The notes under the pieces were generated by a model that was given only the letters and a program-made list of their open reading frames with translations, was not told the origin of the DNA and searched no databases. A stretch of DNA of 64,000 nucleotides from assembly GCA_017507765.1 (NCBI GenBank), contig JAFWAG010000032.1, forward strand, positions 87,569-151,568, in the 5' to 3' direction. The DNA comes from Alphaproteobacteria bacterium (GTDB taxonomy: Bacteria > Pseudomonadota > Alphaproteobacteria > CACZRW01). How positions within the stretch are numbered: position 1 is the first letter of the stretch; every line of letters begins with the position of its first letter. The position numbers were made by a program, and so were the translations under genes. Of this stretch, positions 1 through 64,000 are shown piece after piece.

Positions 1-1696
1 GACTTACATCAGAAGATTTCCATACCGGAGGTTCTTTTTCGTCAACCGTATAGAACTTATCTTCCAATGTCCGCTTTCTGACCGTTGACAAGCCATCGTT
101 AAACTTTTTATTCAACTTCGGATTTTCATAGTTAACGATTTTGGTGTAATTGTCATTTGCCCTGTTCAAATCGTCATAAATATCCATAAAAAGATGAATA
201 CGGTTTTGATGCATCGGGAAATACTGATAGGCAGAAACATCTGCAAGTTCTCCACCGGCCTTGGTTAAATCAACCGTGGTAAAGTTGCCTTTTTGATAAA
301 TCTGACCGATATAAGTCGGAGAACCGGTTGGATTATACGGCTCTTTCCACGGCTGAGGTATAGCTGTGTAATATTGGAGAGTATTTTCCTTCAAAGGATT
401 TTTACCGCCGGATACACTGTCAAGTTCATAATAGCCGGCGTATTCTCCGCCAACTACCGGAGCGTCCATATATATTGCTTCGGCAACACTTGAATGCCCA
501 CGAATACCGTTCCAAATAAGAGGTTTGGGCGGTAACGGAGGTTGCGGATGCGTTCCGATACACGGGCTGTCCGAACAAGAAGTATGAATGCCTGAAGTAC
601 AGCAGTAAGAACGGTAACTGTGGCAACAGGTTTCACCGTCTTCTCCGCAAGTATGATTACAACAAACATCATATTCGTGAGACTCAACATCTATTCTATC
701 AAGCTCTTTGCCGTATTCATTATGGGCTTGGTAAAAATCACCGCCTAATAACTTGGAATACGTATCTGCCGAAACATTTTGTCCGGGAGGCAAATGAGAA
801 TAATAGTCATTCTTACGCTTATTGTCGGTATAACCTCCGCTGACCGGATCGGCAGGAATGTTACACTTAATATAATGTGACTTAATGTATGCATAGTGTG
901 GAGAATACAATTCAATTTGATAGCGGGTCTGTTGATCCTTCCACGTATTACGAGTATTAAGAGGCGGAACGCCGAAGGAATGATTGTGGTAGATATCCAT
1001 CAACAACTGATAGCCGACTTTCCAGCGTTCTTTGTTATATTCCCGCATACGATATTTATAATCTGTCCCCGGTTGTTCCGGATATCGTTTATCCCATTCT
1101 TTGGAAGTTTTCGGAATCTGCGGCATATCATTAGGTATCTGATCCGTAGTCGGGTTATAAAGAGCTTTTACTCTATCCAACGAAGTGGTTTCTCGATAAA
1201 TACCCCACCATTTAGCATTTTCCGGATCAGCTTTATAGGAAGCGGCAAGATTTTTATAATTACCCAAAATCTGCGGCACAATTTCTTTTTCCCATTTCTG
1301 ACCGCCGTTTGAAGGGAATAAAGCACCTATCATCTGTTGGTTACAGCTGTATGCCATATTATAAAGCTGGGTATAACTTTCTTTAATTCTTTGTGCCTTC
1401 CGGATATTATTCTGATATTCGGCTCTTTTTTCCAACATATCAACACGGCGATTGTGTTCTTCAATCAGATAGTCAACCGCTCTTTCGGCTTCTGCCAAAC
1501 GTGGAGAAAGCTCTACTTCCGGAACGCTTTTGCGAGTTACAATATTGCCGGATTTACTCTTGTCGGTTTGACTGTATCCTGCCTCATAAAGAGTCCCGTT
1601 ACTCGAAATGTCCTTTGCCTCTGACGTTACTGCATATAATCCGCCGGTAACGAAGGCTCCCATGATAAAAATCTTTAATATACGGCTGTCTATCAT
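1..1696 (-). CDS. Partial secreted cysteine-rich protein of unknown function (C-terminus beyond the window edge). It is the last visible gene of the virB2-B3-B4 operon.
   Basis: It is absent from the ORF track because it runs off the window. ATG at 1696-1694 has GGAG (1707-1704) 7 nt upstream and lies 18 nt after the stop of the 1715-2857 gene. I checked every codon of this frame (plus-strand triplets starting at 2,5,8,...) and found no stop down to position 2, giving at least 565 aa. The N-terminus MIDSRILKIFIMGAFVTGGLYAVTSEA is signal-like. A cluster of 9 Cys in 35 aa (CCNHTCGEDGETCCHSYRSYCCTSGIHTSCSDSPC, coords 560-664) is followed by a proline-rich stretch PQPPLPPKP. Confidence 0.7.
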   Translation of the reverse strand, partial: MIDSRILKIFIMGAFVTGGLYAVTSEAKDISSNGTLYEAGYSQTDKSKSGNIVTRKSVPEVELSPRLAEAERAVDYLIEEHNRRVDMLEKRAEYQNNIRKAQRIKESYTQLYNMAYSCNQQMIGALFPSNGGQKWEKEIVPQILGNYKNLAASYKADPENAKWWGIYRETTSLDRVKALYNPTTDQIPNDMPQIPKTSKEWDKRYPEQPGTDYKYRMREYNKERWKVGYQLLMDIYHNHSFGVPPLNTRNTWKDQQTRYQIELYSPHYAYIKSHYIKCNIPADPVSGGYTDNKRKNDYYSHLPPGQNVSADTYSKLLGGDFYQAHNEYGKELDRIDVESHEYDVCCNHTCGEDGETCCHSYRSYCCTSGIHTSCSDSPCIGTHPQPPLPPKPLIWNGIRGHSSVAEAIYMDAPVVGGEYAGYYELDSVSGGKNPLKENTLQYYTAIPQPWKEPYNPTGSPTYIGQIYQKGNFTTVDLTKAGGELADVSAYQYFPMHQNRIHLFMDIYDDLNRANDNYTKIVNYENPKLNKKFNDGLSTVRKRTLEDKFYTVDEKEPPVWKSSDVS

Positions 1697-1714
1697 GATA
1701 TTTCTCCACGACTT

Positions 1715-2857
1715 CTATTTATTTTCTTCGGCTTTTTTGCGTTCTTCTTCCGCTCTGCGGGCATCAAGAATCTTCTGATTATGCAGAGCTTTGCCTATCG
1801 GGCCGATTAACTTATCACTGTCCAAAGCTTTTTCGCCGCTTTGAGCCGGAAGACCGCTGTTAACCATTGTGGCGACCAAGAACTTAAGCTTAGCGGCTAA
1901 AACCTGCTGATAAACCGAAAGAAGCTGGCTGAACGTATGGCGGGCAATAAAGTTAGACTTTATCGTGCCGTTCAAGTCCATATCTTTACCGATGAAGCTT
2001 TCATCTTTGCCTTTAAATCTTTGCTCGACCGGGTCATAGGTAAAATCGCCAACCAAAGTACTCATCAAATTAGGCTCTTTCTTTTCAAAACCATCTTCGG
2101 CATTCGGATAGCCAAGAATGTCTAAGACCTCTGCCATACGGATTTCTACATAGCTGACGGTATCCAAAGCTTCGATTATACTTTCCTGAAGATAAGATGT
2201 CCGCCGTTTACGCATAATCGTATCATCGTTAACTCTGCCAAAGCCAACCCTTAAAAGAACTTTATCTTCAAACCATGCGGCAATCTCTAATGGCGTTCCT
2301 TCTCTGGTTATACCACGCTTTTCCCGAAACTCTTTCATCATGTCGAACTCTATCGGGGTGATTTCATATTCTTCCATTGCGGTATAGTCTTCCGAAGGAT
2401 TGAATAAAATCTGCCGAATACCTGGGCGTTTATTAGAGTTATCTTGCGGCAAAAACCATAAAATACCACTGGGGCGGGTGTTGTCTTCTCCTGGATACTG
2501 CGTTTTACCGGCTTTTTCCATTTCTTTGATAATATCGGTCGGAAGACGGTAAGAAAGTGCAACATTCTTTAAGTTTTCCAGACTGTGATACGGTGCTGTC
2601 GGAAGATACTTCTCATCACTGACCTTATTTTTAATATTACCAAATTGGTCGCTGTCTTTAAGCTGGAAAATAGATTTATCAACATCATACAAAGCATAAG
2701 AAGCTCCGTCATGAATGGGCATGGCGTCCAAAGAATACATGATGCCGGAAGCATATGCTTCCGGAGTTACGGAACCAAGCTGAAGCGAAAAAGCCAAAGC
2801 ATTACCGGCAAAGGCAACAGAAAATATAACGGCAGATGCAATACATTTCATAATCAT
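1715..2857 (-). CDS. Hypothetical secreted protein (T4SS-operon associated)
   Basis: 380-aa ORF with an N-terminal signal peptide (MIMKCIASAVIFSVAFAGNALA). Its start overlaps the upstream stop (ATGA at 2854-2857). It has a Lys/Glu-rich C-terminal tail. I recognised no family. Confidence 0.6.
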   Translation of the reverse strand: MIMKCIASAVIFSVAFAGNALAFSLQLGSVTPEAYASGIMYSLDAMPIHDGASYALYDVDKSIFQLKDSDQFGNIKNKVSDEKYLPTAPYHSLENLKNVALSYRLPTDIIKEMEKAGKTQYPGEDNTRPSGILWFLPQDNSNKRPGIRQILFNPSEDYTAMEEYEITPIEFDMMKEFREKRGITREGTPLEIAAWFEDKVLLRVGFGRVNDDTIMRKRRTSYLQESIIEALDTVSYVEIRMAEVLDILGYPNAEDGFEKKEPNLMSTLVGDFTYDPVEQRFKGKDESFIGKDMDLNGTIKSNFIARHTFSQLLSVYQQVLAAKLKFLVATMVNSGLPAQSGEKALDSDKLIGPIGKALHNQKILDARRAEEERKKAEENK

Positions 2858-4209
2858 GGCGCCACCTCATTATTTGCATCAAATAAAGGCATCAACCATT
2901 TTTTATCTTCGTTGGACAAGGTGCCTCCCCATATCTTATCGTAATCGGTATTAAGCCAGAACTTTTCATTATGAGATAAAGTTTGAAGCATAACTTCCAT
3001 TTCCAACTGGGAAGCCGTAAGCATAATCAAAGAAGCTATTTCCAAATCAGCACGCACCCATAAAAGCGTGTTTATGGATATGGCCTGTCTGGCGTTGGTA
3101 ATTGACATTATCGGCTTTTCCGCAGCATTTGAAGCAGAGCTTTCCGCAATCTTTCCTCCGTCTGCGCTTTCCGTATTTTGTCCTAAAACTCCCCATAAAC
3201 TATTCAAAAGATCGCCGACAAACTTATTCGCTCCGCTCCAAACTTCGTTGGCAACTGCCCAAGGATTCAAACCGCCGTCATCTGATTTGACAATGATTTT
3301 ATCCCCATATAAATACCGATCGATACCGTCCGCATTGCTTCGCTCGGCAAGATAGGTGCGAACATACATTCCGAAAAGATAGTTTCTTAACGCCGCATCT
3401 TTGACCATGTAAAGACGGTATAAATCTATGGTTGCTTTACGCTCCGGCGTTACTTTTAAACGTTCGTCTTCCTTAACATGAATAAAAAAGTTTTTCTTAT
3501 ACCTTGGAGCGACATCAAAGACTTCCGCAACTTCATAGCGGTTAGCATCTGCCTTTATAAGTTCCGGTACCGGACGCTTTAAAACACTTTGATAAAGGCT
3601 GACAAGTTTTTCTTTGGTAACTTTTGGCTCTTCTTCCTTTTTGTTGCCGTAATAATCTACATTTTCCGGCAACTTCGCAGCCATGGCTTGAAGTTCACGG
3701 TTCAGTTCTTCCAGTTTTTCTAAGCCTGCGGTCTGGAGTTCTTCAATCTGGCGGCTGAACGGTGTGTTGGTATTCTGGCTTTCATAAAAAAGCCTAAAGT
3801 TCTGGTTTTCTTTAATGTCCAAAAGCTTGCGGTTGCGGGTTTGGAAGTACATCTGAGCCCGCATAATCGTATCAAAATCTTTTAAGGTTTCGATTAAGCG
3901 GTCTTTTTCATAAGTAATATAGGTATCACCCAAAGAACTACGGAGTTTTCGGCTGTCAGACACCTGTTGCATAAGGCTTTTTTGGATATCTAATTCGTGT
4001 TGTTGAATCTCTCTTTCAACTTCAACCAATTCCATATCAGGAATGGCGGAATCTAATTCTTTATAGGTAAGGTGGTTTACCAAAAAGCCAAAAGCCGATG
4101 CGGAAGACACTGCACCAAAAAAGGCACAGAAGCCAACCAACATCGCCCCACAAATACGTTTATATAGGCGAAAATTATTCAAAACAGCAATTGAAGTATG
4201 TTTTATCAT
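2854..4209 (-). CDS. Hypothetical signal-anchored or secreted coiled-coil protein (T4SS-operon associated)
   Basis: 451-aa ORF with an N-terminal hydrophobic segment (ICGAMLVGFCAFFGAVSSASA). TAATG overlap with the upstream gene at 4209. Long charged, coiled-coil-like middle. The C-terminal VRADLEIASLIMLTASQLE weakly resembles the C-terminal motif of the two VirB5-like genes. Confidence 0.6.
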   Translation of the reverse strand: MIKHTSIAVLNNFRLYKRICGAMLVGFCAFFGAVSSASAFGFLVNHLTYKELDSAIPDMELVEVEREIQQHELDIQKSLMQQVSDSRKLRSSLGDTYITYEKDRLIETLKDFDTIMRAQMYFQTRNRKLLDIKENQNFRLFYESQNTNTPFSRQIEELQTAGLEKLEELNRELQAMAAKLPENVDYYGNKKEEEPKVTKEKLVSLYQSVLKRPVPELIKADANRYEVAEVFDVAPRYKKNFFIHVKEDERLKVTPERKATIDLYRLYMVKDAALRNYLFGMYVRTYLAERSNADGIDRYLYGDKIIVKSDDGGLNPWAVANEVWSGANKFVGDLLNSLWGVLGQNTESADGGKIAESSASNAAEKPIMSITNARQAISINTLLWVRADLEIASLIMLTASQLEMEVMLQTLSHNEKFWLNTDYDKIWGGTLSNEDKKWLMPLFDANNEVAP

Positions 4210-5111
4210 TACTTTTCGTCCTTGTTTGTTTTAAGCACCCCATCAACACCTTGAACTGCGCCAATCTTGGTGGTAGCTCCAATCTCGCTGATTACGCCCT
4301 GTATCGCATTTATCTGTCCAAGCTGATAAATAATCTGCGAATTCATGGCGATAATCAGATGAATGTCTTCACGAATGTTTTTGGGATTCATATCTTTGAT
4401 TAAATCATTCATTGCCTTAGGAACGGTTTCATCAAAAATCTCGGCACTGCGACGGGCAACAACCGCAATCCCGTATCCTTGCGCCAAGGCATTGTGCATG
4501 GCTACTTCAAAGTGAAGCTCAGAGGTATTTAAAGATTTTGTGTTCTTATAGTTGCTGGTCATGTTTTCTTCCACCCATTTTTGGAAGTCAGCTTCGGTAC
4601 CGGGTGTAACAGCTTTCATTTCTCCGTCAGGGAACATTTTTTCTTCACCATTTTCGGGATCGGCAAAAAGGTATTCCAAAACGTTAAGCTCTGCCAAAGA
4701 GTTAAAAATTATCGGCTTATAGTTCGTTTCAACAATATCTTTACAAGCTTCGTTTTCGCCCAAAATACAGGTGATATGTTCAGTGGCTATGGTATCGCCC
4801 ATACTCCCATAAGGACCAAGGATTTTATTTACTTCTTGTATCTGGGCGGCGTAATTAAGAAGGTCGGAATCTTTATCTTTTGGGTCTTTTAAAAGCCAAT
4901 CTTTTTCCAAATCGGTTTTATAGTCGCTCATAAGAGTTTTTAAATCCGGCGAACCATTACGAACATAGTCAAGATACTGAGCCATTTCTTCGTTTTTCAT
5001 CATCTGGCGCCGGACAATATTATAAATATCCACAACCGAATTGGCTGAGGCATCAAACGGCAAGGCGGCAAAAAGGCCTAAAAATAATAAGAATATCCGG
5101 AAATGTATCAT
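4209..5111 (-). CDS. VirB5/TrbJ-like secreted protein, paralog 2
   Basis: 300 aa with a signal peptide (LFLGLFAALPFDASA). The mature N-terminus SVVDIYNIV and the C-terminal IREDIHLIIAMNSQIIYQLGQINA align by eye with the neighbouring 235-aa protein. It lies 18 nt downstream of that gene. Confidence 0.5.
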   Translation of the reverse strand: MIHFRIFLLFLGLFAALPFDASANSVVDIYNIVRRQMMKNEEMAQYLDYVRNGSPDLKTLMSDYKTDLEKDWLLKDPKDKDSDLLNYAAQIQEVNKILGPYGSMGDTIATEHITCILGENEACKDIVETNYKPIIFNSLAELNVLEYLFADPENGEEKMFPDGEMKAVTPGTEADFQKWVEENMTSNYKNTKSLNTSELHFEVAMHNALAQGYGIAVVARRSAEIFDETVPKAMNDLIKDMNPKNIREDIHLIIAMNSQIIYQLGQINAIQGVISEIGATTKIGAVQGVDGVLKTNKDEK

Positions 5112-5129
5112 GTATCCTCCTTCGGGAGC

Positions 5130-5837
5130 TTAGAACGAAAGCCCTAAAAGAGCATTAGCGGCGATAATTTCCAGCTCGGAAGCCGCAGCTGCGGTTAAAG
5201 TACCAAGCTGACCAACAATCTCTGCCATCGCCGCATTTTCGATTGCCAAATCGTTGCGGATACTGGTGCTGTTAGCTGAACTGGTACGCAATTGCTTTAA
5301 AAAATCTGCCGTTCCCGCCGCCTTCATACGCGCCGCATACGCTATCGAATAGCCTTCGATAACGGCACGGCGACCTAAGATAAGCTGACGGTTACGAACT
5401 CGGTTGTATTCGGCAAGCGAAAGCTCTTTTTGCTTTACCGGATCAACCAAGATATCATCAGACAAAACCGCTTCTATCGCCAAAGGCGTGGTAAGAAATG
5501 TCGGGTTTACGTGGGTAAGCCCCATCTTATGCACAACCTGAGGCGTTATCAAATCCTTCGGATATTTAATACCGGTGAATAAAAGGCTGTCCGGAACAGC
5601 TAAGTCCGGATCGCCTACGGTATTCATTAAACGATTTATGTATGTGGTTACACTTTGAGTTTCAGTCAATAACTCATTAACCAGACGGTTCTTTTCCGCC
5701 ATGGTCGCATTAAGCTGAACGTCAACAACCGGAACTTGGGCAAATGAAGATGAAGAAAAAAGGAATCCTATGCCCAAAAGAGAATAACAAAGCGCTTTGC
5801 ATTTTAAAATACGCATGACAACCTCCGCGCCAGACAA
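5130..5837 (-). CDS. VirB5/TrbJ-like secreted protein, paralog 1
   Basis: 235 aa with a signal peptide ending SSSSFA. The mature N-terminus QVPVVDVQLNA resembles TrbJ/VirB5 N-termini. It sits directly after virB4, as in trbE-trbJ and virB4-virB5. An alternative start Met is at 5816. Confidence 0.55.
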   Translation of the reverse strand: MSGAEVVMRILKCKALCYSLLGIGFLFSSSSFAQVPVVDVQLNATMAEKNRLVNELLTETQSVTTYINRLMNTVGDPDLAVPDSLLFTGIKYPKDLITPQVVHKMGLTHVNPTFLTTPLAIEAVLSDDILVDPVKQKELSLAEYNRVRNRQLILGRRAVIEGYSIAYAARMKAAGTADFLKQLRTSSANSTSIRNDLAIENAAMAEIVGQLGTLTAAAASELEIIAANALLGLSF

Positions 5838-5912
5838 GCATCTATATATACTTAATTATATAGTTTACTACAAAACAGAGGTTAACAAAACACTTTTAAT
5901 GTGTATTTTTTG

Positions 5913-8387
5913 TTACGCAACTTCCAAATACTTGTTAACGAAGGCTTCCGGACCGAATTCCCGCATCAACTGTTCTGCCAAAAGAACGTGTTTACGACCA
6001 GAAGAATAAAGCTTTAAGAATGGTCCTAAACCGCTTAAATCAACGTCAAGAATAACAGATTCACCAATTGCCGGACGAGATACCAAAATAGCATACTTTA
6101 ATTCTCGGAACTCACGGCCGAAAACAAACTCTTTCTCTCTGGGAGTCAGGCGCCAGTTATCATAGTCTTCTTCCATACCTTGAGGATTGCGGAAGAACAT
6201 GATTGTTTGACACTGACCACGAACAACTTCGCCAAGACCCAAAGAGTCAATAATGTTAGGCTGTTGGAATGCACAAAGATATGCTTGGCGTTTTTTACGA
6301 CCTTCCTGCAAACCGACAATAAAGCTGTCCCTAAACATCGGGTGCTTAAGCATAGGTGCAGTTTCGTCAATCATTATCAAGCTTGGTTCGCCGGTACGAC
6401 CGGTAAGCTCGTGAATACGGTGCATAATGTAACTGATAACTGCCGGCGCCAAAGTTTCGTCTTCAAAGATATGGGTGAAGTCAAAAGCCATAAACTTCGC
6501 CGTTAAATCCAGATTATCATTAGTGGAGTTAAAGATAAGACCATACTGTTGGTCATTAACCCAACGGAAAAGCTCTCTGCGCATTGCTCCGGTCGGGGAG
6601 AAACAGCTTTTATGCAGGTTCTTTAAAGTTCTTTCCTCCGGACGCAGATAATCAAATGCCGTGGTAACCGCGCGGCCGATTTCTTTTTCCGACTGCGCAT
6701 CGTCAACCATGGTGATAGCTTTCAACCAACGCCGCAAGAATGCTCTATTTTCCGGAGTATCAACCGTGGAAAAAGGATTCAAAGAAGTGGCGTCTTTATC
6801 GCCGTCAAAGTTAATGTAAGCTCCGCCTATGGCTTTACAGAAAACTTCCACACCACGGTGGCGGTCAAAAAAGTAAACGTGCAAATCACGGTGACGCATG
6901 GCTTGTCCCGCCAAGAATGCAAGCAAGGTAGTTTTACCCTGTCCGGTAGGACCGATAATAACACAGTGAGCAACTGCGTTTGCCGCCGCCGTAACATGGA
7001 ACTGCCAGTTATAAGCCGTGCCGCCATAAGTACGGAAAATGGTAATTGCTCCATCGCCCCAGTCGCTTTTCGCATTTCCTTCCGCCGTCTTTTCAAATGA
7101 AAGAGCCGAAGCAACAACCCGTGACAAATAACGATATGGACGAGGATAAGAATCATAGCCGGGGAACTGCGCAAAGAATGATGCTTCCGAAACCCAACCT
7201 TCACGAACCGGTGTAACACTGTAAAGACGGCAAATCCTTTCCACTTCCGACTGACCAAAGGCGATTTCTTCGTCCGTGTCGCCGTAAATAAATATCGTCA
7301 TTGCATACATACACAGCGTTTGATAATTGGCATCGGAACTATCCAAACTTTCCAAAGCTTCCGTATATTGCTCGATAGTCGAAGGCGAAAAACTGGTAAC
7401 TCTTGCCATACGTCTTTGCTGCATCAAAAGACCAACCGCTTTGGTTTTGGGAATGGAATAAAAATTATGCAGCAGGTTCAATTCAACGTCTACGGACAAC
7501 AAGTCGGCAATCATCTGTTCGTCCATATAGTCTCCCGAAGAACGGATACCCATAACAATACATTTCTTATAACGGTCGCCGGCAATAAAGTTAATTACCC
7601 CTCTTTCACCGGTAAAATGGATATAGTCCGTGGTCAAAAGAGAGTTTAAGTCATCGCCTTCGGTTTTGCCGATTTTGGGAACCGGACGGGTTAAAGGACT
7701 GCATAGGCGAGCAAAAAGCTTAAACGGACTCATGTTAGACGGGCTTTCTTTCGTCTCGTACATCAATGATACTTCATAGGTATCAAGAGTTGCCGTAAGG
7801 GCTTGCTCTGCTTGATCCAAATCACGCAAAGCGTCCTTATAATCCTTGATAGAAAGAATGATATAATGGTCGTTGCGGAAAACTCGGCTGAGGTTTTCTG
7901 CCCACTGAACGGCAATACGGCGCAAAACCTCATTTTCATGGTTCGCCTGTTCGGTCAACGGAACCATTTCTCGCAAAGTTACCACTCGGCAAGTTACGTT
8001 CAATTCACTTACGGAATCAACCCAACGCTGACGAGCTTCAAGTAATAATTCCCGCTGACGTGGAAGCGTAAACGCCGTATCCGCACCCTTGACATTATAA
8101 ACCCGAACCAAAGTACCGTCTTTACACTTTATGGTACACCCGTCTTCCATAAGACGGTCAAAAGGCATAAAGTCCGATACCCGAGATTCCTTCGGTTTCG
8201 GCAAAAGCTTTTCACCTATTTTGCTGATGCTTAAAATGGCAAAAGCAGCGGCGGCAACAATACCGGTTATGGCAATCACCGTCTGAGAAGTGGAAATACC
8301 ATAGGCAAAAATCTCAAAGAAATTAAAAGAATCAGGGGGCAAGTTTCGTTCCTTTACTCTTATACATGTTGTGCGATCCTCCCGCAA
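5913..8387 (-). CDS. virB4: Type IV secretion ATPase VirB4/TrbE family
   Basis: 824 aa with Walker A IIGPTGQGKTTLL, a Walker B-like LIMIDETAP, and typical VirB4 length. The N-terminal hydrophobic segment is VIAITGIVAAAAFAILSI. The ATG at 8387 overlaps virB3 by 56 nt. An in-frame TTG at 8342 would give an 11-nt overlap instead. Confidence 0.9.
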   Translation of the reverse strand: MREDRTTCIRVKERNLPPDSFNFFEIFAYGISTSQTVIAITGIVAAAAFAILSISKIGEKLLPKPKESRVSDFMPFDRLMEDGCTIKCKDGTLVRVYNVKGADTAFTLPRQRELLLEARQRWVDSVSELNVTCRVVTLREMVPLTEQANHENEVLRRIAVQWAENLSRVFRNDHYIILSIKDYKDALRDLDQAEQALTATLDTYEVSLMYETKESPSNMSPFKLFARLCSPLTRPVPKIGKTEGDDLNSLLTTDYIHFTGERGVINFIAGDRYKKCIVMGIRSSGDYMDEQMIADLLSVDVELNLLHNFYSIPKTKAVGLLMQQRRMARVTSFSPSTIEQYTEALESLDSSDANYQTLCMYAMTIFIYGDTDEEIAFGQSEVERICRLYSVTPVREGWVSEASFFAQFPGYDSYPRPYRYLSRVVASALSFEKTAEGNAKSDWGDGAITIFRTYGGTAYNWQFHVTAAANAVAHCVIIGPTGQGKTTLLAFLAGQAMRHRDLHVYFFDRHRGVEVFCKAIGGAYINFDGDKDATSLNPFSTVDTPENRAFLRRWLKAITMVDDAQSEKEIGRAVTTAFDYLRPEERTLKNLHKSCFSPTGAMRRELFRWVNDQQYGLIFNSTNDNLDLTAKFMAFDFTHIFEDETLAPAVISYIMHRIHELTGRTGEPSLIMIDETAPMLKHPMFRDSFIVGLQEGRKKRQAYLCAFQQPNIIDSLGLGEVVRGQCQTIMFFRNPQGMEEDYDNWRLTPREKEFVFGREFRELKYAILVSRPAIGESVILDVDLSGLGPFLKLYSSGRKHVLLAEQLMREFGPEAFVNKYLEVA

Positions 8388-8646
8388 ACTTACCGTAAGA
8401 TTCTAGCAATGTCGAGAGGTGAGGCTCTTTCATTCCGTAAACAACCAATATTATGTGCATGCCGACCATAGAAGGAATAAACCATAATGGAGACATTTCA
8501 AAAACACCAAGGGCGATAAACATAAACGGAAGCTGTATCCCAAAATTGGCAACTGCCGGTAAGAACGGCGCCCACAAAAGCTGGGGAGGGGAAGCTACTG
8601 CTTTTAAAATCGGCTCTCTCATCGGGATAAATCCTTTGTCCGGCAA
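8332..8646 (-). CDS. virB3: VirB3/TrbD-like small inner-membrane T4SS protein
   Basis: 104 aa with two hydrophobic segments (LLWAPFLPAVANFGIQLPFMFIALGVF, LWFIPSMVGMHIILVVYG). It lies between the pilin-like gene and virB4, which is the canonical order. Confidence 0.75.
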   Translation of the reverse strand: MPDKGFIPMREPILKAVASPPQLLWAPFLPAVANFGIQLPFMFIALGVFEMSPLWFIPSMVGMHIILVVYGMKEPHLSTLLESYGKFAGGSHNMYKSKGTKLAP

Positions 8647-8758
8647 GTTTAAAAACTCTATTTAGTTATATTATTACCTATAATATGAAAAATCCACAAA
8701 AAAAGCACTGCCGTTAATCAAAACGGCAGCACTTAATTTTTGCAACAGTACGATGCTA

Positions 8759-9103
8759 CTATTCAGTAAGCGTATCGTTAAATCCGCCGCCGTTGTAGTT
8801 GGAAGAAATGTTCTCACCGGCGAAGTAAGTAACAATCGCACCGGCAACCGCAACTACGACCAAACCAAGGGCCAAAGCTGCGAACCACTTCCACAACGGA
8901 CGACCGAAAATGGAGGCAACCGCCAAACCGACCAAGCCGAAACCGCCCATAACGAAAACAACGGTACGGATTTCACGGAAAAGCGAGAAGCCTTTGTTAA
9001 TAACAATTCCAAAAACAGAGTTTGCTTCATCAGCAAATGCCGTAGTCGATACTAAGACCAAAAATGCAGCCATAAGACCGACTTTAAGAAACTTTGTTAA
9101 CAT
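8759..9103 (-). CDS. virB2: VirB2/TrbC-like T4SS pilin
   Basis: 114 aa with a long signal peptide (LMAAFLVLVSTTAFA) followed by two hydrophobic helices. AAGGAG RBS at 9116-9111. It is the first gene of the minus-strand operon. Confidence 0.75.
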   Translation of the reverse strand: MLTKFLKVGLMAAFLVLVSTTAFADEANSVFGIVINKGFSLFREIRTVVFVMGGFGLVGLAVASIFGRPLWKWFAALALGLVVVAVAGAIVTYFAGENISSNYNGGGFNDTLTE

Positions 9104-9519
9104 CTATATTCTCCTTACTATAACAAACTTGTAATGGCGAACTTCACCATTACTCATATTTATAGAATAAGGGAGTTAATTAATTTCCGCCACGTTTTTT
9201 ATGCGCCTTAACCGATGCGAAAAAATCTAGTCTTTCTGCCCGTTTTTTAACTTTTTGAAAAATTGTAAAAAAACTTTAACATCTAAAGAAGAAAACTTTT
9301 TGCCGAAAAAGGCACTTTTTTGAAATATTTCTGTAACATTCAAGGGAAAAACACGTTCTAAGCGCCTAAATGCAAAAAAGTTGTGCATAAAAGTAAAAAA
9401 ACTCTTTACATTTTTGGCTACTTCATCTTGTATATAAAAAGCGTGAAGTCGCATATTGTAGTATACAACCTCCTATATAGTATAATGTGATGATTTCAAG
9501 CATATAATTTGTATACAAA
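9104..9519. promoter_or_regulatory. Divergent control region between the virB2 operon and the pil-side operon
   Basis: 416-bp AT-rich non-coding gap between divergent operons. Perfect TATAAT hexamers sit at 9481-9486 and 9503-9508 (plus strand). A perfect 12-bp palindrome TTTGTATACAAA at 9508-9519 abuts the GTG at 9520. A related GTATACAA lies at 9461-9468, so the two sites bracket the -10 hexamers. Confidence 0.45.
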
Positions 9520-11586
9520 GTGGGCTTAAGTCGAAAAGAAAAGGTAGTTCAGCAAATGGGCGTACGGTCAAAAGACAAGAAATCAGGCGGAACGGAACAA
9601 TTATATATCCGGACAAAGTTGTCAGTATCTTCGCTGTTTGGAGCTGCGGTTGCGGTGTTTTTAACCACGGCCGGAACAGCCGGGGCAGCTACGTTAAATG
9701 CGAATGCCGGAGTGGGATTGCAGGAAGATGCTGTAAACAAAGCTCCCACTCACCTTTTTGAGGCTAAAGAAAAGCCTTTGGTAACTTCGGCGTTCGAGCC
9801 TATGGATACCGACAAACGGGCAAAAAACAAAAATAAGAATAAAAAAATCTCAGAAGTAAAGTCTTTAAAGCCAACTTTGGTAGCGGCAGGAATGCCGATT
9901 AGTCAGGGTCGGCTCAGCTATACACAGAAAAAAGCCAAAATCGAAAAAGCGAACATCAAAACGATTGTTCGGCGCAATGAAGAAGAAAAAATCATCACTT
10001 CTTGGCTTAACGAAGACGCACTTCGTAAGCAAGTAAGCTATACGCCGAAAAAAGAGGCCGTTGTTACGAAAACGACTTGGAAAAGTTCTGCAACCGATGA
10101 TTTTTCCGTAGATTTGATTAAAAAGGCAGAGCCTGCTTCCATTATCGACAAAACGACACCGGAAGCGTTGTCGGCATCGGTAAAAGGTACGGTAAAAACC
10201 GAAGAAGCTCCAAAGGTAACCGTTGTGTATAATCCGGAACCAAAAGCGGCTCCCGTTTATACGCAAGCTCCGGTTCAAGCTCCCGTAACGCTTGCGAAAG
10301 CGGAAGTTGAGCCGGTTGCGGCTCCGGCTCCGGTTGTTCGGCAAGCTCCTGCGGCTCCGGTTTATCAGCAAGTGAAGTCAAATCCTTGGCAAACAGCAGA
10401 AATCAATGTTGCTCCGGTAGGAGAGCCGAAAGTTAGAAATACTCTTCCGGTTGCCAAGCCTGTGGTTAAAAAAACGGCACAAGAATATGCGGAACTTAAA
10501 CCGATAGCGACAACTCCGGTGCAAAGCGACTATGAAGTATCCGCTCAGGACTTTGTGCGTACTTTCGCTCCGATGTATGCGAACGGCGCAAGCTATGAAG
10601 AGGCTTGGGAAAATCGGCAGGAAGCTGCTTTGTGGACAGTGCCGAAAAATCATCAGGAAACAAGCGCAGCAGAAGCCAATCAACTTGTCGTCGAAAAGCC
10701 AACTCAGAAAGCTCAGCCTGCTCAGGCAAATAACATTAATAAGCATAAATGGATTTCTATCGGCTCCAATGTTGTTGCCCGTCCGTTGCCGGTTGTAGCT
10801 TCGGCAAAAGCGGCAGACCCGAAAGTGGAAGAGTTCTTGGGTAATGCCCAAGACAATAATGCTCCGTCTTGGTTGCCTACAGAGAATGCAGGCTTCTCCG
10901 GAGTTACCAATGTTGACGAGAAAACAAATCAACAGAAGAAAGCTATGCTGATGCCTTTGGCGCCGTTGGATTCATCTCCGGTAATCCAAGAAACCGCCGA
11001 AGTCGAGCCATTCTTTGCTTCGGCAGATGCGTCTGCACCTTCGGTCACTCCGGCAAATCGCAGCATTATTGATAGAGTTAAAGGCTTGTTCTCTGCGGAT
11101 AGCTCGGAAACCTCAGCACAAGCTGAACAGAATTATTCCGGTTCTTTATCATCTCTGTTTGCTAATCAAGCGGCAGAGGCTGAATCTGAAATGCCTGTCT
11201 TGAAAAAATATGCGAAGAAACGTCAAGAAAGCGCACCTATGCCTTCGGAAATCAAAATTACTTTCCCGAAGGGTTCGGCTGATGTCTCTGCAGCTACCGT
11301 TAAATGGTTAAAAGCATTCTCGGCAAAAGCGGCAAAAGATTCTCGTATGGTAATCGAAATTAAAATGAGCAATGTCGGCTTGGATATGCAAGGTCGCCGC
11401 TTTGCCATTATCCGCAATATCCTGACGAGCAATAACGTGCCGGCAGACAGAATTAATCCGGTTCTGACAACCAGAAATCCGGATACGGTTATCCTGAAAA
11501 CTTCCGTCATGCCTCAGGAAGACGGAAATATTCCGGTCATAGACGCTATGGGAGGTTCGTATCTTGACGCAACCCCTCAGAAGTGA
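9520..11586 (+). CDS. Pro/Ala/Val-rich envelope protein with a degenerate OmpA/MotB-like C-terminal domain; first gene of the pil-side operon
   Basis: 688 aa from the GTG at 9520 (an alternative ATG is at 9556). N-terminal hydrophobic segment SLFGAAVAVFLTTAGTAGAA. Long low-complexity region (APVYTQAPVQAPV...AAPAPVVRQAPAAPVYQQ). The C-terminus KITFPKGSADVS...VIEIKMSNVGLDMQGRRFAIIRNILTSNNVPADRINPV resembles the OmpA_C pattern (x-I-x-G..D.....N..LS.RRA..V...L...GV...RI). Confidence 0.55.
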   Translation: MGLSRKEKVVQQMGVRSKDKKSGGTEQLYIRTKLSVSSLFGAAVAVFLTTAGTAGAATLNANAGVGLQEDAVNKAPTHLFEAKEKPLVTSAFEPMDTDKRAKNKNKNKKISEVKSLKPTLVAAGMPISQGRLSYTQKKAKIEKANIKTIVRRNEEEKIITSWLNEDALRKQVSYTPKKEAVVTKTTWKSSATDDFSVDLIKKAEPASIIDKTTPEALSASVKGTVKTEEAPKVTVVYNPEPKAAPVYTQAPVQAPVTLAKAEVEPVAAPAPVVRQAPAAPVYQQVKSNPWQTAEINVAPVGEPKVRNTLPVAKPVVKKTAQEYAELKPIATTPVQSDYEVSAQDFVRTFAPMYANGASYEEAWENRQEAALWTVPKNHQETSAAEANQLVVEKPTQKAQPAQANNINKHKWISIGSNVVARPLPVVASAKAADPKVEEFLGNAQDNNAPSWLPTENAGFSGVTNVDEKTNQQKKAMLMPLAPLDSSPVIQETAEVEPFFASADASAPSVTPANRSIIDRVKGLFSADSSETSAQAEQNYSGSLSSLFANQAAEAESEMPVLKKYAKKRQESAPMPSEIKITFPKGSADVSAATVKWLKAFSAKAAKDSRMVIEIKMSNVGLDMQGRRFAIIRNILTSNNVPADRINPVLTTRNPDTVILKTSVMPQEDGNIPVIDAMGGSYLDATPQK

Positions 11587-11645
11587 TTCTATGAAAAAAT
11601 ATTACAAAGCTATTTTGTCTGTCGGGCAAAAATAGCTTATAAAAA

Positions 11646-11668
11646 AGAGCAGTATTCCCGCCTGCTCT
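11646..11668 (+). terminator. Candidate hairpin after the 688-aa gene
   Basis: AGAGCAG (11646-11652) pairs with CTGCTCT (11662-11668) around a 9-nt loop. The downstream tract is only weakly T-rich, so it may be an attenuator rather than a full terminator. Confidence 0.3.
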
Positions 11669-11743
11669 CCCTTAGTTTAAGGGCTTGGGAATGGTAAAAT
11701 GTCTTGATGCTGTGCAAAAAGACGCATTTGTTCGGAGAGTCTG

Positions 11744-12523
11744 ATGATTGACTTGGAGAAACATAAAGTTTTATTCGTATCAACCTTGGCGCTTGGTTCC
11801 TTGAGTTTGTCGGCTTGTTCTTGCCTTTGGTCAGGAACAAACGGCGGTTATGATGAAACCGTTATTGTCGATGAAAATATACAGGACGGCCCTGTTTTAG
11901 CCCCTATGGAATATAAAGCTCCGGCTCAGGCTTATAATGCTCCGACAGGCGGTGGGGTTTGGGTGGAAAGAACCAACTATAATGCGCTTGCGGAAACTTA
12001 CGGTCACTCTTCGGAAGATATTGCCAGCACTATACCGGTTACCGATGAAGGAATACGCTATGTTTCCATGTATGACCAAGACTGCGAAGATGAGTTCCGG
12101 TCGGCAGGAAGCACAAAAGTTTCCGCAAACGGTGCCGGAAACACAGATGGCTATGACGGAAACGGAACATCAGCATCCGGAAACGGAATGGGTATCCAAG
12201 ACGAAAATACAATAGATTTACAAGGCGCAGAAGTCGGTGAAATTGATGCCGAACAGCCGATTGAAGACTGGATGGCTCCGGAAGGAACTTCTTTGCGCTC
12301 TCTGTTAATGGACTGGAGCGATAGAACCGGTTGGAAAGTTATTTGGAAAAGCGATCGGGAATATGTTTTGGAAGCCGGCGCAATGTTCAGAGGTCGCTAT
12401 ATGGACGTAACATCGGCTTTGGTGCGCACCTTTGCCAGAGCAAGACCTGCTCCGATAGCAACCTTCTATAAAGGTAATAAAGTGTTGGTTGTAACCACAT
12501 TGGAGGACGAGAATGCGGATTAA
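11744..12523 (+). CDS. pilL: PilL-like lipoprotein with a TcpQ-type C-terminal domain (type IVb pilus)
   Basis: 259 aa with lipobox LSLSAC. The C-terminus WMAPEGTSLRSLLMDWSDRTGWKVIWKSDREYVLEAGAMFRGRYMDVTSALVRTF matches the PilL/TcpQ domain pattern by eye. It lies directly upstream of, and overlaps by 11 nt, the secretin gene, as in R64 and PAPI-1 pil clusters. Confidence 0.6.
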   Translation: MIDLEKHKVLFVSTLALGSLSLSACSCLWSGTNGGYDETVIVDENIQDGPVLAPMEYKAPAQAYNAPTGGGVWVERTNYNALAETYGHSSEDIASTIPVTDEGIRYVSMYDQDCEDEFRSAGSTKVSANGAGNTDGYDGNGTSASGNGMGIQDENTIDLQGAEVGEIDAEQPIEDWMAPEGTSLRSLLMDWSDRTGWKVIWKSDREYVLEAGAMFRGRYMDVTSALVRTFARARPAPIATFYKGNKVLVVTTLEDENAD

Positions 12524-14144
12524 TTTTAAGCATTGTTCTTTAATCGTTGCGGGAACGGCTTTAACTTTTGTTTTGGCTTCTTGTTCTTTGGCTTCCTTGA
12601 CCCAAGAGACAGAAAACAAAATTAAAGAAACAAGCATTGTTACCGATAACGTTATGGCAAAATCTCCGATGCCGGAGACGCCTATTCCGGTTGATACGGT
12701 TAGAACCAAAGAAGAAATATGGCTTGGTAATACCAGTGCAAAAATGGCGGAAGGCGATGCTTTGCCGGCTCGCTTTGAAACCGACAACGCTGTTACCTTG
12801 GTCGGCAACCGAGAAGTTACACTGTTTGAAATTGCCGAAAGAGTTACCTCTTTAACCGGTTTACAGGTCAGAATTGACGACTTGCTTTTGGAAAGATTGG
12901 GCGGCGGCGGTTCGTCCGGCAGCGGGGATCCTGCGGCGGCTTCGACCCCGACAGAAATGGTTTCCAAAGCTACGATTTCTTATTCCGGTAAATTAAGCGG
13001 ATTGTTAGATCAGGTATCTAGCCGCTTTGCTATTTGGTGGCGTTATAAAAACGGGGTTATTACTTTCTATGAAATGGAAACCCGTATTTTTACCGTTTAT
13101 GCTCTGCCGACCAGCTCGACATTAAGCGCAGAAGTAGGAAATGACGATTCATCAGGCGAAGAAGGTTCTTCTTCAAGCGGAAGCGCAACGTCAAAGATGA
13201 CTTCCGAAGTCGAAATGCAGATGTGGGAACAAATCGAAGAAACGGTTAAAAGCTTAATTCCTTCCACTTCAAAGATGTCAATATCATCTTCCAGTGGTAC
13301 GATAACCGTAACTGCTCCGCCTGACAGCTTGCGTAAAGTTTCCCATTATATTCGGGAAATTAACGAAAAGCTTTCTCGGCAAGTTGCCATTACGGTTAAA
13401 GTTTTGCAGGTTTCTCTTAACAAAGACCATTCTTATGGACTGGATTTGAATGCGGCATTTAAATCTTTGACAGATTCCGACTTCCAGTTCACTTTGGCCG
13501 GACCGACTATTGCTCCTCCGACAGGGGCAGGAAGCATGACCGTTGGTATCTTTGGTTCAAACAATAAGTTTGGTGGTACGAATGCAATTATCAATGCATT
13601 GTCTAGCCAAGGTGATACTTCGGTAGTTACGACTGCCACCGTGACCACGATGAACAACAAAGTTGCGCCGGTGCAAATTGCCCAAAACCGTAACTATGTT
13701 TCCGGTGTGTCTTCGACTAAATACGAAGGTGATACCAATCCGACTTATTCTATTGAAACCTCTAGCTTAAATCTTGGTTTCAATATGGATATTCTGCCCA
13801 GAATATTGGATCACGGACGCCTTTTAATGCTGTTTAACATGACATTAAACACTCTGTTAGAAATGGAAGAGTTCGTAACTCAGGATAACACGGTTATGTT
13901 ACCGACAACGGAAACTCGCGGTTTTTCACAGGAAATTGTCTTAAAGTCCGGTTCAACCCTTATTCTTACCGGATTTGAACAGGCAACAACGTCTATCAAA
14001 AAAAGCGGAATTGGTTCGGCTGATAATATGTTCTTCGGCGGAAACAGAAGCTCTGAAGACGGACGGACGGTTTTGGTTATTCTGTTAACTCCGGAAGTTT
14101 TGGTTTCTCCATTGTCTCCGGAAACTCGGGTCAACGATTTGTGA
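12513..14144 (+). CDS. pilN: Secretin, PilN-like lipoprotein (type IVb pilus outer-membrane channel)
   Basis: 543 aa with lipobox FVLASC. The secretin C-domain is recognisable (VAITVKVLQVSLNKDHSYGLDLN...; ...GFSQEIVLKSGSTLILTGFEQ...RTVLVILLTPEVL). Confidence 0.85.
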   Translation: MRINFKHCSLIVAGTALTFVLASCSLASLTQETENKIKETSIVTDNVMAKSPMPETPIPVDTVRTKEEIWLGNTSAKMAEGDALPARFETDNAVTLVGNREVTLFEIAERVTSLTGLQVRIDDLLLERLGGGGSSGSGDPAAASTPTEMVSKATISYSGKLSGLLDQVSSRFAIWWRYKNGVITFYEMETRIFTVYALPTSSTLSAEVGNDDSSGEEGSSSSGSATSKMTSEVEMQMWEQIEETVKSLIPSTSKMSISSSSGTITVTAPPDSLRKVSHYIREINEKLSRQVAITVKVLQVSLNKDHSYGLDLNAAFKSLTDSDFQFTLAGPTIAPPTGAGSMTVGIFGSNNKFGGTNAIINALSSQGDTSVVTTATVTTMNNKVAPVQIAQNRNYVSGVSSTKYEGDTNPTYSIETSSLNLGFNMDILPRILDHGRLLMLFNMTLNTLLEMEEFVTQDNTVMLPTTETRGFSQEIVLKSGSTLILTGFEQATTSIKKSGIGSADNMFFGGNRSSEDGRTVLVILLTPEVLVSPLSPETRVNDL

Positions 14145-14152
14145 TGGTTTAA

Positions 14153-15499
14153 ATGGCTTTAGATGATGAAGAGTTTGCAGAAGATCCACTAGGAGTTCCA
14201 GATGCGCCGCTCGAAGACATAGGACCGGCAGAGGACGAAACCCCTTGGGGAGCAACAATGACCGTAGGAAATACGGTCTATGCCGCCAGTATATTCTGGC
14301 AGCCGTTGCAAGACCCTGACAATCCTTTGCCTGAAGTTCGGGAAACAGCGGAAAACGTCTTAGATAATTCTGATTTATATGTCGTAAGGCCTTCGGGAAT
14401 GCCTCAGTACGGTTTGGGTATTTCCAGTGAAGGACATCGTTCGGGAATGCCGGTCGCCGCTTTGGGACTGGTTGATGCTTTTTCCGATGTAGCATCTTCG
14501 GTTTCGGTATTTAAAGTTCCCGAAGGTTGGTGGTTCATCGCCGTCCGTAATGACTTAATCCTTTCGGAAGAAGATATGCTCTTCCAACGGGAGGAAGATG
14601 CCAAAAGAAATTTTATTTCCATGATGGCTGTTCCCGACTGGGGAAGAAAAGTTGCTCCGTCAGAATGGGGAATTGACGGAACCGAAGAAATGGATATTGG
14701 GGACGTTTTATCCCGTGGCGCAAAGGTAAAACTGCAAAAGCTGAAAACCGAATTCAGTCTGAAAAATATAATTTATATTGCGGCGATTGCGCTTGCCTTG
14801 ATTGGCCTTGGCTATTACATAATTTCCAATTACTTCGGCGGGGAAGAAGTTATAAAGGAAGTTATTGCTCCGCCACCAATCATTAAACAGATTATTGAAA
14901 AACCAAAAGTCAAAGTCGAAGAACCGATGCCTTGGGATTCTTTGGCGCTTTCGACGGAACTTGCCAATTCTTGTTCCGATGCCATAAAACTTTTAACCGC
15001 AAATACCGTTCCGGGCTGGAAGCTTGGAGATATAAACTGTAAAGTAAGCGGAGTGTCTACGACTTGGATGCTTGAATGGGGACGGATAGCCAATTTAAAA
15101 ACTGCTTTAAAAGTTTATGACATTAAAAATCTGCATTTTTCGGTTTCCGAAGACGGAAAAACCGCTGCGGGAACTATGCCGTTTAACAATATTAAGAAAA
15201 TACCTTCTCCTCCGACTTTGACGGCAAACGATGCCATGACGGAGCTGACAGATATTTTCCAAGCTTTAAATCTGGCGGTAACTTTAAGTATAACTAATGT
15301 CCAAACCGAACCTACCCAAAAGAACGCATTGCCTGTACATCTGTATTCGTTTGTAAGCTTTGCCTTTTCGTCAGAGCTTCCGCCGACAGATTGGGAGTCT
15401 TTCTTTAACTCGTTTGCTTCTTTGGAAATAACGGATATAATGTACAATCCTGAAAGTAATGTTTGGAGATATGAGGGGCGCATCTATGGTAAGAAATAA
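14153..15499 (+). CDS. pilO: PilO-like type IVb pilus accessory protein
   Basis: 448 aa with an acidic N-terminus and a single central TM (IIYIAAIALALIGLGYYIISNYF). Size and position (between the secretin and the PilP-like gene) match R64 PilO and PAPI-1 PilO2. The assignment rests mostly on position. Confidence 0.5.
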   Translation: MALDDEEFAEDPLGVPDAPLEDIGPAEDETPWGATMTVGNTVYAASIFWQPLQDPDNPLPEVRETAENVLDNSDLYVVRPSGMPQYGLGISSEGHRSGMPVAALGLVDAFSDVASSVSVFKVPEGWWFIAVRNDLILSEEDMLFQREEDAKRNFISMMAVPDWGRKVAPSEWGIDGTEEMDIGDVLSRGAKVKLQKLKTEFSLKNIIYIAAIALALIGLGYYIISNYFGGEEVIKEVIAPPPIIKQIIEKPKVKVEEPMPWDSLALSTELANSCSDAIKLLTANTVPGWKLGDINCKVSGVSTTWMLEWGRIANLKTALKVYDIKNLHFSVSEDGKTAAGTMPFNNIKKIPSPPTLTANDAMTELTDIFQALNLAVTLSITNVQTEPTQKNALPVHLYSFVSFAFSSELPPTDWESFFNSFASLEITDIMYNPESNVWRYEGRIYGKK

Positions 15500-16628
15500 T
15501 TACACAAAAACAGTTTTGGCTTCTTTTATATTTGCTTTTACGGGTATGCCATATGCAGCAGATGCCCAAGAAGCGGATTTTTCTGCTGATGCAATGTTTA
15601 TGGCTCAGGAAGGATTGGGAACTTTAAACGCTAACGAAGGCGATGACCTTTTCGCACTTTTGGATAAAGCTCCGACAGCTAATGCTCAAGATGCACAAAA
15701 ACCTGCTGATAAGCCGGCAACTCCGGCTCCGGCGGCAAAAGATGTAGCCATAGCAGCTCCGGCGGCAAAAGATGCGGCAGCGCCTAAGGCTCCTGAAGCA
15801 AAAGAAGTACCGCCGATGTTCCCTGATGAAGCTAAACCTGCCGCTACAGATGCTCCTAAATCTGCGGCACTGCCGGAAAAAGATGTGGCAGCTCCGGCAA
15901 CGGCGGCTCCGGCTACAGCTGCTGCAAATACGGAAACGGCAACAGCAGAAAAGACAGCAGATGCCGCCAAGAACCCGGCTTCCGGTTTTGCTGATGTTGA
16001 TATCTTCTCTGAAGAATTAAGTTTTCCGGAAGTTTCCGGAACGGCAACAGCTGCTCCGGCCGCAGCAACAAGCAAAACATCTCCTTCGGAACAGCTTTTG
16101 GGTACGGTTGATGCCGATATATTCCGAGAAATGGCCGCTATTGAACGAGAAAACGCTTTGCTTACTTTGCGGGCGAAAAGAGAAAAACTGATTTCCGAAA
16201 TCGAAAGTGCAAAAGCTCAGCAGAGAAAGAATCAGTTGGACGAACTGGAAAGACGTGAAGAAATCACCAGAAACCGTATCAATTGGGAAATTGAACAGGA
16301 AACTGCGGCATTAGAACGGGAAAAAGAAAAAGAACGGGAAAAGCTCTTGGGTCCTACCCTTCCTAACGGCGAAACGGAAGATGACATTACAATTATTTAC
16401 AAAGTGGAAGAAGTCCGTGGCGTAGATGGTTCTTTGTATGCCGTTCTTATCTATGATCAGGGAAGCAAACTGACAGTCCGAGAAGGATACGTTTTGAAAA
16501 ACGGTTATACGGTATCAAAAATTAACACTACGGTGGTGGAAGTTAAAAGAGGCGAAGAAACTGCTTTGTTAGCTTTTGCCAACAAAAACGATGTTGATTC
16601 CGGTTCATCTTCAATGGGAATAAGGTAA
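15486..16628 (+). CDS. pilP: PilP-like type IVb pilus biogenesis protein
   Basis: The track ORF starts at 15459; I prefer the ATG at 15486 (MVRNNYTKTVLASFIFAFTGMPYAADA signal). It has an Ala/Pro/Lys-rich spacer and a coiled coil. The C-terminus YKVEEVRGVDGSLYAVLIYDQGSKLTVREGYVLKNGYTVSKINTTVVEVKRG matches the PilP C-domain pattern. Confidence 0.6.
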   Translation: MVRNNYTKTVLASFIFAFTGMPYAADAQEADFSADAMFMAQEGLGTLNANEGDDLFALLDKAPTANAQDAQKPADKPATPAPAAKDVAIAAPAAKDAAAPKAPEAKEVPPMFPDEAKPAATDAPKSAALPEKDVAAPATAAPATAAANTETATAEKTADAAKNPASGFADVDIFSEELSFPEVSGTATAAPAAATSKTSPSEQLLGTVDADIFREMAAIERENALLTLRAKREKLISEIESAKAQQRKNQLDELERREEITRNRINWEIEQETAALEREKEKEREKLLGPTLPNGETEDDITIIYKVEEVRGVDGSLYAVLIYDQGSKLTVREGYVLKNGYTVSKINTTVVEVKRGEETALLAFANKNDVDSGSSSMGIR

Positions 16629-16672
16629 AATCGATAGTTTATATCCCGGTTTTCCGGGTAAGGATTATATAA

Positions 16673-18421
16673 ATGGCCGCTCCGGGAGAAGAAAACAGCA
16701 ATGTGCAACAAGGAGTGGGAGGACAAGGGATTCCTCCTGCCGGTCAGTCTGCACCTTCTGTACCTCCGGCTGCTGCACCTAATCCTGCACAAGCTGCAAC
16801 GGGAGCTGCTCTGGCTGCAAATAAACCACAAGCCCCGGCTGCGCCAAAAGATATGAGCGGTATGATGATGGAGCTGTTTTCAAACGGCGCCACCTGTGTT
16901 ACCGCCCCGAACGGCACATTCCCGATAAAAGAAGACAGCCGTACTTTATTGGCTTTGTTTTCAACCGGACGCTTTTTGGTGTCCGAAGCTCATAAGTTTG
17001 ACGGTCGTGTCCTTAGCTTTGAAGTTTTAGCCCGTAAACGACGTCTCCAAGTCGGTAAACCGGAATATGTTCCGCAATCTTATATAAACGCTATTTATGA
17101 ACGTGCGACATCGGCGGTTCAATCTACTGCTCCTTTAGGGGGAAAAGACAGCGAAGACCAAATGCAGATGCAGAAGGACTTTGTTACCGTCATATCCCGA
17201 GCCGCCGCAATTAAAGTTTCCGATATTCACGTTATCGTGGCAGATAAAACTACAATTATGTTCCGTGTAAACGGCTTGATGCAGACGGAAATAGAATACA
17301 GTAAAGACTGGGGCGAATCATTTGTTCGAGCGGCATTTGCTTCTGCGGATATTTCCGATGCCAACTATTCACAAAATGAATATCAGGCAGCCCAAAAACT
17401 GGGGGCAACGCCTTTGCGAGGCTCTAAAGGAAAGCTGATGCTTCCCAAAACCGTTCTTGGTGTTCGTTTGCAATTTAACCCAATCGCTTTCGGTAGCCGT
17501 TATCTGGTTATGCGTATCTTGTACGCTGATGAAGGAAGCGATAACAGCCTATCATCTTTGGGATACAGTCAACGTGATGAAGATATTTTTTTCCGCTTGC
17601 GCTCCATTCCGACCGGAATTGTGATTGTTTCCGGACCGACGGGAAGCGGTAAAAGTACGACGTTACAAAGAAACATGATTAAACTCTTAGAGGAGAAAAA
17701 CTACGAAGTTAACCTTTTGACCGTGGAAGATCCTCCGGAATATCCTATTCCCGGCGCACGCCAAATGCCGGTTACCAACGCAAATACCGAAGCTTTGAAA
17801 GATATGGAGTTTAACAAAGCTTTGGCCGCAACATTGCGTTCTGACCCTGATATTCTGATGATAGGTGAGGTTCGAACCTTATCGGCAGCCCAGCTGGCGT
17901 TTAAAGGTGCATTATCCGGACATAGTGTGTGGACAACTCTGCACGCTAACAGTGCGCCGGCAATTTTAATGCGCTTGCGAGATATGGGCATGGAAGCATT
18001 TAAACTGCAAGACCCCGGTATTATTAAGGGAATGATTGCTCAGCGCTTGTTCAGAAAGCTTTGCCCTCATTGCCGTGTGCCGGCTATTGAACAGCCAAAC
18101 CACCCTGCGGTTAAACGCTTGAACAAAGCTTTTGATACCTTTGGAGTAGACCAATCTTTCCTTCGGGGTCCGGGGTGCGATTTTTGCGGGCAAAAAGGCG
18201 TTAAAGGACGTGTGGCCGTGGGTGAAATTATTATGCCTGATGCTCATTTGTTGGAATTGCTGATAAATAACGAAACGAAAAATGCAATTGATTACTGGAC
18301 CAGTGAACTTGACGGGCGCACATTAAAAGAAAACGCTTTGGAAAAAATGCTGCTTGGGGAAATCGATATCGAAGAAATCGAAAGATGGTGTGGACTTTTA
18401 GATGAAAAAGCCGTTTACTAA
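16673..18421 (+). CDS. pilQ: GspE/PilB-family assembly ATPase (R64 PilQ-like)
   Basis: 582 aa with Walker A SGPTGSGKSTT, Asp box LLTVEDPPEY, Walker B PDILMIGEVR, His box GHSVWTTLHAN, and a tetracysteine motif CPHC...CDFC. About 60 aa of Pro/Ala/Gln-rich N-terminal extension. Confidence 0.9.
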   Translation: MAAPGEENSNVQQGVGGQGIPPAGQSAPSVPPAAAPNPAQAATGAALAANKPQAPAAPKDMSGMMMELFSNGATCVTAPNGTFPIKEDSRTLLALFSTGRFLVSEAHKFDGRVLSFEVLARKRRLQVGKPEYVPQSYINAIYERATSAVQSTAPLGGKDSEDQMQMQKDFVTVISRAAAIKVSDIHVIVADKTTIMFRVNGLMQTEIEYSKDWGESFVRAAFASADISDANYSQNEYQAAQKLGATPLRGSKGKLMLPKTVLGVRLQFNPIAFGSRYLVMRILYADEGSDNSLSSLGYSQRDEDIFFRLRSIPTGIVIVSGPTGSGKSTTLQRNMIKLLEEKNYEVNLLTVEDPPEYPIPGARQMPVTNANTEALKDMEFNKALAATLRSDPDILMIGEVRTLSAAQLAFKGALSGHSVWTTLHANSAPAILMRLRDMGMEAFKLQDPGIIKGMIAQRLFRKLCPHCRVPAIEQPNHPAVKRLNKAFDTFGVDQSFLRGPGCDFCGQKGVKGRVAVGEIIMPDAHLLELLINNETKNAIDYWTSELDGRTLKENALEKMLLGEIDIEEIERWCGLLDEKAVY

Positions 18422-18449
18422 ATAAATCTGCGATTGAATTGAATAGGAA

Positions 18450-19637
18450 TTGGCAATGAAAAGACGATTAAAACAACAACCGCAAAATTATAACCGCTTT
18501 ACAGAAGGCGGAGATGAAGATGATGCTCCGGTAGCAAGAAAACCTTCAACGATAAGTAATATGAGCCTTCTTGACCGTCTGTCAGAAGGATATGCAAGAA
18601 TAATGTGCCGTATGAGCGGTGAATCTCGTCTAAGAGTATATCGCAAGCTTATGTCTTTGTTGAAAAACCGATTTTCATTGATGGACTCTTTGGATCGAGT
18701 CTTTGACATTATTTCCAATAACGGTAAAAACCCAGGTGAGCCTATGGCAATGGCTATTTCAGCATGGTCAAGATCGCTGAGAAACGGTGACCCGTTCTCC
18801 GTTGCAATTAAAGGCTGGGCGCCAAGCCGAGAAGCTTTGATGCTTTCCACCGGTGACGTTTCCCATTTGGACGAAGCCTTGGAAAACTTGATTAAAGTTA
18901 CCGAAGGTTCGGCAAAAATGATTGCTCCGATGGTAAACGCAACTATGTATCCGGCGTTCTTGTCAATCATGGTGGTTATGATTATTTACGGTGTCGGTGC
19001 ATTCTTGGTTCCGCCTATGGCTGAAGCTGCTCCAGGATTAAGATGGACGGGTATGGCAAGCGACTTGGTTGTTTTCTCTACCTTCGTGCAAGAAAATTGG
19101 GTGTTTATATTCTCTATACCTCCAGTCGCATTTTTCGTTATCTGGTTCACCTTGCCAAGATGGAAAGGAAAAAGTAGAGCTTGGTTCGACCGTATGCCGC
19201 CATGGTCATTGTATCGAATCTTTGTCGGCGTAAGCTGGCTGTTAACTTTTTCGGCTTTGGTAAAAGCAGGTACTCCGGTTTCTAAAGCTATGCGAGCTTT
19301 AAGAGCTGATGCCAATCCTTATCTGTTGGAACGTATTGACCGCTCTTTGGTGTATATCAATAACGGTGATAATATCGGTGATGCTTTGTTAAAAACCGGA
19401 TATGACTTCCCTGACCCTGAAATCGTCGGTGACTTACGAATCTATTCAGAATTGGATAACTTCCAAGAAGCATTGAATAAAATGGCGAATGAATGGTTGG
19501 AAGAAAGCGTAAAGCAAATTGAACAAAAAGCGGCAATCTTAAATACGGTTGCAATCTTGTCCGTGGTTGCCATAGTCGGTTGGGCCGTTATGGGAACTTT
19601 CGAAATGCAAGATCAAATATCAAGAGCTATTGCTTAA
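18450..19637 (+). CDS. pilR: GspF/PilC-family inner-membrane platform protein (R64 PilR-like)
   Basis: 395 aa with about 3 TM segments in a typical T2SS-F arrangement. It lies directly after the ATPase gene. TTG at 18450 and ATG at 18456 are both possible starts. Confidence 0.75.
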   Translation: MAMKRRLKQQPQNYNRFTEGGDEDDAPVARKPSTISNMSLLDRLSEGYARIMCRMSGESRLRVYRKLMSLLKNRFSLMDSLDRVFDIISNNGKNPGEPMAMAISAWSRSLRNGDPFSVAIKGWAPSREALMLSTGDVSHLDEALENLIKVTEGSAKMIAPMVNATMYPAFLSIMVVMIIYGVGAFLVPPMAEAAPGLRWTGMASDLVVFSTFVQENWVFIFSIPPVAFFVIWFTLPRWKGKSRAWFDRMPPWSLYRIFVGVSWLLTFSALVKAGTPVSKAMRALRADANPYLLERIDRSLVYINNGDNIGDALLKTGYDFPDPEIVGDLRIYSELDNFQEALNKMANEWLEESVKQIEQKAAILNTVAILSVVAIVGWAVMGTFEMQDQISRAIA

Positions 19638-28620: not shown

Positions 28621-29793
28621 GTGGGTAATTCATATCTGTTTACGAGTGAGTCTGTAGCCGAAGGTCATCCGGATAAAGTTTGCGACCAAATATCTGATGC
28701 TTTGCTTGATGAATATTTGCGCAGAGATGCAAAGGCTCGGGTTGCGGTTGAAACTTTGGCAACCTCTAATCAAGTAGTACTGGCAGGAGAAGTCAGCAGC
28801 ACAGGTCTTTTATCCCGTGATGAAGTGGAAAAAATCGTTCGTAATGTGGTTAAAAATATCGGTTATGAGCAAGACGGCTTCCATTATAAAAATATCAACA
28901 TAGATAACTTCATTCATTCTCAGTCGCAGGATATTGCCCGTGGAGTAGTGGAGCAAGACGACAAGCCTGCCGGAGCCGGTGACCAAGGAATAATGTTCGG
29001 CTATGCCACCGATGAAGCAGAAGGAACAGAGTTTATGCCTGCACCGATGTTTTATGCCAATGCGATTTTACGTAATTTGGCAGAAGCTCGCCATCAAGGT
29101 GTCTTCCCTGAACTGCGTCCTGATGCAAAAGCTCAGGTAACCATGCTTTATGAAAACGGCATACCGGTTAAAGCCGACAGCATAGTTGTTTCAACTCAGC
29201 ACACACCGGAAACTTCCACGGAAGAAGTACGGGAAATTGTCCGCTATATCGTGAAAAAAACCATACCGGAACAATGGCTCTGCTCTGATGAAAAGTTTCT
29301 GGTCAATCCTACCGGCCGCTTTGTTATCGGCGGACCGGACGGAGATACCGGTTTGACCGGACGGAAAATAATCGTGGACACTTACGGCGGAGCAGCTCCG
29401 CATGGCGGTGGAGCTTTCTCCGGCAAAGATGCAACGAAGGTAGACCGCTCGGCAAACTATATGGCTCGTCATATGGCAAAAAATGTAGTTGCTTCCGGCG
29501 TTGCCAAAAAATGCTTAATCCAGATTGCTTATGCTATCGGAGTGGCTGAACCTTTGGCTTTGTATGTTAATACCTTTGGCACCGGATTGGTCGATGAAGA
29601 TAAAATCGTTGCCTCTTTGAAGGAAATATTTAATTTAACTCCGCAAGGCATTTCCGATTATCTGAACCTAACTCTGCCGATTTTCCAAAAAACCGCTGCC
29701 TATGGGCATTTTGGACGGGCGCCGGAAGAAGACGGAGCTTTTTCTTGGGAAAAAATTAATCGGGCAGAAGAAATTAAAAAGGCACTCTCTTAA
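28621..29793 (+). CDS. metK: S-adenosylmethionine synthetase
   Basis: 390 aa with motifs FTSESVAEGHPDK, GAGDQG and GGGAFSGKD. GTG start with a GGAGG RBS. Confidence 0.95.
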   Translation: MGNSYLFTSESVAEGHPDKVCDQISDALLDEYLRRDAKARVAVETLATSNQVVLAGEVSSTGLLSRDEVEKIVRNVVKNIGYEQDGFHYKNINIDNFIHSQSQDIARGVVEQDDKPAGAGDQGIMFGYATDEAEGTEFMPAPMFYANAILRNLAEARHQGVFPELRPDAKAQVTMLYENGIPVKADSIVVSTQHTPETSTEEVREIVRYIVKKTIPEQWLCSDEKFLVNPTGRFVIGGPDGDTGLTGRKIIVDTYGGAAPHGGGAFSGKDATKVDRSANYMARHMAKNVVASGVAKKCLIQIAYAIGVAEPLALYVNTFGTGLVDEDKIVASLKEIFNLTPQGISDYLNLTLPIFQKTAAYGHFGRAPEEDGAFSWEKINRAEEIKKALS

Positions 29794-29795
29794 AA

Positions 29796-30548
29796 ATGAC
29801 GACAGAAACCGAAAAGTTTTTCGGCCGCAGAAAAGGCAAAAAACTGCGTCCGAAAAGAGAGAACCTTTTAAACGAATTACTGCCGAAACTGAAAATATCT
29901 TTGCCAGCAGAGGGAGAAACCGTTTCTCCGGCAGAATGGTTTTCTTTTAACCCTAAAGAAGTATGGCTGGAAGTCGGCTTCGGCGGCGGAGAACATCTGG
30001 CTGCTCAAGCTTTGAAAAATCCGGAAGTTGCTTTCATAGGGGCGGAAGTTTTCTTAAATGGAGTGGCGAGTCTGGTTGCTCATTTGGCAGGAGCGCATGA
30101 AAATGCAGACTTAGCCGACAATGCTTCGATTGCGCCGGAAAGAACCGATAACGTTCGGATTTATAATGATGATGTGCGCCCTTTGTTAAACGTATTGCCT
30201 GATGCTTCGTTGGATAAGATTTTTGTTTTATTTCCCGACCCTTGGCCGAAAAAACGCCATGCCTCCCGCCGCTTTATAGGACCGACGAATATTCCTAAAC
30301 TGGCTCGGCTTTTAAAAGAAGGCGGAGAATTAAGAGTGGCAAGCGATGATATGAATTATATCCGTTGGAGCTTAGAGCATCTGTGTGCTTCACCTTACTT
30401 CACTTGGACGGCAAAAAGCTCTCAAGACTGGAAAAATCCGCCTGCGGATTGGGTAAATACCCGCTATGAAATGAAAGCTTATGCCGCAGGACGGAAGCCT
30501 GTATACTTAATCTTTAAGCGCACTAACCAAAGCGCTACTTGTCCTTAA
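29796..30548 (+). CDS. trmB: tRNA (guanine-N7)-methyltransferase
   Basis: 250 aa with motifs LEVGFGGGEHL and LFPDPWPKKRH. Confidence 0.85.
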   Translation: MTTETEKFFGRRKGKKLRPKRENLLNELLPKLKISLPAEGETVSPAEWFSFNPKEVWLEVGFGGGEHLAAQALKNPEVAFIGAEVFLNGVASLVAHLAGAHENADLADNASIAPERTDNVRIYNDDVRPLLNVLPDASLDKIFVLFPDPWPKKRHASRRFIGPTNIPKLARLLKEGGELRVASDDMNYIRWSLEHLCASPYFTWTAKSSQDWKNPPADWVNTRYEMKAYAAGRKPVYLIFKRTNQSATCP

Positions 30549-30592
30549 CCGTTTATCATTGTATATTTGGGTAAACTTTTACGGAGACGCAA

Positions 30593-30895
30593 ATGGATTA
30601 CAGAATAAAAGCAAACGGTAATGATAAAGAAATAGAAATCAACGGAACTTTTACTTTCCGTGATCATGACAAGTTTTTTGAGATTATAAGCGAAATCGAA
30701 AAACAACAGGGCGGAAAAATCGCTTTTAATATGGCCGGTTGTGATTTTATTGATTCCGCCGCACTGGGAATGTTAGTTATCGCCAGTGATGAGGCAAGTG
30801 TCCGCCACATCTCTCTGGCGATAAAAAATGCTAACGGGAAGGTCAAAGACCTGATGATGATTGCCCGTTTTGAAACCCTTTACGATATAGAATAA
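30593..30895 (+). CDS. STAS-domain protein (anti-sigma-factor-antagonist-like)
   Basis: 100 aa with the pattern L.G.....D...F....... and the motif CDFIDSAALGMLV. Confidence 0.65.
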   Translation: MDYRIKANGNDKEIEINGTFTFRDHDKFFEIISEIEKQQGGKIAFNMAGCDFIDSAALGMLVIASDEASVRHISLAIKNANGKVKDLMMIARFETLYDIE

Positions 30896-30913
30896 AACGC
30901 TTTTAAAGCAAAA

Positions 30914-31117
30914 TTATTCGATAACGCCGGAAGAGGCTTTTGCCGCTTTGATTATTTCTTCCGTGGAATACTGGCTGAGAGCATAAACTGCCCATAAAGC
31001 CGCCGGAAACCAACCAATAAGCGTAAGCTGTAAAACCAAACAAATAATTCCCGCAATCGGTTTTTTAATGGTAAAGAAAACTAAAAAGGGAAGAAAAATT
31101 GCCAAGATTAAACGCAT
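30914..31117 (-). CDS. Small two-TM membrane protein, YqaE/Pmp3-like
   Basis: 67 aa. ILAIFLPFLVFF...IICLVLQLTLIGWFPAALWAVYAL resembles the Pmp3/YqaE proteolipid pattern. Confidence 0.45.
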   Translation of the reverse strand: MRLILAIFLPFLVFFTIKKPIAGIICLVLQLTLIGWFPAALWAVYALSQYSTEEIIKAAKASSGVIE

Positions 31118-31128
31118 TTATATATCTC

Positions 31129-33756
31129 CTATTTTAACTTAATCGGTTCGCCGTAATAGGCTTTGCGATACATTTCCTTGATTTCTTCTATCAAAGGATA
31201 GCGGGGATTTCCCGTAGTACACTGATCATCAAAAGCAAGTTCGGATAATTTGTCAAGGTTCGCCATAAACTCTTTTTCCGAAATGCCTAATTCCTGAATG
31301 GATTTCGGGATATTAAGCTTCGCCTTTATATCTTCAATCGCAGCGATTAAGGCGTTAATCTTTGCTTCTTTGTCATCATCGGAAATATTGTCGGCAAGGC
31401 GTAAAAAGTCCGCTATTTTTACATAACGTCCTTTGACAAACGGATACCGGTATTGAGGCATTAAACCTTGTTTGGTCGGATTGTCCGTGGCGTTGTATTC
31501 AATAACATAGCTTATCAAAAGCGCATTGGCCAAACCATGAGCTACGCCGTACATAGCTCCCAACTTGTGAGCCATGGAATGGCATACGCCTAAAAAGGCA
31601 TTGGCGAACGCCATTCCGGCAATTGTCGCCGCATAATGCATTTTTTCCCGAGCAGTCGGGTTGCTTGCTCCTTCGCTATAAGAAGCCGGAAGATATTTAA
31701 ATATAAGTCTTAAGGCTTCCAATGCTTGGCCATCGCTGAAATTGGTTGCATAAACAGATGTAAACGCTTCAATACTGTGAACCATGGCGTCAAGTCCGGA
31801 ATATGCCGTTAACGACTTTGGCATGGACATGACTAAATCCGGATCAATTATCGCCATATCCGGCGTAAGTTCATAATCGGCAATCGGATATTTAATGCCG
31901 GTTTTTTCATCAGTGATAACGGTAAATGGTGTTACCTCTGACCCTGTACCGGAAGTGGTCGGTATCGCAACCATAACCGCTTTTTTGCCAAGTTCCGGAA
32001 AAGTATAAATCCTTTTGCGGATATCCATAAAACGCATGGCAATATCAGCAAACTTTAAATCCGGCTGTTCATACATAAGCCAGATAATCTTTGCTGCGTC
32101 CATAGGCGAGCCGCCACCCAAAGCAATAAATACGTCCGGTTGGAACTGCCGTACTTCGCTCAAAGCTTCGTTGACGTTTTCCAAATCAGGGTCGGGCTTA
32201 ACACTGGAAAATACCCGAACATGAGTACCGTTCTTTTCCAATGCTTCGGTAAGCTTTGCGACAAAGCCAAGGCTTTCCATAGTCTTGTCGGTTATGATAA
32301 AAGCACGTTTCCGGTCTTTGATATCACCCAAAGCCTGATATAAGGCTCCCGGCTTGAAGTAGATTTTCTGCGGAACTTTGTACCACAGCATATTATCTTT
32401 GCGCATAGCGACGGATTTTATATTCATCAGATGCTTTACTCCAATATTTTCGCTGACCGAGTTTCCTCCCCATGAGCCGCAGCCCAAAGTCAGAGAAGGC
32501 GGAAGTTTAAAGTTGTAAACGTCCCCAATCGCTCCCAAAGCCGCCGGCATATTGATAAGCGTACGGCCAGTGGTCATTGTGTCGGAAAATAGTTTGATAT
32601 GCTCTTCATTCGTGGGCGAAGTGTACAAAACCGAAGTATGGCCTGCGCCGCCAAACTCTATCAGCTTTTCGGCAGTAGCAACGGCTTCATCAAAGGTTTT
32701 TGCTTGGTAAAAAGCCAAAACCGGAGACAGCTTTTCATAGGCAAACGGTTCGTCTTCCCCAACTTTTTTAGCCTCGGCAATCAACACTTTGGTTTCTTTG
32801 GGAACTTTAAAGCCCGCAAGCTTGGCAATCGTATAGGCTGATTGTCCGGCTATCGCAGAGTTAAGCTTGCCCTTTTGGACTATGGTGTCGCTTAACATCT
32901 TCCGTTCTTTGCCGGAAACAAAAATACAGCCTCTTTTCACAAACTCTTTTTTGACTTCTTCGCTTATCTTATCCATAACGATAACCGACTGTTCCGAAGC
33001 GCAAATCATACCGTTGTCAAAAGTCTTGCTCATAATGATAGAGCTGACCGCCATTTTGATTTCTGCCGAGTCATCAATGACTACCGGAGTATTGCCGGCT
33101 CCTACACCGATTGCCGGTTTGCCGGAAGAATAAGCGGCTTTAACCATGCCGGGGCCTCCGGTCGCCAGAATCATGTTGATGTCCTTGTGAGCCATAAGAT
33201 ACTTGGAGACGTCAGGAGACGGCGAATCAACACAAGCGATAATATCTTCCGGAGCGCCAGAGGCAACAGCGGCTTCCAAAACTATGCGAGCAGCTTCAGC
33301 CGTGCATTTTTTTGCTCTGGGGTGCGGGGAAAAGATAATCGCATTACGAGTCTTAAGAGCCAATAACGCTTTAAAAATAGCCGTGGACGTAGGGTTGGTG
33401 GTCGGAATAATGCCGGCAATGATGCCTATCGGTTCGGCAATCTGACGAAAGCCAAAAGCATCATCTTCTTCCAAAACTCCGCAGGTTTTAGTATTGCGGT
33501 AACTGTTATAAATATATTCGGAAGCAAACTGATTTTTGATAACTTTGTCTTCCATAACGCCCATTTTGGTTTCTTCCACCGCAAGCTTGGCAAGCTCTAT
33601 CCGGTGCGAAGCTGCCGCTGCGGCTGCATGGCGAAAGATATCGTCGACCTGCTCTTGCGTATATTCGGCGAAAATCTTTTGGGCTTTTTTAACTTTGGCG
33701 ACTATCGCATCAATCTTGGCAAACTCTTTGGTGTTATCAATTTCTTTTTCCGACAT
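31129..33756 (-). CDS. adhE: Bifunctional acetaldehyde-CoA / alcohol dehydrogenase
   Basis: 875 aa. The N-terminal aldehyde dehydrogenase domain (catalytic Cys in NGMICASEQS) is fused to a C-terminal iron-type alcohol dehydrogenase (GGGSPMDAAK, His-rich metal site). Confidence 0.9.
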   Translation of the reverse strand: MSEKEIDNTKEFAKIDAIVAKVKKAQKIFAEYTQEQVDDIFRHAAAAAASHRIELAKLAVEETKMGVMEDKVIKNQFASEYIYNSYRNTKTCGVLEEDDAFGFRQIAEPIGIIAGIIPTTNPTSTAIFKALLALKTRNAIIFSPHPRAKKCTAEAARIVLEAAVASGAPEDIIACVDSPSPDVSKYLMAHKDINMILATGGPGMVKAAYSSGKPAIGVGAGNTPVVIDDSAEIKMAVSSIIMSKTFDNGMICASEQSVIVMDKISEEVKKEFVKRGCIFVSGKERKMLSDTIVQKGKLNSAIAGQSAYTIAKLAGFKVPKETKVLIAEAKKVGEDEPFAYEKLSPVLAFYQAKTFDEAVATAEKLIEFGGAGHTSVLYTSPTNEEHIKLFSDTMTTGRTLINMPAALGAIGDVYNFKLPPSLTLGCGSWGGNSVSENIGVKHLMNIKSVAMRKDNMLWYKVPQKIYFKPGALYQALGDIKDRKRAFIITDKTMESLGFVAKLTEALEKNGTHVRVFSSVKPDPDLENVNEALSEVRQFQPDVFIALGGGSPMDAAKIIWLMYEQPDLKFADIAMRFMDIRKRIYTFPELGKKAVMVAIPTTSGTGSEVTPFTVITDEKTGIKYPIADYELTPDMAIIDPDLVMSMPKSLTAYSGLDAMVHSIEAFTSVYATNFSDGQALEALRLIFKYLPASYSEGASNPTAREKMHYAATIAGMAFANAFLGVCHSMAHKLGAMYGVAHGLANALLISYVIEYNATDNPTKQGLMPQYRYPFVKGRYVKIADFLRLADNISDDDKEAKINALIAAIEDIKAKLNIPKSIQELGISEKEFMANLDKLSELAFDDQCTTGNPRYPLIEEIKEMYRKAYYGEPIKLK

Positions 33757-33778
33757 TTATTCCTCTGTACCACTTGGT

Positions 33779-34204
33779 TTAAGCAAAAACGATTTCCGAA
33801 GTTATATCTATTTGCTTGTAAATGCTATTCCTAACTTTGCAGGTATCGGCAGATTTTTCCAAAATCATCTTGTCCTTATCCGAAAGCTGGCCGGAGTTCT
33901 TTATCGTAACCGTTACCTTTAATGCGGATACATGAGGAACCGGCTTGTCTTCAACTGATTTTTCCACCGTTGCGGAAATGTCTTTGGTGTCTATCGGCAT
34001 TCTGCCTTCGGCGCTGTAGGCAACGTTGCTTACCGTACAGGAAGCTAAGGCGGCGGCAAGCAAATCAACCGGAGAAAAGAAATCATTGTTCTTTACACTG
34101 GTTTTAATCTGATAATCACCGGGGAGGTAATTAATGTCGCAATATAAATCACCTTGGTATTTTACTTCTATATCTGCGCTCATTGCCGTAAATCCTTTCA
34201 TCAA
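33779..34204 (-). CDS. OsmC/Ohr-family peroxiredoxin-like protein
   Basis: 141 aa with the typical pattern SPVDLLAAALASCTV. Confidence 0.6.
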   Translation of the reverse strand: MMKGFTAMSADIEVKYQGDLYCDINYLPGDYQIKTSVKNNDFFSPVDLLAAALASCTVSNVAYSAEGRMPIDTKDISATVEKSVEDKPVPHVSALKVTVTIKNSGQLSDKDKMILEKSADTCKVRNSIYKQIDITSEIVFA

Positions 34205-34215
34205 ATTAAATAAAA

Positions 34216-36225
34216 TTACATAAAGCTGTAAGGGTCGATATCAACCTGAACCTTTACCTTATAAGAAATATCTATTTTGGTCAGCCACTCCTTTATGATA
34301 TATGGCAAGCGGGTATTGCGGCCGGATTTTACCAATAAACGGAAGCGGTATTTGCCCCGCAAAAGAGCCAAAGGAGCCGGAGCGGGACCTAACACCTCAA
34401 CGCCCATATCGGCAGGAGGGGCATTGCGAGCCAAATCTTTGGCGGTTTTATAGGCTTCTTCTTTGTCCGCCGAACTGATTATCAAAGCGGCAAGACGCCC
34501 GAACGGAGGCATATTTAAAATCTTTCTTGCTTCGGTTTCCGCACTGATAAAGGCTTTGCCATCACCGGCGGCAAGAGCTTTTAAAACTCCGTTGTCCGGC
34601 TGATATGTTTGTAAATAGGTCGTTCCTTTTTTCCCGTCTCTTCCCGCTCTGCCGGAAACCTGATTGATAAGCTGAAAGGTTCGTTCTGCCGCCCGCATAT
34701 CGCCGCCTTCCAAGCCTAAGTCCGCATCAACTACGCCGATAAGAGTCAAATCCGGAAAATGGTGTCCTTTAGCTAAAATCTGTGTTCCAATGATAATATC
34801 AATTTCTCTGTCCGCAATTTTTCGCACTACTTCCGTCGCTTCGGAAGGACGTCCCAACGTGTCACTGGTTATCATAACCGTACGGGCATTCGGGTAACGC
34901 AAAGTAACCTCTTCATAAAGCCTTTCTACCCCTGGGCCGCATGAAGCCAAAGCATCTTCCTTTCCGCAAGACGGACAAGACTTTGGTATCGCCAGAGAAT
35001 AATCACAATGGTGACAGATAAGCCGCCCTATCTGCCGATGCTCCACCAGCCATGAAGAACAATTCGGGCATTGCATACGGTGACCGCAAGTGCGGCAAAG
35101 CATTAACGGCGCATAGCCACGACGGTTTAAAAATAAAAGAGCCTGCTCGCCTCTGCCTATGGTTTCATGAATAGCATTGACCAGTATGGGGGAAAGCCAC
35201 ATCTGTTGCCCTTCGATTTTCTCCGGCGGGTTGGATTTCATATCAATGGCGGTGATTTCCGGCAACATAGCGCCTTTATATCTTTCCGGCAGAAATACTT
35301 TTTCATAGCGTCCGGAGGATACGTTCGCCACGCTTTCCAACGACGGAGTAGCCGAAGAAAGAATAACCGGAAGCCGTTCAATGCTCGCACGGACTATCGC
35401 CATGTCTCTGGCTTGATAAATAACGCCGTCTTCTTGCTTATAGGATTGGTCGTGTTCTTCATCAATTACAATTAAACCTAAATCCGCAAACGGTAGAAAT
35501 AACGCCGAACGAGCGCCAACAACAACTTTTGCCGTACCGGCAGCAACGGCTTTCCAAGTTTCTCGCCGAGTCTTTGGCGATAAGTCCGAATGCCATAAAG
35601 CCGGATTGCAGCCAAAACGGCGGTTGAATCTTTCCAACCATTGCGTAGTAAGCATAATTTCCGGAACCAGAACTAATACTTGATGGCCACTTTGAAATGA
35701 TTTTGCCAAAGCTTCAAAGTAAACTTCGGTTTTGCCGGAACCGGTCAGACCTTCAAGCAAAGTAACGTTAAAGCCGTTATTTATCTTTGCAGAAAGAGTA
35801 TTTGCAACTTCCTTTTGTTTTTCCGTTAAAACTACCGGACTGTTATTTGTTTGAGGCTCGGAAAAACTTATTACCGCAGAGTTTTTATTGCTGCGGAATT
35901 GTTTGAAAGCATCAGGAACACACAAAGCCATTTTTAAAACCGCTCCTAGCGGCGTAACCGTATATTCGGCAACCCAAGCAATAAACTTTAACATTTCCGG
36001 ACTGAAAACTTTGGGGGCAATGATACTATTTATGGCTTTGATTTTATCGGTACTGACACCGGAAGATTCTTTGATTTCCGCCACAACACCCAAAAGCTTT
36101 TTTTTGCCGAACGGAACTTCGACGACGTCTCCGACTTCGGTTTTTGGAGGAGCTTCATAATCATAGTTTTCCGTTAAAGGCAACGGAACAATTACAGAAA
36201 TTATTATGTTATTTTTACTGTTCAT
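34216..36225 (-). CDS. priA: Primosomal protein N' (replication restart helicase)
   Basis: 669 aa with Walker A GLTGSGKTEVY, DEEHD, and the Cys-rich zinc region CRTCGHRMQCPNC...CHHC...CPSCG. Confidence 0.95.
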   Translation of the reverse strand: MNSKNNIIISVIVPLPLTENYDYEAPPKTEVGDVVEVPFGKKKLLGVVAEIKESSGVSTDKIKAINSIIAPKVFSPEMLKFIAWVAEYTVTPLGAVLKMALCVPDAFKQFRSNKNSAVISFSEPQTNNSPVVLTEKQKEVANTLSAKINNGFNVTLLEGLTGSGKTEVYFEALAKSFQSGHQVLVLVPEIMLTTQWLERFNRRFGCNPALWHSDLSPKTRRETWKAVAAGTAKVVVGARSALFLPFADLGLIVIDEEHDQSYKQEDGVIYQARDMAIVRASIERLPVILSSATPSLESVANVSSGRYEKVFLPERYKGAMLPEITAIDMKSNPPEKIEGQQMWLSPILVNAIHETIGRGEQALLFLNRRGYAPLMLCRTCGHRMQCPNCSSWLVEHRQIGRLICHHCDYSLAIPKSCPSCGKEDALASCGPGVERLYEEVTLRYPNARTVMITSDTLGRPSEATEVVRKIADREIDIIIGTQILAKGHHFPDLTLIGVVDADLGLEGGDMRAAERTFQLINQVSGRAGRDGKKGTTYLQTYQPDNGVLKALAAGDGKAFISAETEARKILNMPPFGRLAALIISSADKEEAYKTAKDLARNAPPADMGVEVLGPAPAPLALLRGKYRFRLLVKSGRNTRLPYIIKEWLTKIDISYKVKVQVDIDPYSFM

Positions 36226-36295
36226 TAAAAGCTCAAAATGCTAGGGTAACAAAACCAAAGTATTTATTTTATACCAACGTTGGAGAAGGGAATAA

Positions 36296-36952
36296 ATGAG
36301 ATTCTTTATAAATACTATCGATATTGAAGAAATAACGACTTTAAACCGTACCGGTATGTTGGACGGTATCAATACCAATCCTTCTATTTTAGCAAAAAGC
36401 AAAACTCCGATAAAAGAAGTCTTAAAAGAAATCAGCAAAATCGTAATGGGGCCTATAGCCGTGGAAGTAACGGCTCCGGACTTTCAAGGTATGATGAAAG
36501 AAGCCGATGCTTTGCGCAAAATAAGCCGAAATATTTTGGTTAAAGTTCCTCTTTCCATGGACGGCTTGCGAGTCTGTAAAACTTTGTCTTCGGACGGAAC
36601 GTTGGTTGCCGTAACTTTATGCTTTGACTGCACCCAAGCAATCTTGGCGGCTAAAGCTGGAGCTAAGTATGTATGCCCGTTTATCGGACGGTTGGAAGAA
36701 CAAGGCGGTAGCGGCTTGGAACTGTTAAAAAATATTGCCGATATTTATAATCAGTACGCTGAATTCGATACTCAGATTATGGCAGCTTCCGTGCATTCCA
36801 AAAAGCATATTGTCGAAATTGCCAGACAAGGAGCAAATGCCGTTACCTTGGCTCCGGATTTGCTGCTGAACCTTTATGAAAATCCTTTAACGGCTCAGGG
36901 TATTGAATCCTTTAAAGCCGATTGGGAAAAAACCGGACAGTCTTTGTTGTGA
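36296..36952 (+). CDS. tal: Transaldolase, short (Fsa/TalC-type) form
   Basis: 218 aa with MRFFINTIDIEEI...GINTNPSILAK and a Schiff-base Lys region (ILVKVP). Confidence 0.85.
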   Translation: MRFFINTIDIEEITTLNRTGMLDGINTNPSILAKSKTPIKEVLKEISKIVMGPIAVEVTAPDFQGMMKEADALRKISRNILVKVPLSMDGLRVCKTLSSDGTLVAVTLCFDCTQAILAAKAGAKYVCPFIGRLEEQGGSGLELLKNIADIYNQYAEFDTQIMAASVHSKKHIVEIARQGANAVTLAPDLLLNLYENPLTAQGIESFKADWEKTGQSLL

Positions 36953-37911
36953 GCGAGTCTTTAACCCCAAGTATACATTATGTCTCGGACAAACGCTTGC
37001 GCGAGATTATTGAAGCTTGGCTGATTGCATTGAAATCAGAACGAAGAATGTCCCCAAAGACCGTCTCTTCCTATGGCTATGATTTGGCTTCTTTTCTGAC
37101 TTTTTTAAATGAGCACACCGAAAAAGTTCCGACTTTGCCTATGTTGTTAGGTTTGACCGTCAAAGACTTCCGAGCTTTTTTAAGTGCGCAAAACCGAAAG
37201 CAAATGCAACATTCTTCTATGGCAAGAAAAATGTCCTGCTTGCGTAATTTTTTCCGGTGGCTTGCCAAAAATGATTACGGGAAAAATGCGGCTATCCGTG
37301 CCGTACATTCCCCAAAATCCGCCCGCAGTATTCCTAAGCCTTTGGACGAAACAGATGCTTTGAAAACCATTCAAACCGCAAATGAGCTTTATGATACGCC
37401 ATGGCTTGGGTTGCGGGATACGGCACTGTTTGCCCTTTTGTATGGGTCGGGACTGCGGCTTGGGGAAGCTTTGGCGATGAATATCAAAGATATACCAACC
37501 GGCGATACAATGATGATAACCGGCAAAGGAAATAAACAAAGAGTCGTACCGGTTCTGCCCTTTGTAAAAGACCTTTTGCAAAATTATCTGGACGCTTATC
37601 CGGGGGATAAAAATCCGGAAGCACCTTTGTTTATCGGCAAAGGGAAAAAACGCTTAAATCCGGGAGTCGTGCAACGCCAGATAAGGCGGCTGAGGATACT
37701 TTTAAATCTGCCGGAAACGGCGACGCCTCATGCTTTGCGGCATAGCTTTGCCACGCATCTTTTATCTGCGGGAGGAGACTTGCGGACAATTCAAGAATTA
37801 CTGGGACATTCTTCTTTATCGACAACCCAGCGATATACCGAAGTTGATTCCGAAAAATTGGGTAAGATTTATAATGCCGCCCACCCGCGGGCAAAAAGAA
37901 AGCCCTTATAA
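36922..37911 (+). CDS. Tyrosine recombinase, XerC/XerD family
   Basis: The C-terminus HALRHSFATHLLSAGGDLRTIQELLGHSSLSTTQRYT carries the R-H-R-Y catalytic pattern. An alternative GTG start at 36949 would overlap the tal stop by 4 nt. Confidence 0.85.
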   Translation: MGKNRTVFVVSESLTPSIHYVSDKRLREIIEAWLIALKSERRMSPKTVSSYGYDLASFLTFLNEHTEKVPTLPMLLGLTVKDFRAFLSAQNRKQMQHSSMARKMSCLRNFFRWLAKNDYGKNAAIRAVHSPKSARSIPKPLDETDALKTIQTANELYDTPWLGLRDTALFALLYGSGLRLGEALAMNIKDIPTGDTMMITGKGNKQRVVPVLPFVKDLLQNYLDAYPGDKNPEAPLFIGKGKKRLNPGVVQRQIRRLRILLNLPETATPHALRHSFATHLLSAGGDLRTIQELLGHSSLSTTQRYTEVDSEKLGKIYNAAHPRAKRKPL

Positions 37912-37922
37912 ACAGATTGTTT

Positions 37923-38810
37923 TTATTGCTTTTCTTCTTTGACGAAGGTTATCTCAACCTTGCTGGCAACCGCAGAGGGAGAAGCAAGACGGATAACAAA
38001 CGGTATCGTCATTTGCGGCGCAATTTTCTGAGCCGAAAGAGTTTCCGTCTGTTCTTGGATTTCTTGACCGGAAACGTCAAGCAAGCCGACTTTTAGCGGC
38101 GGCAAAGAAAGTTCTTTTTCCGTACGGTTAAATACTTTGCCACTGATTTCCAACATATCTACGCCATCTTCAACTATCATCTGCTGGCTGACATCTTGAA
38201 AGTCCAAACCAAAGCCCGGAATCTCTGCCTCTACACCGACAATGCCGTAAACAGAGCCTAAGAACGGGAAGGTGCTTACCAAGGAAAAACGTCCAAACCA
38301 TAATCCGGCGCAAATACTTAAGACAAAAACGGCAATGACAATCTTTTTTGCCGAGGTTTTAAGAGAAAAGTTTTTCCTCTCTGACAGCGAATCAGACGAG
38401 TCTAATGAAAAGTTCATAACGCTTTCCGGCATGGGCATATCATCAGAGTCAGTATCCGAGTCATGAAGCGAGAAAACATCTTCCGCCGAAACTTCTTCCT
38501 GCGGTTCTGCTGTTACCTTTTCTTCATTTGCATCATCTTGGGCAAACGGGAAGGATTCTAATCCTGCCGGAGTTTCTTCGGTAAAAGGAACGCCATATAC
38601 GACTTCCTCTGCCAAAGAGGTTTCTTCCGTTGCTTCCTTCACGGCGCCGACAGCCTGCTCCATAAGCCACTTGTTGGTTTCTTCGGGAAGTTCTGTTTCC
38701 GGATGCCAGACGGTTTTACATTTAATGCATCTTACTTTTACGGACGGATTCCGCAAAAAAGTGTCTTTAAATGAATATTCGGTATGGCACTCGGGACAAA
38801 TTATATGCAT
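37923..38810 (-). CDS. MJ0042-type zinc-ribbon protein with one TM and a DUF3426-like C-terminal domain
   Basis: The N-terminus is MHIICPECHTEYSF...VRCIKCKTVW. It has an acidic linker and a single TM (IVIAVFVLSICAGLWF). It lies divergent from ftsE. Confidence 0.6.
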   Translation of the reverse strand: MHIICPECHTEYSFKDTFLRNPSVKVRCIKCKTVWHPETELPEETNKWLMEQAVGAVKEATEETSLAEEVVYGVPFTEETPAGLESFPFAQDDANEEKVTAEPQEEVSAEDVFSLHDSDTDSDDMPMPESVMNFSLDSSDSLSERKNFSLKTSAKKIVIAVFVLSICAGLWFGRFSLVSTFPFLGSVYGIVGVEAEIPGFGLDFQDVSQQMIVEDGVDMLEISGKVFNRTEKELSLPPLKVGLLDVSGQEIQEQTETLSAQKIAPQMTIPFVIRLASPSAVASKVEITFVKEEKQ

Positions 38811-38892
38811 GATAAAATCCTAAGCTAGTTTTGACTTTGTTTATTTATATGATTAAACTGCCCTTAAGACAAGTATTTAAAGGAAGGGTTCC

Positions 38893-39606
38893 GTGCAAAA
38901 GAATAAAGCTTCTTTACCGAATATCGTAGAGTTTGAAGACGTAGGACTTCGTTACGGACAGGGGCCGGAAGTTTTAAAGGATATACGCTTTTCTTTGGCG
39001 CCGGGGTCTTTCCATTTTCTGACCGGAGAAAGCGGTGCGGGAAAGACTTCTTTGCTTAGCTTGATGTATCTTGCCAACAGTCCTACCCGTGGAAGGCTTA
39101 GCCTTTTTGATACCGATGTTAATGAGGAAAATCGTAAAAAGTTTCCCGAAATACGCCGGAATATCGGAGTCGTGTTTCAAGACTTCCGCTTGCTTGACCA
39201 TTTAACGGCGCAGGAAAATGTGGCTCTGCCGTTGCGGGTCATGGGAATTAAAGAACTGGAAATTAAACGCCATGTAAACGAGCTTTTAAGCTGGGTTGGC
39301 TTGGAAGATCATATCAACGCAAAGCCTCCTACTCTTGCCGGCGGACAAAAGCAAAGGGTCGCCATTGCCAGAGCGCTAATAAACCGCCCGAAACTTTTAT
39401 TGGCAGACGAACCGACCGGAAACGTCGATGACCGTATCGCAACCAGACTTTTACGCTTGTTTATCGAGCTTAATAAAATCGGCACTACCGTTGTTATTGC
39501 AACGCATAACGAAGGGCTAATCGAACGCTTCCCCTTCCCAAGAATCCATTTAAGTTCGGGACGCTTGAAAATCCTCCCTTCGGCAAAAATGTCCGGTATC
39601 AAATAG
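38893..39606 (+). CDS. ftsE: Cell division ABC transporter ATP-binding protein FtsE
   Basis: 237 aa with Walker A GESGAGKTS, signature LAGGQKQRVAIA, and Walker B LLLADEP. Confidence 0.9.
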   Translation: MQKNKASLPNIVEFEDVGLRYGQGPEVLKDIRFSLAPGSFHFLTGESGAGKTSLLSLMYLANSPTRGRLSLFDTDVNEENRKKFPEIRRNIGVVFQDFRLLDHLTAQENVALPLRVMGIKELEIKRHVNELLSWVGLEDHINAKPPTLAGGQKQRVAIARALINRPKLLLADEPTGNVDDRIATRLLRLFIELNKIGTTVVIATHNEGLIERFPFPRIHLSSGRLKILPSAKMSGIK

Positions 39607-39622
39607 GAAAAGGAATATCCGA

Positions 39623-40531
39623 ATGCTTATCTTTAAAAAGTATACCCAGAATCTTCCTTTTGCTTATGACACTTCCAGTCTTTTCCTGCCTTGGATAATG
39701 ATGCTGATGGTGTTCTTGGCCTCTTTGACTATGGCGGGGTCTTTGGCGGTTAATAATATGACCGAACACTGGAACTCTTCCATTGCCGGTTCTTTGACCG
39801 TACAGGTTATGCCTTCTTCGGTTAAAGCCGCCGGAAATATGCTAGATAACACTATGGCAGAAGTCGACCGTGCCGTTGCCGTCTTAAAACAAGCCAAGGG
39901 AATAAAAGATGTACGGGTTCTGAGTGATGCCGAACTTGGAAAGCTGCTTGAACCGTGGTTGGGAAATATTGATTTGCAAGATGACATTCCCGTTCCTCGG
40001 TTGATTGATGTCAAAATAAATATGGCAGAAAATGTTGATTTCCCAAAATTGAAAGACGAACTTGCAAAGTATGCACCTAATGCTTCGCTGGATATTCACC
40101 GAGTCTGGCTAGCAAAACTGATGTCTTTGGCGGCAACTTTAAACTTCCTTGCTTGGGTGGTTATGATGTTGGCGTTGGTTACTACCGCCGTAACCGTAAT
40201 GTATGCAACCTTTACCAGTTTGGAAGTACATCGGCCGGCGATAGAGCTGTTACATCTTATCGGCGCTCGTGATGCTTATATATCATTGCTGTTTTCCCGC
40301 CGGACGCTGACCTTTAGTTTCGGAGGAGCGCTTGTCGGTATGCTGCTTGCCATTCCTTTAATCATAATTATCGGAACTATGGCCGCAGGATTGGAAGGCG
40401 GAGTGCTTGCTAATGCCAGTCTTTCCGCTTTGCAATGGTTGTTAATCGCTGCTTTGCCTTTTGCCGCCGCAATATTGTCCGGTTTTACGGCGTTCTTAAC
40501 TGTCGGATTTAAATTAAAGCGTACTATGTAA
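39623..40531 (+). CDS. ftsX: Cell division permease-like protein FtsX
   Basis: 302 aa with one N-terminal TM, a periplasmic domain and 3 C-terminal TMs. It lies directly after ftsE. Confidence 0.85.
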   Translation: MLIFKKYTQNLPFAYDTSSLFLPWIMMLMVFLASLTMAGSLAVNNMTEHWNSSIAGSLTVQVMPSSVKAAGNMLDNTMAEVDRAVAVLKQAKGIKDVRVLSDAELGKLLEPWLGNIDLQDDIPVPRLIDVKINMAENVDFPKLKDELAKYAPNASLDIHRVWLAKLMSLAATLNFLAWVVMMLALVTTAVTVMYATFTSLEVHRPAIELLHLIGARDAYISLLFSRRTLTFSFGGALVGMLLAIPLIIIIGTMAAGLEGGVLANASLSALQWLLIAALPFAAAILSGFTAFLTVGFKLKRTM

Positions 40532-41091
40532 TGAAAAAAATTATCTGTTTTACCGGAATTGCTTTATTAACCGCTTGGATTGTCGGCTTTACAGCCTTTG
40601 CCAAGTATGTCCAAGCCTTGCTTCCCGATGATACAGTTAAAGCCGATGCGATTGTTGTGTTAACCGGAGGCTCGGAAAGAATTGCTACCGCCGCCGAACT
40701 GTTTAAACAAAATTGCGCAAAGAAAATGTTTATATCCGGAGTCGGCGGAGGCGCAAAGCTGAAAGCAATGACCGGAACCCACATAATCCCCGAAGATAAA
40801 AAAGGCTTTATCGTCTTGGGCAGAGAAGCCGAAAACACCAAAGAAAATGCCTCGGAAACCGCAGAGTGGATAAAAAAAGAAGGTTTTAATTCCTTGCTTT
40901 TGGTAACGGCAGCGTATCATATGCCCCGAAGCATTTTTGAATTCAAAAAAAATATGCCGGAAGTAACGATTATTCCTTATCCCGTATATCCTCAAGCCGT
41001 TCAAAACGATAACAAAATCGCTTTTAAATGGCTGTTTATTGAATATAATAAGTTTATTGTTGCGGTATTGTGGTCTTGGATACGAGGATAA
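40531..41091 (+). CDS. YdcF/DUF218-family protein
   Basis: 186 aa with an N-terminal TM and the motif IVVLTGGSERIATAAELF...ISGVG. Confidence 0.65.
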   Translation: MKKIICFTGIALLTAWIVGFTAFAKYVQALLPDDTVKADAIVVLTGGSERIATAAELFKQNCAKKMFISGVGGGAKLKAMTGTHIIPEDKKGFIVLGREAENTKENASETAEWIKKEGFNSLLLVTAAYHMPRSIFEFKKNMPEVTIIPYPVYPQAVQNDNKIAFKWLFIEYNKFIVAVLWSWIRG

Positions 41092-41092
41092 G

Positions 41093-41803
41093 ATGTTATT
41101 TATACGTTCTTTGCTTTTTACTTCTTTTTTAATTTCAGATACTTTCTTAACCTGCTTTTTTGGCTTGTTCCTTTTGCCTTTTCCCAGCCGCTATGCTGTA
41201 AAGAACGCTCATTTCTGGTCGAAAAGAATTATCCTTGGCGCAAGATACATTTTAGGGTTAAAGCTGATTATCAAAGGAGCCGAACTGTTACCTAAAGACG
41301 GCGGATATATCATAGCCTGTAAACATCAATCTGCCTTTGATACCACTATCTTTCACAGCTTTATCCCAGAGCCGATTATGATATTTAAAAAGGAACTTAC
41401 CTATGTTCCGTTAATCCGGCAGCAACTTTTAAAAACCGGCTGTATCCCCGTTGACAGAAAGGGAGGAACTACGGCTATGCGGGCAATGTTTGCGGAAGCC
41501 AAAGAAAAATTGTCCTCCGGAAAAAGCATCGTCATATTTCCCGAAGGAACCAGAACTGCTCCGGGGACAACAACGGTATATAATCCGGGAGTGGCTTTGC
41601 TTTACGAAAAGTGCAATGTACCCGTATTTCCGGCGGCAATAAACTCCGGATACTTTTGGCCGCGCAATTCATTTACCAAAAAACCCGGTACGGTCGTTTT
41701 GGAAATTATGCCTGCTTTGCCGGCAGGGCTTGGTAAAAAAGAGTTCTTGGCCGAACTGCAAAATGACATTGAAACCACAATGAAGACTTTGCCGACTTCT
41801 TAA
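41093..41803 (+). CDS. plsC: 1-acyl-sn-glycerol-3-phosphate acyltransferase
   Basis: HxxxxD motif (CKHQSAFD) and the FPEGTR motif. I prefer the ATG at 41093, immediately after the previous stop, over 41039. Confidence 0.85.
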   Translation: MLFIRSLLFTSFLISDTFLTCFFGLFLLPFPSRYAVKNAHFWSKRIILGARYILGLKLIIKGAELLPKDGGYIIACKHQSAFDTTIFHSFIPEPIMIFKKELTYVPLIRQQLLKTGCIPVDRKGGTTAMRAMFAEAKEKLSSGKSIVIFPEGTRTAPGTTTVYNPGVALLYEKCNVPVFPAAINSGYFWPRNSFTKKPGTVVLEIMPALPAGLGKKEFLAELQNDIETTMKTLPTS

Positions 41804-44094
41804 AAGCCTCGGGTAAAGTTGCCCTGTACCGAGTCTTTTACATCTTTTCCAGCAACAAGAGTGCGCCAAATATCCGCAACTTCCGATGCTTTGTACGGAC
41901 GGAGAATAAAATCTGCCCGCAGGAAAGCCGCTCCGGTTTCTTTGGCTCCGGCCGCCAAACAAAGCGGACGTTCGCCAATGACATAAGTTCTGCCGTCTTT
42001 GGTTAATTTGCGGAAAGAACCGTCCGAAGAACGCAACGGCTGACAGTTACCTTCTCCGGTGTCCGTCTCGCTGATAAATAAAGGCGTGTCTTGATACATG
42101 ATAAAGGTGCTATAGGCGCCGAAACTTTTGGTAATCTTAGTAATATTTTCCAAAGAATCTTCCGGCGAGAGAGTAAAACGCGAGGCCTTTAAATCAAGTA
42201 ATTCGGCTGCGCTTTCCCTGTTTATGACATACAAAGACCAATCAGCCGTAAAATCAATATCGGCAAGCGGAAGCATCTTTAATGCTCCGACATTACTGAT
42301 TTCCCACTTCTTATATCCTTTGTTCAGCATCGTGCGGATAAAGTAAGCCGTCTTGTCATTTTCCCAATAACGGCACAGCGGCGGCAAGGATATGCGGATT
42401 TTATCCTGCCCGAATTGAGCGGCAGCAGAATCAATATCGGCAATAGAACCGGAAACAATAACTTCAAAAATCCCTGCCGCATCTTCCGTGCTTAATTCCG
42501 CCAGAGAAGAAACATTATCCGTCTTTAAAATATAATGTCGGCTTTGGGCGGGAAAGTCCGGATAGCTGAGGCTGATTTGCTTTGCCGGAGGCAGAGAAGA
42601 CTGCGTATAAACCTGACGGCGCAAATCGTTTAAAAGCGATACCGGAACAAACAACTCGTTGGGATTAGTATAGCTGAACTCGTTTAAAACAAACGGAGTG
42701 TCTCCAGTCTTGGCAAAAGCGGTAAAAGCCGCTTCCCTTAACGCCCCCTTATGAGTGGCAGGGGAAAAATGCTCTGCAAGCTCTGCTTTGCCACCCAAAG
42801 AAGATTCCGCAATTACTCTATCTTCTGAGACGGTTAAAGTTACATCTATCGGTGTGCGTTTTTTATACAAAGAAGCTTTGGGCTTTGGGTAGCCGTAAGC
42901 ACCCTTAACTCCGCTAGAAGAAGATATATAAATGGCTGAACGTTCCGGAATATAGGGGTGGTCAGCCGGAAGCTTTAGCCAAATTGCTTTGCCTGCTTCG
43001 GCAGTCATGCGAGGGCGGGATTTTCCGTCCTGCATACTTTCAATGGCAAAGCCATACGGCTTTTCACTGCCCGGAACATCAATTTGAATGCCGTCATGAA
43101 GACCAATGGAAACAACAGGAACAATCTGGATATAATCTGCACCGTCTTTCACCGAAAGCTTTGCCAATACTCCGGTGAACAATCCTCTGTGTCCGACAAA
43201 ATCATTATCGGTTACATCTTGGTTCTTGCGGGAATTAAGGTAAAGATGCGTCCATGGACGGGCAAAAATCATCTGCATATTTTTTTCTTTTTCCGCAGAT
43301 TTAATACCGGTGTCGACTAAATTACGGTAAAAGTCCGTTACCGCCGCAACATATAAGGCATTCTTTTTTCGGCCTTCGATTTTTAATGCGCTGACGTTAG
43401 TGCCAAGAAGTTTTAAAACTTCCTCTTTCTGAGCCAAATCCTTCATCGAAAATAAGTGGGAAGATGATGTTCCCTCGGAAGAATAAGCCTTGCGACACGG
43501 GTATAAACAACGTCCCCGATTAGCACTGCGCCCCGAAGTCAGAGAGGAAAAAAGGCATAATCCGCTGTAGCAATAACATAAAGCACCGTGGATAAAGACT
43601 TCGGTCTCTATGCCTTCAAGGTTCGATATTTCCCGTATTTCTTCCAACGTAAGTTCACGGGCAAGGACTACTCTTTTAAAGCCCATATCCCGTAATGCTT
43701 CTGCGCCGGCTCGGTTATGAACTGCCATTTGCGTACTGCCATGCAACCGTAAAGACGGAAAATGTTTGCGCACCAAACGACCAAGGCCAATATCTTGGAC
43801 AATTACCGAGTCTATGCCTATTTCTTCGGCAAACGCTAAAATATCCAAGACCGCCGATTTTTCCCTTTCACAAATCAACGTGTTTAAAGCCAGAAAAACT
43901 TTCTTGCCTTCGGAATGGGCAAAGCCCGTAAAACTGCTTAATTCTTCTTCCTGAAAGTTAACGGCACCCGCTCGAGCGGAAAACTTCGGCAAGCCAAGGT
44001 AAACCGCATCGGCTCCGTAATGTAAAGCCGCATAGCCTGCTTCGATGTCTCCCGCCGGAGACAAAAGCTGTATCTTTTCTTTGTTGTTAACCAT
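41800..44094 (-). CDS. Peptidase U32 family protein (long form with C-terminal extension)
   Basis: 764 aa with the U32 signature EVFIHGALCYCYSGLCLFSSLTSGRSANRGRCLYPCR. Confidence 0.8.
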   Translation of the reverse strand: MVNNKEKIQLLSPAGDIEAGYAALHYGADAVYLGLPKFSARAGAVNFQEEELSSFTGFAHSEGKKVFLALNTLICEREKSAVLDILAFAEEIGIDSVIVQDIGLGRLVRKHFPSLRLHGSTQMAVHNRAGAEALRDMGFKRVVLARELTLEEIREISNLEGIETEVFIHGALCYCYSGLCLFSSLTSGRSANRGRCLYPCRKAYSSEGTSSSHLFSMKDLAQKEEVLKLLGTNVSALKIEGRKKNALYVAAVTDFYRNLVDTGIKSAEKEKNMQMIFARPWTHLYLNSRKNQDVTDNDFVGHRGLFTGVLAKLSVKDGADYIQIVPVVSIGLHDGIQIDVPGSEKPYGFAIESMQDGKSRPRMTAEAGKAIWLKLPADHPYIPERSAIYISSSSGVKGAYGYPKPKASLYKKRTPIDVTLTVSEDRVIAESSLGGKAELAEHFSPATHKGALREAAFTAFAKTGDTPFVLNEFSYTNPNELFVPVSLLNDLRRQVYTQSSLPPAKQISLSYPDFPAQSRHYILKTDNVSSLAELSTEDAAGIFEVIVSGSIADIDSAAAQFGQDKIRISLPPLCRYWENDKTAYFIRTMLNKGYKKWEISNVGALKMLPLADIDFTADWSLYVINRESAAELLDLKASRFTLSPEDSLENITKITKSFGAYSTFIMYQDTPLFISETDTGEGNCQPLRSSDGSFRKLTKDGRTYVIGERPLCLAAGAKETGAAFLRADFILRPYKASEVADIWRTLVAGKDVKDSVQGNFTRGF

Positions 44095-44965
44095 AAAAAG
44101 TTACCGTTCCCTGTAATGACGACATTTCTACCATAGAGCCAATGGGAAGAACCATAGTGTTCGGGTGATGTCCGTAATTAAAATCCGTAATCACCGGACA
44201 GGGAAGCTGTTGCCCGTATTCGTTAATAATATCCCGCCACTTTTCCGGTTCGGATACGCCGTCTGCACATTGATAAAAACTGCCGAAAATTACGCCACTT
44301 ACCTTGGCAAAAACTCCCGCTTGCAACAAATGACGCAGCATACGGTCAATCTTGTAGGGCTTTTCTCCAACGTCTTCCAAAAGCAAAATATTGCCGCTTA
44401 GTTCCGGAAGATACGGCGTTCCCAAAAGATGCGAAAAAACCGTTAAATTGCCGCCGATTAAATGGCCGGAAGCAACACCTTTGCGCAGAAAGTTCTGATG
44501 CGAAAGAACCAACGGAACTTGATTTAAACAATGCTCTAACGTCCGCATGGTTTCTGCCTCTATCGGGGAACGGAGAATAAGTCCGCTGTAACTTTCCAAG
44601 CCGGTTTTGGCAAAGACAGCATTGTTTAAAGCCGTAATATCGCTATGCCCGAAAAAAGGTTTCGGGTAATCTTGGAAAAGGCGAAAATCTAAGATGTCCA
44701 AAAGACGAGAGGAACCATATCCTCCTCGAATACAGAAAACCGCACCGATTTCCGAGTCTTTAAAAACTCTTTCAAGTTCGTCGGCACGCTCGGCGTCCGT
44801 TCCGGCAAGGTAGGAGTCCGGATTGATTACATAATCCCCGACAACCGGCTGTAACCCCAAACTTTTTACGGTGGCTATGGCGGTTTTAACTTCTGCCTCG
44901 CTTACCGGACTTGCCGGACAGATAAGCGCAGCCTTGGAACCGGCTTTAATCTTCCATGGTTTCAT
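44087..44965 (-). CDS. ldcA: LD-carboxypeptidase (peptidase S66, LdcA-like)
   Basis: GHSDITAL nucleophile motif and S66-like length. I prefer Met 44965 (MKPWKIKAGSKAALICPASP) over the track start 45058. This gives a 20-nt overlap with the upstream ligase gene. Confidence 0.75.
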   Translation of the reverse strand: MKPWKIKAGSKAALICPASPVSEAEVKTAIATVKSLGLQPVVGDYVINPDSYLAGTDAERADELERVFKDSEIGAVFCIRGGYGSSRLLDILDFRLFQDYPKPFFGHSDITALNNAVFAKTGLESYSGLILRSPIEAETMRTLEHCLNQVPLVLSHQNFLRKGVASGHLIGGNLTVFSHLLGTPYLPELSGNILLLEDVGEKPYKIDRMLRHLLQAGVFAKVSGVIFGSFYQCADGVSEPEKWRDIINEYGQQLPCPVITDFNYGHHPNTMVLPIGSMVEMSSLQGTVTFYG

Positions 44966-46343
44966 TCTCCGTATCCTTTCCTTTGTTCGGGCTTTCAACC
45001 GCCTGTAATATAAGGCGGGCAAAATCAGAAAGTGTATCGTCTCTGGCACCCATAACAACTATCCGGTCGCCGGCTCGAGCCTTAGCCATAATCATGCCAA
45101 GCATATCCGCTCTGGAAGGTACTACCTGCGCATTCAAACCTTTTTCCAGTAACGGACCGGCAATATCCGCCGAAGAAATATCTCTGGATACCGAGCCGCC
45201 GGCGTAAAATATTTCGCTGAACAACAAAATATCATTCTTATCCAAATAAGAAGCAAAAGCGTTGATTAACCCCTCTTTCATCAAGCGGGTGGGCGCAAAA
45301 CCATGCGGCTGATATATAACCCATAAACGCCCCAAAGATTCTTTTAACGCAGATAAAGATGCTTCTATCTTCGCCGGATTATGGGCAAAGTCATCAATGA
45401 CGGTTATATCGTTACCGGTTCCGACGGTTTCCAAACGACGGTGAACACCTTTGTATGAATAAAGAGCTTTGGCTGAAACCTCCCGCGGGATTCCAAGCAT
45501 ATCCGCAACGCCTATCGCAGCCAGAGCGTTCGCTATATTGTGCTTGCCGATAACCTTTAATTCAAAGCGGGTATCATCAATCGTAAAAGACGAACCGCCC
45601 TCGATTAAACAAATATTCGCCGCTTTTATATCTGCGTCTTCTTTGCCGGTCAGAGAAAACGTTAAAACATTGCTGTTATAGCCTTTAAGGTTAAAAGCTT
45701 CCGGACAATCCGCATTTAAAACTGCTCCGACCGATGCCGTGGAAACAAAATCTTTAAACAGTTTTCTTAACTCTGCCAAAGGCTTATGATCCAAGGTAAT
45801 ATTGTTCACTACTGCTACAGACGGACGGTAAAACTCTATGCTGCCATCGCTTTCGTCCGCTTCAATCACGCCAAAACCGCCGGAACCAAGAATGACATTC
45901 GAACCTTCGTTCAGCATTATACCGCCGTTGATAACCGTCGGAGAAAGACCCGCAACATTTAAAATATGCCCAGTCATAGCCGTAACCGTTGTCTTTCCAC
46001 TAGTTCCGCCTATGGCTATACCGTTATAAGAAGATAATATATCTGCCAAAACCTGAGCGCGGGTTTTAATGGTAAGACCTTCTTCCTTGGCTTTGATAAC
46101 ATCGGGAATGCTGTCTTCTATGGCCGAAGAAACTACAAAGATATCAATGCTGTTATCAACGCCGGAGCCGTCTTGGGGAAAGATGCCGACACCATTTTTT
46201 TGAAAGTCTGCGCATAAGGCAAGATTCTTACCCATATCAAAGTTACGGTCAGAGCCAGATATATCATGTCCGGCTGCCAATAAAACTTTGGCAATCGCAC
46301 TCATGCCGCTTCCGCCTATGCCACAGAAAAAATATTTCTTCAT
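44946..46343 (-). CDS. MurC-family UDP-N-acetylmuramate ligase (MurC or Mpl-type; not resolved)
   Basis: 465 aa with motifs GIGGSGMSAIAKVL...ISGSD, GGTSGKTTVTAM, EADESDGS and DDFAHNP. By eye the sequence is closer to MurC. However, it lies outside any dcw cluster and is translationally coupled to ldcA, which is the context expected for the recycling ligase Mpl. Confidence 0.8.
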   Translation of the reverse strand: MKKYFFCGIGGSGMSAIAKVLLAAGHDISGSDRNFDMGKNLALCADFQKNGVGIFPQDGSGVDNSIDIFVVSSAIEDSIPDVIKAKEEGLTIKTRAQVLADILSSYNGIAIGGTSGKTTVTAMTGHILNVAGLSPTVINGGIMLNEGSNVILGSGGFGVIEADESDGSIEFYRPSVAVVNNITLDHKPLAELRKLFKDFVSTASVGAVLNADCPEAFNLKGYNSNVLTFSLTGKEDADIKAANICLIEGGSSFTIDDTRFELKVIGKHNIANALAAIGVADMLGIPREVSAKALYSYKGVHRRLETVGTGNDITVIDDFAHNPAKIEASLSALKESLGRLWVIYQPHGFAPTRLMKEGLINAFASYLDKNDILLFSEIFYAGGSVSRDISSADIAGPLLEKGLNAQVVPSRADMLGMIMAKARAGDRIVVMGARDDTLSDFARLILQAVESPNKGKDTENETMED

Positions 46344-46481
46344 CTTTATCCCTATGTAAAAACTATTCGTTTATTTTATTGCTTCTTTATATACGGGCAA
46401 AGTTAAAAAAAGGTGTCAATTTACTTAAAAATAAGCTATAACTTGAAAAGTAAAAAGTAAACCGCAGGGAGATTTTTAAAT

Positions 46482-46976
46482 ATGCGCTTACTCTTGGCCG
46501 TTCTTATCGGGGTGTTTGCTTCCGGTTCTTTATACGCACAGACTGCCATGACGGGAAGTTATGGTAAAGCAACTTCGCAAAATCAAGTTACGGCTAGGTC
46601 GGCAGCAAGTACCGCTACGGCTAATCGTACGCCTCAGGTGGCTGTCTTCTTTGACGACTTCAGCGTGAAAAAAACTCTTGCTGGGCAGATTTTCTGCCAG
46701 ATGACTTTTTATGTGAAAAATGATTCCAATATGCAAATTGATGCGTTGGTAACAGATATAAAATGGCCGGGAATCTCTACGAACCTTAACTTTGAAAATA
46801 TACCTCCTAAAGAGGTAAAAAGCTTGCGTTATGCTTTGGTCGGACCCGGTTGCTATACAATGGGAGAAGCTCCAACTCTTAATATTTCATCTTGCTTGAT
46901 GAGGTCTTGGAATAAAGACGGAAAGGTTGTGGACGTTCCCAATAATATTTGCAAAAACATGGTGGCTTTTCGTTAA
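46482..46976 (+). CDS. Hypothetical secreted protein
   Basis: 164 aa with signal peptide MRLLLAVLIGVFASGSLYA and 4 Cys. I recognised no family. Confidence 0.5.
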   Translation: MRLLLAVLIGVFASGSLYAQTAMTGSYGKATSQNQVTARSAASTATANRTPQVAVFFDDFSVKKTLAGQIFCQMTFYVKNDSNMQIDALVTDIKWPGISTNLNFENIPPKEVKSLRYALVGPGCYTMGEAPTLNISSCLMRSWNKDGKVVDVPNNICKNMVAFR

Positions 46977-46982
46977 TAGCTT

Positions 46983-48815
46983 ATGATGAAAAACTCTTTT
47001 TACCGTAAATATTTTGCGGCTTGGATTTTTATGTTCTGGGCTTTTTTGGTGCTTTGTTCGCCGGTAAAGGCAATGGAGGAAAGCTCTTTAAACCCAATTA
47101 CCGATACATATAAAATCCTGTCGCCCGAAGATGTTAAAAATTACCGGCAAATATATAATCTGCAGGAAAAAGAACGCTGGGCAGAAGCAGATAAAGTTAT
47201 TAAACGCATCGATAACAAAATCTTGATGGGCTATGTTTTAAAACAGCGTTACCTTACCTCCGCCACTTGGAAAACAAAGAAAAAAGAAGCCGAAAATTGG
47301 CTGAAGAATTATGCTGACCACCCTTTTGCCGGAAAAATGTATGATTTGGGAAAGAAAAAAGGCGCACAGTATAATTTTAAACGACCGAAAGATATTGATA
47401 ATATTCCTGCCGGTTCATGCAGTTCTTATGTGGCGGCAAATCCTACGGATATTATTAACAACCGCTCCTTTAATCATTTAAGCAAAGAAAAAGCGGCGGC
47501 GGCAAGAAAGCTGATGAAAAGAATCCATATTGCCATAAACCGAGGAAAAACTCTGATTGCTTTTAATTACATAAACAGTAAAGAGGCAAAACAATTATTC
47601 CGTCCCAGAGATATTGATGCGGCAAAAATCGCTTTGGCTTTTCTTTATTTTACCGATTTAAGAGATGATAAAGCTTTGGAGCTTATCGAACCGGCGGCGG
47701 CTCGTTCCGGACATTTGTATCCGATAGCCAACTGGGTGGCAGGATTGGTTTATTGGCGGGTGGAAGAATATGAAAATGCCCGTAAGAGTTTTGAAGCGGC
47801 GGCTTTGAACTCTAAATCAAAGCCGGCTTTGCGGTCGGCGAGTGCTTATTGGGCGGCACGGGCAAATACCAAATTAGGCAACAATTATGAAGCAAGAGAG
47901 TTTTTAACCTTAGCCTCTGCTTCTCCACGTTATTTTTATGGGATTTTGGCTCGCCGTTCTTTGGGTGAAGACATTGAACATTCTTGGATAAAGCCGGAAG
48001 ACAGCGGAGCCGATGAAGAACAATTGCTTGCCAAACCGGCAGTGAAAAGAGCTTTGGCTTTGTTTCAGCTGGGAATGGATAAACAGGCCGAAGACGAGTT
48101 CTTAAACTTCTATGTAAAAACCAATGAAACCAACCGCCGAGGATTACTGGATTTTGCCGAAGATAATGATTTGACCGATTTATCATCAGCTATGGTAAGC
48201 ATCACCGGACAAGTTGAAAGCTCGGAAAAAGCGAATAAAAAAGGTGCTTATCCTGCGCCGAACTGGAAGCCTACCAACGGTTGGAAAGTCGAAAAAGCGT
48301 TGGCGTATTCCTTTGTCCGCCAAGAATCTTGTTTTAACAATAAAGCGATGAGCTCTGCCGGTGCCAGAGGCTTGATGCAGCTTATGCCTGCTACGGCTAA
48401 AGAAACCGCTCGTTCATTAGGTCTGGAATGGAGCCAGAAAAAACTTTTTGAACCGGCGTATAACTTGGAACTTGGTCAGTCATATATTTTAAAACTTGCC
48501 CAAGACCGCTTTATTAACCGTAACCTTATCTTCCTTGCCGTGGCTTATAACTCCGGTCCCGGAAATCTTTATAAATGGTCACGCCGCATGGATTATAAAG
48601 AAGACCCGCTGTTGTTCATGGAAAGCATTCCTTCAAAAGAAACCAGAACTTTCGTGGAAAGAATCCTTGGCAACTATTGGATTTATTCCAGCCTGTTCGC
48701 TTCGGGTGGTATTGATAGTCTGGATCAGATTATTGACGGGGAATGGCCGATTTATTCTCCGAGCAGCGAATTCAGCGTCTTCTTAATTAAAAACAGGAAA
48801 ATCGCCGCTCAATAA
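46983..48815 (+). CDS. slt: Soluble lytic murein transglycosylase (Slt70-like)
   Basis: 610 aa with a signal peptide, a long helical N-domain, and the C-terminal SLT motif FVRQESCFNNKAMSSAGARGLMQLMPATA...AYNSGPGN. Confidence 0.85.
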   Translation: MMKNSFYRKYFAAWIFMFWAFLVLCSPVKAMEESSLNPITDTYKILSPEDVKNYRQIYNLQEKERWAEADKVIKRIDNKILMGYVLKQRYLTSATWKTKKKEAENWLKNYADHPFAGKMYDLGKKKGAQYNFKRPKDIDNIPAGSCSSYVAANPTDIINNRSFNHLSKEKAAAARKLMKRIHIAINRGKTLIAFNYINSKEAKQLFRPRDIDAAKIALAFLYFTDLRDDKALELIEPAAARSGHLYPIANWVAGLVYWRVEEYENARKSFEAAALNSKSKPALRSASAYWAARANTKLGNNYEAREFLTLASASPRYFYGILARRSLGEDIEHSWIKPEDSGADEEQLLAKPAVKRALALFQLGMDKQAEDEFLNFYVKTNETNRRGLLDFAEDNDLTDLSSAMVSITGQVESSEKANKKGAYPAPNWKPTNGWKVEKALAYSFVRQESCFNNKAMSSAGARGLMQLMPATAKETARSLGLEWSQKKLFEPAYNLELGQSYILKLAQDRFINRNLIFLAVAYNSGPGNLYKWSRRMDYKEDPLLFMESIPSKETRTFVERILGNYWIYSSLFASGGIDSLDQIIDGEWPIYSPSSEFSVFLIKNRKIAAQ

Positions 48816-48833
48816 TTTATGTCTTCAATATGT

Positions 48834-50651
48834 TTAGGAAACGATTTTTGCGGCTTTCTGACCGCATAATCCATAGCTAACACCTCCTCCAAGCCAGTTG
48901 CGGTGATCTGCCCAGTCGCGAATAGTACAGCCGGCTTTGGTGTTGCCAAGCCAAACGACTATCCCAAAACCAGAGTTTTCTCCGCAACCGTTTGAAGTCC
49001 AATACCAGTTAGTTGGACTGAAAGGGTTGGTTCCGGTATTCCATAAGCCATCGGCTTGTAACTGGGTGGTTGTTTTTACTTCCATGCCAATGCCAGAACA
49101 GAATGTTTGCGCATCCCAATACTTCATGTATCTTGTAGAACGTACCCACCCTTTACCATTAAAATCTTTGCATTCTCCGTCCGTGATAGTACCAAGTGCG
49201 GCACATTTTACATAGCAAGAGCAACATTGACGGTTACCACCGGACGAAGCGCTTATAGAGTTTACCTTGCCATAACCCGAAGAATAGTTATTCAGGACTT
49301 TGGTACAGTCGGTGTTATAGCCTCTAACATACCCATAACGGCAGGCTATGTTACTGCTCATCGCGTTGCTTGTCGTTGCCGTGTTACATTGACTGACGGT
49401 TTCTGATGCAGTTGCTACTCTGCTTCCCACAAAATAGCAAGGCTGGCTTCCCGAACTGCTTGAAGTTGTAATCTGATACCACCCTGAAGCTGCCGAAGTA
49501 TTACTGGCAATAATTCTTTCACAACTGCGATTGATATTGTTATTCCAGCCATAACGGCACTGCACGCTGCTTCCTCCGGCACTGTTGCATTGCGAAATGA
49601 CTTCGGCATTCGTAGCAACACGACTGCCGACAAATACGCACGGCGTTGAAGTAGCTCCGGATGAGGTTGTGATGTTATACCAACCCGTTGCGGCAGAAGT
49701 ATGGCTGGCGATAACTCCGGCGCAGCTTCGGTTAATATTATTGTTCCAACCATAACGGCAAGAAATACTGGAACTATCAGCATTGCATTGGGCGATAATA
49801 TTTGCATTAGACGTAACAACGCCGTTGGTAAATACACAAGGCTGATTGTAAAGAAATGAGGTCTCCGAAGTAGCCAAGGTATAATATCCGGTTTGAGCAA
49901 CTCCTTCGTTTTCTTTATAGGTTGCAGCGATTGCCGCACAAGAAGTGTTGGTGCCTTTTTGGAAGGCTTTTTTACAGGCTTTGTTATCTCCGTTGTTGCA
50001 GTTGATTATGGTTTCTATGGCTTCGTAAGAAGTGTCTGCCCAATCGGCAATGCACTTTCCTTGTAAGCATATTTCATCAACAGATAATTTACTGAAAGAA
50101 CTGCTTTCTAAAACTTCTTTTAACTGTTCTTCGTTAAGGCCGGAGGAAATATCTTTGTCATAAGCAGTGGTTACGACCGGAACTCCCGTCGGCAAAGACG
50201 TAAATCCGTAGCTTGAGACATTTTCTGCCCAAATGCCATTTATTCCCCATGCTTTAGAGGTATCTTGGGCGGAATAGATGCCCGCCGATACGCCAAGCAA
50301 AGAAGCAATCTTGGCGGCTTGGATATCATTGCCTCCGCCGCTTGAAGCTATCATCGCACTGACTTTGCCGGAAGAATCTTTCCGGATACCTATTTGATAA
50401 CCGGATATGTCAATGCCGATATCAGCAGGTTCAATAACTATGGTGCCGACAGATAAAACTTCTTTATTAGCTTCGATGTATTCTCCGGCAGCATTCTTAA
50501 GCAAAAGCAGAGTGTTTGCTTTGTTGATATTTTCTATGTCTTCGCGGCGTTCCGCAACGTGCTTATAAAGTATCGGGGTTAAGGCAGCTATCAACCCTAA
50601 CATAACAATCGCTTCAACGGTAATACTGCCTTTATACTGAGTACGGTTCAT
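48834..50651 (-). CDS. Large type IV pilin-like protein (candidate PilV-like tip adhesin) with Cys-containing repeats and a lectin-like C-terminus
   Basis: 605 aa. The class III leader is MNRTQYKG|SITVEAIVMLGLIAALTPIL, with Gly at -1 and Glu at +5. GGGAG RBS at 50663-50659. Internal repeats span aa 218-480. The C-terminal roughly 100 aa (GWVRSTRYMKYWDAQTFCSGIGM...NWYWTSNGC...VVWLGN...GLCG) look C-type-lectin/DUF1566-like by eye. Confidence 0.75.
   Translation of the reverse strand: MNRTQYKGSITVEAIVMLGLIAALTPILYKHVAERREDIENINKANTLLLLKNAAGEYIEANKEVLSVGTIVIEPADIGIDISGYQIGIRKDSSGKVSAMIASSGGGNDIQAAKIASLLGVSAGIYSAQDTSKAWGINGIWAENVSSYGFTSLPTGVPVVTTAYDKDISSGLNEEQLKEVLESSSFSKLSVDEICLQGKCIADWADTSYEAIETIINCNNGDNKACKKAFQKGTNTSCAAIAATYKENEGVAQTGYYTLATSETSFLYNQPCVFTNGVVTSNANIIAQCNADSSSISCRYGWNNNINRSCAGVIASHTSAATGWYNITTSSGATSTPCVFVGSRVATNAEVISQCNSAGGSSVQCRYGWNNNINRSCERIIASNTSAASGWYQITTSSSSGSQPCYFVGSRVATASETVSQCNTATTSNAMSSNIACRYGYVRGYNTDCTKVLNNYSSGYGKVNSISASSGGNRQCCSCYVKCAALGTITDGECKDFNGKGWVRSTRYMKYWDAQTFCSGIGMEVKTTTQLQADGLWNTGTNPFSPTNWYWTSNGCGENSGFGIVVWLGNTKAGCTIRDWADHRNWLGGGVSYGLCGQKAAKIVS
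49212..50000 (-). repeat. In-frame tandem protein repeats (about 4 units of roughly 60-70 aa) inside the large pilin-like gene
   Basis: The two best units are CRYGWNNNINRSCAGVIASHTSAATGWYNITTSSGATSTPCVFVGSRVATNAEVISQCN and CRYGWNNNINRSCERIIASNTSAASGWYQITTSSSSGSQPCYFVGSRVATASETVSQCN, flanked by degenerate units (CKKAFQKGTNTSCAAIAATYKEN...GYYTLATS...PCVF; CRYGYVRGYNTDCTKVLNNYSS...). The two best units are visibly diverged at the DNA level. Confidence 0.8.
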
Positions 50652-50693
50652 GTGTTTTCTCCCAAGTAAAAAACAAGGCTCTGCACCTCACTG

Positions 50694-50827
50694 GTCTGGG
50701 AGTTCAAACACCGTAGGAACACGGCACAAAGCTTTTAGTATAAACTTGGACATAACTCTGTCTCCCAGACAACGCCTGAGATAAAGAGAGAAATACACAT
50801 ATAGTTCCTATGGGTGTTTGACTTCCC
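50694..50827. promoter_or_regulatory. Competing inverted repeats in the 243-bp leader of the large pilin-like gene (structured 5' leader or invertible segment)
   Basis: GGGAGTTCAAACACCGTAGGAAC (50698-50720) is the near-complement of GTTCCTATGGGTGTTTGACTTCCC (50804-50827): 20 matched positions, 83-bp spacer. GTCTGGGAG (50694-50702) is perfectly complementary to CTCCCAGAC (50762-50770) and shares GGGAG with the outer repeat, so the two pairings are mutually exclusive. A local palindrome TGTCT-CCC-AGACA lies at 50759-50771. Confidence 0.5.
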
Positions 50828-50894
50828 ATTTTGGCTTTATTTACCAAAACGGTTTCATGTTAGGAGATTGATTGAAAAAAGTAAACGATAAAGC

Positions 50895-52013
50895 TTAGGG
50901 TTCGACCGCAACAAAGGCCGTGTAAATCATCTCTATAGCTTCCTGAGTATTCGGACCTAAGGCAGAGATGTCGGCAATGAAATCAGAGAATGCGGGTATT
51001 TCTGACGGCGAACCATTAGCAAGACGATAAGAAGCAACTTCTTTTTCGTCCCATACATCTTTGATATCAGCATAATTCAAAATGCTGCCCGCACCGATTA
51101 AGATGATTTTCTTTACTTCTATCGGTCGATGCTCTGCTGGTAAAACATCGTCTAAGACCGAAGAGAAAAGACGAGCGGCACGATTGAGTTTATATACCGG
51201 AGATTCTTCGTACTTGGTTTCGCTGAACCATAACGGTTCATCATTATCAAAGCCAGATTCATCGGCAATCCATTCATTGCCAACCGGCTCTAAGTTAATC
51301 AGGTAAACTACGCCTTTTGCCAAGACGGCAAAATCAATTGCATCTTTGCCGATTTTCAAGTCTTGAAGCAAACGAACGCCATGTTTTTCCGTAATCTGTA
51401 AAACTTCATACTTAACATCAATACGGCTGACATATTTCGGTTCGGCCAAAGTTTCCGGTGTATCGGAAATAATCCGAGGTAGCGGCTCCAACCTCTCCTC
51501 CCGCTTGGGAAGAACAGGCTCTACCTCCGGAGCAGGAGGCGCAACCGGAGTTTCTACGGTTTCCTTGGCAATGTTCTTTAAATCTGATTTAGCGTGCAAG
51601 GGAGAACGTCCGGACATATTCTTGCCGGTATTTTTCTTTGCCAAAAGTTCTTTTGCCATTACCGAAGGTTCAGGAAATGCGTCCAATGCCAAACGGCGTT
51701 TAACTCTGGCTCTTTCTTTAAAATAGCCCCAAGGCTTTTGCCAGATTTTGCTCCATTTAAGACGGATAACCCAAAACCAAGACAATAAGTAAACCGGCAA
51801 AACCGCAAAGGCAAAAATAAAGAAAGCCAACTCGCCCAAAGAATCTATGACCCAACCGCCTTGCCATTGGGAAGACAGATAGCTCCAATCATCAGGGCTA
51901 TAAAAATCAAAGTTCCAAAAATAAAGGAAAAAGATTTTGACGGCACTAAAGTAAATCAATACCCAAAGTATGCTTAAAAATATAAAGCGAAACAATTTAA
52001 GGGCAAAACTCAC
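50895..52013 (-). CDS. Membrane-anchored protein with a possible degenerate NERD-like C-terminal domain
   Basis: 372 aa with 3-4 N-terminal TMs and a Pro-rich linker (PVAPPAPEVEPVLP). The C-terminus GVRLLQDLKIGKDAIDFAVLAKGVVYLINLEPVGNEW...SPVYKLNRAARLF...IILIG resembles the NERD layout. The lysine of the E-x-K motif is not evident. Confidence 0.35.
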   Translation of the reverse strand: MSFALKLFRFIFLSILWVLIYFSAVKIFFLYFWNFDFYSPDDWSYLSSQWQGGWVIDSLGELAFFIFAFAVLPVYLLSWFWVIRLKWSKIWQKPWGYFKERARVKRRLALDAFPEPSVMAKELLAKKNTGKNMSGRSPLHAKSDLKNIAKETVETPVAPPAPEVEPVLPKREERLEPLPRIISDTPETLAEPKYVSRIDVKYEVLQITEKHGVRLLQDLKIGKDAIDFAVLAKGVVYLINLEPVGNEWIADESGFDNDEPLWFSETKYEESPVYKLNRAARLFSSVLDDVLPAEHRPIEVKKIILIGAGSILNYADIKDVWDEKEVASYRLANGSPSEIPAFSDFIADISALGPNTQEAIEMIYTAFVAVEP

Positions 52014-52076
52014 TTACCGTCTCCTAATATTTAACCGCCAATGACTAAACGATTTTTAGCCATGGCGGTATGAAAA

Positions 52077-52625
52077 CTAGCTTGCTTTTTTTGCCAACTG
52101 TGCCGGAAGGTCTTTAATTGCGTCTTCCAACATCTTTGCACCGGTATTTGGCGCAATCTTGGTAGCAATGATGTCTATTGCGGCTTTAGTCGAAGTATCA
52201 ATAGCGTAATTCTTAACTTCGTCCGTAGCATTCTGCTCTGCCGATTGAATGCGGTCGAAAGCTTGTTCCTCTTTACGGGCAAGCTTTAAGTTCATTTTTT
52301 CTTCCGCTTCTTTTTTCAGCTTTTCGGCATTGATGTAAGCACGGTCTAAAATCGCTTTGGCTTCTTCATCGGCATTTTTGAACTTGCGTTCATATTCTGC
52401 CAACAAAGCCTGAGCTTCGTCTTTAAGCTGGCGAGCTTCATCAATACGTTTGCTGATGCGTTCGGCACGTTGCGCCGTAGCGTTTTTAACCACACGAATT
52501 ATCGGACGGGCAAACACGGCAACAACAATTATAAAAGCTACACTAACCCAAAAACTGGTATCCAGATAAAAGGGAATGGCTTCGTGAGCCGCACCACTGG
52601 CGGCTTGGGCTACGGATATTATCAT
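52077..52625 (-). CDS. atpF: F0F1 ATP synthase subunit b
   Basis: 182 aa with a single N-terminal TM and a long charged helix. It is the last gene of the F0 operon and overlaps b' by 4 nt. Confidence 0.85.
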   Translation of the reverse strand: MIISVAQAASGAAHEAIPFYLDTSFWVSVAFIIVVAVFARPIIRVVKNATAQRAERISKRIDEARQLKDEAQALLAEYERKFKNADEEAKAILDRAYINAEKLKKEAEEKMNLKLARKEEQAFDRIQSAEQNATDEVKNYAIDTSTKAAIDIIATKIAPNTGAKMLEDAIKDLPAQLAKKAS

Positions 52626-53113
52626 GCCTGCTCCTTCAAGGCGGCATCAAGCGCCTTATCAATATCTTCTTTGGAAGGCTTTACTCCGCAAAGTTTTTCA
52701 ACCATGGAGGAAACTACACCTTCGGAAATTGTGCGAACTTCTTTTAAAGCCTCTTCTTTGGCTTTAGCGACTTTGTTTTCGCCTTCTTTTACCCGTTGGG
52801 CAAGTTTGGCGGTAAGTTCTTTATCCTTGCTTGCCGCCAATTCCGCCATTTCGTCCTTGGCTTCGGCAATAATCTTTTTGGCCTCTTTATTAGCACCGGC
52901 CAAAGCTTCTTCATAGGTCCGCAAAGCAGCTTCCGCAGCGGATTTAAGCTCTCCGGCTTTTTTAATATCTTCTTCCACCCGATGCTGACGCTCTTCCAAC
53001 ACTTCGGTTATCGGAGGCAAAGCTACCTTTGACATCAGGACATACAAAAGGGAAAACATTATAACCAGCCAAACAAGCTGGGATAAAAACCATGTCGGAT
53101 CTAATTGAGGCAT
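52622..53113 (-). CDS. F0F1 ATP synthase subunit b'
   Basis: 163 aa with N-terminus MPQLDPTWFLSQLVWLVIMFSLLYVLMSK, typical of b', followed by a charged helix. It lies between atpE and atpF. Confidence 0.85.
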   Translation of the reverse strand: MPQLDPTWFLSQLVWLVIMFSLLYVLMSKVALPPITEVLEERQHRVEEDIKKAGELKSAAEAALRTYEEALAGANKEAKKIIAEAKDEMAELAASKDKELTAKLAQRVKEGENKVAKAKEEALKEVRTISEGVVSSMVEKLCGVKPSKEDIDKALDAALKEQA

Positions 53114-53147
53114 CTTTTAAACTCTTTATCTATAAGAAACAAAGGCA

Positions 53148-53179
53148 CCCCCATAGCTTTTTTAAAAAAGCTTAGGGGG
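53148..53179 (-). other. Intercistronic palindromic hairpin between atpE and the b' gene
   Basis: CCCCCATAGCTTTTTT (53148-53163) pairs with AAAAAAGCTTAGGGGG (53164-53179). The near-palindrome has 2 central mismatches per arm. Confidence 0.4.
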
Positions 53180-53195
53180 ACTTTGTCTTGGGTAA

Positions 53196-53441
53196 TTAGG
53201 CATAAAGGGTGATAAGGGCCAGAACCAACGCATAAAGAGCGATAGCTTCCGTAACCGCAAAACCAGCCCAACCATAAAGGTTTACGTCTGCTTTTACTGA
53301 CGGATTGCGGCCAACCGTGTTGATAACGGATACCCAGATGTTCGCAACCCCTAAAGAGGCGCCAATCATACTTAAGGCACAAAGACCAACACCGATGTAT
53401 TTGGCACCTTCAGCAATAAACTTATAAGCTTCAGCTTCCAT
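53196..53441 (-). CDS. atpE: F0F1 ATP synthase subunit c
   Basis: 81 aa from Met 53441 (MEAEAYKFIAEGAKYIGVGL...). It forms a two-TM hairpin with ARNP-like loop GRNPS and a conserved acidic residue (VTEAIALYALV). The N-terminal extension in the track (to 53513) overlaps atpB. Confidence 0.9.
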   Translation of the reverse strand: MEAEAYKFIAEGAKYIGVGLCALSMIGASLGVANIWVSVINTVGRNPSVKADVNLYGWAGFAVTEAIALYALVLALITLYA

Positions 53442-53487
53442 TTTCTTTTCCTTCCTAAAAAACAAACAACAAAACAAACAAAGACAA

Positions 53488-54216
53488 TTAATGCTCGTGC
53501 AGAGCTTCACCAAGGTAAATACAGGACAAAACCGTAAAGATATATGCCTGTAATAAACCTATACCAATTTCGAACAACACGATAAGGCAGTCGAAAAAGA
53601 GCGGTAAAATACCTCCAACGCCAAGCATAATAACAAAACCGGCAATAACTTTCAGCATAACGTGTCCAACCGTCATATTGGCAGCAAGACGAACGGTTAA
53701 GCTGAACGGCTTTGCTAAAAAGGAGATAATTTCGATAGGTACAAGAACCGGTATCGCAATTAACGGCGAACCCGACGGCGCAAACGTGTGCAGCCAGCCC
53801 CACCCTTTTTTACGGATACCAACCACAACGTTAAGCAAAAATGCAATTAACGCCAATGTGCCAACGGCAGAAACATGGCTGGTAAAGGTAAAAGAATACG
53901 GCAATAAGCCAAGCATATTGCCAAACATAACAAAAATGAAAATCGAGAATATAAACGGAAAATACTTACGACCTTCCGGACCGATATTTTCCTTTACTAT
54001 CCCCGCAACAAACTCGTACAAAACCTCGACAACCGACTGCATAGTGCCGGGTATCAAAGATTTACGGCGCATCGCCAAAACCAAAAACAAAGTGCTTAAA
54101 ACAACGGCAAGCGTCATAAATAAAGCAGAATTCGTAAATGAAATATCATAACCGTTAACTTCTAACGGAATAAGCGGTTTGATATTAAATTGTTCCATAG
54201 GACTAGCCAAAGCCAC
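53488..54216 (-). CDS. atpB: F0F1 ATP synthase subunit a
   Basis: 242 aa polytopic protein with the essential Arg region SLTVRLAANMTVGH. Confidence 0.9.
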   Translation of the reverse strand: MALASPMEQFNIKPLIPLEVNGYDISFTNSALFMTLAVVLSTLFLVLAMRRKSLIPGTMQSVVEVLYEFVAGIVKENIGPEGRKYFPFIFSIFIFVMFGNMLGLLPYSFTFTSHVSAVGTLALIAFLLNVVVGIRKKGWGWLHTFAPSGSPLIAIPVLVPIEIISFLAKPFSLTVRLAANMTVGHVMLKVIAGFVIMLGVGGILPLFFDCLIVLFEIGIGLLQAYIFTVLSCIYLGEALHEH

Positions 54217-54221
54217 ACCTC

Positions 54222-54596
54222 TTATTCTTTATTGTTCCTACCCGCAGATTTTTCTGCGTCTTGCTTTTTCTGCACATCGGAAACCGTACGATAGACATTT
54301 ACAATCCCCGCCGCAGAACCAAGCATTAAAAAGACGATTAAAAACCACGGCGATGTCGATAACAGCTTATCAAAAACAAGACCGATGCCCGCACCAACGA
54401 CAACGCCGCCTAACAGCTCGGTAGCCAGTCTTGCGCCAAGAGCCCAACCAGCAGAGAACTTAAAATCAAACATCTTTTTGGCGGGTTTGCTAAGCTCCCG
54501 AGAGACTTGTTCGATTTTTGCCTCGAACTCTTTGAGTTCTTTTTCTTCGCGTTTCGACAAATGTACTGCTCCTTTAGAGTAACAGACTATAAGCAA
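54222..54596 (-). CDS. atpI: ATP synthase protein I (AtpI-like)
   Basis: 124 aa with two TMs (ATELLGGVVVGAGIGLVFD, PWFLIVFLMLGSAAGIV). It lies directly upstream of atpB. Confidence 0.65.
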   Translation of the reverse strand: MLIVCYSKGAVHLSKREEKELKEFEAKIEQVSRELSKPAKKMFDFKFSAGWALGARLATELLGGVVVGAGIGLVFDKLLSTSPWFLIVFLMLGSAAGIVNVYRTVSDVQKKQDAEKSAGRNNKE

Positions 54597-54638
54597 CGGT
54601 AAGATAAGGAGTAGCCTACTTTATGTCAAGCAAGCTTA

Positions 54639-55340
54639 TTATTTTTTTTCACCTTTTTTCAAAAGCGAGTCCAAATGAGAAAACAATTTGGCTCCGCCGG
54701 CACCGAATTCAACCTGCTCCATTCCTGCCGGAGAAACAACGACAACCGTAGGCGTTCCGTGGATAGAATACTTTGTTGAATCAGCGTCTCTTTTCGCCAA
54801 TAACGCTTTTAAAAGAGCCTTGTTTTCCATACACTCTTTTGCTTTGTCCGCAGACAGTCCGCCAAGAGAAGCATAAGAGGTCAAAATGTTTCCGTAATTC
54901 GGCGATAAAGCCCACTTTCCTTGGGTGGAAAAAACGGTATCAACAAACTGCCAATAAGACTTTTCCGGCATACAATGCGCTATCATAGATGCGGCAGCTG
55001 CTCTGACTTCCAGCGGGAAATCCGAAAAATAAAGCGCAATCTTGCCACTGTCGGCATAACGTTTTTTAAGTTCGGGGAAAATCTTTTCATGAAATACAGC
55101 GCAGTGCGAACAGGTAAAAGAAGAAAAGACATATACGGAAACCGGAGCTTCGGCATTGCCGACATATCTTTCTTTGATAAGACCTTGAATCTCCGGAGAG
55201 TTAACTTTTTCCGGTTCGGCGGCAATTGCTTCGCCTGCACCAATCTGCAATTGGTTGTCTTTAATGTCTTTGACTAGCCATGCGCCGAATAAAACAACCG
55301 CCAGACAAACAGAAGCAATAACACCTATAACCAATTTCAT
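54639..55340 (-). CDS. DsbA-family thiol:disulfide oxidoreductase
   Basis: 233 aa with an N-terminal anchor or signal and a thioredoxin-fold CxxC motif (FTCSHCAVFH). Confidence 0.8.
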   Translation of the reverse strand: MKLVIGVIASVCLAVVLFGAWLVKDIKDNQLQIGAGEAIAAEPEKVNSPEIQGLIKERYVGNAEAPVSVYVFSSFTCSHCAVFHEKIFPELKKRYADSGKIALYFSDFPLEVRAAAASMIAHCMPEKSYWQFVDTVFSTQGKWALSPNYGNILTSYASLGGLSADKAKECMENKALLKALLAKRDADSTKYSIHGTPTVVVVSPAGMEQVEFGAGGAKLFSHLDSLLKKGEKK

Positions 55341-55360
55341 GTTTCATTCTCCTTAATAAA

Positions 55361-55855
55361 TCAGTCAGATGAAGAAGCTATAACCGCTTTTCCCAATCTT
55401 GCCAAGCTTTCTTGCATTTCTTCATCATCAATTCCGGCAAGCAAAGATTTTAAACCGTCGCTTAATTCCGGTGCGGTAGCCGAAGATTTTTCCGATGCCG
55501 TATCTTGCGCCGGAGTAAAAGCTTCCTGCTTTATTTTAATATCGCTGACGGCTTGATAACCAAAAAACGTGTTTATCTTTGCCAAAACGGTAAGCTTGTT
55601 ATGAGACAGCTCTGCCGCAAAAGCTCCGCCCGCCACGGCAACGTGCAAAACCGCATTGTCTCGCTTGCCTTTGGGAAATGCCAGTTTTAAAGGATGGACA
55701 TATTGGGCGGTTTTGGTGCCGATGATATCTTCCCAATTGACGATAATATCAATATCGCTAAAGCCTTTTTTGCCCAAAACAGGCTTTGCCAAACGGCGAA
55801 TGTCAATCCCCAAAGGAGCCATATAATTGCGGCGTTTATCTTCGGAGTCTGTCAT
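55361..55855 (-). CDS. dciA: DUF721 / DciA-like protein (candidate replicative helicase loader)
   Basis: 164 aa. WEDIIGTKTAQYVHPLKLAFPKGKRDNAVLHVAVAGGAFAAELSHNKLTVLAKIN matches the DUF721 pattern by eye. It is located near the dnaN-recF-gyrB block. Confidence 0.55.
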   Translation of the reverse strand: MTDSEDKRRNYMAPLGIDIRRLAKPVLGKKGFSDIDIIVNWEDIIGTKTAQYVHPLKLAFPKGKRDNAVLHVAVAGGAFAAELSHNKLTVLAKINTFFGYQAVSDIKIKQEAFTPAQDTASEKSSATAPELSDGLKSLLAGIDDEEMQESLARLGKAVIASSSD

Positions 55856-55859
55856 CTTT

Positions 55860-56951
55860 TTACAGGCCTTTAGCTTTCATAAAATCGGCAAAGCAACCAC
55901 TGTTTATCGCTTTATGGACGGATTGGAAAAGACGGTTCATATAAACCAAATTATGCCAAGTCAAAAGCGTGCTTCCCAACAGTTCTCCCGCAACGGTCAA
56001 ATGGTGCAGATAAGCTTTGGTATACGAACGGCAAGCCGGACACGGGCAACCGGACATAAGCGGTTCGGAGTCCGAGAAATAACGATTGTCGTGAAAATCC
56101 ATTTCGCCGGAGTCTGTCAAGGCTATGCCTGAGAGTCCTTTTAAAGGCGCAATATCGGAAATCAGCAAATCCATACCCGAAGCAATACATTCCAATATTT
56201 CCGGTATAGATTGCAAGCCAAGAACCGCACACGGTTTATCTTCCGGCAAAAGCATCGTACTTGCGGCAACGGCACGCAACCATGCTTTGCGGTTTTCCCC
56301 CGGAAGCGGAGGAGCCTGTAAAAATCCGTCCGGCTTTAACGGTACGGTAAGCTTTAAAGAGCTTTCCCGTAAATCAGCATAGGCTCCGCCGGTAATAACG
56401 CCGAAAAAGGCTTGGTCTCCCTTTGGGTGGAAGGCGTCTTTTGTCCGCCGGTTCCACCGAGCCGTCCGACGTAAAAGCTTGCCTATTTTCATACGGTTAC
56501 CGCCAAGAGAAGCTTCCTCATACAAGCCTAAAATGATATCCGAACCAAGCTTTTCCTGAACACTGACCGAATATTCCGGCGTGATTTTGTGGCGGCTGCC
56601 GTCAATATAAGAAGCGTAAAACAAGCCTTCTTCTTTGGCTTTACGATAAACATCGGTACGGTAAACACCCGTGCTTCCCGAGTCTGAGAAAACTATGCCC
56701 TGCCAACCCGTAAAAGGTTTGATACCGCCCGCCGCTTTTACAACATCAAGTCCGGAACGCATCAACAAACGGTAGGTGTCCGCAAAAAGCATTTCCGTGC
56801 CGCTTTCTTTGACGGATTCAGGAAACATCGCCGGTACTGCGAGTCCGCTACTTTGCGGAACAAATAACGGGGTAGAAACTTCTTTGGCGCCGATTTTTAT
56901 ATTTCCCGTGCGGGCTTTGTCTTCTTTGGCTTTTATCTCAAACTTTAACAT
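55860..56951 (-). CDS. tgt: Queuine tRNA-ribosyltransferase-like protein (divergent Tgt family member)
   Basis: 363 aa. The zinc site CPCPACRSYTKAYLHHL and the overall N-to-C collinearity with Tgt are clear. However, several canonical motifs are altered (see findings). Confidence 0.7.
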   Translation of the reverse strand: MLKFEIKAKEDKARTGNIKIGAKEVSTPLFVPQSSGLAVPAMFPESVKESGTEMLFADTYRLLMRSGLDVVKAAGGIKPFTGWQGIVFSDSGSTGVYRTDVYRKAKEEGLFYASYIDGSRHKITPEYSVSVQEKLGSDIILGLYEEASLGGNRMKIGKLLRRTARWNRRTKDAFHPKGDQAFFGVITGGAYADLRESSLKLTVPLKPDGFLQAPPLPGENRKAWLRAVAASTMLLPEDKPCAVLGLQSIPEILECIASGMDLLISDIAPLKGLSGIALTDSGEMDFHDNRYFSDSEPLMSGCPCPACRSYTKAYLHHLTVAGELLGSTLLTWHNLVYMNRLFQSVHKAINSGCFADFMKAKGL

Positions 56952-57000
56952 GCTATTCTCTGAGTCAATTTTGGTTTTACCTTATACTACAGGCGTTTTT

Positions 57001-58803
57001 ATGGCTTATGACAATCTTTTGCAACAGGCTTTAGAGCTCCACCAAAGCGGAGAGCTGGATAAAGCAGAAGTAATATACAGGCAAATTATGGAAACCGCAC
57101 CAGAAAATACGCAAGTTATGCATTTTTTGGCAATGATTGCGGTTGCCAAGGGTGCTTTTGAGGTGGCTATCGACCTGTTATATAAGGCAATCGCCAAAGA
57201 TAAAAAAGTTGCGCCTTATCACTTTAATCTGGCAATGGCTTTGCAAGGAAAAGGCTTTTATAAAGAAGCCGCAGACGAATATAAAACTGCCTTGAAACTG
57301 GATAGTTCCTTTGCGCCGGAAGCGTATAACAACATTGCCAATATTTATAAGCAAAAGGGCGATTTTAAAGCCGCCGCAAAAGCGTATAAAGATGCCATTA
57401 AAGCTGATGAAAAAGCATTTTATGCCTATAACGGATTAGGGCTTTTGTTGCGGGAAGAAGGCAACAATGCCGAAGCAATGGAATACTTCCGTATGGCAAG
57501 TGATATTGCTCCACAAGTTCCGGATTCTTTGGCGAATCTGGCGACTTCTTTGCGTATGGAGGAACGATATACGGAAGCTTTGGCGTATTATGACCAAGCT
57601 TTGGAATATGCCGATGCCATGGCGGCGGCTCGCATATACAACAGCAAGGGTATAACCTTGGAGCTTATCGGGAAAGAAAGCGAGGCTATGAACGCTTATC
57701 AAAAAGCTATTTCCTCTGATGCCGGATTTGCCGACCCTTATGCTCATGCGGGAAGCATATTCCTTAGCCAAGGAAAGCTTAAAGACGCTGAAGAAATGCT
57801 TCGAAAAGCAATTTCCTTGGACGCTTATCTGGAAGATGCTTTTGTGAATCTGGGAGTCGTGCTGTATAAAAGCGGGCTTTATATGGAAGCTATGGAAAAT
57901 TACCGCCAAGCAATATTGCTAAACCCCAAAAACCCCGAAGTGTGTAATAATCTGGCTATTGCCGTGCATACTACCGGAGATTTGCAAGAGGCCGCAGGTC
58001 TATGCTTTAACGTGATTGCCATAGATGCAAAGTTTGCTCCCGTACATAATACCCTTGCCAACATTCTGAACGATATGTTCCCAAAGGATAAAGATACGGC
58101 AATAGAGATTGCCAAAGCTTGGCTTAAACACGTTCCGGATAATCCGATTGCGAAGCATACTCTGGCTTCTTTTACCAAAGATAAGAAGCTTACCAAAGCT
58201 AGCAAAGATTATGTACGGGAACTTTTTGACGGCTTTGCCGATACCTTTGATGCGCATTTGGAAGGTCTTGATTACTGCGTGCCGGACTTGTTTGCCCAAA
58301 AACTGCAATCCACCGGAAAGATGTATGATAAAGTGTTGGACTTAGGCTCGGGAACCGGACTTTCCGGCAAAGCCATACGACCGTTTGCAAAGCATCTTAC
58401 CGGTGTCGACATATCAGAAAAAATGCTTGCCAAAGCCGAAAATACCAGACTTTATGACGACCTGCAAAACGCAGAAATAAATGCTTATCTGGCAACAAAG
58501 CAAAATGCTTTTGACTTGATAATTGCCGGAGATGTTATGGAATATTTCGGCGACCTTGCCCAAACCTTGGCTCTGATGCATGAAGCATTAAAAGCAAACG
58601 GCACGGTTTTATTTACGACCGAAGAAAATGCCGAAGCGGATACTTATGAAATTAAACCTTACGGACGGTTTGCGCACGGAGAAGAATACTTGCGCCGAGT
58701 CCTTGGCAATGCAGGATTTAAAAATCCGGAAATAAGTAAAGTCGTTCTGCGCAAAGAAAATTACGAAGATGTCGCCGGATTGATGATTTATGCGCAAAAA
58801 TAA
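57001..58803 (+). CDS. TPR-repeat protein fused to a C-terminal class I SAM-dependent methyltransferase domain
   Basis: 600 aa from the ATG at 57001 (the track start 56776 is an antisense overlap with tgt). It has multiple TPR units (A..Y..AL...P....A..NLG) and methyltransferase motif I VLDLGSGTGLSG. Confidence 0.8.
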   Translation: MAYDNLLQQALELHQSGELDKAEVIYRQIMETAPENTQVMHFLAMIAVAKGAFEVAIDLLYKAIAKDKKVAPYHFNLAMALQGKGFYKEAADEYKTALKLDSSFAPEAYNNIANIYKQKGDFKAAAKAYKDAIKADEKAFYAYNGLGLLLREEGNNAEAMEYFRMASDIAPQVPDSLANLATSLRMEERYTEALAYYDQALEYADAMAAARIYNSKGITLELIGKESEAMNAYQKAISSDAGFADPYAHAGSIFLSQGKLKDAEEMLRKAISLDAYLEDAFVNLGVVLYKSGLYMEAMENYRQAILLNPKNPEVCNNLAIAVHTTGDLQEAAGLCFNVIAIDAKFAPVHNTLANILNDMFPKDKDTAIEIAKAWLKHVPDNPIAKHTLASFTKDKKLTKASKDYVRELFDGFADTFDAHLEGLDYCVPDLFAQKLQSTGKMYDKVLDLGSGTGLSGKAIRPFAKHLTGVDISEKMLAKAENTRLYDDLQNAEINAYLATKQNAFDLIIAGDVMEYFGDLAQTLALMHEALKANGTVLFTTEENAEADTYEIKPYGRFAHGEEYLRRVLGNAGFKNPEISKVVLRKENYEDVAGLMIYAQK

Positions 58804-58829
58804 AAAACAAACATAAATCAGGCAAACAT

Positions 58830-58855
58830 AAACCCTCTTGCTTGCAAGAGGGTTT
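58830..58855. terminator. Bidirectional rho-independent terminator between the TPR-methyltransferase gene and gyrB
   Basis: AAACCCTCTTG (58830-58840) pairs with CAAGAGGGTTT (58845-58855). The stem is a perfect 11 bp, the loop is 4 nt, and the stem is flanked by A and T runs. Confidence 0.7.
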
Positions 58856-58874
58856 AATGGTTTTAAAGGGCTTA

Positions 58875-62493
<3,619 letters not shown>

Positions 62494-62494
<1 letters not shown>

Positions 62495-63618
62495 TAAACC
62501 CTCATCGGCATAATTACATAAATAACGCTCGAGTCGGACAAGTCGTTAACAACTACCGGAGAAGATGAATCCAACAAAGAAAGCTTTACTTTCGCTCCTT
62601 TTGTCTGACCCAAAATATCCAAAAGATAACGGTAGTTAAAACCAACTTCCAAAGCCGCGCCACCGTAAACAGCCTCTAAATCCGTTTCGGCGCTTCCTTC
62701 CTCTGCCGAGGTGGCAGAGACTACCAACTTGTTTGTATCTATGCCCAAACGAACGCCACGAGACTTTTCGGAAATAACCGCAACACAATCAACCGCCGAA
62801 GCCAAAACATCAGCTTCAACTTCCATAAACTTGTCATTGCCGGACGGAATAACCCTTTCATATTCCGGATAGGTTCCGTCAATCAATTTAGACGTCAAAA
62901 CAACATCGGCAATTTTAAAGCGAATCTTGGTCGGAGAAAGAGAAACTTCTATATCCTGAAGCAATTCGGAAACCAATTTCTGCATTTCGCCGATTGTCTT
63001 TTTCGGAATGATGACACCCGGCATATCCGCTGCGCCCTGCGGCAAAGGAATCTCTGCACAGGCAAGGCGATGTCCGTCCGTAGCCGCCGCCCGAAGAATT
63101 GAGCCATTGGCATCTTTCTTTTCATGAATGTAAATACCGTTCAGGTAATAGCGAGTCTCTTCCTGAGAAACCGCAAAAACCGTGCGGTCAAAAAGGCTTT
63201 GCAACTGCGCAGAAGTGAGCGTGAAATTACACGGCATATCACCTTCGGAAATAGTCGGAAACTCTTCGCCAGGAAGCGTGGCCAAAGAAAATCTTGCCCG
63301 TCCGGAAACCAGATTCAAAAGACCCTTTTCTTTATCAAGAGAGAAATCAACGTCGGCTCCCTCCGGAAGCTTTCTGGTTATCTCTAAAAGCTTGTGCGCA
63401 GAGGCAGTAACCGAGCCTTCTTCGGCAACCTTTGCCGATGCGGATTCAATAACTTCCAAATCCATATCCGTAGCCCGAATGGTTATCCGTTCCTCCGGAG
63501 CTTTGCCAACCTCTATTTTTATGTTGGAAAGAATGGGTATAGTCTGCCTTTTTTCCACAACGTTTTGCACATGGGATAACATCTTCAGCAGGACGCTTCT
63601 TTCGATAGTAAACTTCAT
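62494..63618 (-). CDS. dnaN: DNA polymerase III beta sliding clamp
   Basis: 374 aa with MKFTIERSVLL...PILSNI... It has the typical three-domain length and lies between dnaA and recF. Confidence 0.95.
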
Positions 63619-63771
63619 TGATAACTCACCTTAAAAACTGACAATAAATGGCAGAAAAGCTATACTTCCGCCTAATTCGCAGATAGTATAGCATAAACTG
63701 GCAATTTCAAAAGCTTAAAAACGTTTTTTATGCGCTTTTTTTTCAGGATTAGCGCATAGCGAATCGAGATG

Positions 63772-64000
63772 TTAAGCACCCAAAATACGGGTCAAAAGAA
63801 GTATGTCTTCCGAAAGGGCGGAATCCGTCTGCATAAGCTCCTCAACCTTCTTTACGGCGTGCATAACCGTCGTGTGATCACGGTCAAACTTTCTGCCGAT
63901 ATCCGGCAAGGAACGAACCGTCAGTTTCTTTGCCAAATACATTGCAATCTGACGAGGACTGGCAACACTTCTTTCCCGACGTTCAGAACGCAAATCAGCA
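63772..64000 (-). CDS. dnaA: Chromosomal replication initiator DnaA, C-terminal domain IV only (the gene continues beyond the window)
   Basis: ...[55 protein letters not shown]... is the DnaA DNA-binding domain. The frame is open to position 64000. Confidence 0.9.

Follow-up and report, generated by a model that had tools for sequence, protein, structure and literature searches.

A modular type-IV-pilin-like protein with a C-type-lectin-like C-terminal domain, encoded outside the pilus cluster of an uncultured alphaproteobacterium

Results

The locus and its surroundings

The stretch of DNA analysed here (the window) comprises 64,000 nucleotides of an alphaproteobacterial contig. On its reverse strand, an ATG-initiated coding sequence at 48834..50651 (stop codon included) specifies a modular prepilin-like protein of 605 residues, identical to MBR7158724.1 (IKD08_03465). 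A Shine-Dalgarno sequence, GGGAG, can be read directly from the sequence of the same strand at 50659..50663, 8 nt 5' of the ATG. The gene converges with an SLT-domain gene (Slt, 46983-48815), which lies 18 nt from its stop codon, and a gene for a thioredoxin/DsbA-like protein lies at 54639-55340; the neighbourhood as a whole consists of envelope and housekeeping genes (Slt, Mpl/LD-carboxypeptidase, ATP synthase). An upstream gene of 372 codons (50895-52013) was considered as an equivalent of the partner gene that is conserved in a distant branch of the family described below, and was rejected as unrelated.

A type IVb pilus (T4bP) cluster occupies 11744..20323 of the forward strand, and encodes a TcpQ-like protein, a secretin, PilO2, the product of one further ORF, a T2SSE ATPase, a T2SSF platform protein and, at 19766-20323, a PilS/bundlin-type major pilin. 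The cluster contains neither a prepilin peptidase nor a large minor pilin, and no peptidase gene is present anywhere in the window. From the end of the pilin gene to the gene of interest is 28.5 kb, so that the latter, amid housekeeping genes, does not have the location within a T4b operon that would mark a large minor pilin. The first-pass annotation had given the coordinates and length of this gene, placed it about 28 kb from the pil cluster, and recorded its convergence with the Slt gene and its proximity to a DsbA homologue, all of which we confirm as gene positions.

Domain architecture of the window protein

The protein begins with MNRTQYKG|SITVEAIVMLGLIAALTPILYKHV, in which G8 takes position -1 and E13 position +5 of a putative class III (prepilin-type) leader (aa 1-8, 50628..50651, reverse strand); cleavage after G8 is predicted from the invariance of these two residues. 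In an alignment of 31 family members G8, E13, T25, P26 and Y29 are invariant, and of the first 194 proteins retrieved, every one whose N-terminus is intact (144) has the pattern G-x4-E, with a small +1 residue (S/G/T/A) rather than F/M. The leader is thus short, basic and ends in Gly(-1), as does a class III signal peptide, and Glu +5 is followed by the hydrophobic stretch SITVEAIVMLGLIAALTPILY, which lies within the helix that AF2 predicts from residue 4 to residue 62. For roughly one in eight of the members in public data, the annotated start is truncated (MLGLIA...) and the diagnostic leader is lost, by means of which these starts could be corrected.

The conserved N-terminal pilin-like module (aa 9-215, 50007..50627, reverse strand) is delimited by homologue conservation, alignment, AF2 modelling and Foldseek. 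It opens with an alpha-1 helix of ∼55 residues, both hydrophobic and amphipathic, which reaches aa 62; a beta-sheet head extends from there to approximately aa 161, followed by a linker helix and an invariant C195/C200 pair. The AF2 model (pLDDT ∼88-93 over residues 11-160) is a pilin-like lollipop, with helix 4-62 leading into a sheet of seven strands. Its sole confident Foldseek match, 3eoi ‘PilM’ (probability 0.99), which we take to be a protein of a T4b pilus system, is a weak one (E=0.016, TMq 0.38), and a literature search for 3EOI yielded nothing relevant. No canonical pilin structure appears among the Foldseek matches for the head domain, and a profile of the N-domain finds no match among PDB sequences. 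Neither Pfam N_methyl (PF07963)/TIGR02532, even at E≤10, nor the Pfam and NCBIfam pilin models PilV/Shufflon_N and PilS match the window protein; distant family members likewise have no N_methyl match. A prepilin-type N-terminus, as proposed in the first-pass annotation, is borne out as prepilin-like by the invariant G8 and E13 and the pilin-like model. The further proposal, that the leader matches that of the PilS-type pilin, holds for the register of G(-1) and E(+5) but not beyond it: hhalign aligns the two N-termini over 21 columns at no better than E=0.054, and a leader of 8 residues in the window protein compares with one of 14 in the pilin. Without a match in Pfam or NCBIfam, the module would be an undescribed pilin-type N-terminal family.

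Downstream of this module lie three full Cys-framed modules and a partial fourth (3.5 modules), where about four had been counted before. M1 (aa 226-297, 49761..49976), M2 (aa 298-364, 49560..49760) and M3 (aa 365-436, 49344..49559), all on the reverse strand, were delimited by sequence comparison, joined for M2 and M3 by AF2 modelling; the degenerate M4 (aa 437 to ∼482, 49206..49343, reverse strand), which includes a CC-x-C linker, is recognisable by its similarity to M3 (z=6.8). Cysteines, of which the whole protein has 26, are spaced C-x11-C-x27-C-x16-C in each module. AF2 models M2 with pLDDT >89 as a pair of short helices, then a beta hairpin, then another helix. A weak match of NCBIfam NF040941 (GGGWT_bact) to aa 376-405 of M3 spans only positions 1-30 of the 46 in the profile and scores 27.7 bits against a cut-off of 30; given this score and the missing GGGW motif, we do not assign the module to this fibrinogen-like YCDxxxxGGGW domain family and take the match as a lead only. 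Against the PDB, a module profile finds only matches of E≥1, to angiopoietin and intelectin N-terminal (fibrinogen-domain protein) segments.

M2 and M3 are 69% identical in protein sequence (z=32 against shuffles) and 66% identical in DNA sequence, and Tandem Repeats Finder reports no DNA repeat in the module region. Nor is there any polymorphism in repeat copy number between strains, every full-length allele in the 90% cluster being 605 aa long. The tandem modules are thus old and constant in number, and therefore do not act as the variability device for which they had been taken.

The C-terminal region (aa 483-598, followed by an 8-aa tail; 48837..49205, reverse strand) is rich in Trp and Cys, and is confidently predicted to have a C-type-lectin-like domain (CTLD) fold. 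This assignment draws on alignment, weak HMM hits, an AF2 model (pLDDT 92) and Foldseek, for which the best match is the C-type-lectin fibre tip Bd2740 (8oks; probability 1.0, TMt 0.66). The next matches are flavocetin (1c3a), LYVE-1, CD94 and MBP (MBP-C), and nearly all of the top 50 are CTLD or Link domains; matches of a C-terminal profile to PDB sequences are weak, and all are to CTLD or Link proteins. Neither Pfam Lectin_C (PF00059) nor Lcl_C/DUF1566 (PF07603) matches the window protein or any of 16 family CTLDs, and hhalign of the family CTLD against the Lcl_C domain of a prepilin from another lineage, P0145, gives a probability of 0.3%, which is no match. Since the EPN/QPD and WND Ca2+/sugar motifs are absent from aa 483-605 on reading the sequence, ‘lectin’ is used here of the fold only. 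Of the lectin-like C-terminus that had been suggested, then, the fold survives structure comparison, while membership of the Lectin_C or DUF1566/Lcl_C sequence families does not survive HMM searches, which were equally negative for PilV.

A dispersed family with exchangeable C-termini

The gene had been described as an orphan. It has 67 close homologues, every one of them from an uncultured alphaproteobacterium, and its own MAG contains at least 16 paralogues, while more than 260 cluster representatives have the N-terminal 65-170 aa in common. The first ∼205 aa are kept in 66 of the 67 close homologues at 55-75% identity. The C-terminal parts are exchanged: after zero to five Cys modules comes a single lectin-fold domain or a pair of them, a Gly-rich domain, or some other sequence, a CTLD being present in 13 of the 67. 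These comparisons show the window gene, at the level of sequence, to be a member of a lineage-specific modular type-IV-pilin-like family that has no Pfam match. Its own four full-length alleles differ at 0-7 residues.

Most paralogues are single genes dispersed among housekeeping genes, outside the pil operon. Because their neighbours are unrelated to those of the window gene, the adjacency of Slt and DsbA genes here appears incidental, and a functional tie to either, of the kind proposed earlier for DsbA, is not upheld. In a distant branch of the family, a partner gene peculiar to that branch is conserved upstream. The same Cys modules also occur on canonical N_methyl prepilins (P0145, P0150, P0170 and P0101), where they precede Lcl_C or the same Gly-rich C-terminus; P0145 combines N_methyl, the Cys modules and Lcl_C. 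A gene of 639/655 codons beside a distant T4bP cluster (L013) was examined as a possible member and rejected, its product being a Sec-signal, EGF-like/beta-helix protein. The genomes examined are incomplete MAGs, and a scan of GTDB genomes with family patterns returned seven loci from one species only, and so has little taxonomic breadth.

The family is linked to a prepilin peptidase by gene order. In two of four related genomes examined, a family member comes directly after the gene for an A24 prepilin peptidase and in the same orientation (in L010, at a distance of 157 nt, and in L019/L020), and it is only the P0002-type paralogue that takes this place. The peptidase gene adjoins that for a T4SS coupling protein, and there is a physical link between the pilus genes and a VirB-type T4SS. 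Across ∼350 kb of related sequence, the only type IV filament genes seen are those of the T4bP cluster, together with one gene for an A24 peptidase.

One paralogue is a DGR target

L019 and the window derive from one species population. The P0002-type paralogue of L019 (9370-11397) ends in a CTLD that contains a variable region (VR), and is accompanied by a template repeat, bAvd and a reverse transcriptase. Thirteen of the 14 mismatches between its VR and the template repeat fall at template adenines. DGR targets are typically surface-exposed, ligand-binding proteins.

We asked whether the window gene might itself be an active DGR variable protein, its CTLD being hypermutated in trans by the retroelement of this paralogue. 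The presence of the DGR in the same species population would allow it, the window CTLD is homologous to the VR-bearing CTLD of P0002, and the variable columns of the family CTLD alignment coincide with AAC codons in the template. However, comparison of the last 132 nt of the window gene with the L019 template repeat gives identity at just 52 of 102 positions, with 32 non-adenine mismatches, quite unlike the true VR. Furthermore, the IMH-like end YALCGP is replaced by YGLCGQ and the 8-aa tail; the 18 nt before the Slt gene leave no room for a downstream hairpin; a single one of the allelic differences lies in the VR-equivalent segment; and the window contains neither a reverse transcriptase nor a template repeat. 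We therefore reject the window gene as a target in trans, chiefly on the template-repeat comparison, and regard the idea as largely refuted and highly improbable. A shufflon does not fit either: tblastn detects neither a paralogue nor any paralogous C-terminal segment elsewhere in the window, and its only integrase-family gene (36922-37911) is 11 kb away. The source of variability in the family is the repertoire of paralogues, plus the DGR for one of them.

Discussion

As far as is known, type IV pili owe their binding specificity to modular and tip-located minor pilins. In the systems known to us there are one or a few such proteins, encoded inside the pilus operon, and we know of no precedent for 16 or more minor pilins serving one pilus. 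Nevertheless, on the evidence of sequence and structural models, we think that the window protein, on balance, is probably processed by prepilin peptidase and serves the T4b pilus as a modular minor pilin or as its tip adhesin. The A24 peptidase of this genome would remove the 8-residue leader after G8, and the T4b machinery encoded 28 kb away would extract the mature protein from the inner membrane. It would then enter the filament as a low-abundance minor pilin. The tip is its most probable place, since the shaft cannot accommodate C-terminal modules that amount to ∼440 aa. The disulfide-type Cys modules would form a stalk, and the lectin-fold domain may bind a surface ligand, whether glycan or protein, on another cell or a host. 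The paralogues, with their different tips, would constitute a repertoire of specificities, one of which is diversified further by the DGR. Given the physical tie between the pilus genes and the VirB-type T4SS, a likely role would be the capture of partner or host cells for T4SS-mediated transfer, like that of PilV for IncI thin pili.

There are two other explanations that have to be weighed. The protein could be a prepilin-type substrate of some other type IV filament system, be it T2SS-like, Tad-like, an unrecognised machine or a short surface-displaying pseudopilus. Family genes are never found within the T4bP cluster, the leader and alpha-1 have only the motif in common with the PilS-type pilin, and the distant branch has a conserved partner gene of its own; moreover, since the genomes are incomplete MAGs, such a system could be the real partner. 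We nevertheless consider this unlikely, given that the related sequence shows no filament genes besides those of the T4bP cluster and the single peptidase, that this peptidase adjoins a family member, and that the T4bP cluster is without the large minor pilin normally needed by T4b systems (PMC5207764).

Less likely again, in our judgement, is that the N-terminus is an uncleaved signal anchor, making the protein a bitopic inner-membrane protein with periplasmic Cys modules and CTLD (binding cell-wall glycan, for example) that has nothing to do with a pilus. The failure of pilin HMMs and of Foldseek to find a canonical pilin would be expected of such a protein, and the envelope and housekeeping neighbours, Slt and Mpl/LD-carboxypeptidase among them, would suit it. 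Yet it leaves unexplained why an invariant Gly(-1), and a charged Glu five residues into a hydrophobic segment, should persist in more than 140 diverged proteins. Canonical N_methyl prepilins of other lineages carry these C-terminal modules too, gene order links the family to a prepilin peptidase, and one paralogue is a DGR target, all of which argue against a plain anchor; as for the neighbours, they vary between paralogues, making the adjacency of Slt incidental.

Returning to the reading of the protein as a T4b minor pilin, we tentatively put forward a more specific version, which we regard as possible rather than probable. A single T4SS-coupled T4b pilus would be served by at least 16 interchangeable minor pilins encoded at dispersed sites, the DGR hypermutating the one that follows the peptidase gene, and the window gene would be a fixed member of this library, possibly a former DGR target with a decayed IMH end. 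If this is so, the library would correspond in function to the PilV shufflon of IncI plasmids, arrived at by gene-family expansion and retroelement mutagenesis. The repertoire of adhesins per genome would be far larger than that known for any type IV pilus; a type-IV-pilin-like scaffold, built on an N-terminal family with more than 260 cluster representatives in public data, would be linked both to DGR diversification and to a VirB-type T4SS; and there would be a testable handle on the choice of partner or host cell by uncultured gut alphaproteobacteria.

Comparison with known systems

Precedents for such a protein are the PilV adhesins and the large, tip-located minor pilins of T4b systems (PMC6048534, PMC5207764, PMC9045228, PMC5430464). 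CofB, TcpB and LngB, each a single large minor pilin, are located at the tip and initiate assembly (PMC6048534, PMC5207764); in them, as in the window protein, beta-rich C-terminal domains are joined to a pilin-like domain at the N-terminus. The T4bP cluster of the window has no gene of their type. CofB and TcpB are encoded in single copy within the pilus operon, their C-terminal domains show no relationship to the Cys modules or the CTLD, and Foldseek returned no structural match to these pilins. PilB and PilC of Streptococcus sanguinis likewise fuse a pilin module to an adhesive module (vWA or lectin-like) displayed on the filament (PMC8179133, PMC9934059), although theirs is a monoderm, T4a-like system with single genes in the pil locus and different modules.

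The best structural match to the C-terminal domain, Bdellovibrio Bd2740, is a mosaic adhesive trimer (MAT) protein whose Ca-independent C-type-lectin fold forms a trimeric fibre tip (PMC10769870). Like the present family, MAT fibres are a large paralogous set with a conserved base and diversified, cell-recognising tips (PMC10769870); unlike it, they are trimeric coiled-coil/beta-helix proteins with no prepilin N-terminus, and the identity of 12% amounts to no sequence similarity. The L019 paralogue resembles other DGR-associated CTLD proteins, namely Mtd of Bordetella phage, TvpA of Treponema and the tip adhesins of Bacteroides type V pili. In type V pili, tip adhesins diversified by DGRs are known (bioRxiv 10.1101/2024.11.15.621889), and the DUF1566 DGR targets have been noted to include ‘putative pilin structures’ (PMC6642488). 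The window copy differs in having no DGR signature, and its scaffold is type IV prepilin-like rather than that of a type V pilin or phage fibre. With Lcl_C/DUF1566 and Lectin_C the family CTLDs have in common the overall fold and, in the case of P0145, a C-terminal position on pilin-like proteins, while differing from both in the complete lack of Pfam matches (0 of 16) and of EPN/WND motifs.

A close parallel in overall organisation is PilV of the conjugative T4b thin pili of IncI1/IncI2 plasmids (R64, TP114) and PAPI-1, in which, as in this family, a conserved N-terminal pilin part carries alternative receptor-binding C-termini (PMC5430464, PMC9045228, PMC5297154). The family departs from PilV in having no PilV/Shufflon_N sequence match and no shufflon or Rci recombinase; its alternatives are separate dispersed genes, at least 16 in number, its loci are chromosomal, and the window copy lies outside the pil operon. 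The T4b pilus of PilV, however, and the one to which this family would belong, are each genetically coupled to a T4SS, and the pilU-pilV order of IncI plasmids has its counterpart in the A24 peptidase gene followed by a family member in L010 and L019. A dedicated diversification device is attached to each: the shufflon in the case of PilV, and the DGR on one paralogue here.

A pilin-like module joined to exchangeable domains

The open reading frame reported at 48834-50651 (-) is real: it encodes 605 aa from an ATG start, with the Shine-Dalgarno sequence GGGAG 8 nt before it, and its product has exactly the sequence of GenBank MBR7158724.1 (IKD08_03465), which comes from the metagenome-assembled genome (MAG) of an uncultured 'Alphaproteobacteria bacterium'. 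The protein begins MNRTQYKG|SITVEAIVMLGLIAALTPILYKHV and contains 26 Cys. Three full Cys modules, M1 (aa 226-297), M2 (aa 298-364) and M3 (aa 365-436), are followed by a degenerate fourth, M4 (aa 437-~482), each with the spacing C-x11-C-x27-C-x16-C. The first-pass annotation described this protein as an orphan that varies through its tandem modules, neither of which we can uphold. The modules are old duplications, M2 and M3 being 69% identical as protein (z=32 against shuffles) and just 66% identical as DNA, and Tandem Repeats Finder detected no DNA-level repeat in the gene. Nor do full-length alleles vary in length, since every full-length member of the protein's 90% cluster has 605 aa; in other clusters of the family lengths spread by a few residues at most.

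The window protein is one member of a large paralogous family. Among 5.8 billion proteins searched, 67 homologues reached E<=1e-38, and every one is from uncultured Alphaproteobacteria. Thirteen carry locus tags of the same MAG and cluster listings add three more from it, the exact window protein among them; the genome therefore encodes at least 16 paralogues, although no second member lies inside the window. Across the family, exchangeable modules follow a conserved pilin-like N-module: by segment-wise BLAST, aa 1-~205 are kept in 66 of the 67 homologues at 55-75% identity, the Cys-module region in 52 and the C-terminal domain in only 13. An HMM census counted 0-5 Cys modules per protein and one or two copies of the lectin-fold C-terminal domain in 13 proteins, while in 36 of 67 a Gly-rich C-terminus (...AGGGGG...GYxGG...; examples among P0020-P0066 and at L001:19508-21541) stands in its place. 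One Gly-rich tail matched ALK_LTK_GRD weakly (1.9e-4); beyond this and one Xlink match, Pfam found nothing in 65 family members.

The paralogues are single genes dispersed among housekeeping genes, with at least three on one 318-kb contig. The neighbours named in the annotation, a convergent SLT-domain gene (46983-48815) and a thioredoxin/DsbA-like gene (54639-55340), are present as described, but because the paralogues are so scattered, we regard the proposed link between these genes and the window gene as incidental adjacency.

When 1.84 billion cluster representatives were scanned exhaustively with HMMER, 264 proteins matched at E<=1e-3; over 100 of these are 900-1300 aa long and have only their first ~65-170 residues in common with the query. 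In the distant branch of the family (893-1307 aa; L017:9073-13924 and L018:8841-12682, the 1307-aa L017 example being from the gut of a Hadza human sample), the large gene is preceded, at a distance of 17-22 nt, by a conserved gene for a protein of 300-380 aa that has a TM segment at its N-terminus and matches nothing in Pfam. Directly upstream of the window gene, on the same strand and across a 243-nt gap, lies a gene for a 372-aa protein (50895-52013 (-)) whose N-terminal part is hydrophobic in segments and which Pfam does not match; considered as the counterpart of that partner gene, it proved unrelated.

The N-terminal module

An alignment of 31 sequences shows no variation at G8, E13, T25, P26 or Y29. 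Of the first 194 proteins retrieved, 144 have an intact N-terminus, and all of these contain G-x4-E, with a small residue at +1 (S 106, G 22, T 11, A 5). A further 23 (within P0014-P0083) are miscalled: gene callers place their start at a Met inside the protein, 'MLGLIA...', so that leader and motif are lost. The DNA upstream of one such start (L001:9905-10090) still encodes ...SGSITVEVIIMLG without an ATG, making a non-ATG start likely for this member.

AlphaFold2, given the family alignment, predicts one helix (4-62) and then a beta sheet, with pLDDT ~88-93 over residues 11-160; the predicted module has the lollipop shape of a type IV pilin. Pilin HMMs matched neither the window protein nor the family, and a search of PDB sequences with the N-domain profile found nothing. 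Foldseek gave only one confident match for the N-domain, 3eoi (probability 0.99, E=0.016, TMt 0.60), a structural-genomics entry, 'putative PilM', from an E. coli R64-type type IVb pilus (T4bP) system. Aligning the family N-terminus with the PilS-type pilin of the window by hhalign places G-1 on G-1 and E+5 on E+5, but at E=0.054. The same Cys modules also occur on canonical N_methyl prepilins of other bacteria (KKGFTLMEML..., KAFSLVEAI...), where they precede either Pfam Lcl_C (2e-24) or the family's Gly-rich C-terminus; one such prepilin, P0101, ends in the same Gly-rich domain as the 36 family members. Thus the family N-module holds the architectural place of a prepilin N-terminus.

The C-terminal region

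The C-terminal domain has a C-type-lectin-like (CTLD) fold. The model of aa 290-605 has a mean pLDDT of 92; in it each Cys module is small and consists of two short helices, then a beta hairpin and one more helix. Over the final ~115 residues, the best Foldseek match is the tip at the C-terminus of Bd2740, a Bdellovibrio fibre (probability 1.0, TMt 0.66), followed in order by flavocetin, the LYVE-1 Link domain, CD94/NKG2A, MBP-C, Ly49 and DC-SIGN. The Bd2740 tip is a Ca-independent trimeric C-type-lectin fold that serves in prey recognition (PMC10769870). Sequence-profile matches of the domain are weak, yet every one is a CTLD or Link protein, and the lectin fold guessed for this region was therefore right. 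Membership of Lectin_C or Lcl_C/DUF1566 was not borne out by sequence, and EPN/WND sugar-binding motifs are absent from the domain; 'lectin' is here the name of a fold and not of an activity that has been demonstrated. Any likeness of the Cys modules to the N-terminal segment of fibrinogen-related domains stays below thresholds.

Pilus, secretion and peptidase genes

A T4bP cluster at 11744-20323 (+) encodes TcpQ-like, secretin, PAP_PilO, T2SSE ATPase and T2SSF platform proteins and a PilS/bundlin-type pilin, whose closest solved relatives are BfpA, CofA and TcpA. It stands back-to-back with VirB-type type IV secretion system (T4SS) genes at 1715-9103 (-), comprising VirB4/CagE (5913-8387 (-)), small VirB3-like (8332-8646 (-)) and TrbC/VirB2-like (8759-9103 (-)) ORFs and four ORFs at 1715-5837 without a Pfam match. 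A large minor pilin is a normal part of T4b systems (PMC5207764, PMC6048534), but the cluster has no gene for one, and the window has no prepilin peptidase gene.

The syntenic locus L012 has the same back-to-back order. In the window a single major pilin gene (19766-20323) precedes a PALP (TrpB-like) gene; in this 84%-related locus there are two tandem PilS-type pilin genes (L012:15483-16653) and the PALP gene is absent. A 688-aa Pro/Ala/Lys-rich ORF without a Pfam match (9520-11586 (+)) heads the pilus cluster, has counterparts of 638 aa in L012 and 367 aa in L013, and may be a PilL-like component.

When all retrieved DNA was scanned for motifs, L010 proved to carry a gene for a prepilin peptidase of the A24 type (Pfam Peptidase_A24, 63.5 bits), with a family member 157 nt downstream on the same strand. 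In L019 and L020 a homologue 61% identical to that peptidase is likewise followed by a family member. The L019 contig is from the window's species and shares its sample of origin with the 318-kb contig, which holds a 605-aa orthologue of the window protein with 2 substitutions; L019 also has a gene at least 90% identical to IKD08_01420. The peptidase gene comes after a T4SS coupling-protein (VirD4/TraG) gene in four of four related genomes, directly or, as is usual, past a PAP2 phosphatase gene (L010:83-2844, L019:5047-8702, L021:5793-8729 and L022:5030-8702, with the sole A24 peptidase gene found in each), and a family member follows it in only two of the four. The position of the peptidase beside the coupling-protein gene suggests a functional coupling of T4SS and T4b pilus.

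A diversity-generating retroelement beside one paralogue

One paralogue is linked to both the A24 peptidase gene and a complete diversity-generating retroelement (DGR; L019:9370-13655; ENA ERZ27317164 k141_637825, from the species population to which the window belongs). The target gene, P0002 (L019:9370-11397; 675 aa), comes after the peptidase gene, has its variable region in its last ~94 nt (L019:11300-11393) and a hairpin (CTGTGGGGAT...ATCCCCACAG) 3' of its stop codon; downstream are bAvd (L019:11573-11962) and an RVT_1 reverse transcriptase (L019:12315-13655), with the template repeat between them (L019:12146-12248). Variable region and template are identical at 80/94 positions, with template adenines at 13 of the 14 mismatches and one 9-nt deletion. 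Comparing the template translation, GWLVNLGTSNTNWNNRNNNWNGNNNNYALCGPA, with the family CTLD consensus, GWxVxLGTxxxxxxxRx..YALCGPK, shows that the variable columns of the family coincide with AAC codons. In a second sample the DGR-target paralogue (L020:2851-4918) is identical over ~1.9 kb, and the contig stops within the variable region, where it has exactly the sequence of the template repeat; the assembly probably broke there because the site is hypervariable or repeated.

It is most improbable that the window copy is itself an active DGR target. Against the L019 template it is identical at 52/102 positions, with 32 non-adenine mismatches; its end reads YGLCGQKAAKIVS in place of YALCGPK; the convergent gene lies a mere 18 nt away; and its four alleles are nearly constant, differing by 0-7 scattered residues. 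At one orthologous locus in different species, in a dcd-murA...Elm1 context in both, P0007 has two CTLDs and P0010 one. Variety in the family comes chiefly from its repertoire of paralogues.

A candidate modular pilin adhesin

What the first-pass annotation observed was confirmed, and its interpretation, a tip adhesin of the distant pilus, is partly supported: from sequence, models and the order of genes on MAG fragments, we infer that the window protein is, somewhat more likely than not, a type IV pilin adhesin of the modular or minor kind. Two independent lines, the N_methyl prepilin architecture and the adjacency of an A24 peptidase gene, strengthen the prepilin reading, and we consider it unlikely that the N-terminus is an uncleaved membrane anchor of a protein with a periplasmic function. 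That the partner is some type IV filament system other than the T4b pilus is doubtful too, if a little less so.

As a pilin adhesin, the protein would have its leader cut after G8, and the T4b machinery would extract it and incorporate it as a minor pilin or at the tip; a stalk would then be formed by the Cys modules and a ligand-binding tip by the CTLD, with the paralogue repertoire supplying alternative specificities. The family is unusual in its pilin N-module that matches no model, its exceptional number of paralogues and its DGR-diversified sibling. Since the T4bP cluster stands back-to-back with VirB-type T4SS genes and the peptidase gene beside a coupling-protein gene, the closest functional analogue is PilV of the IncI/PAPI-1 conjugative thin pili, which picks recipient cells (PMC9045228, PMC5297154, PMC5430464).
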